From the IMG/VR virus record IMGVR_UViG_2671180294_000014: a DNA stretch of 33,339 bases. One strand, 5' to 3'. Source of the stretch: a virus. Its lineage: Duplodnaviria > Heunggongvirae > Uroviricota > Caudoviricetes. How positions within the stretch are numbered: the stretch's first letter is position 1; every line of letters starts with the position of its first letter. The translations under genes and the position numbers were made by a program. The notes beneath the pieces were generated by a model. It was given only the letters and a program-made list of their open reading frames with translations. It was not told the DNA's origin and did not search any database. This document shows positions 1-33,339 of the stretch, in pieces.

Positions 1-1011
1 TTATAACGTCACTCCGCCTTTTAGTGGATTCAGAGCGACGGCATTTTGCAGATAGTCAGGCGCAAGGTGCGCATAGGCCATCGTCTGCTGAATGCTCGCA
101 TGTCCCAGAATCTGTTGCAGTGCGATTATATTGCCCCCATTCATCATGAAATGGCTTGCGAATGTATGCCGCAGGATGTGGGTTGCCTGATTGGGTGGTA
201 TATCAGGTTTCACTCTGCGTAAAATCCCGCAAAATTTCTCATAATCAACTTTGAATAATTTGGCGCTGGCCTCCTCTTTAACTTTTTTCTCCAGTTCCTC
301 AGAAATCGGCACGGTTCGCTTTTTACCGTTTTTGGTTTTCAGGAAGGTAACCCTGCAATTTGTAATCTGTGCTGGTTTTAGCGTGGCAACTTTCGTCCAT
401 CTTCCTCCAGTGCTCAGACATAAAAGCGCGACAAGTAAGTCATCACCAGCCAAAACATTTAACAGTTTTTCGATTTCTGCTTTTTCCAGGAACGTCATTT
501 CAGGGTTGGCCTCCGCCAGTGGCGGCAGTCCGTGAATTGGGTGTTGCCCGGAAAATTCATCCAATTGAATTAATTTTGTGAACATGCCGGATAATCTGTA
601 CATGTCACGGTTTATCGTTGCGGCACTGATACCATCACGTAGTCGCATGGAACGATAATCCATCAAAGCCCTTTTGCTCATCCTGCTCACTGGTATATCA
701 CCTATGCCGCTGATGGTTTTGAGTAGATGATTAAACTCTTTTGTTCCATGCTCGTGGTTTTGCCCGTGATATTTCCACCAGATGTCCAGCAACTCACTCA
801 AAGTCCGGCGGTCTGCTCGCTGGCCTCCCCATTCTTTCTGACTGGCATTGGCGATTGTGTATCGCTCAAATGCTAGTGCTTCAGCTTTTCTTTCGAATTT
901 CCTGCGGATGCGTTTTCCGTCGCGACCGCGAGGTCTAATGTCCACTTCATAGCGACCATCATCGAGCTTCTTAATTGCCATAAGAAAGCCCTCCGGCGCT
1001 GTATTCACCAT
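1..1011 (-). CDS. int: Phage integrase (tyrosine recombinase), P2 Int-like, 336 aa
   Basis: Full ORF ending at the window edge. The C-terminal catalytic region ...ATHILRHTFASHF...LGHASIQQTMAYAHL has the H-x-x-R and Tyr motifs of tyrosine recombinases. Its position next to the C repressor matches P2 organisation. Confidence 0.93.
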   Translation of the reverse strand: MVNTAPEGFLMAIKKLDDGRYEVDIRPRGRDGKRIRRKFERKAEALAFERYTIANASQKEWGGQRADRRTLSELLDIWWKYHGQNHEHGTKEFNHLLKTISGIGDIPVSRMSKRALMDYRSMRLRDGISAATINRDMYRLSGMFTKLIQLDEFSGQHPIHGLPPLAEANPEMTFLEKAEIEKLLNVLAGDDLLVALLCLSTGGRWTKVATLKPAQITNCRVTFLKTKNGKKRTVPISEELEKKVKEEASAKLFKVDYEKFCGILRRVKPDIPPNQATHILRHTFASHFMMNGGNIIALQQILGHASIQQTMAYAHLAPDYLQNAVALNPLKGGVTL

Positions 1012-1050
1012 CTTGGTAGCAAATGGTGAAAATGTAATCTTTATATAGAG

Positions 1051-1344
1051 TTAGCCAATCCTTTTCGCGGAGTGGTTGGACTCTGTTGACTCTGGCCCAA
1101 TGTGCGCGAGAGCCGGTGCGATTTGTCCTGCGTCCGGCGCGGTTTTATCTGTCATAAGCCATAGAGCATATTTTTGGAATGTGGGATGCATAGTGATTTT
1201 TAGCAAAGCTGTGCCACCGGGTTCAAAGTTTCCTCCTTCATATTTTTTAAGTGTGCTTAGCGGTAACTCTATGATTTCACAGAATTTTGATTGGCTTAGC
1301 CCTTCAGCCTCACGCAAGGCCTTAATCTTTTCGCTTAATTTCAT
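1051..1344 (-). CDS. C: Immunity repressor C (short HTH repressor, P2 C-like), 97 aa
   Basis: Small ORF divergent from cox. Its N-terminal HTH-like region is LSQSKFCEIIELPLSTLKKYEGG. The size and position match P2 C. Confidence 0.85.
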   Translation of the reverse strand: MKLSEKIKALREAEGLSQSKFCEIIELPLSTLKKYEGGNFEPGGTALLKITMHPTFQKYALWLMTDKTAPDAGQIAPALAHIGPESTESNHSAKRIG

Positions 1345-1374
1345 TTGACATGGTGCCTATATAGGGACTAAATT
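1345..1374 (+). promoter_or_regulatory. Candidate early promoter Pe: TTGACA (1345-1350), 18-nt spacer, TAAATT (1369-1374), reading towards cox
   Basis: The -35 consensus hexamer sits directly next to the C start codon. A -10-like hexamer lies 18 nt downstream. The arrangement resembles the P2 face-to-face Pe/Pc switch. Confidence 0.4.
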
Positions 1375-1404
1375 CCCTCAAAACTGGAACCTATATAGGT
1401 TCCA
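1356..1404. promoter_or_regulatory. Candidate C-repressor operators: palindrome CCTATATAGG occurs twice (1356-1365, and 1390-1399 inside the perfect 18-bp palindrome GGAACCTATATAGGTTCC at 1387-1404), 35 bp centre to centre
   Basis: Read directly from the sequence. One copy lies in the spacer of the candidate Pe and the other just downstream. Paired operators flanking and overlapping Pe are expected for a P2-type switch. Confidence 0.55.
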
Positions 1405-1426
1405 TTGATTTGAGAATAAACCAGCG

Positions 1427-1451
1427 TCTAAACGGTTTTGAGTGGTTTAGA
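1427..1451. repeat. Inverted repeat TCTAAAC-N11-GTTTAGA just upstream of cox. It is a possible Cox or regulator site, or an RNA hairpin.
   Basis: Seven-bp perfect arms at 1427-1433 and 1445-1451. Confidence 0.3.
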
Positions 1452-1465
1452 AAGGGCTGGATCCT

Positions 1466-1753
1466 ATGAGGGTACCATATATGGACGCTGAAAATTATGT
1501 GATTCAGTATCCGCTTGATGCGGTTCATGTGGATAAATTTGCTGATTTATTAGGGAAGCCAAAGACAGCCGTCAGTGAAATGGTGAAGGCAAATAAATTA
1601 CCAATTATTGAATTGCGTGATCCTTGCAAACCGAAGGCTCGTGCCGGTGAAAAATGGGTTTTCATTCCTGAGTTTAATCGCGCTGTACGTGAGGCGTTTT
1701 ATAACCGACCGGTTGAACAGCGTGATGCATGGCTTTTGTGGATGGGGTTGTGA
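1466..1753 (+). CDS. cox: Cox-like excisionase and transcriptional repressor, 95 aa
   Basis: First gene of the rightward early operon, divergent from C. An AAGGG Shine-Dalgarno lies 9 nt upstream. The protein resembles P2 Cox/Apl-type proteins (…KLPIIELRDP…AGEKWVFIPEFN…). Confidence 0.85.
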   Translation: MRVPYMDAENYVIQYPLDAVHVDKFADLLGKPKTAVSEMVKANKLPIIELRDPCKPKARAGEKWVFIPEFNRAVREAFYNRPVEQRDAWLLWMGL

Positions 1754-1755
1754 TT

Positions 1756-1926
1756 ATGAATGAGCCGCGTTGTATTGCTCAGTTATTGCGTAACGAAAGC
1801 CCTAGGGCGATTGACTTCACCATCACCCACGGGAAGGGTCGCAAGGGAATCATTATCCGCACCAAAAAACAGAGTCCGTTAAAAAAGGCTCTGACCTTTC
1901 TGAAAAGCCGGAGGGTCTGGAAATGA
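1756..1926 (+). CDS. Small hypothetical early protein (P2 orf78 position), 56 aa, with the internal start MNEPRC
   Basis: The ATG lies 2 nt after the cox stop. The 1729 start of the ORF track overlaps cox and is less likely. Confidence 0.45.
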   Translation: MNEPRCIAQLLRNESPRAIDFTITHGKGRKGIIIRTKKQSPLKKALTFLKSRRVWK

Positions 1927-2423
1927 CAGTGATGACGCTCAATCTCGTCGAAAAACAGCCAGCAGCTATGCGCCGGATAATTGGTAAGCATCTTGCCGTC
2001 CCTCGTTGGCAGGATACATGTGATTATTATAATCAGATGATGGAGCGCGAACGGCTAACAGTTTGCTTTCATGCGCAGTTAAAACAACGTCACGCAACGA
2101 TGCGTTTTGAAGAAATGAACGACGTCGAACGTGAACGGCTGGTTTGTGCAATTGATGAATTGCGTGGGGCATTCTCAAAACGCCGTCAGGTTGGCGCAAG
2201 TGAGTATGCATATATTAGTTTTTTAACAGTCAGTCAGCGTCGTACTTTATTTATGCATGCCGGATTGACTGAAAAAGAATTCAATCAGCCATACTGGCGA
2301 ATTAATGAAGAGTCATGTTACTGGCGTGATGCTTTATTCCGTGCATTACGTGAACTATTCAGTCTGTTTGAGTATGCACCGACAATTCTGACGTCGGTAA
2401 AACCAGAGCAATATTTGCATTAA
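1923..2423 (+). CDS. B: Replication protein B (helicase-loader-like), 166 aa
   Basis: MTVMTLNLVEKQPAAMRRIIGKHLAVPRWQDTCDYYNQMMERERL matches the P2 gpB N-terminus and length. Confidence 0.9.
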   Translation: MTVMTLNLVEKQPAAMRRIIGKHLAVPRWQDTCDYYNQMMERERLTVCFHAQLKQRHATMRFEEMNDVERERLVCAIDELRGAFSKRRQVGASEYAYISFLTVSQRRTLFMHAGLTEKEFNQPYWRINEESCYWRDALFRALRELFSLFEYAPTILTSVKPEQYLH

Positions 2424-2453
2424 ATAATTAACCAGAGTTTTTAACGCACTTAA

Positions 2454-2711
2454 TTGTGCGGGGCTTCTTTTTGCCTGGAGAAAGTCATGCATACAGTTTC
2501 TGAAAATCAGTGCGGTAAATACGCATTACTGCTGCAACAGGCCAGAACCGAAGCACAGGCCGACGCTGCGACGCGCTTTTCTTCTCATCTTGACGCCATG
2601 ATTCGCCATATCACAAAGGCGGAGTTATCCCGCGTGGAGATAGTCGAGCTGCTCAGTCAGGAGTCGGAAAAATTTCACAATATCGGATTGTCTCGCGGGG
2701 AGGTGCTTTGA
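2454..2711 (+). CDS. Hypothetical early protein (P2 orf80 position), 85 aa
   Basis: ORF lying between B and A in the early operon. Confidence 0.6.
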
Positions 2712-3010
2712 TGTCCTGTTCTCATTCAGTTGTATTACTGAATAACGCCTTAAAAATCGCCGTTATGAAAAATGGCGACTTGTCTCTTATTCAACTTTGT
2801 CTTGATAAAGAAAAACGCGACATCACTGAATCTGTTATCGCGATTTATCAGAATGAATTAAACCTCCTGTCTGATGTGGTCAATTTACTTGTTAAACGCG
2901 CTGTATTCCACAAGCAAATTTCCTCAGTGGATGAACTGACAAAATTAACGACAGAACTTGCCAGTTATTGCGCTGATGTATCCAGGAAACTTAACGATAA
3001 AAGGAGCTGA
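2708..3010 (+). CDS. Hypothetical early protein (P2 orf81 position), 100 aa
   Basis: ORF whose start overlaps the previous stop. Confidence 0.6.
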
Positions 3011-3012
3011 TA

Positions 3013-3237
3013 ATGCCGGACAACATAGATTTTATTCAGGAACAACAGGCTGAATTACTGGAGCGCCAGATTAACGCGGCAAGGGTAAAACATTGCGGTG
3101 CTTCTGCGCTGGTTTGCGAAGAGTGTGACGCGCCAATTCCTGCTGCCCGTCGTGCGGCTTATCCGTCAGCCACGCGTTGTGTTTCCTGTCAGTCAGTCTT
3201 TGAAGCAAAAAACAAACATTACCGGAGAACGGCATGA
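3013..3237 (+). CDS. TraR/DksA-family C4 zinc-finger protein (P2 orf82-like), 74 aa
   Basis: CEEC...CVSC four-cysteine motif. Confidence 0.8.
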   Translation: MPDNIDFIQEQQAELLERQINAARVKHCGASALVCEECDAPIPAARRAAYPSATRCVSCQSVFEAKNKHYRRTA

Positions 3238-3509
3238 GTATTCGTATTGAAATTGGCGAACGTTATGTCGTTACCAGTGACAGCTTCCAGTTTATTCTCC
3301 ACGAGAAAAAGAGAGCGGAAAGCGGTAAAAACGCCGGTCAGGAATGGCTGGCGGTGGTTGGTTATTACCCGAAATTAAGCCAGCTCGTTTCCGGCCTGAT
3401 GCATCACGATATTCTGACCGGAAGCGCAAAGTCTTTTGCTGATTTAAACGCGCAGGTTGAGCAACTCAGCAAGCGTTGTTCAGAGGCTTTTGGCTCATAT
3501 GGCCGTTAA
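3234..3509 (+). CDS. Hypothetical early protein (P2 orf83 position), 91 aa
   Basis: ORF with overlapping stops and starts. Confidence 0.55.
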   Translation: MSIRIEIGERYVVTSDSFQFILHEKKRAESGKNAGQEWLAVVGYYPKLSQLVSGLMHHDILTGSAKSFADLNAQVEQLSKRCSEAFGSYGR

Positions 3510-5796
3510 AGCCTCCGGGCGTTTTGTCCCTCCGTCAGCATTTGCTGCAGGCACCGGTAAGGCGTTTACCGGTGCTTATGCATGGAACGCGCCACGCGAG
3601 GCTGTCGGGCGCGAAAGACCCCTTACACGTGACGAGATGCGTCAGGTGCAAGGTGTTTTATCCACGATTAACCGCCTGCCTTACTTTTTGCGCTCGCTGT
3701 TTACGTCACGCTATGACTACATCCGGCGCAATAAAAGCCCGGTGCACGGGTTTTATTTCCTCACATCCACTTTTCAGCGTCGTTTATGGCCGCGCATTGA
3801 GCGTGTGAATCAGCGCCATGAAATGAACACCGACGCGTCGATGCTGTTTCTGGCTGAGCGTGACCACTATGCGCGCCTGCCGGGAATGAATGACAAGGAG
3901 CTGAAAAAGTTTGCCGCCCGTATCTCATCGCAGCTTTTCATGATGTATGAGGAACTCAGCGATGCCTGGGTGGATGCGCATGGCGAAAAAGAATCGCTGT
4001 TTACGGATGAGGCGCAGGCTCACCTCTATGGTCATGTTGCTGGCGCTGCACGTGCTTTCAATATTTCCCCTCTCTACTGGAAAAAATACCGTAAAGGACA
4101 GATGACCACGAGGCAGGCATATTCTGCCATTGCCCGTCTGTTTAACGATGAGTGGTGGATTAGTCAGCTTAAAGGCCAGCGTATGCGCTGGCATGAGGCG
4201 TTACTGATTGCTGTCGGGGAGGTCAATAAAGACCGTTCTCCTTATGCCAGTAAACATGCCATTCGTGATGTGCGTGCACGCCGCCAGGCAAATCTGGAAT
4301 TTCTTAAATCGTGTGATCTCGAAAACAGGGAAACAGGCGAGCGCATCGACCTTATCAGTAAGGTGATGGGCAGTATTTCTAATCCTGAAATTCGCCGGAT
4401 GGAGCTGATGAACACCATTGCCGGTATTGAGCGTTACGCCGCCGCAGAAGGTGATGTGGGGATGTTTATCACGCTGACCGCGCCGTCAAAGTATCACCCG
4501 ACACGTCAGGTTGGAAAAGGCGAAAGTAAAACCGTCCAGCTAAATCACGGCTGGAACGATGAGGCATTTAATCCAAAGGATGCGCAGCGTTATCTCTGCC
4601 GTATCTGGAGCCTGATGCGCACGGCATTCAAGGATAATGATTTACAGGTCTACGGTTTGCGAGTCGTCGAGCCACACCACGACGGAACGCCGCACTGGCA
4701 TATGATGCTTTTTTGTAATCCACGCCAGCGTAACCAGATTATCGAAATCATGCGTCGCTACGCGCTCAAAGAGGATGGCGACGAAAGAGGAGCTGCGCGA
4801 AACCGTTTTCAGGCAAAACATCTTAATCGGGGCGGTGCTGCGGGGTATATCGCGAAATACATCTCAAAAAATATCGACGGCTATGCACTGGATGGGCAGC
4901 TCGATAACGATAGCGGCAGACCGCTGAAAGATACTGCCGCGGCTGTTACCGCATGGGCGTCAACGTGGCGCATTCCGCAATTTAAAACGGTTGGCCTGCC
5001 GACAATGGGGGCTTACCGTGAACTACGCAAATTGCCTCGCGGCGTCAGCATTGCTGATGAGTTTGACGAGCGCGTCGAGGCTGCACGCGCCGCCGCAGAC
5101 AGTGGTGATTTTGCGCTGTATATCAGCGCGCAGGGTGGGGCAAATGTCCCGCGCGATTGTCAGACTGTCAGGGTCGCCCGTAGTCCGTCGGATGAAGTTA
5201 ACGAGTACGAGGAAGAAGTCGAGAGAGTGGTCGGCATTTACGCGCCGCATCTCGGCGCGCGTCATATTCATATCACCAGAACGACGGACTGGCGCATTGT
5301 TCCGAAAGTGCCGGTCGTTGAGCCTTTGACTTTAAAAAGCGGCATCGCCGCGCCTCGGAGTCCTGTCAATAACTGTGGAAAGCTCACTGGTGGTGATACT
5401 TCGTTACCGGCTCCCACACCTTCTGAGCACGCCGCAGCAGTGCTTAATCTGGTAGATGACGGTGTTATCGAATGGAATGACCCGGAGGTTGTGAGGGCGC
5501 TCAGAGGTGCATTAAAACACGGACTGAGAAGACCAAACCGTCAGCAAAGAAACGGAAGCCCGTTAAAACCGCATGAAATAGCGCCATCGGCCAGACTGAC
5601 CCGGTCGGAACGAATGCAAATTACCCGTATCCGCGTTGACCTTGCTCAGAACGGTATCAGGCCGCAGCGATGGGAGCTTGAGGTGCTGGCGCGTGGGGCA
5701 ACCGTAAATTATGACGGGAAAAAATTCACTTACCCGCTCGCTGATGAGTGGTCGGGATTCTCAACAGTATTAGAGTCAAACTCAGTGAAGCGTTAA
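3499..5796 (+). CDS. A: Replication initiation endonuclease A (rolling-circle, P2 gpA-like), about 765 aa
   Basis: Large ORF containing the rolling-circle Rep active-site motif YIAKYISKNIDG with paired tyrosines. The likely start is MAVKASGRF at 3499, with an AGAGG Shine-Dalgarno. The ORF is open from 3457. Confidence 0.92.
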   Translation: MAVKASGRFVPPSAFAAGTGKAFTGAYAWNAPREAVGRERPLTRDEMRQVQGVLSTINRLPYFLRSLFTSRYDYIRRNKSPVHGFYFLTSTFQRRLWPRIERVNQRHEMNTDASMLFLAERDHYARLPGMNDKELKKFAARISSQLFMMYEELSDAWVDAHGEKESLFTDEAQAHLYGHVAGAARAFNISPLYWKKYRKGQMTTRQAYSAIARLFNDEWWISQLKGQRMRWHEALLIAVGEVNKDRSPYASKHAIRDVRARRQANLEFLKSCDLENRETGERIDLISKVMGSISNPEIRRMELMNTIAGIERYAAAEGDVGMFITLTAPSKYHPTRQVGKGESKTVQLNHGWNDEAFNPKDAQRYLCRIWSLMRTAFKDNDLQVYGLRVVEPHHDGTPHWHMMLFCNPRQRNQIIEIMRRYALKEDGDERGAARNRFQAKHLNRGGAAGYIAKYISKNIDGYALDGQLDNDSGRPLKDTAAAVTAWASTWRIPQFKTVGLPTMGAYRELRKLPRGVSIADEFDERVEAARAAADSGDFALYISAQGGANVPRDCQTVRVARSPSDEVNEYEEEVERVVGIYAPHLGARHIHITRTTDWRIVPKVPVVEPLTLKSGIAAPRSPVNNCGKLTGGDTSLPAPTPSEHAAAVLNLVDDGVIEWNDPEVVRALRGALKHGLRRPNRQQRNGSPLKPHEIAPSARLTRSERMQITRIRVDLAQNGIRPQRWELEVLARGATVNYDGKKFTYPLADEWSGFSTVLESNSVKR

Positions 5797-5882
5797 CTCA
5801 ATAAATATGAGTTTATAAGTTAGGCCTCGAGATTTTGTAGAAAGGGATGTATACTGAGTATCGTATAGATTTGGAGTGAGTG

Positions 5883-6905
5883 ATGACTGTAAAGGTGATA
5901 GACCTTTTTTGTGGTGCTGGCGGATTAACTCATGGTTTGCAGCTTGCGGGGCTTGATGTCGTTGCAGGCATTGACCTTGAGGGGGAATGTAGGTTTCCCT
6001 ATGAAAGAAACAATAAATCTAAGTTTATTGAGCAAGATATCGCTAAAGTAACAAAAGAGGAACTGCTGAGGCTTTATGGTGATGCGTCTGTAAAAGTATT
6101 GGCAGGATGCGCACCTTGCCAACCTTTTTCAAAATATACTCAAGGAAAAGATAAGGCTGATGATAAAAAATGGCCTCTTCTTTATGAGTTCGAACGTTTA
6201 ATTCGCGAAGTATCTCCAGAAATCGTAACAATGGAGAACGTTCCTGATGTAACTAAACATAAAGTTTATAATGATTTTTATAATTCATTGTTAAAGTTGG
6301 GCTATTATGTTTGGGCGTCTAAGATTGATTGTGTCGAATATGGAATCCCACAAAACCGTTCCCGTCATGTATTGTTGGCCTCAAAATTGGGGGCGATTGA
6401 GTTAGTAAAACGTGACGATGTTATTTTGAAAACAGTTAGAGATGCAATAGGAAATCTTCCTCCATTAGAAGATGGCCAAACAGATCCAAATGATATATTA
6501 CATAGAGCCAGTAAATTAAATCCGATTAATAAAAAAAGAATTATACACTCTGTTCCTGGTGGTACATGGAAGGACTGGCCGAAAGAGTTGGTTGCCGCTT
6601 GTCATATGAAATCCAGCGGTAAAGGGTATGCTAGTGTATATGGGCGCATGTCTTGGGATAAGCCAAGTCCAACAATTACAACTCTTTGTTATGGTTTCGG
6701 GAATGGGCGTTTTGGACATCCAGAACAGCATAGAGCGATTTCTCTTAGAGAGGCTGCTTTATTGCAAACTTTCCCGATGGATTATATTTTTGTAGAAGAC
6801 AAAAACAAGTTTGTTATAAGAAGTATTGGGAAAATGATAGGTAATGCTGTTCCTGTGGAACTAGGAAAAGCAATTGGGCAATCAATCAAGAACCATTTAG
6901 AATGA
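5883..6905 (+). CDS. DNA (cytosine-5)-methyltransferase, 340 aa, hotspot cargo
   Basis: The m5C-MTase motifs are all present: I DLFCGAGG, IV GCAPCQPFS (catalytic PCQ), VI MENVPDV, VIII QNRSRHVLLAS, and X IGNAVPV. A GGAG Shine-Dalgarno lies 6-7 nt before the ATG (the ORF track starts at a GTG at 5880). The gene is visibly AT-rich compared with the phage backbone. Confidence 0.92.
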   Translation: MTVKVIDLFCGAGGLTHGLQLAGLDVVAGIDLEGECRFPYERNNKSKFIEQDIAKVTKEELLRLYGDASVKVLAGCAPCQPFSKYTQGKDKADDKKWPLLYEFERLIREVSPEIVTMENVPDVTKHKVYNDFYNSLLKLGYYVWASKIDCVEYGIPQNRSRHVLLASKLGAIELVKRDDVILKTVRDAIGNLPPLEDGQTDPNDILHRASKLNPINKKRIIHSVPGGTWKDWPKELVAACHMKSSGKGYASVYGRMSWDKPSPTITTLCYGFGNGRFGHPEQHRAISLREAALLQTFPMDYIFVEDKNKFVIRSIGKMIGNAVPVELGKAIGQSIKNHLE

Positions 6906-6911
6906 TAAAAT

Positions 6912-6928
6912 GGCCTGCTTTACAGGCC
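6912..6928. terminator. Bidirectional hairpin terminator GGCCTG-cttta-CAGGCC between the convergent MTase and HEPN genes
   Basis: Six-bp GC stem flanked by an A-run on one side and T residues on the other. Confidence 0.6.
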
Positions 6929-6934
6929 TTATAA

Positions 6935-7615
6935 CTATTGTTCTAAATATTCATTATTATTTATATAGTGCTCTATATTATTCACGATAGCATCAAGATA
7001 GGCGATTACTTCTAATGAAATATTCTCTAAGTCCTGATATGAAACATTTTTTCCAATCTCAGCAAATGATACATTGCCATGAGATAAATCATTACGATGT
7101 TGTTTAACAGTGGCTAATTTTTCACCATGTTTAGTGTGAGTGTAATCGGAATGTGTAGAAAAACCATATATTTTCGATTTTTCTTTGATTTCCTCTCTAT
7201 CAATATTTCCTGAGAATATTTTCTTTTTGTTGAACGTGCCATAAGATATACCGCAAGATATACCTTTGGTAAGGTGATTAACTAAACTTTCAACATTTAC
7301 AGATTCATTTTTTAATCTTTTTAATATTTCTGACCTGAGATTTTTCCTGAGTTTGTCAAATTCTACGTTTCTATCATAAATAGTCTCATGAATAAGGCAG
7401 ATAGCTTCTCTCATTGTTGATTCAATGAGGTTATATAACAGTATATATACTGCTCCCTTTAGAGTTTTTCGTGATTGAGCAGTAATGGAGAACTTATGTT
7501 CTTTATCATCAGCTGATATCAGTTCTGCACCGGCATACTCAATAAATTTCAAAAGATCCAAATAGGCCAAGATCTCTCCTGACCTTTCGTCAAAATCCTC
7601 ACGAAAACGATCCAT
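6935..7615 (-). CDS. HEPN-like (putative RNase) protein, 226 aa, downstream partner of the DUF262 gene
   Basis: KQHRNDLSHG contains an R-x4-H HEPN-type motif near the C-terminus. The size is typical of small stand-alone HEPN proteins. The gene is AT-rich. It is translationally coupled to the upstream gene (…GAT TAA C ATG, with GAGGA Shine-Dalgarno). Confidence 0.55.
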   Translation of the reverse strand: MDRFREDFDERSGEILAYLDLLKFIEYAGAELISADDKEHKFSITAQSRKTLKGAVYILLYNLIESTMREAICLIHETIYDRNVEFDKLRKNLRSEILKRLKNESVNVESLVNHLTKGISCGISYGTFNKKKIFSGNIDREEIKEKSKIYGFSTHSDYTHTKHGEKLATVKQHRNDLSHGNVSFAEIGKNVSYQDLENISLEVIAYLDAIVNNIEHYINNNEYLEQ

Positions 7616-7616
7616 G

Positions 7617-8759
7617 TTAATCCTCTAATAATTTATCCCGAACATATTCAATTCGTTCAATTACCTTCACGCGACTATTAGCTCCGTCGGAAGTGGTCAA
7701 TCGTTTGAATTCTTCTGAGCTTAGCCAATCTAAGTTCTTGGGAACAAGGTCAGGGACTTCACGTAATGCAAGTGCTGCGCCAACAGCGAGAGATTCGAAT
7801 CTAACTCGAGGTGTAGATTTTGCAGTAATAGTTTTCTTGAATCCTGCTGGGAAATAGTTTTCAACAAAAGATAGAACATTAGCAAACTCTTGTTTCATTG
7901 AGTTTTGTTTAGTTTCGTCTATATCTCGATTTTCTGACATATAGTCATTTAGAAAATCCCGTACGGAATGATCAAAGTTCTTGTACTTATCTACGTAGGC
8001 AAAGAATCTTAATGTAAATTCTAACCGTTCATCTCGTTTTTCTTTAGTCTGAGATAAAGGTGCTAATTCTTTAAATTTAGGTATTGTTGAGCATGGCTTA
8101 ATAACCTGTGTATATAAATTTGTTGAACCAAGTTCTGATCCTTTACGGACTTCCATATCTTTCAATATATCGCTGCCAGAGTTAATACGCTCAAAAAGAT
8201 CTCTACGGGTTTCTTCATTGCATTTAGAACTCAATTCTATAACGCGGACAGGAATTCTCATGAAACGACGTTGACGTGATAATGGTAAATCTTGGAATTT
8301 GAAACCATTAAGGACGTCTAAAGATTTCAGGTCTTGTAAAACTAATTCATTTTGGATAAAAGCGTGTATAGTCCTAACTCGTTGTGAGCCATCAACAATC
8401 TCAATTCGCCCATCTAAATCGGGATCTTCGGAGAGAACATCTGCTATAAATATATATGGTATAGGAAAACCCAAAATCAAAGACTCTATCAATTTTGATT
8501 GTCTTTTTTCACTCCAAACAAAATCCCTTTGATAATCAGGAACAAAGAGTTCGTTAGTATCATCCTCTAATCCGTTATGATACTTATTAACTAATAACTC
8601 AACGGTAAATTCTTTGGTCTCAAAATCCACATCCTTTTGCTCAGCACGAATTTGCTCTTCAGCGTTTTGCTTTATCACCTCTAGCTGAGCAAGCAACTCT
8701 GCTCTTTTCTTGGCATTATCTTCATTTTCTAGTTGAGATTTTAAATCAATAATGTCCAT
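7617..8759 (-). CDS. DUF262 (GmrS/ParB-like NTPase-nuclease fold) protein, about 380 aa, with an N-terminal coiled-coil
   Basis: Hallmark DUF262 motifs are FVPDYQRDFVWS and IEIVDGSQRVRT (DGQQR-type). The first ATG is at 8759, with an AAGGGA Shine-Dalgarno 7 nt upstream. The ORF track extends to a TTG at 8777. Confidence 0.85.
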   Translation of the reverse strand: MDIIDLKSQLENEDNAKKRAELLAQLEVIKQNAEEQIRAEQKDVDFETKEFTVELLVNKYHNGLEDDTNELFVPDYQRDFVWSEKRQSKLIESLILGFPIPYIFIADVLSEDPDLDGRIEIVDGSQRVRTIHAFIQNELVLQDLKSLDVLNGFKFQDLPLSRQRRFMRIPVRVIELSSKCNEETRRDLFERINSGSDILKDMEVRKGSELGSTNLYTQVIKPCSTIPKFKELAPLSQTKEKRDERLEFTLRFFAYVDKYKNFDHSVRDFLNDYMSENRDIDETKQNSMKQEFANVLSFVENYFPAGFKKTITAKSTPRVRFESLAVGAALALREVPDLVPKNLDWLSSEEFKRLTTSDGANSRVKVIERIEYVRDKLLED

Positions 8760-8944
8760 GTCTAGTTCCCTTAACAAGTGTTAAAAATTGAAGCGGATAG
8801 CATACCGCATAGATCATGAAAAATGCCATCATGTGCATGGATTTGCATGCGTCAGAAGTCGCTTTTATTGTTAGTTATCACTAGCGCTGGCGTGCTCTTG
8901 GAGTGTTCATGCAACTGCATTAAAACCGCCCCATGAAGCGGGCG

Positions 8945-8963
8945 GGCGAGGCGGGGAAAGCAC
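8945..8963. other. cos cohesive-end sequence GGCGAGGCGGGGAAAGCAC (P2-type 19-nt cohesive end)
   Basis: Exact 19-nt match to the P2 cohesive end as I recall it. It lies between the hotspot and Q, where cos sits in P2. Confidence 0.7.
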
Positions 8964-9102
8964 TGCGCGCTGGCGGTGGTGCTGATTTTATTTTCCAGCG
9001 TCTCAGCGCGTCGTGACGGCGCTTAGTCTGCCCGTTGGGCGTTGGTGTGTCTGCGGGATTTTTTGTGCGGTGATGAGCGTGTGAGGGCGTGATGGCGGGG
9101 TG

Positions 9103-9124
9103 TAAAAAAGCCGCCCGCAGGCGG
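9103..9124 (-). terminator. Rho-independent terminator of the P-Q operon (GCCGCC-tgcg-GGCGGC followed by a U-run on the minus strand)
   Basis: GC stem-loop with a T-run on the coding (minus) strand 7 nt after the Q stop. Confidence 0.7.
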
Positions 9125-9130
9125 CGATGT

Positions 9131-10165
9131 TCAGCCGTTGTCAGTGTCCAGTGAGTAGTTTTTAAAGCGGATGACCTCCTGACCGAGCCAGCCGTTTATC
9201 TCGCGGATCCTGTCCTGTAACGGGATAAGCTCATTGCGGACAAAGACCTTTGCCACTTTCTCAATATCACCCAGCGACCCGACGTTCTCCGGCTTGCCCC
9301 CCATCAACTGAAAGGGGATGCGGTGCGCGTCCAGCAGGTCAGCGGCGCTGGCTTTTTTGATATTAAAAAAATCGTCCTTCGTTGCCACTTCACTGAGCGG
9401 GATAATTTTAATGCCGTCGGCTTTCCCCTGTGGGGCATAGAGAAACAGATTTTTAAAGTTATTGCGGCCTTTCGACTTAACCATGTTTTCGCGAAGCATT
9501 TCGATATCGTTGCGATCCTGCACGGCATCGGTGACGTACATGATGTATCCGGCATGTGCGCCGTTTTCGTAATACTTGCGGCGGAACAGCGTGGCCGACT
9601 CATTCAGCCATGCAGAGTTAAGGGCGCTGAGATATTCCGGCAGGCCGTACAGCTCCTGATTAATATCAGGCTCCAGCAGGTGAAACACGGAGCCGGGCGC
9701 GAAGGCTGTCGGCTCGTTGAAGGACGGCACCCACCAGTAAACATCCTCCTCCACGCCACGACGGGTATATTTGGCCGGTGAGGTTTCCAGTCTGATGACC
9801 TTACCGGTGGTGCTGTAACGCTTTTCCAGAAACGCATTACCGAACACCAGAAAATCCAGCACAAAACGGCTGAAATCCTGCTGGGAAAGCCACGGGTGCG
9901 GGATAAACGTTGAAGCCAGAATATTACGTTTGACGTAAATCGGTGAGCTGTGATGCACGGCAGCACGCAGGCTTTTTGCCAGACCGGTAAAGCTGACCGG
10001 CGGCTCATACCATCTGCCGTTACTGATGCACTCGACGTAATCCAGAATGTCACGGCGGTCGAGTACCGGCACCGGCTCACCAAAGGTGAATGCTTCCATT
10101 TTCGGGGCGCTGGCGGTGATTGTTTTTGCCGCAGGTCGCGGTGTTTTCCCTTTTTTCTTGCTCAT
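9131..10165 (-). CDS. Q: Portal protein Q, 344 aa
   Basis: The length is identical to P2 gpQ. It is the first gene beside cos, and its start overlaps the stop of P. Confidence 0.93.
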   Translation of the reverse strand: MSKKKGKTPRPAAKTITASAPKMEAFTFGEPVPVLDRRDILDYVECISNGRWYEPPVSFTGLAKSLRAAVHHSSPIYVKRNILASTFIPHPWLSQQDFSRFVLDFLVFGNAFLEKRYSTTGKVIRLETSPAKYTRRGVEEDVYWWVPSFNEPTAFAPGSVFHLLEPDINQELYGLPEYLSALNSAWLNESATLFRRKYYENGAHAGYIMYVTDAVQDRNDIEMLRENMVKSKGRNNFKNLFLYAPQGKADGIKIIPLSEVATKDDFFNIKKASAADLLDAHRIPFQLMGGKPENVGSLGDIEKVAKVFVRNELIPLQDRIREINGWLGQEVIRFKNYSLDTDNG

Positions 10166-11937
10166 CAGTAAAACTCCAGAATGGTGGATGTCAGCGGAGT
10201 GCTGATACCGGCGGTGAGTGGCTCATTTAACAGGGCGTGCATGGTTGCCCAGGCGAGGTCGGCGTGGCTGGCTTCCTCGCTGCGGCTGGCCTCATAGGTG
10301 GCACTGCGTCCGCTGCTGGTCATGGTCTTGCGGATAGCCATGAACGAGCTGGTGATGTCGGTGGCGCTGACGTCATATTCCAGACAGCCACGGCGGATGA
10401 CGTCTTTGGCCTTGAGCACCATTGCGGTTTTCATTTCCGGCGTGTAGCGGATATCGCGCGCGGCGGGATAGAACGAGCGCACGAGCTGGAACACGCCGAC
10501 ACCGAGGCCGGTGGCATCAATACCGATGTATTCGACGTTGTATTTTTCGGTGAGTTTGCGGATGGACTCCGCCTGGGTGGCAAAGTCCATGCCTTTCCAC
10601 TGGTGACGCTCAAGTATTCTGAATTTGCCACCGGCCACCACCGGCGGTGCCAGCACCACGCATCCGGCGCTGTCGCCACGGTGTGACGGGTCGTAACCAA
10701 TCCATACCGGGCGGGAGCCGAACGGATTTGCGGCAAACGGCGCGTAGTCTTCCCATTCTTCCAGCGTGTCGACCATGCAGCGTTGCAGCTCCTCGAACGG
10801 GAACACCGATACCTTGTCGTCAACAAATTCACACATGAACAGGTTTTTAAAATCGTCGGCGCTGTTTTCGCGTTTGAGCTGCTCAATGTCGAACAATGTG
10901 CAGCCGCCTTTCAGGGCGTCCTCAATGGTGACAATCTGCCGCCACTGGCCGTCCGCACAGAGAAGACCACCGGCAAGGGCGTTATGACTGACGTCGATTT
11001 CCACACGTTCGGCGGCGCTGGCGCGTCCCCGGTTGAACAGTTCACCCGACCAGAACGGGTAGGCGTCGTGCGCCAGCGTGGACGGGGTGGAGAAATAGGT
11101 CGAGCGCAGGTGACTCTGTGAGGCCATACCTGATGCCACCTTACGCAGTACCTGAAAATTCGGGATCCAGAAAATCTCGTCGACGTACAGGTCGCCGTTA
11201 TGGCTCTGTGCGGTGTTGGAGTTGGTGCCGAGAAAAATCAGTTTTGCGCCGTTATTGCCCAGGACAATCGGGTCACCGGTCAGGTCAACGTCAACCAGAC
11301 GAGCAAAGGCGATGATGTATTCACGGAACACATACGCCTGCGTTTTACTGGCCGACAGAAAAATCTGGTTATGGCCGGTTTTCAGGGCGCGCAGCAGCGC
11401 CTCGCGGGAAAAATAAAACGTCGCGCCAATCTGGCGGGATTTCAGGATATCGCGGATGCGGTGCTCAAGCCCGGCACGATACCAGTGCAACTGATAGTCG
11501 AAAGACTGCTCAAAGAAAATCTGCTCCAGCTTTTCGATGGCCTCGTCACTGAAAAAATTCTTTTTCGGTTTGCGACGCCCGCCTTTGTTGCGGTTAGCGA
11601 TGTTCGGATTAAGGTCTGCCTCGTTGCCGGTCTGGCTGTAGCGGTTTACCCGTGCCAGTCGTTCAATCTGGCGTCCGAGCAGGTCAATTTCCTTGAAGTC
11701 ACCGCCGGTTTTCTGCGGTTTGATGATGAGCTGGGTCAGCCGCGCTTCCAGACTCATTTCGACACGGCTGATGGGGGCAACACTGTCCCAGCCGTCGCGC
11801 TGTTTCCAGCTCTGCACCGTCGGGCGTTTCATCTGCAACATGGCGGCAATCTGCGGCACGGAAAACCCCTGCCAGTACAGCAGCGCCGCCTGACGACGCG
11901 GGTCGTGTAAAAGAGTGGTGTCTGTGGTGATGGTCAT
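10165..11937 (-). CDS. P: Terminase large subunit P (ATPase), 590 aa
   Basis: Starts at MTITTDTTLLHDPRRQAALLYWQGF, which matches P2 gpP. The ORF is open from 11967. Confidence 0.93.
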   Translation of the reverse strand: MTITTDTTLLHDPRRQAALLYWQGFSVPQIAAMLQMKRPTVQSWKQRDGWDSVAPISRVEMSLEARLTQLIIKPQKTGGDFKEIDLLGRQIERLARVNRYSQTGNEADLNPNIANRNKGGRRKPKKNFFSDEAIEKLEQIFFEQSFDYQLHWYRAGLEHRIRDILKSRQIGATFYFSREALLRALKTGHNQIFLSASKTQAYVFREYIIAFARLVDVDLTGDPIVLGNNGAKLIFLGTNSNTAQSHNGDLYVDEIFWIPNFQVLRKVASGMASQSHLRSTYFSTPSTLAHDAYPFWSGELFNRGRASAAERVEIDVSHNALAGGLLCADGQWRQIVTIEDALKGGCTLFDIEQLKRENSADDFKNLFMCEFVDDKVSVFPFEELQRCMVDTLEEWEDYAPFAANPFGSRPVWIGYDPSHRGDSAGCVVLAPPVVAGGKFRILERHQWKGMDFATQAESIRKLTEKYNVEYIGIDATGLGVGVFQLVRSFYPAARDIRYTPEMKTAMVLKAKDVIRRGCLEYDVSATDITSSFMAIRKTMTSSGRSATYEASRSEEASHADLAWATMHALLNEPLTAGISTPLTSTILEFY

Positions 11938-12003
11938 GAATACCTCGCCGTGATGAATACACGGCAAGGCTACTGAGTCGCGCCCCGCGATTCGCTAATG
12001 TGC

Positions 12004-12024
12004 TGTTGTGTCAGTGATAAACCA
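12004..12024. promoter_or_regulatory. Late-promoter activator (Ogr) site candidate, TGTTGT-gTCA...ACCA / TGT-N12-CCA, in the divergent P/O control region
   Basis: Partial dyad symmetry of the TGT-N12-ACA class. A near-identical element lies upstream of FI at 25503-25523. Confidence 0.45.
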
Positions 12025-12110
12025 TCCGGGACTGATGGCGGAGGATGCGCATCGTCGGGAAACTGATGCCGACATGTGACTCCTCTAATCACTATTCAGG
12101 ACTCCTGACA

Positions 12111-12965
12111 ATGGCAAAAAAAGTCTCAAAATTCTTTCGTATCGGCGTTGAGGGTGACACCTGTGACGGGCGTGTCATCAGTGCGCAGGATATTCAGGAA
12201 ATGGCCGAAACCTTTGACCCGCGTGTCTATGGTTGCCGCATTAACCTGGAACATCTGCGCGGCATCCTGCCTGACGGTATTTTTAAGCGTTATGGCGATG
12301 TGGCCGAACTGAAGGCCGAAAAGATTGACGATGATTCGGCGCTGAAAGGCAAATGGGCGCTGTTTGCGAAAATCACCCCGACCGATGACCTTATCGCGAT
12401 GAACAAGGCCGCGCAGAAGGTCTACACCTCAATGGAAATTCAGCCGAACTTTGCCAACACCGGCAAATGTTATCTGGTGGGTCTGGCCGTCACCGATGAC
12501 CCGGCAAGCCTCGGCACGGAATACCTGGAATTCTGCCGCACGGCAAAACACAACCCCCTGAACCGCTTCAAATTAAGCCCTGAAAACCTGATTTCAGTGG
12601 CAACGCCTGTTGAGCTGGAATTTGAAGACCTGCCTGAAACCGTGTTCACCGCCCTGACCGAAAAGGTGAAATCCATTTTTGGCCGCAAACAGGCCAGCGA
12701 TGATGCCCGTCTGAATGACGTGCATGAAGCGGTGACCGCTGTTGCTGAACATGTGCAGGAAAAACTGAGCGCCACTGAGCAGCGCCTCGCTGAGATGGAA
12801 ACCGCCTTTTCTGCACTTAAGCAGGAGGTGACTGACAGGGCGGATGAAACCAGCCAGGCATTCACCCGCCTGAAAAACAGTCTCGACCACACCGAAAGTC
12901 TGACCCAGCAGCGCCGCAGCAAGGCCACCGGTGGTGGCGGTGACGCCCTGATGACGAACTGCTGA
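12111..12965 (+). CDS. O: Capsid scaffold protein O, 284 aa
   Basis: MAKKVSKFFRIGVEGDTCDGRVISAQDIQEMAETFDPRVYG matches P2 gpO. The upstream in-frame extension to 12045 is unlikely to be translated. Confidence 0.92.
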   Translation: MAKKVSKFFRIGVEGDTCDGRVISAQDIQEMAETFDPRVYGCRINLEHLRGILPDGIFKRYGDVAELKAEKIDDDSALKGKWALFAKITPTDDLIAMNKAAQKVYTSMEIQPNFANTGKCYLVGLAVTDDPASLGTEYLEFCRTAKHNPLNRFKLSPENLISVATPVELEFEDLPETVFTALTEKVKSIFGRKQASDDARLNDVHEAVTAVAEHVQEKLSATEQRLAEMETAFSALKQEVTDRADETSQAFTRLKNSLDHTESLTQQRRSKATGGGGDALMTNC

Positions 12966-13023
12966 CCGGCGTCAGTCAGTCCGGGAAAACCTTCACGATT
13001 AACCCTTAATTTCAGGAAAAACT

Positions 13024-14096
13024 ATGCGCCAGGAAACCCGCTTTAAATTTAATGCTTACCTGTCCCGTGTTGCCGAGCTGAACGGCATCGACGCCGGTGA
13101 TGTGTCGAAAAAATTCACCGTTGAACCGTCGGTCACCCAGACCCTGATGAACACCATGCAGGAGTCCTCTGACTTTCTGACCCGCATCAACATTGTGCCG
13201 GTCAGTGAAATGAAAGGGGAAAAAATTGGCATCGGTGTCACCGGCTCCATCGCCAGCACCACCGACACCGCCGGTGGCACCGAGCGTCAGCCGAAGGACT
13301 TCTCGAAGCTGGCGTCAAACAAGTACGAATGCGACCAGGTTAACTTCGATTTTTATATCCGCTACAAAACGCTTGACCTGTGGGCGCGTTATCAGGATTT
13401 CCAGCTCCGTATCCGTAACGCCATTATCAAACGCCAGTCCCTTGATTTCATCATGGCCGGTTTTAACGGCGTGAAGCGTGCCGAAACCTCTGACCGCAAC
13501 AGTAATCCGATGCTGCAGGATGTGGCGGTCGGCTGGCTGCAGAAATACCGAATGAAGCCCCGGCGCGCGTGATGAGCAAGGTCACTGACGAGGAAGGCCG
13601 CACCACCTCTGAGGTTATCCGCGTGGGTAAGGGCGGTGATTATGTAAGCCTCGATGCACTGGTGATGGATGCGACCAACAACCTGATTGAACCTTGGTAT
13701 CAGGAAGACCCTGACCTTGTGGTGATTGTGGGGCGTCAGCTACTGGCGGACAAGTATTTCCCTATCGTCAACAAGGAGCAGGATAACAGCGAGATGCTGG
13801 CCGCTGACGTCATCATCAGCCAGAAACGCATCGGTAACCTGCCGGCGGTACGCGTCCCGTACTTCCCGGCGGATGCGATGCTCATCACGAAGCTGGAAAA
13901 CCTGTCCATCTACTACATGGATGACAGCCATCGCCGCGTGATTGTGGAAAACCCGAAACTCGACCGCGTGGAGAACTACGAGTCAATGAACATTGATTAC
14001 GTGGTGGAGGACTACGCCGCCGGTTGTCTGGTGGAAAAAATTAAGGTCGGTGATTTCTCCACACCGGCTAAAGCGACCGCAGAGCCGGGAGCGTAA
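13024..14096 (+). pseudogene. N: Major capsid protein N, split into two frames (13024-13572 and 13569-14096) by an apparent 1-nt deletion near 13549-13551
   Basis: The two adjacent ORFs total 357 aa, the length of P2 gpN. Restoring one nucleotide in TACCG-AATGAAGCC gives …QKYRNEAPARVMSKVTDEE…, a continuous N-like protein. This is either a genuine inactivating mutation or a sequencing error. Confidence 0.75.
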
Positions 14097-14099
14097 CCG

Positions 14100-14843
14100 A
14101 TGACGAGTCCCGCACAGCGCCACATGATGCGGGTCTCGGCAGCGATGACCGCGCAGCGGGAAGCCGCCCCGCTGCGACATGCAACTGTCTATGAGCAGAT
14201 GCTGGTCAAGCTGGCCGCAGACCAGCGCACACTGAAAGCGATTTATTCAAAAGAGCTGAAGGCCGCGAAAAAACGCGAACTGCTGCCGTTCTGGTTGCCG
14301 TGGGTGAACGGCGTGCTGGAGCAGGGCAAAGGTGCACAGGATGACATTCTGATGACGGTCATGCTGTGGCGTCTGGATACCGGCGATATTGCCGGTGCGC
14401 TGGAGATTGCCCGTTATGCCCTGAAGTACGGTCTGACCATGCCGGGTAAACACCGCCGCACCCCGCCGTACATGTTCACCGAGGAGGTGGCGCTTGCGGC
14501 CATGCGCGCTCACGCTGCCGGTGAGTCTGTGGATCCCCGCCTGCTGACGGACACCCTCGAACTGACCGCCACGGCTGACATGCCTGATGAAGTGCGCGCA
14601 AAGCTGCACAAAATCACCGGTCTGTTTCTGCGTGACGCTGGTGATGCCGCAGGTGCGCTGGTACACCTGCAACGTGCGACACAGCTCGACTGTCAGGCAG
14701 GCGTCAAAAAAGAGATTGAACGACTGGAGCGGGAGCTGAAACCGAAGCCGGAGCCGCAGCCCAAAGCGGCCACCCGCACTCCGCGTAAGACCCGGAGCGT
14801 GACACCGGCAAAACGTGGACGCCCGAAAAAGAAAGCCAGTTAA
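14100..14843 (+). CDS. M: Terminase small subunit M, 247 aa
   Basis: Length and position match P2 gpM. The C-terminus is Lys/Arg-rich. Confidence 0.88.
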   Translation: MTSPAQRHMMRVSAAMTAQREAAPLRHATVYEQMLVKLAADQRTLKAIYSKELKAAKKRELLPFWLPWVNGVLEQGKGAQDDILMTVMLWRLDTGDIAGALEIARYALKYGLTMPGKHRRTPPYMFTEEVALAAMRAHAAGESVDPRLLTDTLELTATADMPDEVRAKLHKITGLFLRDAGDAAGALVHLQRATQLDCQAGVKKEIERLERELKPKPEPQPKAATRTPRKTRSVTPAKRGRPKKKAS

Positions 14844-14942
14844 CAACCGAATGCGCCCCGCGCCAGGGCGGCACGCCGGTCAGTGACGGTGAATCACCTG
14901 ACACTGCACCGGCGTCCACCGCCCGACTTTTCAGAGGTAGTC

Positions 14943-15452
14943 ATGATGACGCTGATTATTCCGCGAAAGGAGGCTCCCGTGTCCGGTGAGGGTACGGTGG
15001 TTATCCCGCAACCGGCAGGCGACGAGCCGGTGATTAAAAACACGTTCTTTTTTCCCGATATTGACCCGAAGCGCGTCCGGGAACGTATGCGCCTTGAGCA
15101 GACCGTCGCCCCCGCCCGTCTGCGTGAGGCCATCAAGTCAGGCATGGCGGAGACGAATGCGGAGCTGTACGAGTACCGCGAACAGAAAATTGCTGCCGGT
15201 TTTTCGCGTCTGGCTGACGTCCCGGCGGACGACATCGACGGTGAAAGCATCAAAGTTTTTTACTACGAGCGCGCTGTGTGTGCGATGGCGACCGCGTCGC
15301 TTTATGAGCGTTACCGCGGCGTGGATGCCAGTGCCAAGGGCGACAAGAAGGCCGACAGCATTGACAGCACCATTGATGAGCTGTGGCGGGATATGCGCTG
15401 GGCGGTGGCGCGTATCCAGGACAAGCCGCGCTGCATCGTGAGTCAAATCTGA
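14943..15452 (+). CDS. L: Head completion protein L, 169 aa
   Basis: MMTLIIPRKEAPVSGEGTVVIPQPAGDEPVIKN matches P2 gpL. The ORF track begins at an upstream in-frame Met. Confidence 0.9.
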   Translation: MMTLIIPRKEAPVSGEGTVVIPQPAGDEPVIKNTFFFPDIDPKRVRERMRLEQTVAPARLREAIKSGMAETNAELYEYREQKIAAGFSRLADVPADDIDGESIKVFYYERAVCAMATASLYERYRGVDASAKGDKKADSIDSTIDELWRDMRWAVARIQDKPRCIVSQI

Positions 15453-15655
15453 TGAAGACCTTTGCGCTACAGGGCGACACGCTCGACGCCATTTGTGTTC
15501 GGTATTACGGGCGCACTGAGGGCGTGGTCGAGGCCGTGCTCGCCGCAAATCCGGGACTGGCTGAACTGGGGGCGGTGCTGCCACACGGCACCGCCGTCGA
15601 ACTGCCCGACGTTCAGACCGCGCCCGTGGCTGAAACTGTCAATCTGTGGGAGTAA
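15452..15655 (+). CDS. X: Tail protein X (LysM-like), 67 aa
   Basis: MKTFALQGDTLDAICVRYYGRTEGVVEAVLAANPGL matches P2 gpX. Start and stop overlap as ATGA with L. Confidence 0.88.
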   Translation: MKTFALQGDTLDAICVRYYGRTEGVVEAVLAANPGLAELGAVLPHGTAVELPDVQTAPVAETVNLWE

Positions 15656-15658
15656 CGC

Positions 15659-15940
15659 ATGACAGCAGAAGAAAAAAGCGTCCTGTCGCTTTTCATGATT
15701 GGGGTGCTGATTGTTGTCGGCAAGGTGCTTGCCGGTGGTGAACCCATCACTCCGCGTCTGTTTATCGGGCGCATGTTGCTCGGTGGTTTTGTCTCGATGG
15801 TTGCCGGTGTTGTTCTGGTGCAGTTTCCTGACCTGTCACTGCCTGCGGTGTGCGGCATCGGCTCCATGCTGGGTATCGCCGGTTATCAGGTGATTGAGAT
15901 TGCCATTCAGCGCCGCTTTAAGGGCAGGGGGAAACCGTAA
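15659..15940 (+). CDS. Y: Holin Y, 93 aa
   Basis: Hydrophobic transmembrane protein lying before the endolysin. Length matches P2 gpY. Confidence 0.88.
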   Translation: MTAEEKSVLSLFMIGVLIVVGKVLAGGEPITPRLFIGRMLLGGFVSMVAGVVLVQFPDLSLPAVCGIGSMLGIAGYQVIEIAIQRRFKGRGKP

Positions 15941-16437
15941 TGCCGGTAATTAGCACACATCAGAATATCGCCGCCTTTCTCGACATGCTGGCCGTGTCCG
16001 AAGGGACGGCGAATCATCCGCTGACGAAAAACCGGGGCTATGACGTGATAGTCACCGGACTGGACGGGAAGCCGGAAATCTTCACCGACTACAGTGACCA
16101 CCCGTTCGCACATGGCCGACCGGCGAAGGTGTTTAACCGTCGCGGTGAAAAATCCACGGCCTCCGGTCGCTATCAGCAGCTTTACCTGTTCTGGCCGCAC
16201 TACCGCAAACAGCTTGCCCTGCCGGATTTCAGTCCGTTGTCACAGGACAGGCTCGCCATTCAGTTGATCCGCGAACGCGGTGCACTGGATGACATCCGGG
16301 CGGGACGCATTGAGCGCGCCATTTCACGCTGTCGCAATATCTGGGCGTCCCTGCCGGGTGCCGGTTACGGTCAGCGTGAGCATTCACTGGAAAAACTGGT
16401 CACCGTCTGGCGCACCGCTGGCGGCGTACCGGCTTAA
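15940..16437 (+). CDS. K: Endolysin K (lysozyme/transglycosylase), 165 aa
   Basis: Length and position match P2 gpK. The protein contains EGT...GYD motifs. Confidence 0.88.
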   Translation: MPVISTHQNIAAFLDMLAVSEGTANHPLTKNRGYDVIVTGLDGKPEIFTDYSDHPFAHGRPAKVFNRRGEKSTASGRYQQLYLFWPHYRKQLALPDFSPLSQDRLAIQLIRERGALDDIRAGRIERAISRCRNIWASLPGAGYGQREHSLEKLVTVWRTAGGVPA

Positions 16438-16451
16438 ACGGAGTAAACACC

Positions 16452-16877
16452 ATGAAGAAATTATCCCTTTCACTGATGCTGAACGTGTCGCTGGCGCTGA
16501 TGCTGGCACTGTCCCTGATTTACCCGCAGAGCGTGGCCGTCAGTTTTGTCGCTGCATGGGCGATTCTGGCGACGGTTATCTGTGTGATTGCCGGTGGTGT
16601 CGGCGTGTATGCCGCGGAGTATGTGCTGGAACGCTACGGGCGGGAGCTGCCGCCGGAATCGCTGGCCGTGAAGATTGTCACGTCGCTGTTTTTGCAGCCG
16701 GTGCCGTGGCGCAGACGGGCAGCGGCTCTGATGGTGATGGTGGCGACGTTTATCTCGCTGGTCGCTGCCGGGTGGATTTTTACCGCACTGATTTATCTCG
16801 TGGCATCGCTGTTTTTCCGGCTGATACGTACGGCCTGCCGTCAGCGTCTTGAGGGGCGGGAACCATGTCAAAACTGA
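16452..16877 (+). CDS. lysA: Lysis regulatory membrane protein LysA, 141 aa
   Basis: Multi-transmembrane small protein. Length matches P2 LysA. Confidence 0.85.
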   Translation: MKKLSLSLMLNVSLALMLALSLIYPQSVAVSFVAAWAILATVICVIAGGVGVYAAEYVLERYGRELPPESLAVKIVTSLFLQPVPWRRRAAALMVMVATFISLVAAGWIFTALIYLVASLFFRLIRTACRQRLEGREPCQN

Positions 16878-17290
16878 TGATTGTGCTGGTTGTGTTGTTA
16901 TCGCTGGCGGTGGCCGGTCTGTTTCTGGTGAAACACAAAAATGCCAGCCTGCGCGCCTTGCTGGACAGGGCGAACAACGTCGCCAGTGAACAGCAGACGA
17001 CCATCACCATGCTGAAAAACCAGCTTCATGTTGCCCTCACCAGGGCAGACAAAAACGAGCTGGCGCAGGTGGCACTGCGTCAGGAACTGGAGAACGCCGC
17101 GAAGCGTGAAGCTCAGCGCGAGAAAACCATCACGAGGTTACTTAATGAAAACGAAGATTTTCGCCGCTGGTACGGTGCTGACCTGCCTGATGCTGTGCGC
17201 CGGTTGCACCAGCGCACAGCCTGCGCAGACGCCAGTGATTGTCCACAACGCCTGCCCGAAAGTGAGCCTTTGCCCGATGCCGGGCAGTGA
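16865..17290 (+). CDS. lysB: i-spanin LysB (Rz-like), 141 aa
   Basis: N-terminal transmembrane segment followed by a coiled-coil. Length matches P2 LysB. Confidence 0.85.
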   Translation: MSKLMIVLVVLLSLAVAGLFLVKHKNASLRALLDRANNVASEQQTTITMLKNQLHVALTRADKNELAQVALRQELENAAKREAQREKTITRLLNENEDFRRWYGADLPDAVRRLHQRTACADASDCPQRLPESEPLPDAGQ

Positions 17291-17435
17291 CCCGCAGACG
17301 AACGGCGATTTAAGTGCTGATATCCGGCAGCTTGAGAACGCGCTGGCACGCTGTGCCAGCCAGGTAAAAATGATTAAACACTGTCAGGACGAAAACGATG
17401 CTCAAACCCGACAGCCTGCGCAGGGCGCTGACTGA
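17145..17435 (+). CDS. lysC: o-spanin LysC (Rz1-like lipoprotein), 96 aa, embedded in the +1 frame of lysB
   Basis: MKTKIFAAGTVLTCLMLCAGC carries a lipobox. The 96-aa length equals P2 LysC. The gene starts inside lysB in another frame. Confidence 0.8.
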   Translation: MKTKIFAAGTVLTCLMLCAGCTSAQPAQTPVIVHNACPKVSLCPMPGSDPQTNGDLSADIRQLENALARCASQVKMIKHCQDENDAQTRQPAQGAD

Positions 17436-17865
17436 TGCCGTCACGGTGCTGAAAACAAGCCCCGAGATGCTGCGGATATTCGTGGATAACGGGAGTATTG
17501 CCTCCACACTGGCGACGTCGCTGTCATTCGAAAAGCGTTACACGCTCAACGTGATTGTGACCGACTTTACCGGTGATTTTGACCTGCTCATCGTGCCGGT
17601 GCTGGCGTGGCTGCGGGAAAATCAGCCCGACATCATGACCACCGACGAAGGCCAGAAAAAGGGCTTCACGTTTTATGCAGACATCAACAATGACAGCAGC
17701 TTTGATATCAGCATCAGCCTGATGCTGACCGAGCGCACGCTGGTCAGTGAGGTGGACGGCGCGCTGCATGTGAAGAATATCCCGGAACCTCCGCCGCCGG
17801 AGCCGGTCACCCGCCCGATGGAGCTTTATATCAATGGCGAACTGGTGAGTAAGTGGGATGAATGA
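17398..17865 (+). CDS. R: Tail completion protein R, 155 aa
   Basis: Length and position match P2 gpR. Confidence 0.88.
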   Translation: MLKPDSLRRALTDAVTVLKTSPEMLRIFVDNGSIASTLATSLSFEKRYTLNVIVTDFTGDFDLLIVPVLAWLRENQPDIMTTDEGQKKGFTFYADINNDSSFDISISLMLTERTLVSEVDGALHVKNIPEPPPPEPVTRPMELYINGELVSKWDE

Positions 17866-18310
17866 GTTTAAGCGTTTTGAAGACAGGCTGACCGGACTTA
17901 TTGAGTCGCTGTCACCGTCAGGGCGTCGGCGACTGAGCGCCGAACTGGCGAAACGTCTGCGTCAGAGTCAGCAGCGTCGGGTGATGGCACAGAAAGCCCC
18001 GGACGGCACACCCTACGCACCACGCCAGCAGCAGAGCGCCAGAAAAAAGACCGGTCGCGTTAAGCGAAAAATGTTTGCGAAACTTATCACCAGTCGTTTT
18101 TTGCATATCCGCGCCAGCCCTGAACAGGCATCAATGGAGTTTTACGGCGGGAAGTCACCGAAAATAGCCAGTGTGCATCAGTTCGGTCTGTCGGAAGAAA
18201 CCCGGAAAGACGGTAAGAAAATTCATTATCCGGCGCGTCCCCTGCTCGGCTTTACCGGTGAGGATGTGCAGATGATTGAAGAGATTATCCTGGCTCACCT
18301 CGACCGTTAG
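17858..18310 (+). CDS. S: Tail completion protein S, 150 aa
   Basis: Length and position match P2 gpS. Confidence 0.88.
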   Translation: MNEFKRFEDRLTGLIESLSPSGRRRLSAELAKRLRQSQQRRVMAQKAPDGTPYAPRQQQSARKKTGRVKRKMFAKLITSRFLHIRASPEQASMEFYGGKSPKIASVHQFGLSEETRKDGKKIHYPARPLLGFTGEDVQMIEEIILAHLDR

Positions 18311-18311
18311 T

Positions 18312-18329
18312 TGTGCCATTCCTGACACC
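18312..18329. promoter_or_regulatory. Candidate Ogr-type late promoter element (TGT-N12-ACC, or TGT-N10-ACA) upstream of V
   Basis: TTGTGCCATTCCTGACACC lies about 50 bp before the V start. P2 late promoters carry TGT-N12-ACA near -55. Confidence 0.35.
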
Positions 18330-18376
18330 TCATCGTCACATTGCCGCCGGTATGACCCGGCGGCATCCTTCCCGTT

Positions 18377-19012
18377 ATGAACACTCTCGCAAATATTCAG
18401 GAACTCGCGCGCGCACTGCGCAACATGATCCGCACCGGCATTATCGTCGAAACCGACCTTAATGCCGGTCGCTGCCGTGTGCAGACCGGCGGCATGTGCA
18501 CCGACTGGCTTCAGTGGCTGACCCATCGCGCCGGACGTTCGCGCACATGGTGGGCACCTTCCGTGGGGGAACAGGTGCTGATTCTGGCCGTAGGCGGTGA
18601 ACTCGACACGGCGTTCGTTCTGCCGGGGATTTATTCCGGTGATAACCCCGCGCCGTCTGCGTCGGCGGATGCCCTGCATATCCGTTTCCCTGACGGGGCG
18701 GTGATTGAGTATGAACCTGAAACCAGTGCACTCACGGTAAGCGGAATTAAAACGGCCAGCGTGACGGCTTCTGATTCTGTTACTGCCACGGTGCCGGTGG
18801 TCACGGTGAAAGCATCAACCCGCGTCACTCTGGACACGCCGGAGGTGGTCTGCACAAACAAGCTGATCACTGGCACGCTGGAAGTGCAGAAGGGCGGGAC
18901 GATGCGCGGCAACATTGAACACACCGGCGGTGAACTCTCATCAAACGGGAAGGTACTGCATACCCATAAACACCCCGGCGACAGCGGCGGCACAACCGGG
19001 AGTCCTCTATGA
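18377..19012 (+). CDS. V: Baseplate spike protein V, 211 aa
   Basis: Length matches P2 gpV. Confidence 0.9.
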   Translation: MNTLANIQELARALRNMIRTGIIVETDLNAGRCRVQTGGMCTDWLQWLTHRAGRSRTWWAPSVGEQVLILAVGGELDTAFVLPGIYSGDNPAPSASADALHIRFPDGAVIEYEPETSALTVSGIKTASVTASDSVTATVPVVTVKASTRVTLDTPEVVCTNKLITGTLEVQKGGTMRGNIEHTGGELSSNGKVLHTHKHPGDSGGTTGSPL

Positions 19013-19356
19013 CAGCGCGTTATCTCGGAATGAATCGCAGTGATGGCCTGACTGTCTCTGACCTTGAGCATATCAGCCAGAGTATCGGCGATATCCTGCG
19101 CACGCCGGTCGGCTCACGGGTGATGCGTCGTGATTACGGCTCGTTGCTGGCGTCAATGATTGACCAGCCGCAGACCCCGGCGCTTGAGTTGCAGATTAAG
19201 GTCGCCTGTTACATGGCCGTGCTGAAATGGGAAGCCCGCGTCACCCTGTCATCCGTCACCACGGCGCGCAGCTTTGACGGGCGAATGACGGTCACGTTAA
19301 CCGGCCAGCACAACGACACCGGCCAGCCACTTTCGTTAACCATCCCTGTGAGTTGA
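19009..19356 (+). CDS. W: Baseplate wedge protein W (gp25-like), 115 aa
   Basis: Length and position match P2 gpW. Confidence 0.9.
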   Translation: MTARYLGMNRSDGLTVSDLEHISQSIGDILRTPVGSRVMRRDYGSLLASMIDQPQTPALELQIKVACYMAVLKWEARVTLSSVTTARSFDGRMTVTLTGQHNDTGQPLSLTIPVS

Positions 19357-19360
19357 AACC

Positions 19361-20269
19361 ATGCCGATTATCGACCTGAACCAGCTACCCGCACCGGATG
19401 TGGTCGAGGAGCTGGACTTTGAAACCATTCTTGCCGAACGCAAGGCGACACTGATTTCCCTTTACCCGGAAGACCAGCAGGAGGCGGTCGCCCGTACCCT
19501 GACGCTGGAATCCGAGCCTCTCGTCAAACTGCTGGAGGAAAATGCTTATCGTGAGCTTATCTGGCGTCAGCGTGTGAATGAGGCCGCACGGGCGGTAATG
19601 CTGGCCTGTGCCGCCGGTAATGACCTTGATGTGATTGGTGCCAATTACAACACCACGCGCCTGATTATCACCCCGGCAGATGATTCGACCCTCCCGCCGA
19701 CACCGGCAGTGATGGAATCTGACACGGATTATCGTCTGCGTATTCAGCAGGCGTTTGAAGGTTTAAGCGTCGCCGGGTCGGTGGGGGCCTATCAGTATCA
19801 TGGTCGCAGTGCCGACGGGCGTGTCGCGGATATTTCTGTAACCAGTCCGTCTCCGGCCTGCGTCACCATCTCTGTGCTGTCACGTGAAAATAACGGTGTC
19901 GCATCCGAAGACCTGCTGGCGGTGGTGCGTAACGCCCTTAATGGTGAGGACGTCAGGCCGGTGGCCGACCGCGTGACCGTGCAGTCTGCCGCCATCGTTG
20001 AATACCAGATAAACGCCACGCTTTACCTTTACCCTGGTCCCGAAAGCGAACCCATACGCGCTGCTGCCGTGAAAAAACTGGAAGCGTACATCACGGCACA
20101 GCACCGGCTGGGGCGCGACATCCGTCTGTCTGCCATTTATGCCGCTTTGCATGTGGAAGGCGTGCAGCGTGTCGAACTGACTGCACCGCTGGCCGACATC
20201 GTGCTCAACAGTACGCAGGCGTCTTTCTGTACCGAATACCGCGTCGTGACCGGAGGCTCGGATGAGTGA
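19361..20269 (+). CDS. J: Baseplate protein J, 302 aa
   Basis: Length and position match P2 gpJ. Confidence 0.9.
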   Translation: MPIIDLNQLPAPDVVEELDFETILAERKATLISLYPEDQQEAVARTLTLESEPLVKLLEENAYRELIWRQRVNEAARAVMLACAAGNDLDVIGANYNTTRLIITPADDSTLPPTPAVMESDTDYRLRIQQAFEGLSVAGSVGAYQYHGRSADGRVADISVTSPSPACVTISVLSRENNGVASEDLLAVVRNALNGEDVRPVADRVTVQSAAIVEYQINATLYLYPGPESEPIRAAAVKKLEAYITAQHRLGRDIRLSAIYAALHVEGVQRVELTAPLADIVLNSTQASFCTEYRVVTGGSDE

Positions 20270-20792
20270 TTCGCGACTGCTGCCGACCGGCTCATCACCG
20301 CTTGAAGTTGCCGCCGCAAAAGCCTGTGCGGAAATTGAAAAAACGCCGGTCAGGATTCGTGAACTGTGGAACCCGGATACCTGTCCGGCAAATCTGCTGC
20401 CGTGGCTGGCGTGGGCGTTTTCGGTCGACAGGTGGGATGAAAAGTGGCCGGAAGCGACAAAACGCGCCGTTATCCGCGATGCCTATTTCATCCACTGTCA
20501 TAAAGGCACTATCGGCGCAATCCGGCGTGTGGTGGAGCCGCTCGGCTATCTCATCAACGTGACGGAGTGGTGGGAAAACAGTGACCCGCCCGGCACCTTC
20601 CGGCTTGATATTGGTGTACTGGAAAGCGGCATCACAGAGGCAATGTATCAGGAAATGGAACGGCTTATTGCTGATGCCAAACCTGCAAGCCGTCATCTTA
20701 TTGGCCTGAACATTACCCGGGACATTCCCGGCTACCTGTTCGCCGGTGGTGTGGCTTACGACGGCGATGTAATTACGGTTTACCCCGGATAA
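20262..20792 (+). CDS. I: Baseplate/tail protein I, 176 aa
   Basis: Length and position match P2 gpI. Confidence 0.9.
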   Translation: MSDSRLLPTGSSPLEVAAAKACAEIEKTPVRIRELWNPDTCPANLLPWLAWAFSVDRWDEKWPEATKRAVIRDAYFIHCHKGTIGAIRRVVEPLGYLINVTEWWENSDPPGTFRLDIGVLESGITEAMYQEMERLIADAKPASRHLIGLNITRDIPGYLFAGGVAYDGDVITVYPG

Positions 20793-20802
20793 GTGAGGAA
20801 TA

Positions 20803-23121
20803 ATGAGCACAAAATTCAGAACCGTTATCACCACTGCCGGTGCAGCAAAGCTGGCAGCGGCAACCGCACCGGGAGGGCGGAAGGTCAACATTACCACGAT
20901 GGCCGTCGGGGATGGCGGTGGTAAATTGCCTGTCCCGGATGCCGGACAGACCGGGCTTATCCACGAAGTCTGGCGACATACGCTGAACAAAATCAGCCAG
21001 GACAAACGAAACAGTAATTATATTATCGCAGAGCTGGTTATTCCGCCGGAGGTGGGCGGTTTCTGGATGCGTGAGCTTGGCCTGTACGATGATGCGGGAA
21101 CGTTAATTGCCGTGGCGAACATGGCCGAAAGTTATAAGCCAGCTCTTGCCGAAGGCTCAGGGCGTTCGCAGACCTGTCGCATGGTCATCATCGTCAGCAG
21201 TGTGGCCTCGGTGGAGCTGACCATTGACACCACAACGGTGATGGCGACACAGGATTACGTTGATGACAAAATTGCAGAGCACGAACAGTCACGACGTCAC
21301 CCGGACGCCTCGCTGACCGCAAAAGGTTTTACTCAGTTAAGCAGTGCGACCAACAGCACGTCTGAAACACTGGCCGCAACGCCGAAAGCGGTAAAGGCCG
21401 CCTATGACCTTGCTAACGGGAAATATACCGCACAGGACGCTACCACAGCTCGAAAAGGTCTTGTCCAGCTCAGTAGTGCCACCAACAGCACGTCTGAAAC
21501 GCTTGCGGCAACGCCAAAGGCGGTTAAGACAGCGTATGACCTTGCTAACGGGAAATACACTGCACAGGACGCCACTACAGCGCGAAAAGGTCTTGTCCAG
21601 CTCAGTAGCGCCACCAACAGCGATTCTGAAACGCTTGCGGCAACACCAAAGGCGGTTAAGACAGCGTATGACCTTGCTAACGGGAAATACACTGCACAGG
21701 ATGCCACCACAGCGCGAAAAGGTCTTGTCCAGCTAAGTAGTGCCATCAACAGCGATTCTGAAACGCTGGCCGCAACGCCAAAAGCAGTGAAGTCTGCCTA
21801 TGACAATGCTGAAAAACGTCTTCAGAAAGATCAGAACGGTGCGGATATTCCGGGAAAGGATACCTTCACGAAAAATATCGGTGCCTGTCGTGCTTATAGC
21901 GGCGCTTTGAGCACTGAAGCCGGAAACTGGACAACCGCTCAGTTTATTGAATGGCTGGATTCCCGTGGTGCATTTAATCATCCGTACTGGATGTGCAAAG
22001 GCTCCTGGTCATATGCAAATAACAAAATCATTACGGATACCGGATGTGGTGATATCCACCTGGCTGGTTGTGTCGTCGAGGTCATGGGAACTAAATCTGC
22101 AATCACTATCCGAGTGACCACGCCAACAACATCAAGCGGTGGCGGTACAACCAGCGCGCAATTCACTTACATAAATCATGGGGACGGCTACTCCCCCGGC
22201 TGGCGTCGTGACTGGAATCGTCAGGGCGACTCAATGACCGGAACGATTAATCAGGATGGCGGAAGCCAGAATGCCTATATGTCTACGGCCTTATGTTCAG
22301 GCACCAGAGGCGGCAAAAAATATCTCAGAAAGTTTCGTGGTGGAGAAGGAGATACTATCTGGCATGAAACAGTTCAGGGCGGGGTAATTCGCTGGGCGAC
22401 AGGAAACAATGACGCTCAGGAAGAATTATCACTCAGCTCCGCTTATGGTCTCCGTTCAAGAGGTGAAATTACATCACTCAGTGCTAATGGTCTGCGCATT
22501 GCTTATGGCAATTATGGATTCTTTATCAGGAATGATGGCGGCAGCACATATTTAATGCTGACGGCCTCTGGCGATAAATTTGGGACATGGAACGGCTTAA
22601 GACCGCTGACTATCAATAACGCCAATGGCGGAGTGTCAATGGGGCATGGCCTGAGTGTTACAGGTGATATTGTCTCAAGTACCAAAGTACGTGCCGGTAG
22701 CGGGAAAAAGTTCACGGTCAGCAGCAGCAATACATCCACGAAGGAAGCCGCATTCAATTTGTGGGGAAACTCAAGTCGTCCTGTGGTGGCTGAATTAGGT
22801 GATGATGCAGGCTGGCATTTTTACAGTCAGAGAAATACAGATAACAGCATCACTTTTGCTGTTAACGGGCAGGTATCACCATCTAACTATGGCAACTTTG
22901 ATTCACGCTATGTCCGGGATATCCGGCTTGGTGGTGCTGCCACATACAAACCTGCGAACAATGGTATGACATGGACACATCAGGCACCGTCCGGGTGTGT
23001 ATATTCCGGCATTATTGTTCAGGATACCGGCTCAAACTCTGCCGATAACATTGGTGGCGTATATTACAGACCGGTGCAGAAATACATTAACGGGACTTGG
23101 TATAACGTGGCACAGGTATAA
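20803..23121 (+). CDS. H: Tail fibre protein H, 772 aa, with an internal 44-aa tandem-repeat region and a divergent receptor-binding C-terminal part
   Basis: The N-terminal roughly 170 aa match P2 gpH. The protein is about 100 aa longer than P2 H (669 aa) because of the repeats. Confidence 0.9.
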   Translation: MSTKFRTVITTAGAAKLAAATAPGGRKVNITTMAVGDGGGKLPVPDAGQTGLIHEVWRHTLNKISQDKRNSNYIIAELVIPPEVGGFWMRELGLYDDAGTLIAVANMAESYKPALAEGSGRSQTCRMVIIVSSVASVELTIDTTTVMATQDYVDDKIAEHEQSRRHPDASLTAKGFTQLSSATNSTSETLAATPKAVKAAYDLANGKYTAQDATTARKGLVQLSSATNSTSETLAATPKAVKTAYDLANGKYTAQDATTARKGLVQLSSATNSDSETLAATPKAVKTAYDLANGKYTAQDATTARKGLVQLSSAINSDSETLAATPKAVKSAYDNAEKRLQKDQNGADIPGKDTFTKNIGACRAYSGALSTEAGNWTTAQFIEWLDSRGAFNHPYWMCKGSWSYANNKIITDTGCGDIHLAGCVVEVMGTKSAITIRVTTPTTSSGGGTTSAQFTYINHGDGYSPGWRRDWNRQGDSMTGTINQDGGSQNAYMSTALCSGTRGGKKYLRKFRGGEGDTIWHETVQGGVIRWATGNNDAQEELSLSSAYGLRSRGEITSLSANGLRIAYGNYGFFIRNDGGSTYLMLTASGDKFGTWNGLRPLTINNANGGVSMGHGLSVTGDIVSSTKVRAGSGKKFTVSSSNTSTKEAAFNLWGNSSRPVVAELGDDAGWHFYSQRNTDNSITFAVNGQVSPSNYGNFDSRYVRDIRLGGAATYKPANNGMTWTHQAPSGCVYSGIIVQDTGSNSADNIGGVYYRPVQKYINGTWYNVAQV
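21334..21800 (+). repeat. About 3.5 tandem copies of a 132-bp (44-aa) in-frame repeat inside H (unit QLSSATNSTSETLAATPKAVKAAYDLANGKYTAQDATTARKGLV)
   Basis: The unit starts at 21334, 21466, 21598 and 21730. Copies are more than 90% identical at the DNA level. Confidence 0.9.
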
Positions 23122-23124
23122 TTT

Positions 23125-23652
23125 ATGCAGCATTTGATAAATATAACGGCAGGTAATCCAAAAACGGTTGAACAATATCAATTGACAAAGGACTTTGATG
23201 TTGTCTGGTTTTTTTCAGAAGATGGTAAGAACTGGTACGAAGAACAAAAGTATTTTGCTGATGACACGATAAAAATAGCGTACGACAAAGATAATATTAT
23301 CCGCTATGTGGAAAAGGATGTGACAGCTATCAGACCGGATGGATTAAGTGTTGTTGAAGTGCCGGATATTACTGCTAACCGACGGGCGGACATTTCAGGG
23401 AACTGGATGTTTAAGGACTGTACAGTGATTAAACGAATTTATACGGCAGAGGAATTGCAGCAGCAGGCAGAAAATCGGAAAGCCAGACTTCTTGCAGATG
23501 CTGAATCCGTGATTTTGCCGCTGGAGCGCGCTGTCAGGCTGAATATGGCAACAGATGAGGAGCGCAGTCGACTGGAGGCATGGGAACGCTACAGTGTTCT
23601 GGTCAGTCGTGTGGATCCTGCAAATCCTGAATGGCCGGAAATGCCGCAATAA
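23125..23652 (+). CDS. G: Tail fibre assembly chaperone G, 175 aa
   Basis: Length and position match P2 gpG. Confidence 0.88.
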
Positions 23653-23734
23653 GTTGTATGAGCTCTGGTGTGAGCTTACATATCTATGGCACAGAGTAAA
23701 GCCTAATCTGAGAGTCCGCTCTGTGCCAGAAGTA

Positions 23735-23762
23735 GACGCACAAGGTGGGCGTGTCTTTTTCT
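23735..23762 (+). terminator. Rho-independent terminator after the V-to-G operon (GACGCAC-aaggtgg-GCGTGTC followed by TTTTTCTT)
   Basis: Imperfect 7-bp stem followed by a T-run. Confidence 0.5.
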
Positions 23763-23766
23763 TAAG

Positions 23767-25185
23767 CTACATCGGGCTCTTATATGGGGAATGAGAGTTT
23801 TTGAAACGCGGTTCTTCATGCTTCGGACTGTAAATTCTTGCATGATTATCTATCACAACTTTACTTCCAAGAATATCTCGAGCTTCTCCTAACGACCACA
23901 CAGTAGAAAGATCATTAGTCAAATTTCGATAGAGAGCACGAAACCCCTTGGGTTTTTTAAGATCATATAAGAAATCAGGAACTTTAACTTTAAAATTAAA
24001 GGTCGGTAGTTTCGGAAGGGAATTAATAGCCGCAACAGTATTGTATACATGTACAAGCTTAGTTACAGGTACACCTTGTCTAGTCTTGAGCCCATACTTA
24101 GTTCGAATATAATCTGATTCTTTCGATACTTCAGTAAGCAATGCTCTTACTGACTTATTAGCTTGAGGCAATTCATTTTCATCAAACAAGCGCTTTATTT
24201 CTCGCATTTTCTCACGGGCCCTTACAAATTCGTTGTTGTCCCTTATGTTATAAGCAGCTTCAACAATACAACTTGGATCACCAGTTTCTTTTGCGAGCCA
24301 TGCCGAAAATAAAGGAAGCGAAGTTGCTGTTGCTACAGCTTTACCACCAGAATGAATATCAATGAGATCATGACTTAACGAAGTGGAAAAGTTTTCTACA
24401 ATATGTTTAGCATAGTCAAAACCATACTGACAGTTTTGGCTTAAATATGTCTGTTGATACGCCTGACGTAATGGATATAAAAAAGTATCTGCTTGAAGGT
24501 ACTTAGCTGTGAGAGAATAAAATACTGCCCGATTAGCCAGCCATACAAGCGAAGCCACGAATGCTTTGATTGCATCTGATGCTTCACCAGCAGATGTGCC
24601 ATCCCCCCATTTTGCTCCGGGAACTTTGTACCCCTTGCGAATAGGGTTGCCAAATCGATCGAGAAGTTCAACATCGCCATTTGTTCTATTACCAGACTCA
24701 GCAGCATCACGCAGTTCTGAAAAAATGGCAGCAGCAATGTTACCATATTTTTCAAACTCCTTACCTCCATCAGATAAGTTCTTCAGTGTTAGATGATAAA
24801 CACTTGAACTAATGTCCCATGTACATATGATATGTGTCTGAAGAAGTTCAATTAGTTTTTTAAAATCGTCATTAACAAATGTTCCACCACGAATTTTAGG
24901 TTTCAATGCATCAGATATTTTTTTTGCTTCACTTTCAATTTCATCCAACCCATATTGTGCTTTATCAAGAAATAATATCTCTCTGAAACTTGAAATCCTA
25001 CTCCCACGGTACTCTGGAATATAATCATCAACCGCGATAACGTGATCATAGAACAAAATAGACTGTATATAGTTCTCAAATGCTATTATGTCTGTATCTA
25101 CTGAGTCCTTCGATCTTGTTTTTACTTTCCCCTCGATTCTTTGGACTGCAGTTAGAGTTGAATTATCAATCAGTGCGTATGTCAT
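23767..25185 (-). CDS. Hypothetical 472-aa protein, AT-rich cargo at the P2 Z/fun hotspot position. No recognisable catalytic motif, and no Walker A.
   Basis: Long ORF on the strand opposite to the flanking late genes. It has its own promoter and Shine-Dalgarno (AAGGA 7 nt before the ATG). Its codon and GC usage are unlike the phage backbone. Confidence 0.8.
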   Translation of the reverse strand: MTYALIDNSTLTAVQRIEGKVKTRSKDSVDTDIIAFENYIQSILFYDHVIAVDDYIPEYRGSRISSFREILFLDKAQYGLDEIESEAKKISDALKPKIRGGTFVNDDFKKLIELLQTHIICTWDISSSVYHLTLKNLSDGGKEFEKYGNIAAAIFSELRDAAESGNRTNGDVELLDRFGNPIRKGYKVPGAKWGDGTSAGEASDAIKAFVASLVWLANRAVFYSLTAKYLQADTFLYPLRQAYQQTYLSQNCQYGFDYAKHIVENFSTSLSHDLIDIHSGGKAVATATSLPLFSAWLAKETGDPSCIVEAAYNIRDNNEFVRAREKMREIKRLFDENELPQANKSVRALLTEVSKESDYIRTKYGLKTRQGVPVTKLVHVYNTVAAINSLPKLPTFNFKVKVPDFLYDLKKPKGFRALYRNLTNDLSTVWSLGEARDILGSKVVIDNHARIYSPKHEEPRFKNSHSPYKSPM

Positions 25186-25213
25186 TTACATTCCTTAAAT
25201 AAAAAACATTAAT

Positions 25214-25238
25214 GGTTGCTCCAAAAATACTAGCAACC
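25214..25238. promoter_or_regulatory. Perfect 7-bp inverted repeat GGTTGCT-N11-AGCAACC spanning the -10 of that promoter (candidate operator)
   Basis: Read directly from the sequence. Confidence 0.35.
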
Positions 25239-25256
25239 TTATTTCAGTGAAGTCAA
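25227..25256 (-). promoter_or_regulatory. Sigma70-like promoter of the 472-aa gene: TTGACT (25256-25251), 18-nt spacer, TAGTAT (25232-25227), on the minus strand
   Basis: Good -35 and -10 hexamers with correct spacing, about 40 nt upstream of the start codon. Confidence 0.55.
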
Positions 25257-25473
25257 TTTTTTAACATTAATCATTTACACACGCTTGAAAAGTGATCGCT
25301 GAAAATGGCATTTACTACATTATCAAAGTTCCCATCGAAGATAATCGAAATTTTTCCCGGTAGCAGATATCGTGAGATTTAACGCTTTTCGCTCATAGCA
25401 GGCTGTCAGATTTGATAGCGTTTGGGCTATGTAAACTGTCAGTCGGAAAATGAGTGTGTACAAATCAGGACAT

Positions 25474-25500
25474 GCGGGCGAATTGCCCGCATTTTCTTTA
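25474..25500 (+). terminator. Stem-loop GCGGGC-gaatt-GCCCGC followed by ATTTTCTTT (terminator-like) inside the hotspot-2/FI intergenic region
   Basis: Six-bp GC stem plus a U-rich tail on the plus strand, immediately upstream of the FI late-promoter element. Confidence 0.35.
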
Positions 25501-25502
25501 TC

Positions 25503-25523
25503 TGTTGTTTCATCCACTGACCA
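25503..25523. promoter_or_regulatory. Late promoter PF activator-site candidate, TGTTGT-tTCA...ACCA (TGT-N12-CCA)
   Basis: Near-identical to the element at 12004-12024. It lies about 75 bp upstream of the FI start, which has a GGAG Shine-Dalgarno at 25584. Confidence 0.45.
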
Positions 25524-25595
25524 GCCAGGTCAAATAGCGTCTCATGCACTGCCCAACAGAAAATAGTTGCACCCATTAACCACGGAGTTAAACGG

Positions 25596-26786
25596 ATGAG
25601 TGACTATCATCACGGCGTGCAGGTGCTGGAGATTAACGACGGCACCCGCGTCATTTCCACCGTATCCACTGCCATTGTCGGCATGGTCTGCACGGCCAGC
25701 GATGCGGATGCGGAAACCTTCCCCCTCAATAAACCGGTGCTGATTACCAATGTGCAGAGCGCAATTGCAAAGGCCGGTAAAAAAGGCACGCTGGCGGCAT
25801 CGTTGCAGGCCATCGCCGACCAGTCAAAACCGGTCACCGTTGTCGTGCGTGTGGAAGACGGCACCGGCGACGACGAGGAAACGAAACTCGCGCAGACCGT
25901 TTCCAATATCATCGGCACCACCGACGAAAACGGTCAGTACACCGGACTGAAAGCCCTGCTGGCGGCGGAGTCGGTAACCGGTGTTAAACCGCGTATTCTC
26001 GGCGTGCCGGGACTGGACACCAAAGAGGTGGCTGTTGCACTGGCATCAGTCTGTCAGAAGCTGCGCGCTTTCGGGTATATCAGCGCATGGGGCTGTAAGA
26101 CCGTTTCCGAGGTGAAAGCCTACCGTCAGAATTTCAGCCAGCGTGAGCTGATGGTCATCTGGCCGGATTTCCTCGCATGGGATACGGTCGCCAGTACCAC
26201 CGCCACCGCGTATGCCACCGCCCGTGCGCTGGGTCTGCGCGCTAAAATCGACCAGGAGCAGGGCTGGCATAAAACGCTGTCCAACGTCGGGGTGAACGGT
26301 GTTACCGGCATCAGCGCGTCCGTATTCTGGGATTTGCAGGAGTCCGGCACCGATGCTGACCTGCTTAACGAGTCAGGCGTCACAACGCTGATTCGCCGTG
26401 ACGGTTTCCGCTTCTGGGGTAACCGTACCTGCTCTGATGACCCGCTGTTCCTCTTTGAAAACTACACCCGCACCGCGCAGGTGCTGGCCGACACGATGGC
26501 TGAGGCGCACATGTGGGCGGTGGACAAGCCCATCACCGCAACGCTGATTCGCGACATCGTTGACGGCATCAATGCCAAATTCCGTGAGCTGAAAACAAAC
26601 GGCTATATCGTGGATGCGACCTGCTGGTTCAGCGAAGAATCCAACGATGCGGAAACCCTCAAGGCCGGAAAACTGTATATCGACTACGACTATACCCCGG
26701 TGCCTCCTCTTGAAAACCTGACCCTGCGCCAGCGTATTACCGATAAATACCTGGCAAATCTGGTCACCTCGGTTAACAGCAATTAA
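25596..26786 (+). CDS. FI: Tail sheath protein FI, 396 aa
   Basis: Length and position match P2 gpFI. Confidence 0.92.
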   Translation: MSDYHHGVQVLEINDGTRVISTVSTAIVGMVCTASDADAETFPLNKPVLITNVQSAIAKAGKKGTLAASLQAIADQSKPVTVVVRVEDGTGDDEETKLAQTVSNIIGTTDENGQYTGLKALLAAESVTGVKPRILGVPGLDTKEVAVALASVCQKLRAFGYISAWGCKTVSEVKAYRQNFSQRELMVIWPDFLAWDTVASTTATAYATARALGLRAKIDQEQGWHKTLSNVGVNGVTGISASVFWDLQESGTDADLLNESGVTTLIRRDGFRFWGNRTCSDDPLFLFENYTRTAQVLADTMAEAHMWAVDKPITATLIRDIVDGINAKFRELKTNGYIVDATCWFSEESNDAETLKAGKLYIDYDYTPVPPLENLTLRQRITDKYLANLVTSVNSN

Positions 26787-26798
26787 GGAGCCTGACCG

Positions 26799-27317
26799 AT
26801 GGCAATGCCGCGCAAACTCAAGTTAATGAACGTCTTTCTGAACGGCTACAGCTATCAGGGCGTTGCAAAGTCCGTCACGCTGCCAAAACTGACCCGTAAA
26901 CTCGAAAACTATCGCGGTGCGGGGATGAACGGAAGCGCACCGGTAGACCTCGGCCTTGATGACGATGCGCTGTCAATGGAGTGGTCGCTCGGGGGCTTCC
27001 CGGATTCGGTTATCTGGGAGCTTTACGCCGCAACCGGTGTGGATGCCGTGCCGATTCGTTTTGCAGGCTCTTACCAGCGTGACGATACCGGCGAAACGGT
27101 GGCCGTAGAGGTGGTCATGCGTGGCCGTCAGAAAGAAATCGACACCGGCGAGGGTAAACAGGGAGAAGACACCGAGTCGAAAATCTCCGTGGTCTGCACC
27201 TATTTCCGGCTGACGATGGACGGTAAGGAGCTGGTCGAAATCGACACCATCAACATGATTGAGAAGGTGAACGGCGTCGACCGGCTGGAGCAACACCGCC
27301 GCAATATCGGCCTGTAA
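26799..27317 (+). CDS. FII: Tail tube protein FII, 172 aa
   Basis: Length and position match P2 gpFII. Confidence 0.92.
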   Translation: MAMPRKLKLMNVFLNGYSYQGVAKSVTLPKLTRKLENYRGAGMNGSAPVDLGLDDDALSMEWSLGGFPDSVIWELYAATGVDAVPIRFAGSYQRDDTGETVAVEVVMRGRQKEIDTGEGKQGEDTESKISVVCTYFRLTMDGKELVEIDTINMIEKVNGVDRLEQHRRNIGL

Positions 27318-27373
27318 TTTTCATCCGGTCAGCCTGGCTGACCGGTTAACCCCGATTCAGAAGTGAGAAAACC

Positions 27374-27649
27374 ATGAACAAAGAAAATGTGATTACCCTG
27401 GACAATCCGGTCAAGCGTGGTGAGCAGGTTATCGAACAGGTCACGCTGATGAAACCCAGTGCGGGGACGCTGCGCGGTGTCAGTCTGGCTGCGGTCGCAA
27501 ACTCAGAAGTCGATGCACTGATTAAGGTGCTGCCGCGCATGACGGCACCGATGCTGACCGAGCAGGAAGTCGCCGCGCTGGAACTGCCTGACCTTGTGGC
27601 GCTGGCCGGTAAGGTGGTCGGTTTTTTGTCGCCGAACTCGGTGCAGTGA
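27374..27649 (+). CDS. E: Tail assembly chaperone E, 91 aa
   Basis: Length and position match P2 gpE. It contains the slippery site. Confidence 0.88.
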   Translation: MNKENVITLDNPVKRGEQVIEQVTLMKPSAGTLRGVSLAAVANSEVDALIKVLPRMTAPMLTEQEVAALELPDLVALAGKVVGFLSPNSVQ

Positions 27650-27801
27650 CGCTTCCGAAAAATCTGTCGGTCGATGACCTGATGGCGGATGTGGCAGTGA
27701 TATTTCACTGGCCGCCATCAGAACTGTATCCCATGAGCCTGACCGAACTCATCACATGGCGCGAAAAGGCGCTCAGGCGAAGCGGAAACACGAATGAGTA
27801 A
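27374..27801 (+). CDS. E': Tail assembly chaperone E+E' (142 aa), made by a programmed -1 frameshift at T TTT TTG (27622-27628)
   Basis: The slippery heptamer is in the correct zero frame. I translated the -1 frame by hand: it runs VAELGAVTLPKNLSVDDLMADVAVIFHWPPSELYPMSLTELITWREKALRRSGNTNE and stops at 27799-27801, overlapping the T start. The total length equals P2 E' (142 aa). Confidence 0.8.
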
Positions 27802-30245
27802 CAATGTAAAATTACAGGTATTGCTCAGGGCTGTTGACCAGGCGTCCCGCCCGTTTAAATCCATCCGCAGAGCGAGTAAGTTGCTGTCGGGGGATATCCG
27901 GGAAACACAAAAATCACTGCGCGAGCTGAACGGTCACGCATCCCGTATTGAGGGATTCCGCAAGACCAGTGCACAGCTCGCCGTGACTGGTCATGCACTT
28001 GAAAAGGCACGGCAGGAGGCCGAAGCCCTTGCCACACAGTTTAAAAACACCGAACGCCCGACCCGTGCTCAGGCGAAAGTGCTGGAATCCGCAAAGCGTG
28101 CGGCGGAGGACTTACAGGCGAAATATAACCGCCTGACAGATTCCGTTAAACGCCAGCAGCGGGAACTGGCCGCTGTGGGAATTAATACCCGCAATCTTGC
28201 ACATGATGAGCAGGGACTGAAAAACCGTATCAGTGAAACCACCGCCCAGCTTAACCGGCAGCGTGACGCGCTGGCGCGTGTCAGTGCGCAACAGGCAAAA
28301 CTTAACGCAGTCAAACAGCGTTATCAGGCCGGAAAGGAACTGGCCGGAAATATGGCCTCAGTGGGCGCTGCCGGTGTGGGGATTGCTGCTGCGGGAACGA
28401 TAGCCGGAGTTAAGCTGCTGATGCCAGGTTATGAGTTTGCGCAGAAAAACTCAGAATTGCAGGCTGTGCTCGGTGTGGCAAAAGACTCCGCCGAAATGGC
28501 TGCACTCCGCAAGCAGGCGCGCCAGCTCGGTGACAACACCGCCGCCTCAGCGGATGATGCGGCCGGTGCACAGATTATCATTGCGAAAGCGGGTGGGGAT
28601 GTTGATGCCATTCAGGCGGCAACGCCGGTCACGCTGAATATGGCGCTGGCGAACCGCCGCACAATGGAAGAAAACGCCGCCCTGCTGATGGGGATGAAAT
28701 CCGCCTTTCAGCTTTCAAACGATAAGGTCGCTCATATCGGGGATGTTCTCTCCATGACGATGAACAAAACCGCCGCTGATTTTGACGGCATGAGCGATGC
28801 GCTGACCTATGCCGCACCAGTGGCAAAAAATGCCGGTGTCAGCATTGAAGAAACCGCCGCAATGGTCGGGGCGCTGCATGATGCAAAAATCACAGGCTCA
28901 ATGGCGGGGACGGGAAGCCGTGCCGTGTTAAGTCGCCTGCAGGCACCGACTGGAAAAGCATGGGATGCACTCAAAGAGCTTGGCGTGAAAACCTCAGACA
29001 GTAAGGGAAACACCCGACCAGTATTTACCATTCTGAAAGAAATGCAGGCCAGCTTTGAGAAAAACCGGCTCGGTACTGCCCAGCAGGCCGAATACATGAA
29101 AACCATTTTCGGGGAGGAGGCCAGCTCAGCCGCCGCTGTGCTGATGACTGCCGCGTCAACCGGAAAGCTGGACAAACTGACCGCTGCGTTTAAAGCCTCA
29201 GACGGGAAGACCGCAGAGCTGGTAAATATCATGCAGGACAACCTCGGCGGTGACTTTAAGGAGTTTCAGTCCGCTTATGAGGCGGTGGGGACAGACCTGT
29301 TTGACCAGCAGGAAGGCGCGCTACGTAAGCTCACGCAGACGGCCACAAAGTATGTGTTAAAACTCGACGGCTGGGTACAGAAAAACAAATCACTGGCGTC
29401 AACCATTGGCCTCATTGCCGGTGGCGCGCTGGCGCTGACTGGCATCATCGGTGCAATTGGTCTTGTAGCCTGGCCGGTTATCACCGGCATCAATGCCATC
29501 ATCGCGGCAGCAGGCGCAATGGGGGCAATCTTCACGACGGTTGGTAGTGCCGTTATGACGGCCATCGGGGCGATTAGCTGGCCGGTTGTGGCTGGGGGGG
29601 NNNNNNNNNNNNNTCGCCGGGGCGTTGCTTATCCGTAAATACTGGGAGCCTGTCAGCGCATTCTTTGGCGGTGTGGTTGAAGGGCTGAAAGCGGCATTTG
29701 CGCCGGTGGGGGAGCTGTTCACGCCACTGAAACCGGTGTTTGACTGGCTGGGCGAAAAGTTACAGGCTGCGTGGCAGTGGTTTAAAAACCTGATTGCCCC
29801 GGTCAAAGCCACCCAGGACACCCTGAACCGTTGCCGTGACACGGGCGTCATGTTCGGGCAGGCACTGGCTGACGCGCTGATGCTGCCGCTTAATGCGTTC
29901 AACAAATTGCGCAGCGGCATTGACTGGGTACTGGAAAAGCTCGGGGTCATCAACAAAGAGTCAGACACACTTGACCAGACCGCCGCCAGAACTCATGCCG
30001 CCACGTATGGCACCGGTGGTTATATTCCGGCGACCAGCTCTTATGCAGGCTATCAGGCTTATCAGCCGGTCACGGCACCGGCTGGCCGCTCTTATGTGGA
30101 CCAGAGTAAAAACGAATATCACATCAGCCTGACGGGTGGTACTGCACCGGGGACACAGCTTGACCGCCAGTTACAGGATGCGCTCGAAAAATACGAGCGG
30201 GATAAACGTGCGCGCGCCCGTGCCAGCATGATGCATGACGGTTAA
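27794..30245 (+). CDS. T: Tail tape-measure protein T (about 815 aa), interrupted by an assembly gap of 13 Ns at 29601-29613 that breaks the apparent frame
   Basis: Two collinear ORFs (27794-29638 and 29586-30245) flank the N-run. The protein is coiled-coil and Ala/Gly-rich, typical of tape-measure proteins. The position matches P2 gpT. Confidence 0.85.
29601..29613. other. Assembly gap (13 x N)
   Basis: Run of ambiguous bases. Confidence 1.
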
Positions 30246-30259
30246 GGAGGTGACGAAAA

Positions 30260-30739
30260 ATGATGCTCGCGTTAGGTATGTTTGTTTTTATGCGCCAGAC
30301 GCTGCCACACCAGACCATGCAGCGTGAATCAGATTATCGCTGGCCGTCAAATTCCCGTATCGGTAAACGGGATGCCTATCAGTTTCTCGGTGTAGGTGAG
30401 GAGAACATCACACTTGCCGGTGTGCTTTATCCCGAACTGACTGGCGGAAAGCTGACGATGACCACGCTCAGACTGATGGCAGAGGAAGGCCGGGCGTGGC
30501 CGTTGCTGGATGGCACCGGCATGATTTACGGCATGTATGTCATCAGCAAGGTGAGTGAAACAGGGAGTATTTTCTTTGCAGACGGCACACCACGGAAAAT
30601 TGATTTTACGCTGTCGCTCACCCGCGTTGATGAGTCACTGGCCGCGCTTTATGGCGATATCGGTAAACAGGCGGAATCGCTCATCGGTAAGGCTGGCAGT
30701 ATGGCGACTAAATTCACGGGTATGACGGGGGCGGGATAA
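30260..30739 (+). CDS. U: Tail protein U, 159 aa
   Basis: Length and position match P2 gpU. Confidence 0.9.
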   Translation: MMLALGMFVFMRQTLPHQTMQRESDYRWPSNSRIGKRDAYQFLGVGEENITLAGVLYPELTGGKLTMTTLRLMAEEGRAWPLLDGTGMIYGMYVISKVSETGSIFFADGTPRKIDFTLSLTRVDESLAALYGDIGKQAESLIGKAGSMATKFTGMTGAG

Positions 30740-31902
30740 TGCTGGATGCGCTGACATTTGATGCAGGCAGTACGCTGACGCCGGATTACATGCTGATGCT
30801 CGACAGCAGGGATATTACCGGCAATATCAGCGACCGTCTGATGAGCATGACCCTGACGGATAACCGGGGCTTTGAGGCTGACCAGCTTGATATTGAACTG
30901 AACGATGCCGACGGGCAGGTCGGGCTGCCGGTTCGTGGCGCTGTCCTGACGGTGTATATCGGCTGGAAAGGTTTTGCCCTGGTATGCAAAGGGAAATTTA
31001 CCGTTGATGAGGTTGAACACCGGGGCGCGCCGGATGTGGTCACCATCCGCGCCCGGAGTGCAGATTTTCGCGGGACGCTCAATTCCCGCCGTGAAGGCTC
31101 ATGGCATGACATTACGCTCGGTGCGATTGTTGAGGCGATAGCCTCCCGTAACAGGCTGGAAGCCAGTGTCGCTCCGTCACTGGCCGGAATAAAAATTCCA
31201 CACATCGACCAGTCGCAGGAGTCTGATGCGAAATTCCTGACCCGTCTTGCTGAACGCAACGGCGGCGAGGTGTCGGTAAAAATGGGAAAACTGCTGTTTC
31301 TCAAAGCGGGGCAGGGGGTGACGGCCAGCGGTAAAAAAATCCCGCAGATTACCATCACCCGCAGCGACGGCGACCGTCATCATTTTGCGATTGCTGACCG
31401 TGGAGCTTACACCGGCGTAACGGCAAAGTGGTTACACACCAAAGACCCGAAGCCGCAAAAGCAGAAGGTAAAACTGAAACGCAAAAAGAAAGAAAAACAC
31501 CTGCGCGCACTGGAGCACCCGAAAGCGAAACCGGTCACGCAGAAGAAAGCGCCAAAAGTACCGGAAGCGCGCGAAGGTGAATACATGGCCGGTGAAGCTG
31601 ACAACGTTTTTGCCCTGACCACGGTATATGCCACAAAAGCGCAGGCCATGCGCGCCGCTCAGGCGAAGTGGGATAAACTGCAACGGGGTGTAGCGGAGTT
31701 CTCCATCAGCCTGGCTACCGGTCGTGCAGATATTTACACGGAAACACCGGTTAAAGTGTCAGGCTTTAAGCGCGTCATAGACGAGCAGGACTGGACCATC
31801 ACTAAGGTGACACATTGTCTCAATAATAGCGGCTTCACGACGTCCTTGGAGCTTGAGGTAAGGCTTTCTGATGTGGAGTACGAAACAGAAGATGATGAGT
31901 GA
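30739..31902 (+). CDS. D: Tail protein D, 387 aa
   Basis: Length and position match P2 gpD. Its start overlaps the stop of U. Confidence 0.9.
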   Translation: MLDALTFDAGSTLTPDYMLMLDSRDITGNISDRLMSMTLTDNRGFEADQLDIELNDADGQVGLPVRGAVLTVYIGWKGFALVCKGKFTVDEVEHRGAPDVVTIRARSADFRGTLNSRREGSWHDITLGAIVEAIASRNRLEASVAPSLAGIKIPHIDQSQESDAKFLTRLAERNGGEVSVKMGKLLFLKAGQGVTASGKKIPQITITRSDGDRHHFAIADRGAYTGVTAKWLHTKDPKPQKQKVKLKRKKKEKHLRALEHPKAKPVTQKKAPKVPEAREGEYMAGEADNVFALTTVYATKAQAMRAAQAKWDKLQRGVAEFSISLATGRADIYTETPVKVSGFKRVIDEQDWTITKVTHCLNNSGFTTSLELEVRLSDVEYETEDDE

Positions 31903-31920
31903 CGTGGTTTATTTATCTGT

Positions 31921-31949
31921 TTGTTTTATAAGGATAAATTAACTAAAAT
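31921..31949 (+). promoter_or_regulatory. Candidate ogr promoter: TTGTTT, 17-nt spacer, TAAAAT
   Basis: The hexamers are at 31921-31926 and 31944-31949, about 35 nt upstream of the ogr ATG. Confidence 0.45.
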
Positions 31950-31983
31950 GGCACCATCAACAAAACCGGAAGAGGTGCTCGCG

Positions 31984-32202
31984 ATGTTTCATTGTCCTTT
32001 ATGCCAGCATGCCGCACATGCGCGTACAAGTCGCTATATCACTGACACGACAAAAGAGCGTTATCACCAGTGCCAGAACGTGAATTGCAGCGCCACGTTC
32101 ATCACTTATGAGTCGGTACAGCGATACATCGTGAAGCCGGGAGAAGTCCACGCCGTAAGGCCGCACCCGTTGCCGTCAGGGCAGCAAATTATGTGGATGT
32201 GA
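31984..32202 (+). CDS. ogr: Late gene activator Ogr (C4 zinc finger), 72 aa
   Basis: MFHCPLCQHAAHARTSRYITDTTKERYHQCQNVNCSATF matches P2 Ogr, including the CxxC...CxxxxC zinc finger. The ORF-track start at 31921 is a TTG and is unlikely. Confidence 0.93.
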   Translation: MFHCPLCQHAAHARTSRYITDTTKERYHQCQNVNCSATFITYESVQRYIVKPGEVHAVRPHPLPSGQQIMWM

Positions 32203-32213
32203 TCAAAAAAATA

Positions 32214-32240
32214 GCCCCTCAGTTGAGGGGCTTATTTATG
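32214..32240 (+). terminator. Rho-independent terminator after ogr (GCCCCTC-agtt-GAGGGGC followed by TTATTTAT). The region probably overlaps the attR core.
   Basis: Perfect 7-bp GC stem plus a T-rich tail. In P2, attP lies between ogr and int. Confidence 0.7.
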
Positions 32241-32329
32241 GTCGATGTGGACGCTATGTGGACAGCGGTTGACATAAATCCATTTATATCATCAGGTTAG
32301 GTACTTTTTTGTGACACCATCCCTGTCTT

Positions 32330-32355
32330 CCCCCACATGATGTGGGGGTTTTTTT
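32330..32355 (+). terminator. Strong rho-independent terminator CCCCCACA-tga-TGTGGGGG followed by TTTTTTT, in the prophage/chromosome junction region
   Basis: Perfect 8-bp stem and a 7-T run. It probably belongs to the host locus upstream of fieF, or to the att site. Confidence 0.75.
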
Positions 32356-32436
32356 ATCCTCAATTTGCCTGCTGCTTAATGCATTGCAGATGATTTGCTT
32401 CCGTTATACTAGCGTCAGTTGATAGCGGGAGTATTT

Positions 32437-33339
32437 ATGAATCAATCTTATGGACGGCTGGTCAGTCGGGCGGCGATTGCTGCGACGGCGATGGCTTCGC
32501 TGCTATTGCTGATTAAAATTTTTGCATGGTGGTATACCGGGTCGGTGAGTATTCTCGCCGCGCTGGTGGATTCGCTGGTGGATATCGGCGCGTCGTTGAC
32601 GAATTTACTGGTGGTGCGATATTCCCTGCAACCTGCCGACGATAATCACTCGTTTGGTCACGGTAAAGCTGAGTCCCTCGCGGCGCTGGCGCAAAGTATG
32701 TTTATCTCCGGTTCGGCACTATTCCTGTTTTTGACGGGTATTCAACATCTGGTATCTCCAACACCGATGACAGATCCAGGCGTCGGGGTTATCGTGACAA
32801 TTGTGGCGCTAATTTGTACGATTATCCTTGTCTCGTTTCAGCGGTGGGTGGTGCGCCGGACGCAAAGCCAGGCGGTGCGGGCTGATATGCTACATTACCA
32901 GTCTGATGTTATGATGAACGGCGCAATTCTGCTGGCGCTGGGGTTGTCCTGGTACGGCTGGCATCGCGCCGATGCTCTGTTTGCATTGGGAATCGGCATC
33001 TATATTTTATATAGCGCGTTACGCATGGGATATGAGGCGGTACAGTCATTACTGGATCGCGCATTGCCTGATGAGGAACGGCAAGAAATTATTGATATCG
33101 TGACTTCCTGGCCGGGTGTTAGCGGCGCTCACGATCTTCGCACGCGGCAGTCAGGGCCGACCCGCTTTATTCAGATTCATTTGGAAATGGAAGACTCTCT
33201 GCCTTTGGTTCAGGCACATATGGTGGCGGATCAGGTAGAGCAGGCTATTTTACGGCGTTTTCCGGGATCGGATGTAATTATCCATCAGGACCCCTGTTCC
33301 GTCGTACCCAGGGAGGGTAAACGGTCTATGCTTTCATAA
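32437..33339 (+). CDS. fieF: Host cation-diffusion-facilitator ferrous-iron and zinc efflux pump FieF (YiiP), 300 aa
   Basis: [54 protein letters not shown]…[18 protein letters not shown] matches E. coli FieF from end to end. It marks the chromosomal flank on the attR side. Confidence 0.95.

What the first reader, a model, noticed from the sequence alone, without database searches (positions are those of the whole stretch)
5797..8780. Foreign 3-kb cargo island at the P2 tin/old hotspot: an m5C methyltransferase convergent with a DUF262-HEPN two-gene operon
The slot between replication gene A and cos holds tin and old in P2, and it is a known anti-phage defence hotspot of P2-like prophages. 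Here that slot holds three genes that are conspicuously AT-rich compared with the roughly 50-55% GC phage backbone. The plus-strand gene is a complete C5-cytosine DNA methyltransferase, with motifs I, IV PCQ, VI ENV, VIII QNRSR and X all present. The two minus-strand genes are translationally coupled. One encodes a DUF262 (GmrS/DndB/SspE N-domain-like, motifs YQRDFVW and DGSQR) protein. The other encodes a 226-aa protein with an Rx4H HEPN-type motif (RNDLSH). The two transcription units converge on a shared hairpin terminator at 6912-6928. DUF262 modules are the modification- or NTP-sensing halves of type IV restriction enzymes (GmrSD, BrxU, SspE), where they are normally fused to a DUF1524 or HNH DNase. 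Here the DUF262 protein partners a putative HEPN RNase instead. This suggests a defence or abortive-infection module whose effector is an RNase. I do not recognise this pair as a named system. The adjacent methyltransferase could mark self DNA (an RM-like logic) or protect the phage. I judge this the best candidate in the window for an undescribed system.
Basis: partly seen in the sequence, partly recalled or inferred. Interest (0 to 1): 0.85.

Follow-up and report, generated by a model that had tools for sequence, protein, structure and literature searches.

The report
Methylase plus DUF262–HEPN phage-defence cassette
A P2-like prophage carries, in its known defence hotspot, a compact three-gene cassette (a DNA cytosine methylase, a DUF262 DNA-sensor-type protein and a HEPN RNase) that has been catalogued before and resembles the validated anti-phage system PD-T4-2, but whose mechanism has never been tested.

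Summary
An AT-rich 3.15-kb insert (5760-8909) lies between P2 gene A and cos. It encodes a complete m5C methyltransferase (5883-6905, +) convergent with a tightly coupled DUF262 (8759-7617) and HEPN (7615-6935) operon, with a hairpin between them.

The claim that this is undescribed does not hold. DUF262+HEPN is the architecture of PD-T4-2, a validated E. coli anti-T-even system (Vassallo 2022). [quoted passage not shown] Rousset 2022 lists this same arrangement among E. coli P2 hotspot loci, including the MTase accession found in a 98%-identical E. coli copy of the island, but apparently did not test it.

New here: of 80 related loci from many phyla, 80 keep DUF262 directly upstream of HEPN and 38 keep the orthologous methylase, usually convergent. 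The three genes co-diverge. They are the only conserved neighbours of each other, in P2-like, lambdoid and Moraxella phages and in chromosomes. Lineages without the methylase are derived and keep their catalytic motifs.

Best reading: a mobile PD-T4-2-like defence module with a DUF262 NTPase sensor, a HEPN RNase effector and a co-inherited self-marking methylase. The mechanism is inferred, not shown. I rate it a new variant of a known kind, of moderate interest.

The parts
5760..8909 (.). AT-rich cargo insert in P2 hotspot 1, between gene A and cos
   Evidence: GC 0.31-0.40 against 0.50-0.60 in the flanks. blastn homology to P2-like phages PhiR44_1 and P24B2 ends at 5759 and, in PhiR44_1, resumes at 8910. 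The flanks are 96-98% identical to many Peduovirus genomes that hold different cargo in this slot.
5827..5855 (+). Sigma-70-like promoter candidate upstream of the methyltransferase (weak evidence)
   Evidence: TCGAGA-17-TATACT, 9 of 12 matches. The number of such sites in the region does not exceed the shuffle expectation, so this is only a candidate.
5883..6905 (+). C5-cytosine DNA methyltransferase, 340 aa (catalytic Cys79 in PCQ)
   Evidence: PF00145 E 3.4e-58 over the full length; TIGR00675 130 bits. PADLOC DrmMII E 1.2e-90 and MTase_II E 6.7e-89. PDB sequence hits to M.HaeIII, DNMT1 and M.HhaI. All motifs are visible. RefSeq names the 99%-identical copy a DNA cytosine methyltransferase.
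6912..6928 (.). Intergenic GC-rich hairpin between the convergent units; terminator-like mainly for the minus-strand operon
   Evidence: Terminator scan hit on the minus strand: 7-bp stem followed by ATTTTAT. Folding energy -10.8 (+) and -12.3 (-) kcal/mol, z about -4.3, 0 of 200 shuffles as stable.
6935..7615 (-). HEPN protein of the MAE_28990 family, 226 aa, Rx4H motif R174-N-D-L-S-H179; predicted RNase effector
7617..8759 (-). DUF262 (ParB/GmrS-type) protein, 380 aa, motifs YQR (76-78) and DGSQR (123-127), helical C-terminal half, no nuclease domain; predicted NTP-dependent DNA sensor
8945..8963 (+). P2 cos cohesive-end sequence (context; right border of the hotspot)
   Evidence: Exact 19-nt match to cosL of phage P2 NC_001895.
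3457..5796 (+). P2 gene A replication endonuclease (context; left border of the hotspot)
   Evidence: PF05840 Phage_GPA E 2e-123. 96-98% DNA identity to P2-like phages up to position 5759.
9131..10165 (-). P2 portal protein Q (context)
   Evidence: PF04860. Annotated as phage portal protein in the 98%-identical E. coli locus.

Best explanation
The insert is a self-contained, horizontally mobile three-gene defence cassette riding in the P2 old/tin hotspot.

Its core is a two-gene operon with the architecture of PD-T4-2:
- **Sensor.** A nuclease-less DUF262 (ParB/GmrS-type) protein. By analogy with BrxU, SspE, GmrSD and NsnA, it is inferred to bind DNA and use NTP binding or hydrolysis at its DGSQR pocket as a switch.
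- **Effector.** A MAE_28990-family HEPN protein with an intact Rx4H site. It is inferred to cleave RNA once the sensor is triggered, stopping phage growth by abortive infection or growth arrest.

The convergent m5C methyltransferase is inferred to be the cassette's own modification arm. It would mark host and prophage DNA so that the sensor treats them as self, which is restriction-modification logic with an RNase output.

What is shown: the domain identities, motif conservation, gene linkage, co-divergence, mobility, and homology of the DUF262 protein to the PD-T4-2_A and NsnA models.

What is inferred: the anti-phage function of this particular lineage, sensing by DUF262, RNase activity, and above all the protective role of methylation.

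My sub-confidences:
- The pair is a PD-T4-2-like defence module: about 0.85.
- The methylase is functionally coupled to it: about 0.6.
- Methylation is what spares self: about 0.4.
For: **Domains and folds**
- R174 and H179 are the only invariant columns in 59 diverse HEPN relatives.
- YQR is kept in 71 of 72 related loci and DGxQR in 72 of 72.

**Precedent**
- PD-T4-2 is 'DUF262, HEPN', and its B protein hits PF18735 and PF18737 by HHpred.
- It protects against T4 when cloned. Deleting it in ECOR65 restores T4 plaquing.

**Linkage**
- Of the best 80 among 316 related loci (one genome per species; Enterobacterales, Vibrionaceae, Pseudoalteromonas, Methylococcales, Bacteroidales, Pyrinomonadales and many cyanobacteria), 80 of 80 have DUF262 directly upstream of HEPN.
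- 38 of 80 have an orthologous m5C MTase (52-86% identical) next to the pair. 35 of these are convergent with a gap of 2-139 nt.

**Co-divergence across 42 intact trios**
- Mantel r is 0.84 for DUF262-MTase, 0.88 for DUF262-HEPN and 0.76 for HEPN-MTase, each with p <= 5e-4.

**The trio is the only conserved neighbourhood**
- P2-like prophages of E. coli and Salmonella.
- A lambdoid prophage of K. pneumoniae.
- Moraxella phages and Peduovirus P24B2.
- A decayed prophage in Providencia.
- Chromosomal sites flanked by unrelated housekeeping genes.

**The same methylase subfamily pairs with other defence partners**
- It is 55% identical to the Dcm that is convergent with paraMORC3 in the same slot of phage PhiR44_1.
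- Its best PADLOC hit is a DISARM DrmMII model.

**Earlier in-silico notes of the same operon**
Against: **No experiment exists for this lineage.** I could not obtain the PD-T4-2 sequences for a direct comparison.

**Relationship to PD-T4-2 is architectural plus A-protein homology only**
- The PADLOC PD-T4-2_B model hits neither this HEPN nor any of 59 relatives.
- The DUF262 protein scores higher on the Menshen NsnA model than on PD-T4-2_A.

**Evidence against a strict protective role for the methylase**
- 38 of 80 loci have no such methylase within 6 kb, yet keep all catalytic motifs.
- One cyanobacterial locus (L016) keeps an intact pair beside an 83-aa methylase remnant.
- P24B2 has a frameshifted methylase beside an intact pair.
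- PD-T4-2 was cloned as the two-gene region only, and the paper says all but one of its DNase-like systems are encoded without a DNA methylase.

**Limits of the co-divergence test.** The signal partly reflects shared host phylogeny.

**The methylase target sequence is unknown.**
Confidence: 0.55

Rival explanations
1. The methylase is functionally independent cargo. The DUF262-HEPN pair would be a stand-alone sensor, either type-IV-like (triggered by modified T-even-type DNA, as PD-T4-2's phage range suggests) or triggered by some other infection cue. The methylase would be an orphan or anti-restriction enzyme that protects phage or host DNA from other restriction systems. The two would simply travel together.
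For: - The pair occurs without the methylase in 38 of 80 loci, with motifs intact.
- A methylase remnant or frameshift sits beside intact pairs in L016 and P24B2.
- PD-T4-2 was cloned as the two-gene region only and worked, and protects against T2, T4 and T6.
- Rousset et al. label a Vibrio DUF262+HEPN_MAE_28990 locus 'Type-IV restriction'.
- Other DUF262+RiboL-PSP-HEPN pairs in Klebsiella and Vibrio phages have no methylase beside them.
Against: - Orthologous methylases stay within 2-139 nt of the pair, almost always convergent, across at least five phyla and four kinds of genomic context in which nothing else is conserved.
- The methylase co-diverges with the pair nearly as tightly as the pair's own two genes do.
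- All deep-branching lineages carry it. Methylase-less loci form derived clades: the nearest neighbour shares the methylase state in 70 of 72 cases.
- A type-IV sensor sitting next to an m5C methylase would need to ignore that mark.
Confidence: 0.25
2. A PrrC-like guard, the model Anantharaman et al. 2013 proposed for HEPN genes in R-M contexts. DUF262 (as a ParB-type nuclease or NTPase) plus the methylase would form the primary restriction-modification layer. The HEPN RNase would be held inactive by that complex and fire suicidally only when a phage anti-restriction factor disables it.
For: - The 2013 analysis lists this very operon type and argues for PrrC-like regulation of R-M-associated HEPN domains.
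- The HEPN gene is always immediately downstream of DUF262 and tightly coupled to it, which is consistent with a stoichiometric complex.
- ParB/Srx proteins can have nuclease activity (cited).
Against: - No DNase domain or motif beyond the NTP-binding DGxQR pocket was found in the DUF262 protein. Its closest folds are the non-nuclease halves of BrxU and SspE.
- Methylase-less lineages persist.
- No trigger protein is known.
Confidence: 0.1
3. Primarily an addiction or stabilisation (toxin-antitoxin-like) module that keeps the prophage or cassette in the genome. HEPN would be the toxin, DUF262 the antitoxin, and any phage defence would be a side effect.
For: - The cassette persists in a decayed Providencia prophage and at chromosomal sites.
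Against: - The upstream partner is a 380-aa sensor-type DUF262 protein, not an MNT or a small antitoxin.
- The homologous architecture PD-T4-2 gives clear phage defence.
- An HEPN-truncated copy coexists with intact DUF262 and methylase in one Klebsiella genome (L087).
Confidence: 0.05

Closest known systems
PD-T4-2 (Vassallo et al. 2022, E. coli ECOR65)
   Same: - Two-gene operon in which a roughly 360-380-aa DUF262 protein without a nuclease domain is followed by a HEPN protein that hits PF18735 and PF18737.
- Found in E. coli.
- The window's DUF262 protein matches the PADLOC PD-T4-2_A model over positions 55-356 of 363 (E 2.5e-35).
   Different: - The PD-T4-2 B protein is shorter: HHpred alignments end near residue 163, and both ORFs together span 1,540 bp.
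- The PADLOC PD-T4-2_B model does not detect this HEPN or any of 59 relatives.
- No methylase is part of the cloned PD-T4-2.
- Direct sequence identity could not be measured.
MAE_28990 HEPN / ParB / DNA-methylase operon (Anantharaman et al. [quoted passage not shown] 2022
   Same: - This is the same thing: the same HEPN Pfam family, the same three-gene content and the same P2 hotspot.
- The table uses the MTase accession (WP_001697730) annotated in a 98%-identical E. coli copy of this island.
   Different: - Those are catalogue entries without experiments or mechanism.
- The distribution, co-divergence, methylase loss pattern and fold evidence given here are additions.
Menshen (NsnABC)
   Same: The DUF262 protein matches the PADLOC NsnA model nearly end to end (25-376 of 385, E 1.7e-54). 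This is the ParB-DUF262 plus helical DNA-binding domain layout proposed to be a DNA sensor that feeds an RNase effector.
   Different: - No NsnB ABC ATPase and no NsnC (inPIN plus nuclease) gene. The insert holds only three genes.
- The effector is a separate HEPN protein.
GmrSD / BrxU / SspE (DUF262-DUF1524 enzymes)
   Same: - SspE offers a precedent for a DUF262 protein working alongside a self-modification system.
   Different: - No DUF1524/HNH DNase domain. The effector is encoded separately and is a predicted RNase.
- The motif is DGSQR rather than DGQQR.
Dcm + paraMORC3 cassette in the same slot of phage PhiR44_1; DISARM class 2 DrmMII
   Same: - The same methylase subfamily: 55% identity to the PhiR44_1 Dcm, and a best PADLOC hit to DrmMII (E 1.2e-90).
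- It is used beside a non-canonical defence partner, in PhiR44_1 also convergent and in the same hotspot.
   Different: The partner proteins are unrelated to DUF262 or HEPN.

Membership tests
PD-T4-2 | Component A: a DUF262 protein of about 360 aa without a nuclease domain | tested here: met
   PADLOC PD-T4-2_A E 2.5e-35 (residues 79-378 against model positions 55-356 of 363); PF03235 E 8e-26; no DUF1524/HNH hit. It scores higher on NsnA, so it is a relative rather than a close orthologue.
PD-T4-2 | Component B: the PD-T4-2_B HEPN protein as modelled in PADLOC | tested here: not met
   No PADLOC hit at E < 1 for the window HEPN. 0 of 59 diverse family members hit PD-T4-2_B. At Pfam level both proteins fall in PF18735/PF18737, so the clade is shared but the lineage is not.
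PD-T4-2 | Two-gene operon in the order DUF262 then HEPN | tested here: met
   1-nt spacer between stop and start. The same order is found in 80 of 80 related loci.
PD-T4-2 | Protection against T-even phages | not testable with these tools
   Requires plaque assays. Known only for the ECOR65 system.
MAE_28990 HEPN - ParB - methylase operon (Anantharaman 2013) | HEPN of the MAE_28990 family with an active Rx4-6H motif | tested here: met
   PF18737 E 5.8e-29, above the gathering score. R174 and H179 are invariant.
MAE_28990 HEPN - ParB - methylase operon (Anantharaman 2013) | Adjacent ParB-superfamily (DUF262) gene and DNA methylase gene | tested here: met
   Both are present in the window. DUF262 adjacency is 80 of 80 and methylase adjacency 38 of 80 in related loci.
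Menshen (NsnABC) | NsnA-like ParB-DUF262 protein | tested here: met
   PADLOC NsnA E 1.7e-54, positions 25-376 of 385.
Menshen (NsnABC) | NsnB ABC ATPase and NsnC effector genes downstream | tested here: not met
   The gene downstream of DUF262 is a 226-aa HEPN protein. No other ORF fits in the insert.
GmrSD-family type IV restriction enzymes (GmrSD, BrxU, SspE) | DUF262 N-terminal domain with a DGxQR pocket | tested here: met
   [not shown]
GmrSD-family type IV restriction enzymes (GmrSD, BrxU, SspE) | C-terminal DUF1524 / His-Me (HNH) nuclease domain | tested here: not met
   No Pfam hit beyond PF03235. The protein ends at residue 380 with a helical domain. PADLOC hits to SspE, HEC-05/06 and Orf5 cover only about residues 70-160.
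Type II restriction-modification system | Complete DNA methyltransferase | tested here: met
   PF00145 over the full length with all motifs.
Type II restriction-modification system | Cognate restriction endonuclease with a DNase fold | tested here: inconclusive
   No recognised DNase domain. There is only a weak hit of the DUF262 region to one PADLOC REase_II model (PDLC03418, E 9.4e-6). DNA cleavage cannot be tested here.
HEPN-MNT toxin-antitoxin | Adjacent minimal nucleotidyltransferase antitoxin | tested here: not met
   No MNT gene. The partner is DUF262. The fold resembles HepT toxins only at the level of the HEPN domain.

The most novel reading that the evidence does not exclude
A restriction-modification-type immune system whose 'restriction' output is RNA cleavage. 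The DUF262 NTPase would read the cytosine-methylation state of DNA written by the cassette's own methylase. On meeting unmarked incoming DNA it would switch on the HEPN RNase, so that epigenetic self/non-self discrimination on DNA is coupled to an abortive RNase response.
Probability: 0.3. Interest if true: 0.8.

Novelty: new variant of a known kind. Interest (0 to 1): 0.5.

Why it matters
**The cassette is common.**
- The window's exact proteins are seen on about 680-800 contigs.
- The HEPN family has at least 1,700 clusters at 50% identity.
- It moves between P2-like, lambdoid and Moraxella phages and bacterial chromosomes of several phyla.
- At the HMM level, the 2023 PADLOC models would not call it as any system.

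**Why the mechanism would be of interest.**
- No mechanistic study of PD-T4-2, its closest validated relative, turned up in the held literature.
- If the methylase really is the self-marking arm, this would be a compact example of DNA-methylation-based discrimination driving an RNase. That combination is not established for any characterised system that I know of.

**If the methylase is independent,** the finding reduces to another PD-T4-2-like module in a known hotspot.

**It is easy to test.** Three small genes from an E. coli or Shigella prophage can be tested directly in E. coli K-12.

Tried and rejected
1. **Direct comparison with PD-T4-2 proteins.**
   - The sequences (RCO39066.1 and the unannotated ORF on QOYX01000002) could not be fetched with any tool.
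   - The homologue list for DUF262 shows only the best 120 of 3,567 hits.
   - The exhaustive profile search for HEPN shows only the best 150.
   - I used PADLOC HMMs as a proxy instead.
2. **Idea that methylase-linked loci carry DGSQR and methylase-less loci DGTQR.** Rejected: cyanobacterial methylase-linked loci are also DGTQR.
3. **Large ORFs upstream of the methylase-less pairs as hidden methylases or helicases.** Rejected: they are aconitase B, ClpB, CobN and similar housekeeping genes.
4. **DARNA as a renamed PD-T4-2.** Rejected: DARNA is PD-T7-3.
5. **Structured RNAs, antitoxin RNAs or insertion repeats in the insert.**
   - No Rfam family reaches threshold anywhere in the window.
   - Only short, chance-level repeats were found.
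6. **Near-identical DNA in sequenced phages.** None found, although protein-level relatives exist.
7. **Methylase specificity.**
   - PDB and HMM hits (HaeIII N-terminal half, DNMT1 C-terminal part, DrmMII) do not allow a target-site call.
   - I did not infer one.
8. **PDB sequence search for HEPN.** It gave only chance hits. The fold search was needed.

Full report
**1. The observation**

The window is a P2-like prophage.
- It holds an integrase at 1-1011, gene A at 3457-5796 (PF05840, E 2e-123) and portal Q at 9131-10165.
- The 19-nt cos at 8945-8963 is identical to P2 cosL.

Between gene A and cos the GC content drops from 0.50-0.60 to 0.31-0.40. Three ORFs fill the gap.
- **Methyltransferase**, 5883-6905 (+), 340 aa. 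PF00145 over the full length (E 3.4e-58). Motifs FCGAGG, PCQ, ENV, QNRSR and GNAVP are visible.
- **HEPN protein**, 6935-7615 (-), 226 aa. PF18737 HEPN_MAE_28990 (E 5.8e-29) and PF18735 (E 8e-9), with RNDLSH.
- **DUF262 protein**, 7617-8759 (-), 380 aa. PF03235 (E 8e-26), with YQRDFVW and DGSQR.

Further details of the locus:
- The DUF262 stop and the HEPN start are 1 nt apart, behind a GAGGA.
- The hairpin at 6912-6928 is significantly stable (z about -4.3). It looks like a terminator mainly for the minus-strand operon.
- Comparison with other P2-like phages places the insert at 5760-8909.
- The flanks are 96-98% identical to many Peduovirus genomes that carry other cargo in this slot, including CDT toxin, VbhT, DUF4209 and Dcm+paraMORC3.

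The hotspot claim and all domain claims are therefore confirmed.

**2. Is it undescribed? No**

Three earlier sources cover it.
- **PD-T4-2.** Vassallo et al. 2022 record PD-T4-2 from ECOR65 as 'DUF262, HEPN'.
  - Its A protein hits PF03235. Its B protein hits HEPN_RiboL-PSP and HEPN_MAE_28990 by HHpred.
  - The two-gene clone protects against T4, and the ten T4-selected systems generally also protected against T2 and T6.
  - Deleting it in ECOR65 restores T4 plaquing.
- **The P2 hotspot catalogue.** Table S5 of Rousset et al. [quoted passage not shown]
  - WP_001697730 is the methylase annotated in a 98%-identical E. coli copy of this island.
  - Their table of tested systems contains no DUF262 entry.
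  - Their Table S6 labels a Vibrio DUF262+HEPN_MAE_28990 locus 'Type-IV restriction'.

Status in databases and the literature:
- RefSeq already names the three proteins correctly.
- I found no paper in the held library that tests this trio or explains PD-T4-2.
- DARNA is PD-T7-3, not this system.

**3. How it relates to named systems at the model level**

- The DUF262 protein matches PADLOC NsnA (Menshen) nearly end to end (E 1.7e-54). It matches PD-T4-2_A over positions 55-356 of 363 (E 2.5e-35).
- The HEPN protein hits no PADLOC model. Nor do 58 other relatives hit PD-T4-2_B, including the phage-borne ones.
- At HMM level the 2023 PADLOC set would therefore call neither PD-T4-2 (B missing) nor Menshen (no NsnB or NsnC).
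- Other phage-borne DUF262+RiboL-PSP/MAE_28990 HEPN pairs behave the same way. Examples are Klebsiella phage ST16-OXA48phi5.4 and Vibrio phage PE004.
- I conclude that there is a broad class of NsnA-like DUF262 plus HEPN two-gene modules. PD-T4-2 is its one validated lineage and the window's MAE_28990 lineage is another.

**4. Structure**

- R174 and H179 are the only invariant columns in an alignment of 59 diverse relatives.
- No DUF1524/HNH or other nuclease domain is detectable in the DUF262 protein.
- The only predicted catalytic effector in the operon is therefore the HEPN protein.

**5. Distribution and linkage (new here)**

A profile scan of one genome per species found 316 loci encoding a HEPN relative. 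I analysed the best 80.
- All 80 have a DUF262 homologue directly upstream on the same strand.
- 38 have an orthologue of the window's methylase (52-86% identity) next to the pair. 35 are convergent downstream with a gap of 2-139 nt, 1 is downstream on the same strand and 2 are upstream.
- 38 have no such methylase within 6 kb, and 4 loci are truncated.

The hosts span Enterobacterales, Vibrionaceae, Pseudoalteromonas, Methylococcales, Bacteroidales, Pyrinomonadales and many cyanobacteria, including Microcystis, the source of the family name.

Pairwise identities of the three proteins across 42 intact trios are strongly correlated:

| Pair of proteins | Mantel r | p |
|---|---|---|
| DUF262 - methylase | 0.84 | <= 5e-4 |
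| DUF262 - HEPN | 0.88 | <= 5e-4 |
| HEPN - methylase | 0.76 | <= 5e-4 |

Part of this correlation reflects shared host phylogeny.

The trio is the only conserved neighbourhood. It sits in:
- P2-like prophages of E. coli and Salmonella;
- a lambdoid prophage of K. pneumoniae, on hundreds of contigs;
- Moraxella phages Mcat24-32 and Peduovirus P24B2;
- a decayed prophage in Providencia;
- chromosomal sites flanked by unrelated housekeeping genes.

How common it is:
- In complete E. coli genomes the island is rare (9 of 5,426).
- The window's exact proteins nevertheless occur on about 680-800 contigs, mostly Shigella sonnei, E. coli and other Enterobacteriaceae.
- The HEPN family has 1,721 clusters at 50% identity with E <= 1e-3.

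**6. The methylase question**

*For a functional link:*
- The linkage and co-divergence described above.
- All deep-branching DUF262 lineages carry the methylase. Methylase-less loci form derived cyanobacterial clades: the nearest neighbour shares the methylase state in 70 of 72 cases.
- L016 preserves an 83-aa remnant of the methylase, which is direct evidence of loss.
- The same methylase subfamily serves other unconventional partners. It is 55% identical to a Dcm convergent with paraMORC3 in the same slot of PhiR44_1, and its best PADLOC model is DISARM DrmMII.

*Against a strictly protective (classical R-M) role:*
- Methylase-less pairs keep RNxLAHG, YQR and DGxQR and sit beside housekeeping genes.
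- P24B2 has a frameshifted methylase next to an intact, highly diverged pair.
- PD-T4-2 was cloned as the two-gene region only, and the paper says all but one of its DNase-like systems are encoded without a DNA methylase.

These facts fit several scenarios:
- the pair is not lethal without the mark;
- other genomic methylases substitute;
- the methylase tunes rather than gates the system.

I could not discriminate between these.

**7. Best-supported mechanism**

- **Shown:** gene content, motifs, folds, linkage, mobility, and homology of the DUF262 protein to the PD-T4-2_A and NsnA models.
- **Inferred from family knowledge** (GmrSD, BrxU, SspE and NsnA for DUF262; HEPN Rx4-6H RNases): DUF262 acts as an NTP-dependent DNA sensor, and the HEPN protein as the RNase effector that aborts infection.
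- **Inferred from linkage only:** the methylase marks self DNA for this sensor.
- **Rivals:** an independent methylase beside a type-IV-like or otherwise stand-alone pair (0.25); a PrrC-like guard in which HEPN backs up a DUF262/methylase layer (0.1); an addiction module (0.05).

**8. Verdict**

The 'best candidate for an undescribed system' framing is overstated.
- This is a catalogued but experimentally untouched relative of PD-T4-2 that carries its own methylase. I rate it a new variant of a known kind.
- Interest is moderate (0.5). The cassette is widespread and easy to test. The R-M-logic-with-RNase-output reading (probability about 0.3) would be notable if true. The other readings are ordinary.

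Noticed in passing
window 22800-25600 (ORF 23767-25185, minus strand): A second AT-rich island (GC 0.33-0.46) lies between the tail-fibre genes and the next tail gene, at the position of the second P2 hotspot. It holds a single 472-aa ORF with no Pfam hit and no PADLOC hit.
   Followed up: partly
L095 (Escherichia phage PhiR44_1, PV340563.1) 2628-5676: The same gene A-cos slot holds a Dcm methylase that is 55% identical to the window's methylase. It is convergent with a paraMORC3 gene. The same methylase subfamily is thus paired with an unrelated partner in the same layout.
   Followed up: partly
L083 (Peduovirus P24B2, LR595873.1) 140-3041: A diverged version of the trio sits in the same slot of a sequenced P2-like phage. 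DUF262 is 46% identical and HEPN 30%, but the methylase is 72-76% identical and frameshifted near residue 226. The module divergences are discordant, and the methylase may be a pseudogene or a sequencing error.
   Followed up: partly
L085-L088 (Klebsiella pneumoniae chromosomes) 7001-9886: An 85-87%-identical trio sits in a lambdoid prophage, between the replication genes and the RusA/antiterminator region. The protein is indexed in 487 blocks of the collection. In L087 the HEPN gene is called as an N-terminally shortened 160-aa product.
   Followed up: no
L039, L055, L060, L064, L068, L070, L074, L075, L081 (mostly Microcoleus): In these loci the gene upstream of HEPN matches only residues about 24-194 of the DUF262 protein. 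This may be a short DUF262-only variant or a degraded copy.
   Followed up: no
L016 (Dolichospermum MAG) 6716-6964: An 83-aa remnant of the methylase (70% identical, residues 247-329) lies beside an intact DUF262-HEPN pair. This is direct evidence that the methylase can be lost while the pair persists.
   Followed up: partly
L093/L094 (Providencia) 4886-8871: The trio lies next to a truncated portal gene (204 aa) and otherwise housekeeping genes (ahpCF and others). The cassette appears to have been kept after decay of a P2-like prophage.
   Followed up: no
L089 (Klebsiella phage ST16-OXA48phi5.4) 2863-4766; L090 (Vibrio phage PE004) 2809-5080: Further DUF262 (NsnA-like) plus RiboL-PSP-HEPN two-gene modules occur in other hotspots of temperate phages, without an adjacent methylase. 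None is recognised by the PADLOC PD-T4-2_B model.
   Followed up: partly

Follow-up and report, generated by a model that had tools for sequence, protein, structure and literature searches.

The methylase encoded at positions 5883-6905 of the window (the whole stretch of 33,339 nucleotides analysed here) belongs to a set of three neighbouring genes, the other two coding for a DUF262 protein and a HEPN protein. With a probability of roughly 0.6, we consider it to be the modification component of a mobile defence and addiction module that resembles a restriction-modification (RM) system. The methylase is not an orphan but one of the three genes of a cassette that is widely conserved. The original prediction had described it as orphan-looking, which is misleading since the cargo is a three-gene unit.

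Cassette and its three genes

The prophage in the window is P2-like. Homology with other P2-like backbones ends at about 5776 and restarts at 8909-8916. The cargo between these points, 5777-8908, contains exactly three genes according to the ORF list and the backbone comparison: methylase, HEPN and DUF262. Their GC contents are 0.39, 0.32 and 0.36, compared with 0.53 in gpA and the portal gene; along the window, values of 0.34-0.42 are found at the locus and 0.52-0.58 in its flanks. In other prophages the gpA/portal position is taken by different cargo, such as a methylase plus an endonuclease of the BbrUII/HgiDII family. A megablast search against the INPHARED phage records gave no match. The locus has these features:

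3457-5796: P2 replication gene A (PF05840, E = 2e-123), bounding the locus
5777-8908: low-GC cargo cassette at the P2 gpA/portal hotspot, delimited by the break in backbone homology and by GC
5827-5855, plus strand: candidate sigma-70 promoter of the methylase gene (TCGAGA-17-TATACT; consensus scan, 9/12 matches)
5883-6905, plus strand: C5-cytosine DNA methyltransferase, 340 aa (PF00145, E = 3.4e-58; PADLOC DrmMII and MTase_II)
6912-6928: hairpin GGCCTG-CTTTA-CAGGCC between the two convergent transcription units (terminator scan)
6935-7615, minus strand: HEPN protein of the MAE_28990 family, 226 aa (PF18737, E = 5.8e-29; PF18735, E = 8e-9)
7617-8759, minus strand: DUF262/GmrSD_N protein (ParB-like NTPase), 380 aa (PF03235, E = 8.2e-26)
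9131-10165: portal gene, bounding the locus on the other side

On the plus strand the methylase ORF spans 5880/5883 to 6905, and its ATG at 5883 is preceded by GGAG at a distance of 6-7 nt. The same 340-aa product is annotated in E. coli in RefSeq. PF00145 aligns to residues 4-336 (profile 2-323 of 324; 198 bits, cut-off 22), and TIGR00675 (dcm, NCBIfam) scores 130 bits with a cut-off of 100.65. The best PADLOC match is DrmMII (PDLC02651, E = 1.2e-90); MTase_II is matched with E = 6.7e-89. All catalytic motifs are present:

residues 7-14: motif I, DLFCGAGG
catalytic Cys79: motif IV, GCAPCQPFS
residues 118-120: motif VI, ENV
residues 157-161: motif VIII, QNRSR
residues 284-298: motif IX, RAISLREAALLQTFP
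residues 320-324: motif X, GNAVP

In the alignment these motifs are invariant across distant orthologues, which bears out the earlier statement that the m5C motifs are all intact; the variable region is also found where it had been placed, between motifs VIII and IX. The promoter call at 5827-5855 is weak evidence because the scan gave no more sites than shuffled sequence. At the other end of the gene, the hairpin at 6912-6928 has 7 pairs followed by a T-run and is terminator-like on the minus strand. It is probably a terminator common to both convergent units.

The DUF262-HEPN pair converges on the methylase gene. Both of these cargo genes lie on the minus strand, and they are, as had been noted before, the only neighbours of the methylase. 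The remark that no type II endonuclease is adjacent also stands: Pfam, NCBIfam and PADLOC detect no type II endonuclease fold in the cargo 5777-8908. The only PADLOC REase_II match in the cargo is a weak one to the DUF262 protein (E = 9.4e-6). A classical type II RM system is ruled out, as the cargo has no cognate endonuclease gene.

The HEPN protein carries its Rx4H motif as RNDLSH at residues 174-179. Both R174 and H179 hardly vary in the alignment, and 79/81 family members retain them. Its AF2 model has a pLDDT of 91; Foldseek found no significant match to this model in the PDB, and no PADLOC model matches the protein at E <= 0.01. From Pfam and the Rx4H motif alone, the protein is predicted to be an RNase effector. 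Its ATG lies 1 nt past the stop codon of the DUF262 gene, and GAGGA is located inside the 3' end of the latter. The DUF262 and HEPN genes are translationally coupled.

The DUF262 protein has a DGSQR motif (DGxQR) at residues 123-127 within its N-terminal DUF262 domain. A helical domain of DNA-binding type follows at the C-terminus, and no nuclease domain is found. By its structural model, the protein is similar to the sensor halves of BrxU and SspE, and also to the DUF262 protein of the DndBCDE-DndI system (PDB 9jfl). It is predicted to be a sensor of DNA or of its modification. The catalytic motifs of both DUF262 and HEPN are conserved, and no fusion of DUF262 with HEPN or with a methylase occurs among the 120 best DUF262 homologues.

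Linkage and co-divergence of the three genes

A survey anchored on the HEPN profile yielded 80 loci from species-representative genomes. The DUF262 gene is immediately upstream of the HEPN gene in all of them (80/80). A full-length orthologous methylase is adjacent in 35/80 (E about 1e-120), and these methylases are 52-57% identical to that of the window. On the DUF262+HEPN tree the methylase-less loci form one derived cyanobacterial clade. Outside this clade the full-length methylase adjoins the pair in 34 of the 37 HEPN loci; of the three further methylase-less loci, one lies at a contig end, one has a truncated methylase and one has lost it. The methylase-bearing loci belong to four phyla and come from Gammaproteobacteria, Cyanobacteria, Bacteroidales and Acidobacteria.

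The three genes diverge together. Pairwise divergence of the methylase correlates with that of DUF262 (r = 0.96) and with that of HEPN (r = 0.89). Three gene orders are observed, namely convergent (102 loci), methylase-DUF262-HEPN (17) and DUF262-HEPN-methylase (8), and adjacency is kept in all three. The ORFs of the module mostly abut or overlap, with overlapping ORFs in the co-directional forms.

The module is found in Klebsiella, Salmonella and Serratia prophages as well as in cyanobacteria. Its locations include diverged P2 hotspots, lambdoid prophages (downstream of the Q antiterminator) and one P4-like satellite, and also non-phage contexts, that is, cyanobacterial and acidobacterial chromosomes. 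A related methylase is present in 179 of 5,426 complete E. coli genomes, and four of seven sampled genomes had the DUF262-HEPN pair.

The cyanobacterial sister clade contains many intact DUF262-HEPN pairs without an adjacent methylase, with DGxQR and Rx4H kept. A conserved third gene in this clade was considered and rejected: the neighbours are the housekeeping genes acnB, secA, clpB and cobN, and a recurrent neighbour of ~890 aa is aconitase B. Two loci, L016 and L017, of Dolichospermum and Aphanizomenon, have a truncated or missing methylase next to a pair that appears intact, so the pair is not obligately lethal without a neighbouring methylase. Together, the methylase-less sister clade and the two natural losses argue against strict dependence on the methylase.

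Exchange of restriction arms and the probable target site

The reverse survey, anchored on the methylase, covered 125 metagenomic and viral loci with a flank of at least 2 kb. The DUF262-HEPN pair is present in 81/125. Most of the remaining loci encode a GHKL-ATPase protein passing NF050001 (738-785 bits, cut-off 550), the NCBIfam equivalog for the BbrUII/HgiDII family restriction enzyme. The DISARM protein DrmD is found in other methylase loci, and Vsr is often present. Pair-linked and endonuclease-linked methylases interleave on the tree. Identity between the two kinds reaches 92% (L220/L221) and 87% (L189/L191); the median is 56% when pair-linked methylases are compared with each other and 55% when they are compared with endonuclease-linked ones. 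The methylase of the window is 56-61% identical overall to the NF050001-adjacent methylases of L189, L250 and L251, and 69-79% identical over residues 221-300.

Since methylases with up to 92% identity serve either partner, the DUF262-HEPN pair fills the restriction slot, the one that a DNA-cutting restriction enzyme occupies in sister cassettes. One of the options in the original prediction, with the methylase as modification arm and DUF262-HEPN as restriction arm, is strongly supported by this comparative genomics, because adjacency persists across phyla and gene orders, the genes co-diverge, and near-identical methylases are in other loci paired with a real restriction enzyme instead.

The exchange of partners also bears on the target. 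Specificity had been regarded as unreadable from the sequence, a view that is overly cautious: no part of the methylase orthogroup is better conserved than its recognition region, and together with the partners this points to a TCGA-core hexamer. HgiDII and BbrUII recognise GTCGAC (PMC5867850, PMC5005818); their methylases, M.HgiDII (CAA38941) and M.BbrUII (ABE95799), are related to that of the window by the family of the neighbouring endonuclease. The one characterised class 1 DrmMII, an apparently related enzyme, methylates MTCGAK. Taken together, the BbrUII/HgiDII-family (GTCGAC) and DISARM (class 1 DrmMII, MTCGAK) partners make a hexamer with a TCGA core, for instance GTCGAC, the probable target, as far as homology can tell.

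Solved structures were tried as a source of specificity and gave only distant, uninformative chains (M.HaeIII, E = 8e-22); the structures of M.HhaI and Dnmt1 align to the methylase over the catalytic core only. Motif counts were considered as well. GTCGAC occurs 5 times in the window with 7.8-9.7 expected, and MTCGAK 11 times with 30 expected, a depletion that is not specific because most 6-bp palindromes are much more strongly avoided throughout the P2 backbone. In cyanobacterial flanks the observed/expected ratio of GTCGAC is 0.13 with the methylase and 0.03 without it. The site is strongly depleted in both, so that this comparison does not discriminate, and motif statistics were rejected as a route to the target.

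Proposed mechanism, related systems and alternatives

Its gene content and comparative record suggest that the cassette probably forms a methylation-gated anti-phage system. The methylase would place m5C on a short palindromic site of host and prophage DNA, most likely the TCGA-core hexamer. The DUF262 protein, with its ParB-like NTPase and helical DNA-binding domain, would read DNA and its methylation state like the sensor half of BrxU or SspE. The HEPN protein, whose gene is coupled to that of DUF262 and whose RNase motif is intact, would be the effector. Unmethylated sites on invading DNA would turn on the DUF262-HEPN pair, presumably acting as a complex, and the HEPN RNase would cut RNA so that the infection is aborted or stalled. 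The domain identities and intact motifs, the strict DUF262-HEPN pairing, the linkage and co-divergence of the methylase, the exchange of arms and the cassette boundaries are observed here, whereas the target motif, the DUF262-HEPN complex, RNA cleavage as the output, and unmethylated rather than methylated DNA as the trigger are inferred. In its full form the proposal describes an RM system without DNA cleavage, in which the NTPase reads m5C and gates the HEPN RNase, and the sensor-effector pair has repeatedly been swapped with BbrUII/HgiDII endonucleases and DISARM on one methylase. The methylase-less clade would then have a changed trigger, or a methylase elsewhere in the genome. We hold this complete version tentatively, at slightly worse than even odds.

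A neighbourhood of MAE_28990 HEPN, ParB and DNA methylase was listed by Anantharaman, Makarova, Burroughs, Koonin and Aravind (2013, Biol Direct 8:15, Table 1). It has the same three components (PF18737 HEPN, ParB-fold DUF262 and methylase), and the window is a member. That listing is a comparative-genomics table entry in which ParB was taken as a DNase, with no experiment. The present analysis adds the co-divergence of the methylase with the pair, the swap with BbrUII/HgiDII endonucleases and DISARM, the methylase-less sister clade and the carriage in prophage hotspots. No experimental study of the three-gene module was found in the literature on Menshen, PD-T4-2, MAE_28990, or DUF262 with HEPN and a methyltransferase.

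The HgiDII/BbrUII RM systems (m5C methylase and GHKL-ATPase endonuclease) share with the cassette the methylase orthogroup, the position in the P2 hotspot and the two-arm logic. Their restriction arm is the NF050001 endonuclease, whereas the window has DUF262 and a putative HEPN RNase, and GTCGAC specificity is only presumed for it. DISARM is alike in that the window methylase is DrmMII-like, members of the orthogroup adjoin DrmD, and methylation turns off a restriction machinery that is not of the classical kind. However, the cargo contains no DrmA, DrmB, DrmC or DrmD, and no helicase, DUF1998 or PLD protein. In class 1 DISARM, with a related-looking DrmMII, deletion of the methylases caused no autoimmunity, which counts against the main explanation.

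Among defence systems with a DUF262 protein, the best PADLOC match of the window protein is NsnA of Menshen (NsnABC; E = 1.7e-54, residues 17-380, profile 25-376 of 385), with which it shares the ParB-DUF262 plus ParBDB architecture. Menshen is defined by NsnB and NsnC downstream of NsnA (PMC12065111). Membership in Menshen was ruled out, as neither NsnB (ABC ATPase with DUF3696) nor NsnC (inactive PIN with nuclease) is present: the gene downstream of DUF262 encodes the 226-aa HEPN protein, and the cargo has no ATPase gene. Menshen loci sometimes carry solitary methylases, which led to the proposal that ParB-DUF262 may target unmodified DNA (PMC12065111). PD-T4-2 is a two-gene system of DUF262 and HEPN on E. 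coli mobile elements (Vassallo et al. 2022), and the window DUF262 is homologous to PADLOC PD-T4-2_A (E = 2.5e-35). PD-T4-2 differs in having no methylase and a HEPN protein of the RiboL-PSP type (PF18735); that Pfam family, the one cited for PD-T4-2, is the second match of the window HEPN protein. GmrSD, BrxU and SspE have an N-terminal DUF262 domain with DGxQR as in the window protein, but also a C-terminal DUF1524 His-Me nuclease domain which the latter lacks. These enzymes act by cutting or nicking DNA and respond to modified DNA, in the case of SspE to a host-made modification, whereas the window has a separate effector of RNase type and an m5C methylase. PD-T4-2 protects E. coli K-12 from T4 without a methylase (Vassallo et al. 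2022), and GmrSD and BrxU attack modified rather than unmodified DNA; both observations stand against the main explanation. PrrC with EcoprrI provides another HEPN RNase embedded in a DNA-modification locus. PrrC, however, combines an ABC ATPase and HEPN in one fusion protein and guards a complete type I RM system, while the window has no DNA-cutting enzyme and its NTPase is of the ParB fold.

The genes could instead be independent passengers, the pair being a modification-dependent (type IV-like) or methylase-independent Abi system of the PD-T4-2 kind, and the methylase a separate phage asset that pre-methylates phage DNA against the GTCGAC-type RM and DISARM systems common in the same hotspots. 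The intact pairs left in methylase-less clades and after natural methylase losses fit this idea, as do the action of PD-T4-2 on its own and the sensing of modified DNA by known DUF262 enzymes. Endonucleases and DISARM using the same methylase orthogroup sit in the same prophage hotspots, so that carrying the methylase would cross-protect. Such a benefit may accompany the module, and to this extent the earlier option of a phage self-methylase may hold; that option explains neither the co-evolution nor the non-phage chromosomal contexts. Passengers would not be expected to co-diverge with r = 0.96, to stay immediately adjacent through three gene orders and four phyla with overlapping ORFs, or to be exchanged as a single cargo unit. 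Furthermore, a sensor attacking m5C beside a linked m5C methylase would be self-toxic. We regard independent carriage as unlikely. Regulation of prophage genes by the methylase, for instance at its own promoter and with unrelated neighbours, is highly improbable. Only the CTCGAG at 5826-5831, overlapping the predicted -35 hexamer, speaks for this role, which the original prediction had listed and which found no support. No conserved regulatory target was found, and the module's presence in unrelated P2-like, lambdoid, P4-like, cyanobacterial and acidobacterial backbones means that prophage-specific regulation cannot explain its conservation.

Two other arrangements keep the three genes functionally linked. 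In one, as with PrrC and EcoprrI, a complex of methylase and DUF262 would hold the HEPN RNase inactive, the methylase being a bait; phage counter-defence acting on the modification machinery (SAM lyase, DNA mimic or methylase inhibitor) would free HEPN. This logic, proposed by Anantharaman et al. in general for HEPN genes within RM loci, would account for the tight linkage and co-evolution with the methylase. The module has no first-line DNA-cutting enzyme to guard, though, the same methylase orthogroup serves ordinary endonucleases, methylase-less pairs persist, and direct evidence of a methylase-HEPN complex is wanting; we consider it quite improbable. In the other, DUF262 would patrol in the manner of SspE, binding methylated self sites, which would stimulate the NTPase and license the effector to act on unmodified nucleic acid of invaders. 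The structural likeness of DUF262 to SspE and to the DndBCDE-DndI-system protein, both sensing a host-made modification, favours this read-out, and the methylase linkage counts for it just as for the main explanation. Sequence does not separate the two read-out directions. Intact pairs without any linked methylase are hard to square with such licensing, to which we attach little probability. Our preferred reading remains the methylation-gated module in which unmethylated DNA would trigger the pair.

For annotation, it follows that DUF262 and HEPN neighbours should be checked before an endonuclease-less methylase is called an orphan. The PADLOC v2.0.0 models do not cover the module's HEPN component, and in PHROGs the module carries the label 'unknown function'. 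The swapping of arms also suggests GTCGAC or a related TCGA-core site as a test substrate. If the mechanism is true, the module would be a compact three-gene case of an epigenetic DNA self-mark controlling an RNA-targeting effector, and it would link RM logic to abortive infection. The observed exchange of arms around a single methylase orthogroup amounts to a natural experiment on the evolution of defence by module exchange.

The three-gene cargo of the prophage

By its gene content the window is a P2-like prophage, with capsid, tail-fibre and sheath genes beyond the terminase gene. Between the replication gene A and the portal gene the GC content drops from ~0.53-0.58 to 0.34-0.42. In alignments with other P2-like prophages the backbone homology stops at ~5776 and restarts at 8909-8916; the cargo is therefore 5777-8908. 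It holds exactly three genes, for a methylase, a HEPN protein and a DUF262 protein.

Features of the window
1-1011, minus strand: integrase
3457-5796, plus strand: replication gene A (gpA; PF05840, E = 2e-123)
5883-6905, plus strand: C5-cytosine methyltransferase, 340 aa (PF00145, E = 3.4e-58; TIGR00675 above cut-off)
6935-7615, minus strand: HEPN protein of the MAE_28990 family, 226 aa (PF18737, E = 5.8e-29; RNDLSH at residues 174-179)
7617-8759, minus strand: DUF262/GmrSD_N protein, 380 aa (PF03235, E = 8.2e-26; DGSQR at residues 123-127)
9131-10165, minus strand: portal gene
10165-11967, minus strand: terminase gene

Motifs I, IV (Cys79), VI, VIII, IX and X of the methylase are all intact. 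Its gene is convergent with the DUF262-HEPN pair and a hairpin (6912-6928) is found in between. The original prediction of a methylase with the pair as its opposite-strand neighbours is borne out in every particular. A single nucleotide separates the DUF262 stop codon from the HEPN start codon and GAGGA is present within the DUF262 3' end, which implies translational coupling of the two genes.

Along its whole length the DUF262 protein matches PADLOC NsnA (the ParB-DUF262 protein of Menshen; E = 1.7e-54), and it also matches PD-T4-2_A (E = 2.5e-35). Its AlphaFold model has a pLDDT of 80. No DUF1524 or other nuclease domain is found in it, and the 120 homologues nearest to it range from 378 to 395 aa, each with PF03235 only. 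Characterised relatives use the DUF262 domain as an NTPase to sense how DNA is modified and to control the nuclease attached to it. The HEPN protein is predicted to be an RNase because of its Pfam match and conserved Rx4H motif. It has no matching PADLOC model and the PHROGs label is 'unknown function'; its structural model is confident (pLDDT 91), and a Foldseek search of this model against the PDB gave no significant match.

A second low-GC island (~23000-25500) carries a 472-aa ORF (23767-25185, minus strand). It is flanked by the genes for tail-fibre assembly (23125-23652) and the tail sheath (25596-26786), which places it at the second P2 defence hotspot (Z/fun). This ORF has no Pfam or PADLOC match; phrog_13435, labelled 'unknown function', is its sole match (E = 1e-293). 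The ORF is a candidate for an uncharacterised defence gene. The backbone (1-5796, 8901-23100 and 25301-33339) is extremely poor in many 6-bp palindromes. Observed counts against a fourth-order Markov expectation are 1/29 for GCCGGC, 0/17 for CAGCTG, 0/15 for TGGCCA, 0/15 for GGCGCC and 1/17 for CGGCCG, consistent with passive anti-restriction selection on a P2-like genome.

Linkage of the methylase to the pair and exchange of restriction arms

With 21 diverse HEPN homologues as query, one genome per bacterial or archaeal species was scanned, giving 474 HEPN relatives. The best 80 of these 474 loci were fetched and their ORFs searched with the three window proteins. In all 80 the HEPN gene directly follows the DUF262 gene. 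A full-length methylase adjoins the pair in 35 of the 80, and one further locus has a truncated methylase. These methylases are clear orthologues of the one in the window (E ~1e-120, 52-57% identity) and come from Gammaproteobacteria, many Cyanobacteria, one Bacteroidales genome (L029) and two Acidobacteria (L077, L080). In a neighbour-joining tree of concatenated DUF262 and HEPN sequences, the methylase-less loci form a single derived clade within the cyanobacteria. Outside this clade the methylase is found in 37 of 40 entries, the window and two E. coli loci included; the exceptions are a contig end (L006), the truncated methylase (L016) and a loss (L017). The methylase, described originally as orphan-looking, is thus not an orphan. 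Its pairwise divergence follows that of DUF262 (Pearson 0.96) and HEPN (0.89). Among all fetched three-gene loci, 102 are convergent, 17 have the order methylase>DUF262>HEPN and 8 the order DUF262>HEPN>methylase; in all three arrangements the genes are always directly adjacent, usually abutting or overlapping. Linkage kept through rearrangement and across phyla marks a functional unit, and it demonstrates the functional linkage of the methylase with the DUF262-HEPN pair.

A reverse search from a methylase alignment yielded 80 metagenomic and 80 viral loci with a methylase at least 51% identical to that of the window. Flanks of 2 kb or more on each side were available for 125 loci, and 81 of these carry the pair. 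In loci lacking the pair the methylases are not orphan either: their neighbours are a ~650-770-aa GHKL-ATPase protein (42), Vsr (24) and a ~1150-aa SNF2 helicase (17), which is the DISARM protein DrmD. A type II endonuclease model of PADLOC recognises the GHKL protein (E = 1.2e-96), which also passes the NCBIfam equivalog NF050001 'BbrUII/HgiDII family restriction enzyme' (738-785 bits, cut-off 550). In a tree of 154 dereplicated methylases, pair-linked and endonuclease-linked members are thoroughly interleaved, the nearest cross-pairs being L220 and L221 (92% identity) and L189 and L191 (87%). Median methylase identity is 56% pair-pair, 55% pair-endonuclease and 56% pair-DISARM. One methylase orthogroup has therefore exchanged its restriction arm repeatedly, and the DUF262-HEPN pair is one of these arms.

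Of 208 loci, 31 (L077, L029, L094, L108, L162 and 26 methylase-only loci) have a very-short-patch repair (Vsr) gene alongside the methylase, five of them with the pair; the window's cassette has none. For an active m5C methylase such company is to be expected, as its deamination products have to be repaired.

Among 5,426 complete E. coli genomes, nine carry a near-identical cassette in the same P2 hotspot, and at higher search sensitivity a related methylase is detected in 179. Seven of the 179 were inspected. The DUF262-HEPN pair is present in four: in two of these it belongs to a lambdoid prophage and is located between the Q antiterminator and lysis genes, in another to a P4-like satellite, and in the fourth it occupies a diverged P2 hotspot. 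Of the other three, two have a BbrUII/HgiDII-family endonuclease in the P2 hotspot and one an ABC-type 'ATP-dependent nuclease'. In the lambdoid prophage of E. coli LR-03 (L253, 934-3768) a more distant family member, 42% identical to the methylase of the window, is partnered, between the Q antiterminator and lysis genes, by a 596-aa ABC-type 'ATP-dependent nuclease' with weak PtuA-like similarity, possibly another restriction arm for this methylase family. Additional diverged alleles occupy P2 hotspots in both E. coli and Serratia fonticola, and the exact methylase sequence of the window is found on 754 contigs, Shigella sonnei among them.

Target specificity of the methylase

Conservation within the methylase orthogroup is highest in the recognition region. 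Over residues 221-300, identity to the window is 0.60-0.85 in 34 distant orthologues, compared with 0.30-0.62 elsewhere, which suggests a single specificity or a few closely related ones. Experiments have established M.HgiDII and M.BbrUII as m5C methylases with the target GTCGAC (PMC5867850, PMC5005818). The best PADLOC model for the window methylase is DrmMII, and a TCGA core is common to GTCGAC and MTCGAK, the motif of a characterised class 1 DrmMII. Methylases beside NF050001 endonucleases are 56-61% identical to that of the window overall and 69-79% over residues 221-300. From this identity and the shared core, we infer that the target would be a TCGA-core hexamer, among which GTCGAC is the likeliest. 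Motif counts in the window and the cyanobacterial flanks gave no specific signal for the target. The original view that specificity is unreadable from sequence holds in that it cannot be proved this way, but the conserved recognition region and the TCGA-core relatives do provide leads.

GTCGAC, TTCGAA and CTCGAG are all much rarer than expected in the cyanobacterial DNA flanking L009-L082, whether the methylase is present or not; observed/expected for GTCGAC is 0.13 with it and 0.03 without. In the window, CTCGAG at 5826-5831 fits MTCGAK and overlaps the predicted -35 hexamer of the methylase promoter, through which methylation-dependent autoregulation would be possible. Three copies are found, at 5826, 7805 (within the DUF262 gene) and 23877 (within the second island), and none in the backbone.

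Proposed mechanism and methylase-less pairs

Following the logic of the sister cassettes, the methylase would most likely mark self DNA, the DUF262 protein would read this mark and the HEPN RNase would be the output, with the pair standing in for a DNA-cutting endonuclease. Unmethylated DNA as trigger, formation of a DUF262-HEPN complex and RNA as target are inferred. This proposal agrees with an earlier prediction, according to which a HEPN gene embedded in a restriction-modification locus supplies an RNA-targeting prong (Anantharaman et al. 2013).

Several observations temper this scheme. The derived cyanobacterial clade keeps DGxQR and Rx4H intact with no linked methylase, next to acnB, secA, clpB or cobN; L016 (truncated) and L017 have lost the methylase and kept the pair; PD-T4-2 defends without a methylase; and methylase deletion in class 1 DISARM is not autoimmune. 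Because of these cases, methylation may be an off-switch modulating a sensor that also needs another infection cue. Alternatively, methylase-less forms may have changed their trigger or may use a methylase encoded elsewhere.

In L022, L023, L027, L030, L031, L033, L036, L042, L045 and others the methylase-less pair is found just downstream of aconitase B, and this fixed chromosomal position suggests a vertically inherited resident two-gene system. The DUF262 gene is truncated to ~190 codons in L062, L068, L072, L076 and L078 (Microcoleus, Oscillatoriales). In the Oscillatoriales MAG RDYN01 a complete module (L020) coexists with a second pair (L062) that lacks a methylase and has a truncated DUF262 gene; the L020 methylase could conceivably protect in trans.

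The methylase/DUF262/HEPN neighbourhood was one table row in 2013 (Anantharaman et al. 2013), and current RefSeq names the three proteins singly. Neither a defined system covering the module in PADLOC v2.0.0 or the searchable literature nor experimental work on it was found. As far as our tools show, the co-divergence of methylase and pair, the swapping of restriction arms with BbrUII/HgiDII-family endonucleases and DISARM, the methylase-less sister clade and the carriage in P2, lambdoid and P4 hotspots are new.

What the first reader, a model, noticed from the sequence alone, without database searches (positions are those of the whole stretch)
6935..8759. DUF262 protein translationally coupled to a small HEPN-like protein (split, non-canonical GmrSD-like architecture)
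On the minus strand the upstream gene ends …TTA TTA GAG GAT TAA and the downstream ATG follows after a single C. The GAGGA Shine-Dalgarno for the second gene therefore lies inside the last codons of the first. This is classic translational coupling and implies a stoichiometric complex. The upstream protein has a roughly 60-aa charged coiled-coil N-terminus followed by a DUF262 core. The downstream protein lacks the EHIxP-type His-Me finger of DUF1524 (GmrD). It instead carries KQHRNDLSHG, which matches the Rx4-6H signature of HEPN RNases (Abi_2/AbiD-F-like RNxxxH). Replacing a DNase effector with a putative RNase would turn a restriction module into a candidate abortive-infection system.
Basis: partly seen in the sequence, partly recalled or inferred. 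Interest (0 to 1): 0.8.

Follow-up and report, generated by a model that had tools for sequence, protein, structure and literature searches.

The report
Prophage DUF262–HEPN–methylase defence cassette

Summary
On the minus strand a 380-aa DUF262/GmrSD_N gene (7617-8759) ends GAG GAT TAA, and one base later the ATG of a 226-aa gene (6935-7615) begins. That gene is a clear MAE_28990-family HEPN protein with an invariant R174-x4-H179 motif and a confident HEPN-fold model.

- **Not a split GmrSD.** It belongs to a known class, a DUF262 sensor paired with a HEPN effector. PD-T4-2 is the experimentally validated example of that class.
- **Three genes, not two.** An orthologous C5 cytosine methyltransferase (5883-6905, convergent) travels with the pair from E. 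coli, Klebsiella and Moraxella prophages to Vibrio and cyanobacteria. It sits next to the pair in three different gene orders.
- **A sister lineage lacks the methylase.**
- **Known location.** The cassette lies in the P2 gpA–portal defence hotspot.
- **Already published.** This domain string, sharing the methylase accession of a 97.8% identical E. coli cassette, is listed in Rousset 2022's supplementary tables. The operon type was described by Anantharaman 2013. RefSeq already names the HEPN protein.

Most likely mechanism (inferred): methylation marks self DNA, DUF262 reads DNA status, and HEPN cleaves RNA. No member of this methylase-linked subfamily has been tested. Interest is low to moderate.

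The parts
5883..6905 (+). C5 cytosine DNA methyltransferase (Dcm/HaeIII-like). It is the conserved third gene of the cassette and is convergent with the HEPN gene.
   Evidence: PF00145 E 3.4e-58, TIGR00675 130 bits. Motifs FCGAGG, PCQ, ENV, QNRSR and GNAVP are visible in the translation. RefSeq start in L001. Orthologues 51-56% identical lie next to the pair in 36 loci.
6912..6928 (.). GC-rich hairpin (GGCCTG-TAAAG-CAGGCC) between the two convergent stop codons. Terminator-like for the DUF262-HEPN transcript and possibly bidirectional.
   Evidence: Terminator scan; sequence.
6935..7615 (-). 226-aa MAE_28990-family HEPN protein, the putative RNase effector.
7079..7096 (-). HEPN catalytic signature R174-N-D-L-S-H179 (Rx4H).
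   Evidence: R174, N175, D176, L177, H179 and G180 are invariant in 25 sequences. The motif is retained in all inspected cyanobacterial loci.
7613..7625 (-). Gene junction GAGGA-T-TAA-C-ATG. The Shine-Dalgarno sequence sits inside the last codons of the DUF262 gene, with 1 nt between stop and start.
   Evidence: Same junction in the 89%-identical allele. Junctions of -8 to +6 nt in 73 of 81 loci.
7617..8759 (-). 380-aa DUF262 (ParB/Srx-fold NTPase) protein with a C-terminal helical 'ParBDB'-type domain and an N-terminal helix of about 40 aa. Putative DNA sensor and switch.
8379..8393 (-). DGSQR, the DGxQR nucleotide-binding motif of DUF262 (D123-R127).
   Evidence: D123, G124, S125, Q126 and R127 are invariant in 36 sequences. 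Motif role as described for GmrSD, SspE and NsnA in PMC10952713 and PMC12065111.
5800..8800 (.). Low-GC cargo island (30-40% GC) holding all three genes, between P2 gpA (3457-5796) and the portal gene (9131-10165). This is P2 defence hotspot #1.
   Evidence: Composition profile; annotation of the syntenic E. coli prophage; hotspot described in PMC9519451 and PMC9122126.

Best explanation
The locus is a mobile three-gene anti-phage cassette carried as cargo in the gpA–portal hotspot of a P2-like prophage.

**Shown.**
- The cassette encodes (1) a C5 cytosine methyltransferase, (2) a DUF262/ParB-fold protein with an intact DGxQR nucleotide-binding motif and a C-terminal helical domain, and (3) a MAE_28990-family HEPN protein with an intact Rx4H site.
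- Genes 2 and 3 form one tightly coupled operon.
- Gene 1 is convergent and is co-inherited with them.

**Inferred.**
- The methylase marks the resident DNA at its target sites.
- The DUF262 protein acts as an NTP-driven DNA sensor, as in GmrSD, BrxU and SspE, and reads that modification state. It holds the co-translated HEPN partner inactive.
- DNA that lacks the mark, or carries foreign modifications, switches the DUF262 protein and releases or activates the HEPN dimer.
- HEPN then cleaves RNA (tRNA, rRNA or mRNA) and stops phage growth, probably at the cost of the infected cell.

In short, this is restriction-modification logic with an RNase as the effector instead of a DNase.
For: **Domain identities.**

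**Pair conservation.** A DUF262 gene lies directly upstream of the HEPN gene in every one of 81 non-redundant loci, out of 433 species-level genome hits. The junction is -8 to +6 nt in 73 of them.

**Methylase linkage.**
- An orthologous C5 MTase (51-56% identical to the window's) is adjacent in 29 of 70 loci with full flanks.
- It appears in three different arrangements: 33 convergent downstream (19 with a 4-nt overlap of the 3' ends), 2 upstream and co-directional, and 1 downstream and co-directional.
- The hosts include cyanobacteria, Vibrio, Bacteroidales and Pyrinomonadales (Acidobacteriota).
- The trio also occurs in lambdoid Klebsiella prophages, Moraxella phages and Peduovirus P24B2.
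- In the DUF262 tree, 31 of 33 MTase-less loci fall on one side of a single split that contains no MTase-linked locus.

**Co-inheritance.** The three genes share low GC, equal dS (0.47-0.53) and strong purifying selection.

**Defence role.**
- The cassette sits in the P2 hotspot.
- The DUF262+HEPN pair PD-T4-2 protects against T4 both when cloned and in its native strain.
- PD-lambda-5, a ParB/HEPN fusion plus a Dam-like MTase, gives broad protection.

**Sensor role of DUF262.** Described for GmrSD, SspE and BrxU in PMC10952713 and PMC12065111.
Against: - No experiment exists for this subfamily. Complex formation, NTPase activity, RNase activity, the target RNA, the methylase's recognition site and an abortive outcome are all untested.
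- PADLOC has no model that matches the HEPN protein, so homology to PD-T4-2B is only at Pfam-clan level.
- Intact DUF262-HEPN pairs persist where the methylase is deleted (L021, L022) or frameshifted (P24B2). A whole sister lineage has no methylase. The pair is therefore not necessarily self-toxic without methylation. This weakens the simple 'unmethylated DNA is the trigger' version.
- The methylase might instead be needed to license the sensor, as phosphorothioate does for SspE.
- Anantharaman 2013 read the ParB-like protein as the DNase of an R-M system rather than as a sensor.
Confidence: 0.5

Rival explanations
1. R-M system plus an RNase back-up (the Anantharaman 2013 or PrrC model). The ParB-like DUF262 protein is itself the DNA-cleaving restriction subunit and is paired with the C5 methylase. 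The HEPN RNase is kept silent by binding to it. HEPN fires only when a phage anti-restriction factor disables the R-M pair.
For: [quoted passage not shown] Convergent R and M genes with separate promoters are typical of type II R-M systems. The methylase linkage is conserved. PADLOC also gives a weak REase_II hit for the DUF262 protein (9e-6).
Against: In the characterised DUF262 proteins (GmrSD, BrxU, SspE), DUF262 is the NTPase and sensor, and cleavage is done by DUF1524. DUF1524 is absent here. The MTase-less sister lineage and PD-T4-2 work without a methylase. A DNase with no protecting methylase would be self-destructive unless it were modification-dependent.
Confidence: 0.2
2. Type IV-like, modification-dependent system. 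The DUF262 protein recognises foreign modified DNA (for example hmC or glucosyl-hmC of T-even phages), as in GmrSD and as suggested by PD-T4-2's anti-T4 activity. HEPN is the effector. The neighbouring methylase is not the self-mark but serves the phage in another way, for example protection from host restriction.
For: PD-T4-2 (no methylase) was selected on T4 and protects against T-even phages. Rousset 2022 labels a Vibrio 'DUF262 + DUF262/DndB + HEPN_MAE_28990' locus as type-IV restriction. The pair survives loss of the methylase. An MTase-less clade exists.
Against: An unrelated moron would not stay adjacent, as one orthologous family, across phyla and in three gene orders. It would not co-diverge with the pair or share its dS.
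Confidence: 0.15
3. This is a self-contained two-gene abortive-infection module (a split GmrSD with its DNase swapped for an RNase), and the methylase is irrelevant.
For: The pair is universally conserved and coupled. The HEPN identity is confirmed. Two-gene versions exist in nature.
Against: The window's lineage is the methylase-linked one. The DUF262 protein is NsnA/PD-T4-2A-like, not a GmrS half.
Confidence: 0.1
4. Addiction (toxin-antitoxin-like) module that stabilises the prophage. HEPN is the toxin and DUF262 and/or the methylase is the antidote. There is no primary anti-phage role.
Against: The location is a hotspot whose cargo is overwhelmingly anti-phage. Related pairs have demonstrated defence activity. 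In eight Microcoleus-type loci an intact HEPN gene persists next to a DUF262 gene cut down to its N-terminal 177 aa.
Confidence: 0.05

Closest known systems
MAE_28990 HEPN gene neighbourhood of Anantharaman et al. 2013 (Biol Direct 8:15, PMC3710099)
   Same: Same HEPN family (PF18737) and same three partners. [quoted passage not shown] Cyanobacterial members recovered here have the same trio.
   Different: Nothing architectural differs. That paper is purely computational and treats the ParB-like protein as a DNase. The prophage-hotspot context was not described there.
P2 hotspot cargo list of Rousset et al. 2022 (PMC9122126, supplementary tables)
   Same: [quoted passage not shown] WP_001697730 is the methylase accession in the 97.8%-identical E. 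coli cassette L001.
   Different: It is listed only. I found no sign that it was cloned or tested.
PD-T4-2 (Vassallo et al. 2022, PMC9519451)
   Same: A two-gene DUF262 then HEPN operon (HEPN of RiboL-PSP/MAE_28990 type by HHpred) from an E. coli isolate. It is validated against T4 when cloned and in the native strain. The window's DUF262 protein hits the PD-T4-2_A model at 2.4e-35.
   Different: PD-T4-2 is smaller (1540 nt for both ORFs; B model 168 positions) and has no methylase. The window's HEPN protein does not hit PD-T4-2_B at E<=1. The DUF262 protein scores higher on the NsnA model.
PD-lambda-5 (Vassallo et al. 2022)
   Same: It contains a ParB-fold domain, a HEPN-like domain and a DNA methyltransferase. 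The authors call it a 'compacted prophage version of an RM+Abi system', and it gives broad protection.
   Different: ParBc (not DUF262) and a weak HEPN are fused in one protein. The methylase is Dam-like N6A (PF02086), not C5. No PADLOC PD-Lambda-5 hit for the DUF262 or HEPN proteins; for the methylase only the best 25 of 58 families were shown, so not assessed.
GmrSD / BrxU / SspE (DUF262 + DUF1524 enzymes)
   Same: DUF262 NTPase domain with a DGxQR motif followed by a helical DNA-binding domain. They act as modification-sensing defence proteins.
   Different: They are single polypeptides whose effector is the DUF1524 His-Me DNase or nickase. Here there is no DUF1524, and the effector is a separate HEPN protein.
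Menshen NsnA (NsnABC)
   Same: Best PADLOC match, covering nearly the full length (1.6e-54; ParB-DUF262 + ParBDB architecture).
   Different: There is no NsnB ABC-ATPase or NsnC effector gene next to it. The effector is HEPN and a methylase is attached.
PrrC–EcoprrI
   Same: A HEPN RNase functionally tied to a restriction-modification system. It is the precedent for R-M-gated RNase suicide.
   Different: PrrC has an ABC-ATPase N-domain and sits inside a type Ic hsd operon. There is no sequence relationship beyond the HEPN superfamily.

Membership tests
MAE_28990/MAE_18760-like HEPN (PF18737) | Profile match above the curated cut-off over the whole domain | tested here: met
   102.2 bits against a cut-off of 26.8, residues 5-223 on profile 6-211/211. 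40% identical to cyanobacterial members.
MAE_28990/MAE_18760-like HEPN (PF18737) | Conserved Rx4-6H catalytic motif | tested here: met
   R174 and H179 are invariant, with N175, D176, L177 and G180, in 25 sequences.
MAE_28990/MAE_18760-like HEPN (PF18737) | All-helical HEPN fold | tested here: met
MAE_28990/MAE_18760-like HEPN (PF18737) | Metal-independent RNase activity | not testable with these tools
   Needs an in vitro or in vivo RNA cleavage assay.
DUF262 / GmrSD_N (PF03235) | Profile match above the cut-off, with the N-terminal P-x-YQR-x-F/Y-x-W and DGxQR motifs | tested here: met
   91.9 bits against 33.2. VPDYQRDFVW and DGSQR are invariant in 36 sequences.
GmrSD-type type IV restriction enzyme | DUF1524 His-Me finger nuclease domain, fused or as a GmrD partner | tested here: not met
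   No DUF1524 hit in either protein at E<=1. The downstream partner is HEPN.
PD-T4-2 | PD-T4-2_A (DUF262) component | tested here: met
   PADLOC PDLC04027 E 2.4e-35, residues 73-372 on 55-356/363. NsnA scores higher.
PD-T4-2 | PD-T4-2_B (small HEPN) component | tested here: not met
   No PADLOC family at E<=1 for the 226-aa protein. The protein is 226 aa against a 168-position model. I could not obtain the PD-T4-2B sequence for a direct comparison.
PD-T4-2 | Two-gene operon DUF262 then HEPN, and protection against T-even phages | tested here: inconclusive
   The operon layout is met. The phenotype is not testable. The window's lineage has an extra methylase that PD-T4-2 lacks.
Menshen (NsnABC) | NsnA plus an adjacent NsnB ABC-ATPase and NsnC effector | tested here: not met
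   An NsnA-like protein is present. The only neighbours are HEPN and a C5 MTase; no ATPase gene lies in 5800-9130.
Restriction-modification-like system with a cognate C5 methylase | Catalytically complete C5 MTase genetically linked to the nuclease or effector genes across taxa | tested here: met
   PF00145 198 bits and all canonical motifs. Orthologue adjacent in 36 loci in three arrangements, and also in Klebsiella, Moraxella and P24B2 phages.
Restriction-modification-like system with a cognate C5 methylase | Methylation protects self DNA from the system | not testable with these tools
   Indirect evidence is mixed. Intact pairs exist with a deleted or frameshifted methylase.
PD-lambda-5 | ParBc-HEPN fusion protein plus a Dam-like N6A methylase | tested here: not met
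   Here the proteins are separate, the ParB-fold domain is DUF262-type and the methylase is C5. No PD-Lambda-5 PADLOC hit for the DUF262 or HEPN proteins; the methylase's PADLOC list was truncated to 25 of 58 families.

The most novel reading that the evidence does not exclude
The methylase-linked lineage may be a true 'RNA-targeting restriction-modification system'. A C5 methylase would write the self mark. A DUF262 NTPase would read m5C status on DNA, either as an inhibitor of firing or, like phosphorothioate for SspE, as a licence for it. The only effector would be a HEPN RNase, so that recognition of non-self DNA is converted directly into RNA cleavage. The methylase-less sister clade and the eight 'mini' loci that keep only the DUF262 N-domain would then be natural rewirings of the same switch toward modification-dependent (type IV-like) sensing.
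Probability: 0.3. Interest if true: 0.6.

Novelty: already known. Interest (0 to 1): 0.3.

Why it matters
The find does not add a new kind of system. It gives a well-delimited, compact (2.9 kb) and very widespread cassette in which a DUF262 sensor is wired to an RNase and to a cognate methylase.

No DUF262–HEPN system has a published mechanism in the library searched. No solved structure is related by sequence to either protein.

The methylase-linked and methylase-less sister lineages offer a ready-made comparison. They could show how DUF262 NTPases tell self from non-self DNA and how they pass the signal to a separate effector.

Practically, current PADLOC models would miss this cassette, because the HEPN component has no model. 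Defence-system censuses of prophages therefore probably under-count it.

Tried and rejected
- **PD-T4-2 sequences.** I tried to obtain the PD-T4-2A/B sequences (ECOR65, QOYX01000002) for a direct comparison. They did not appear in the word-indexed searches, and only the top 150 of 1714 profile hits are listed. Membership rests on the PADLOC models only.
- **Other P2-hotspot HEPN partner.** A profile-profile comparison of the MAE_28990 alignment with the RiboL-PSP-like partner from L090-L093 gave no relationship (hhalign probability 0.2%).
- **PDB sequence searches.** The HEPN profile and the DUF262 protein found nothing.
- **Methylase specificity.** It could not be inferred. The best PDB relatives (M.HaeIII, DNMT1, M.HhaI) match only the conserved catalytic parts.
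- **Abortive or direct action of PD-T4-2.** This is marked only in a figure, so I could not read it.
- **Promoter for the DUF262 operon.** The consensus scan found no sigma-70-like site upstream of 8759, and overall it found fewer sites than shuffled sequence gives.
- **Conserved third gene in the methylase-less clade.** I considered and rejected this. The only recurrent neighbour is a housekeeping-like 890-aa gene, reflecting synteny in Nostocales.
- **Split GmrSD.** Rejected because there is no DUF1524.
Full report
**What is in the window.**
The window is a P2-like (Peduovirus) prophage. Its first 25 kb match phages such as fiAA91-ss, P2_AC1 and Yersinia phage P37 at 95-97% identity. The integrase, gpA replication endonuclease (3457-5796), portal (9131-10165) and terminase (10165-11967) are in P2 order. 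The finding lies between gpA and the portal gene. This is the variable locus that carries tin/old in P2. Rousset 2022 and Vassallo 2022 describe it as a hotspot for anti-phage cargo. The segment 5800-8800 has 30-40% GC against 52-58% on both sides, so it is imported cargo.

**Check of the observation.**
Both minus-strand ORFs exist as described.
- The junction reads GAG GAT TAA C ATG. GAGGA lies five bases before the start codon of the second gene.
- The upstream 380-aa protein matches GmrSD_N/DUF262 (PF03235, 92 bits).
- The downstream 226-aa protein matches HEPN_MAE_28990 (PF18737, 102 bits against a cut-off of 27) and, more weakly, HEPN_RiboL-PSP. Neither protein has a DUF1524 domain.
- In an alignment of 25 relatives down to 34% identity, R174, N175, D176, L177, H179 and G180 are invariant.
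- An AlphaFold model built on that alignment is confident (pLDDT 91, pTM 0.87).
- The DUF262 protein keeps the VPDYQRDFVW and DGSQR motifs, which are invariant in 36 relatives.
- Its model shows an N-terminal helix of about 40 residues, the ParB-like core and a helical C-terminal domain. It has weak structural matches to BrxU, a Dnd-associated DUF262 protein and SspE.
- All three cassette genes have dN/dS of 0.06-0.08 and equal dS against an 89%-identical E. coli allele, which keeps the same junction.

**The pair elsewhere.**
A profile of the HEPN protein finds 1714 clusters (at 50% identity) in 1.8 billion representative proteins and relatives in 433 species-level genomes. I analysed the 80 fetched loci plus those from direct look-ups.
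- Every locus has a DUF262 gene immediately upstream on the same strand.
- In 73 of 81 non-redundant loci the stop-to-start distance is -8 to +6 nt, mostly ATGA or TAATG overlaps or 2-nt gaps.
- The strong GAGGA is restricted to the enterobacterial branch. The conserved feature is the tight juxtaposition, not the Shine-Dalgarno sequence.
- This is good evidence for an obligate two-gene operon. It is compatible with a complex but does not prove one.

**The missed third gene.**
The convergent gene at 5883-6905 is a complete C5 cytosine methyltransferase. It matches PF00145 at 198 bits, and motifs I, IV (PCQ), VI (ENV), VIII (QxRxR) and X (GNAVP) are present.
- *Linkage.* An orthologue 51-56% identical lies next to the pair in 29 of 70 loci with complete flanks.
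- *Arrangements.* There are 33 cases downstream and convergent (19 with a 4-nt overlap of the 3' ends), 2 upstream and co-directional, and 1 downstream and co-directional.
- *Hosts.* They include Nostocales, Oscillatoriales, Microcystis, Vibrio, Pseudoalteromonas, Methylococcales, a Bacteroidales MAG and Pyrinomonadales.
- *Other phages.* The same trio, 85-86% identical, sits between the replication genes and the antiterminator/RusA genes of lambdoid Klebsiella pneumoniae prophages, where it is listed in 487 blocks of the collection's index. It is also found in Moraxella catarrhalis phages and in Peduovirus P24B2.
- *Sister lineage.* In a neighbour-joining tree of the DUF262 proteins, 31 of 33 methylase-less loci fall on one side of a single split that contains no methylase-linked locus. 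The two exceptions, L021 and L022, have lost the methylase by deletion, and L021 keeps an 83-aa remnant. The methylase-less clade has no other conserved partner.

So there are two sister lineages, a three-gene one to which the window belongs and a two-gene one.

**Prior knowledge.**
- RefSeq already annotates the proteins as 'DUF262 domain-containing protein' and 'MAE_28990/MAE_18760 family HEPN-like nuclease'.
- Anantharaman et al. [quoted passage not shown] They propose a PrrC-like R-M-plus-RNase strategy.
- Rousset et al. [quoted passage not shown] The methylase accession they give is the one in the 97.8%-identical E. coli cassette. I found no evidence that it was tested.
- Vassallo et al. 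2022 validated PD-T4-2 (DUF262 + RiboL-PSP/MAE_28990-like HEPN, no methylase) against T4 in K-12 and in its native strain. They also validated PD-lambda-5 (ParB/HEPN fusion + Dam-like methylase), which they call a compacted RM+Abi system.
- No paper in the library gives a mechanism for PD-T4-2. MAE_28990 is mentioned only in the 2013 paper.

**Classification.**
The window's DUF262 protein matches the PADLOC NsnA model best (1.6e-54, near full length) and PD-T4-2_A second (2.4e-35). The HEPN protein matches no PADLOC model. The locus therefore fails the formal PD-T4-2 test (B component) and the Menshen test (no NsnB or NsnC). It fails the GmrSD test because there is no DUF1524. It works like PD-T4-2 and PD-lambda-5, but it is best filed as the MAE_28990–ParB–methylase neighbourhood of the 2013 survey.

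At the same P2 hotspot I found two further variants.
- P24B2 carries a trio with DUF262 45% identical, HEPN 30% identical and methylase 72-76% identical but frameshifted.
- An IMG/VR prophage carries a methylase-less pair. Its DUF262 protein is 33% identical, and its HEPN partner shows no detectable sequence relationship to the window's.

In the P24B2/Moraxella branch the methylase is far better conserved than the sensor and effector; in the window's own lineage the HEPN protein diverges fastest while the DUF262 protein and the methylase diverge about equally.

**Mechanism.**
Shown: the domain identities, intact catalytic motifs, operon coupling, co-inheritance with a cognate methylase, mobility among temperate phages, and location in a defence hotspot.

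Inferred from characterised DUF262 proteins (GmrSD, BrxU and SspE act as NTP-dependent readers of DNA modification) and from HEPN biology:
- The methylase marks resident DNA.
- The DUF262 protein reads modification status.
- The co-translated HEPN RNase is released or activated on non-self DNA.

Two observations caution against the simplest R-M reading. Intact pairs persist after methylase loss, and a whole sister clade lacks a methylase. The methylation mark might therefore license the sensor, as with SspE, rather than simply protect self DNA. The main rival is the 2013 model, in which the ParB-like protein is the DNase and HEPN is a second line of defence.

**Verdict.**
What remains open is the mechanism, which is experimentally very tractable.

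**Limits.**
- The 80 loci are the best-scoring of 433 and are dominated by cyanobacteria.
- The tree is a simple NJ tree.
- ORF starts were taken as the first start codon.
- No multimer prediction or biochemical test was possible.

Noticed in passing
window 23767-25185 (-): A 472-aa ORF with no Pfam or PADLOC match. It sits between the tail-fibre genes and the tail-sheath gene, which is the second variable/defence locus of P2-like phages (the fun/Z position). RefSeq calls it 'hypothetical protein', and only 7 of 5426 complete E. coli genomes carry it in full. It is a candidate uncharacterised defence gene.
   Followed up: partly
L044, L064, L070, L074, L078, L080, L086, L087 (Microcoleus and other Oscillatoriales), about 4335-5690 in each locus: These are 'mini' versions of the pair. 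The DUF262 ORF is cut down to its N-terminal ~177 aa (the ParB/NTPase core; the C-terminal helical domain is absent). It lies 48-112 nt upstream of an intact HEPN gene that keeps RNDLAHG. The short ORFs are 66-73% identical to the full-length Microcoleus reference (L066), so they look conserved rather than freshly broken.
   Followed up: partly
L088 (Peduovirus P24B2, NC_049387) 2021-3041: At the same P2 hotspot the C5 methylase is split into two frames at about residue 227, by a frameshift or a sequencing error. It is 72-76% identical to the window's methylase, whereas the adjacent DUF262 and HEPN proteins are only 45% and 30% identical. This points to exchange or fast divergence of the sensor-effector pair next to a conserved methylase.
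   Followed up: partly
Rousset 2022 supplementary table, system 131; L090 2861-4609: The published entry 'HEPN_RiboL-PSP | DUF262' ('Likely a RNAse', 19 occurrences) shows a DUF262 sequence 99.7% identical to the E. coli cassette's DUF262 protein, paired with a 202-aa HEPN. In IMG/VR that HEPN sits directly after a different DUF262 protein (33% identical), with no methylase, next to the P2 portal gene. Either a recombinant exists or the table mixes representatives.
   Followed up: partly
L095-L098 (Klebsiella pneumoniae chromosomes), 5001-7886: The same trio (DUF262 85-86% identical) is cargo in lambdoid prophages, between the replication genes and the RusA/antiterminator genes. It is very common in Klebsiella, listed in 487 blocks of the collection's index. 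In one assembly (L097) the HEPN gene is called as a 160-aa N-terminally shortened product.
   Followed up: no
L089 (Moraxella phage Mcat32) 4135-4867: The deposited annotation starts the HEPN gene at 4334 (177 aa). However, tblastn similarity to the window's HEPN protein runs from 4166, so the gene is probably full length and mis-annotated.
   Followed up: no
L084 1813-2091 and 4018-4980: The DUF262 gene of a Microcoleus locus is interrupted by about 2 kb, with N-terminal 93 codons upstream and the rest downstream. This suggests an insertion element inside the gene.
   Followed up: no
window 8760-9130: The 370-nt spacer between the DUF262 start and the portal stop holds two strong terminator-like hairpins on the minus strand (9110-9125 and 8926-8945). 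No consensus sigma-70 promoter for the DUF262-HEPN operon was found there, so how the operon is transcribed in the lysogen is unclear.
   Followed up: no

What the first reader, a model, noticed from the sequence alone, without database searches (positions are those of the whole stretch)
23767..25185. 472-aa orphan protein occupying the second P2 hotspot (Z/fun position between G and FI)
A single long AT-rich ORF lies on the strand opposite to the flanking tail operons. It has its own strong-looking sigma70 promoter (TTGACT-N18-TAGTAT) and a Shine-Dalgarno, and sits where P2 carries the T5-exclusion locus Z/fun. I find no Walker A, no HEPN, and no obvious nuclease motif. A single-gene cargo at a defence hotspot with a lysogen-active promoter is a typical pattern for single-protein Abi or defence factors, or for superinfection-exclusion proteins.
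Basis: partly seen in the sequence, partly recalled or inferred. Interest (0 to 1): 0.65.

Follow-up and report, generated by a model that had tools for sequence, protein, structure and literature searches.

The report
Uncharacterised single-gene cargo in P2 hotspot
A P2-like prophage carries, where phage P2 has its T5-exclusion gene Z/fun, a self-contained 1.66-kb AT-rich module encoding a 472-residue protein from a widespread family with no annotation, and its genomic company marks it as a good untested candidate for a new one-protein anti-phage defence.

Summary
The ORF is real and lies exactly where stated: 23767-25185, minus strand, 472 aa. It has an AAGGA ribosome-binding site and a TTGACT-N18-TAGTAT promoter-like site. 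It is the only gene in a 1,658-bp cargo of 37% GC (23731-25388) that replaces the Z/fun segment of P2 between tail-fibre-assembly gene G and sheath gene FI.

It is not an orphan. There are about 280 clusters at 90% identity and 325 at 50%, nearly all 455-485 aa with no fused domains, spread across many bacterial phyla. None matches Pfam, NCBIfam or PADLOC.

No partner gene is conserved across 46 loci. In Vibrio vulnificus it is a single-ORF integron cassette. Elsewhere it sits beside Hachiman, restriction systems, PDC-S06, a TIR protein, MksBEF or a PLD-helicase pair.

Best reading: a stand-alone defence protein expressed in the lysogen, possibly a metal-dependent nuclease. The function is untested.

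The parts
23731..25388 (.). Cargo module of 1,658 bp and 37.3% GC, inserted in place of the P2 Z/fun segment. It contains one gene.
   Evidence: P2 homology ends at 23730 and resumes at 25389. GC. The same ~1.68-kb module (window 25399->23718 and 25396->23725) occurs at 90% and 81% nucleotide identity in Lonsdalea (L012) and Pantoea (L027). Their flanks have no similarity to the rest of this prophage.
23767..25185 (-). ORF of 472 aa (RefSeq WP_000220361.1, 'hypothetical protein'; PHROG 13435, unknown function)
   Evidence: The N-terminus MTYALIDN and the C-terminal ...KSPM are conserved across homologues.
24766..25185 (-). Codons 1-140: N-terminal alternating beta/alpha domain, the most conserved part. 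It carries D7, N8, T10, T12, R16, G19, D32, E37, D47, D53, D54, Y55 and R63, and is the candidate catalytic (PIN-like/Rossmann-like) domain.
23770..24765 (-). Codons 141-472: mostly helical region with a long helical hairpin (residues 318-364), two low-confidence variable segments (252-291, 365-421) and a conserved C-terminal tail. Proposed regulatory or sensor part.
25227..25256 (-). Sigma-70 promoter-like site TTGACT-N18-TAGTAT with TG extension, inside the cargo
   Evidence: The -35 is conserved and the -10 is not in Lonsdalea and Pantoea. The number of such sites is not above shuffles.
25192..25196 (-). Shine-Dalgarno AAGGA, 6 nt upstream of the ATG
   Evidence: Read from the sequence. Conserved in Lonsdalea; GAGGG in Pantoea.
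23687..23728 (.). Strong hairpin in the shared P2 backbone, between the convergent G gene and the cargo ORF. It folds on either strand but has no canonical T-run.
   Evidence: Fold energy -19.8 and -19.0 kcal/mol, z -4.3 and -3.1. It lies within the P2 homology.
23728..23763 (+). Weak hairpin followed by TTTTTCTT on the plus strand, within the cargo tail. It may stop read-through from G into the antisense of the ORF.
   Evidence: Fold -10.4 kcal/mol, z -1.4 only. Not reported by the terminator scan. Conserved in Lonsdalea and Pantoea.

Best explanation
The module is a lysogenic-conversion cargo: a stand-alone, cytoplasmic, single-protein anti-phage factor transcribed from its own promoter in the lysogen, independently of the late tail operons around it.

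Proposed mechanism (inferred):
- The highly conserved N-terminal alpha/beta domain (residues 1-140) is the effector. Its cluster of invariant acidic residues (D7, D32, E37, D47, D53, D54) would form a divalent-metal site, most likely for a PIN-like nuclease acting on RNA or DNA.
- The less conserved helical remainder holds the enzyme inactive until infection is sensed. It contains a long helical hairpin, two variable segments and an invariant C-terminal tail.
- The outcome is either direct blocking of the invader or abortive infection.

Shown: the gene, its boundaries, its autonomy, its breadth, and its association with mobile elements and defence genes.

Inferred: promoter activity, the defence role, the catalytic site and the substrate.
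For: **Hotspot cargo.** This is the Z/fun position, a recognised hotspot (bioRxiv 10.1101/2024.10.15.618418 read; PMC9122126 read). 1,070 complete E. coli genomes match the query, mostly through its G/FI flanks. Only 7 hold this cargo; others have different genes at the same place.

**Foreign composition.** 37% GC, GC3 0.27.

**Autonomy.**
- No neighbour family is shared by more than 5 of 46 loci.
- In Vibrio vulnificus the gene is flanked on both sides by attC-like repeats inside a cassette array.
- The same ~1.68-kb promoter-plus-gene module occurs in non-P2 contexts in Lonsdalea and Pantoea.

**Defence neighbours within two ORFs.**
- Hachiman HamB in L033 (1.6e-250); the pooled scan found two such members among the neighbours.
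- PDC-S06 in L041 (2e-262).
- LmuB-like SMC ATPase in L035. The neighbour clustering puts L036 and L038 in a shared neighbour family with it.
- Type IV restriction enzyme in L053 (4e-225).
- Type IIG restriction-modification enzyme in L046.
- A 1,490-aa TIR protein in L022.
- Type I methyltransferases in 3 members.
- MksBEF in Desulfotalea.
- PLD + AAA_11/12 helicase + RelA_SpoT in a Mesorhizobium island with a serine recombinase.
- ParDE in Halomonas.

**Patchy distribution with high identity across phyla.** For example, 73% identity in a Nitrospira MAG.

**Effector lead.**
- Conservation peaks in residues 1-70 (score 0.61, against 0.29-0.52 for the other segments).
- D7, D32, E37, D47, D53 and D54 are kept in at least 64 of 70 sequences, down to 21% identity.
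- Two 5'-3' exonucleases appear among the weak BFVD hits. By my own knowledge these have PIN-like folds.
- The protein has no transmembrane segment (highest 19-residue hydropathy 1.28) and pI 8.6.
Against: - No experiment is available, and no homologue has a known function. The accession is not in the searched papers or in the DefensePredictor supplements.
- There is no match to any of 5,027 PADLOC models.
- The PIN lead is weak:
  - Foldseek finds nothing at E <= 0.001 in PDB or BFVD.
  - No Pfam PIN-clan hit in any of 70 members.
  - hhalign against Shigella VapC gives no N-terminal alignment.
  - Generic Rossmann-like folds appear at similar weak scores.
  - The spacing of the acidic residues differs from canonical VapC.
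- Several family members lie among ordinary genes with no defence neighbour: Acinetobacter, Rhodopseudomonas, Methylorubrum, Lonsdalea.
- The promoter-like site is not statistically distinguishable from background.
- The gene is absent from all 50,697 deposited phage genomes.
Confidence: 0.45

Rival explanations
1. It is a defence protein, but the N-terminal Rossmann-like domain is not a nuclease. It binds or degrades a nucleotide or cofactor (for example NAD+, NTPs or a signalling nucleotide) or transfers a nucleotidyl or phosphoryl group, as TIR, SIR2 and nucleotidyltransferase-type effectors do.
For: - The weak Foldseek hits are dominated by nucleotide-binding Rossmann-like folds: short-chain dehydrogenases, cytidylyltransferases, methionyl-tRNA synthetase, nucleoside 2-deoxyribosyltransferase and QueC.
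- Conserved arginines and aromatics (R16, R63, Y55, W123, R219, R240) could bind phosphates or bases.
- The same defence-context evidence applies as for the main explanation.
Against: - All these matches have TM-scores of 0.1-0.2 and probabilities below 0.2.
- There is no glycine-rich nucleotide-binding loop and no Walker A.
- No TIR, SIR2 or nucleotidyltransferase HMM hit.
- An acidic cluster at the ends of strands is more typical of metal-dependent phosphodiester chemistry.
Confidence: 0.15
2. It is not an anti-phage factor. It is another kind of accessory gene: a host-fitness or lysogenic-conversion function, an anti-defence protein, a counter-measure against satellites, or a stress or regulatory enzyme that spreads by horizontal transfer.
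For: - Hotspots carry mixed cargo, including toxins and partition systems (PMC9122126; bioRxiv 10.1101/2024.10.15.618418).
- A good share of family loci show no defence neighbours.
- Only part of tested hotspot cargos protect: 3 of 8 additional P2 systems in PMC9122126.
Against: - Recurrent adjacency to unrelated defence systems in Pseudomonas, Cyanobium, Pelosinus, Fimbriimonadaceae, Desulfotalea and Mesorhizobium.
- Presence as an integron cassette and in non-phage chromosomal sites makes a phage-specific anti-defence or anti-satellite role unlikely.
- There are no metabolic or regulatory domains.
Confidence: 0.2
3. It is a selfish element gene. Either the protein mobilises its own 1.7-kb module (a novel recombinase or homing-type nuclease), or it is an addictive toxin kept for element stability.
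For: - The module has nearly identical ends in three unrelated contexts.
- A 16-bp string (GCTTTGAGCGAGGAGC) is shared between the P2 backbone edge and the Lonsdalea junction.
- There is an acidic cluster as in DDE/DEDD enzymes.
- Weak hits to an IS110-type and an IS4 transposase.
Against: - No terminal inverted repeats.
- One matching place in each of the 7 E. coli genomes that hold it.
- In Vibrio it is moved by integron attC sites, and in Tenderia it is flanked by other insertion sequences.
- No antitoxin partner, tandem repeats or ncRNA.
- The transposase hits are helical-hairpin or low-TM matches.
Confidence: 0.07

Closest known systems
P2 Z/fun (T5 exclusion gene at the same locus)
   Same: Same position between G and FI. 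Both are AT-rich, non-essential single-gene cargo of a P2-type prophage.
   Different: No sequence similarity (best BLASTP E 0.19). 299 aa against 472 aa. In the P2 record the Z/fun ORF is co-directional with the tail genes, while this ORF is on the opposite strand.
Single-gene defence cargos of P2/P4 hotspots (for example the DUF4238 protein, Tin and Old of P2; PD-T4-5, PD-T4-10 and PD-lambda-5)
   Same: A hotspot-borne, self-expressed single ORF of foreign composition (PMC9122126; bioRxiv 10.1101/2024.10.15.618418).
   Different: No PADLOC or Pfam model of any of these matches. A different and so far unmatched fold. No phenotype known.
PIN-domain nucleases (VapC toxins, FEN/NYN relatives, PIN-like defence effectors)
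   Same: - An N-terminal alpha/beta domain with Asp right after strand 1 (ALIDNSTL against the PIN 'hhDTN/S' motif, from my own knowledge).
- A conserved Glu in the helix after strand 2.
- Further conserved Asp residues.
   Different: - No HMM or hhalign support.
- The third acidic position (D53/D54) lies much earlier in the chain than in VapC.
- The protein is 3.5 times longer and has no antitoxin gene.
Integron-cassette-encoded single-gene defence systems of Vibrio (bioRxiv 10.1101/2024.07.02.601686; 10.64898/2026.03.17.712381)
   Same: The V. vulnificus homologue (69% identical) is a one-ORF cassette bounded by attC-like repeats in a cassette array. This is the setting in which many new compact defence genes were found.
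   Different: It is not among the cassettes described in the parts of those two papers that I read. At 1.4 kb it is a large cassette.
Csm6-type CARF-HEPN ribonucleases
   Same: Similar length and a Rossmann-like N-terminal plus helical C-terminal layout. Thermus Csm6 appears in the Foldseek list.
   Different: TM about 0.09 and E 0.3-0.5, which is not meaningful. The R-x(4-6)-H strings are not conserved in the family.

Membership tests
PIN-domain nuclease superfamily | Sequence profile match to a PIN-clan family | tested here: not met
   No PIN family at E <= 0.1 in any of 70 members. None at E <= 10 for residues 1-141 alone. hhalign of the family profile against Shigella VapC gives no N-terminal alignment.
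PIN-domain nuclease superfamily | Three-layer alpha/beta/alpha fold superposable on PIN domains | tested here: inconclusive
PIN-domain nuclease superfamily | Three to four invariant acidic residues forming the metal site, the first directly after strand 1 | tested here: inconclusive
   D7 (69/70), E37 (67/70 plus 3 Asp), D53 (64/70) and D54 (66/70), plus D32 (70/70) and D47 (64/70), are conserved.
HEPN ribonucleases | Conserved R-x(4-6)-H motif | tested here: not met
   Two such strings exist in the E. coli protein (450-456, 460-465). Neither the R nor the H positions reach 80% conservation in the 70-sequence alignment.
P-loop NTPase defence proteins | Walker A motif | tested here: not met
   Regex search found none. 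No AAA or ABC Pfam hit.
Any catalogued defence system (PADLOC-DB v2.0.0) | HMM match to a component | tested here: not met
   0 families at E <= 1.
P2 Z/fun | Sequence homology to the P2 Z/fun protein | tested here: not met
   BLASTP best E 0.19 over 58 residues.
P2 hotspot cargo (Z/fun locus) | Variable DNA of foreign composition bounded by conserved G and FI backbone | tested here: met
   The hotspot is described in bioRxiv 10.1101/2024.10.15.618418.
Type III toxin-antitoxin / Abi (ToxIN, AbiQ type) | Tandem RNA repeats upstream of the toxin gene | tested here: not met
   No tandem repeats. No Rfam match of note.
Type II toxin-antitoxin | Conserved adjacent small partner gene | tested here: not met
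   No neighbour family is shared by more than 5 of 46 loci. The cargo holds one ORF.
Insertion sequence / transposon | Terminal inverted repeats and multiple copies | tested here: not met
   No inverted repeats at the module ends. One matching place in each of the 7 carrier genomes.
Integron gene cassette (Vibrio homologue only) | Single ORF bounded by attC-type repeats within a cassette array | tested here: met
   Repeat copies at L005 7839-7973 and 9427-9555 flank the gene at 8001-9419. The same repeat recurs about every 470 bp downstream. The array is made of small cassettes.

The most novel reading that the evidence does not exclude
The family is a previously undescribed immune system made of a single protein, widespread across phyla, whose overall architecture matches nothing solved. 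A divergent PIN-like or Rossmann-like catalytic head would be coupled to a novel helical sensor. It is mobile enough to appear as a phage hotspot cargo, an integron cassette and a defence-island gene.
Probability: 0.4. Interest if true: 0.7.

Novelty: new variant of a known kind. Interest (0 to 1): 0.55.

Why it matters
Prophage hotspots and integron cassettes have been productive sources of new immune mechanisms. This gene occurs in both settings and in defence islands of distant phyla, yet no domain library, defence catalogue or solved structure recognises it.

It is short, autonomous and comes with its own expression signals, so one cloning experiment can test it. A positive result would add a new single-protein defence family, and probably a new sensor-effector architecture. 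It would also give a function to several hundred 'hypothetical protein' clusters. A negative result would be a useful caution against equating hotspot position with defence.

Tried and rejected
**Sequence and family searches**
- Pfam, NCBIfam and PADLOC on the protein gave no hits. PHROGs returned only its own unknown-function family.
- Pfam on 70 family members and on the two halves separately gave only scattered chance hits.
- PDB sequence and profile searches found nothing.
- A third homologue search seeded with the most divergent members found a large alphaproteobacterial 459-aa subfamily. It still had no Pfam domain or name.

**Structure**
- The first AF2 model, from close homologues only, was poor (pLDDT 62). 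It was replaced by a model from a 70-sequence alignment (pLDDT 81).
- Foldseek against PDB and BFVD gave nothing significant. AFDB50 was not available.
- hhalign of the family against Shigella VapC (sequence first verified against 3TND) gave nothing. So did hhalign against 135 neighbour proteins. The best case there, a 25-residue N-terminal similarity to a Cys-rich neighbour protein, I judge to be chance.

**Ideas rejected**
- Csm6/CARF-HEPN: TM about 0.09 and the motif is not conserved.
- Z/fun homology.
- Type III toxin-antitoxin or ncRNA.
- IS-like element.
- The 64-aa GTG ORF at 25323-25517, which straddles the cargo/backbone junction and is probably spurious.

**Literature**
- The accession is absent from searchable texts and from the DefensePredictor supplements.
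- No supplements are held for the 2026 NAR paper on P2/P4.
- The protein is not described in the parts of the integron-cassette defence papers that I read.

**Technical**

Full report
**1. The observation**

The window is an essentially complete P2-type prophage. The ORF listing gives one long minus-strand ORF at 23767-25185 (ATG start, 472 aa). It lies between the plus-strand tail-fibre genes (H at 20803-23121, G at 23125-23652) and the sheath gene FI at 25596-26786.

- The stretch is an AT-rich island. The ORF has 37.9% GC and GC3 0.27, against GC3 0.70 for FI.
- AAGGA sits 6 nt before the ATG.
- The number of promoter-like sites in this AT-rich region does not exceed shuffles (4 against 6.1 +/- 2.6). 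The site is therefore plausible because of where it lies, not because of statistics.

**2. Boundaries and locus**

BLASTN against phage P2 shows backbone homology up to 23730 and again from 25389. The intervening 1,658 bp replace the P2 segment that carries the 299-aa Z/fun ORF.

The cargo holds only this ORF, 203 bp of upstream DNA containing the promoter-like site, and 36 bp downstream. The protein is unrelated to Z/fun.

- 1,070 of 5,426 complete E. coli genomes match the query, mostly through its G/FI flanks. Only 7 have this cargo, at 99.6-100% identity. Others have a DUF4145 protein, a 'lysogenic conversion protein', other hypotheticals, or no annotated gene between G and FI. This is the known second hotspot of P2 (bioRxiv 10.1101/2024.10.15.618418).
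- RefSeq calls the product WP_000220361.1, 'hypothetical protein'.
- It is in none of 50,697 deposited phage genomes and in only 4 plasmids.

**3. Not an orphan**

- The protein alone finds 282 clusters at 90% identity.
- A profile search of 1.84 billion representatives finds 325 clusters at 50% identity: 251 at E <= 1e-10 and 153 at E <= 1e-30.
- A search seeded with the most divergent members opens a further large alphaproteobacterial subfamily of about 459 aa.
- Full-length members are nearly all 455-485 aa, and no fused domain was seen.
- Named hosts include Enterobacterales, Vibrio, Acinetobacter, Halomonas, Pseudomonas, Desulfotalea, Citrifermentans, Rhizobiales, Nitrospira, Cyanobium, Verrucomicrobiota, Chloroflexi, Clostridia, Pelosinus, Bacteroidota, Leptospirales and Fimbriimonadaceae.
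- Identity is out of step with phylogeny: 73% to a Nitrospira MAG and 72% to Desulfotalea. This indicates horizontal spread.
- No member has a Pfam domain or an informative name.

**4. Autonomy**

I clustered all ORFs within 6 kb of the gene in 46 loci. No neighbour family is present in more than 5 loci, so there is no conserved partner.

- In Vibrio vulnificus the gene (L005 8001-9419) is bracketed by copies of an attC-like repeat (7839-7973 and 9427-9555). That repeat recurs about every 470 bp through an array of small cassettes. The gene is therefore a one-ORF integron cassette.
- In Lonsdalea and Pantoea the nucleotide homology to the window runs 25399->23718 and 25396->23725 (90% and 81% identity). 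This is the same promoter-plus-gene module, in contexts that share nothing else with this prophage.
- The module has no terminal inverted repeats, no tandem repeats and no Rfam element.

**5. Company it keeps**

Within two ORFs of the gene I found:
- Hachiman HamB (L033; the pooled scan shows two such members);
- PDC-S06 (L041);
- an LmuB-like SMC ATPase (L035, with L036 and L038 sharing a neighbour family);
- a type IV restriction enzyme (L053);
- a type IIG restriction-modification enzyme (L046);
- a 1,490-aa TIR protein (L022);
- type I methyltransferases (3 members).

Further contexts:
- MksBEF with a fourth gene in Desulfotalea;
- a PLD protein, an AAA_11/12 helicase and a RelA_SpoT protein in a Mesorhizobium island with a serine recombinase;
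- ParDE in Halomonas;
- insertion sequences on both sides in Tenderia.

Roughly a quarter of about 50 independent loci therefore have a recognisable defence or mobile-element neighbour right next to the gene. The rest sit among ordinary genes. I did not compute a formal enrichment.

**6. The protein**

It has no transmembrane segment, no Walker A, and pI 8.6.

An AF2 model built on a 70-sequence alignment (21-89% identity) reaches pLDDT 80.8 and pTM 0.85. Its parts are:
- an alternating beta/alpha domain (residues 1-140);
- a helical middle and C-terminal region with a long hairpin (318-364);
- two low-confidence variable segments (252-291, 365-421);
- a small C-terminal sheet ending in the conserved ...KSPM.

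Conservation is highest in residues 1-70 (0.61), then 204-251 (0.52). The conserved polar residues are:
- N-terminal domain: D7, N8, T10, T12, R16, D32, E37, D47, D53, D54, Y55, R63, W123, S128;
- helical region: W215, R219, Y223, R240, R324.

Fold searches gave no confident assignment.
- Foldseek finds nothing at E <= 0.001 in PDB or BFVD.
- Two PIN-like 5'-3' exonucleases appear among the weak BFVD hits.

**7. Interpretation**

The best-supported reading is a lysogenic-conversion, stand-alone anti-phage protein. The conserved N-terminal acidic domain would be the catalytic effector, and the more variable helical remainder the regulator or sensor (confidence 0.45).

Rivals:
- the same role with nucleotide or cofactor chemistry instead of nuclease activity (0.15);
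- a non-defence accessory function (0.20);
- a selfish mobility or addiction gene (0.07).

**8. Comparison and novelty**

The kind of object, a self-expressed single-gene cargo in a P2 hotspot, is well known (PMC9122126; PMC13586616). The protein family matches no catalogued defence system, Pfam domain or solved fold. I therefore rate it a new variant of a known kind.

Interest is moderate (0.55). It is a clean, cheap-to-test candidate with unusually broad distribution, but nothing here is surprising to a specialist until a phenotype is shown.

Noticed in passing
window 5880-8777: The first P2 hotspot (old/tin position, 36% GC) also carries cargo. It holds a C5 cytosine DNA methyltransferase (5880-6905, +; PADLOC DrmMII/MTase_II, 1e-90), a 226-aa protein with no PADLOC match (6935-7615, -) and a 386-aa NsnA / PD-T4-2_A-like protein (7617-8777, -; 1.7e-54). 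This is probably a second defence locus in the same prophage.
   Followed up: partly
window 25383-25401; L012 ~9784-9800; L011 ~1781-1796: The upstream junction of the module carries a short conserved string. GCTTTGAGCGAGGAGC is identical in the P2 backbone and in the non-P2 Lonsdalea locus; the window has TGAGCGAAAAGCG. On the other side, homology between the window and Lonsdalea also runs about 13 bp into the P2 backbone (TGGCACA..). This suggests that the module was exchanged through, or carries remnants of, the P2 hotspot edges.
   Followed up: partly
L005 7839-12410 (Vibrio vulnificus); also L006, L007: The homologue sits in a chromosomal integron cassette array with attC-like repeats about every 470 bp, next to GNAT acetyltransferase and TacA-type cassettes. 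At 1.4 kb it is a large single-ORF cassette.
   Followed up: yes
L033 7375-11398; also L051: In Pseudomonas, a 36%-identical homologue lies directly downstream of a Hachiman HamB helicase, separated by one small ORF. Other Pseudomonas copies lie next to PDC-S06 or an LmuB-like SMC ATPase. This suggests a shared Pseudomonas defence hotspot.
   Followed up: partly
window 29601-29613: A run of 13 N interrupts the tape-measure ORF (27794-29638). It shows as XXXXX in the translation, so that ORF's end as listed is an artefact of masking or an assembly gap.
   Followed up: no
window ~21300-21750: The tail-fibre gene H contains four tandem copies of a ~46-aa unit (…ATNS[TD]SETLAATPKAVK[AT]AYDLANGKYTAQDATTARKGLVQLSS…). 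They are visible in the translation and as mirrored ORFs on both strands.
   Followed up: no
window 23687-23728: A strong 10-11-bp-stem hairpin in the conserved backbone lies between the convergent G gene and the cargo (z -4.3 on plus, -3.1 on minus). It has no T-run on either side and is shared with P2. Its function is unknown; it may be a bidirectional transcription barrier or a recombination landmark.
   Followed up: partly
H42-H44 (Pseudomonas aeruginosa ~0.5-Mb plasmids): Homologues on P. aeruginosa megaplasmids match only residues 132-472 in one piece, with a second place in the same record. This could be a split or rearranged gene, or a divergent N-terminal domain.
   Followed up: no
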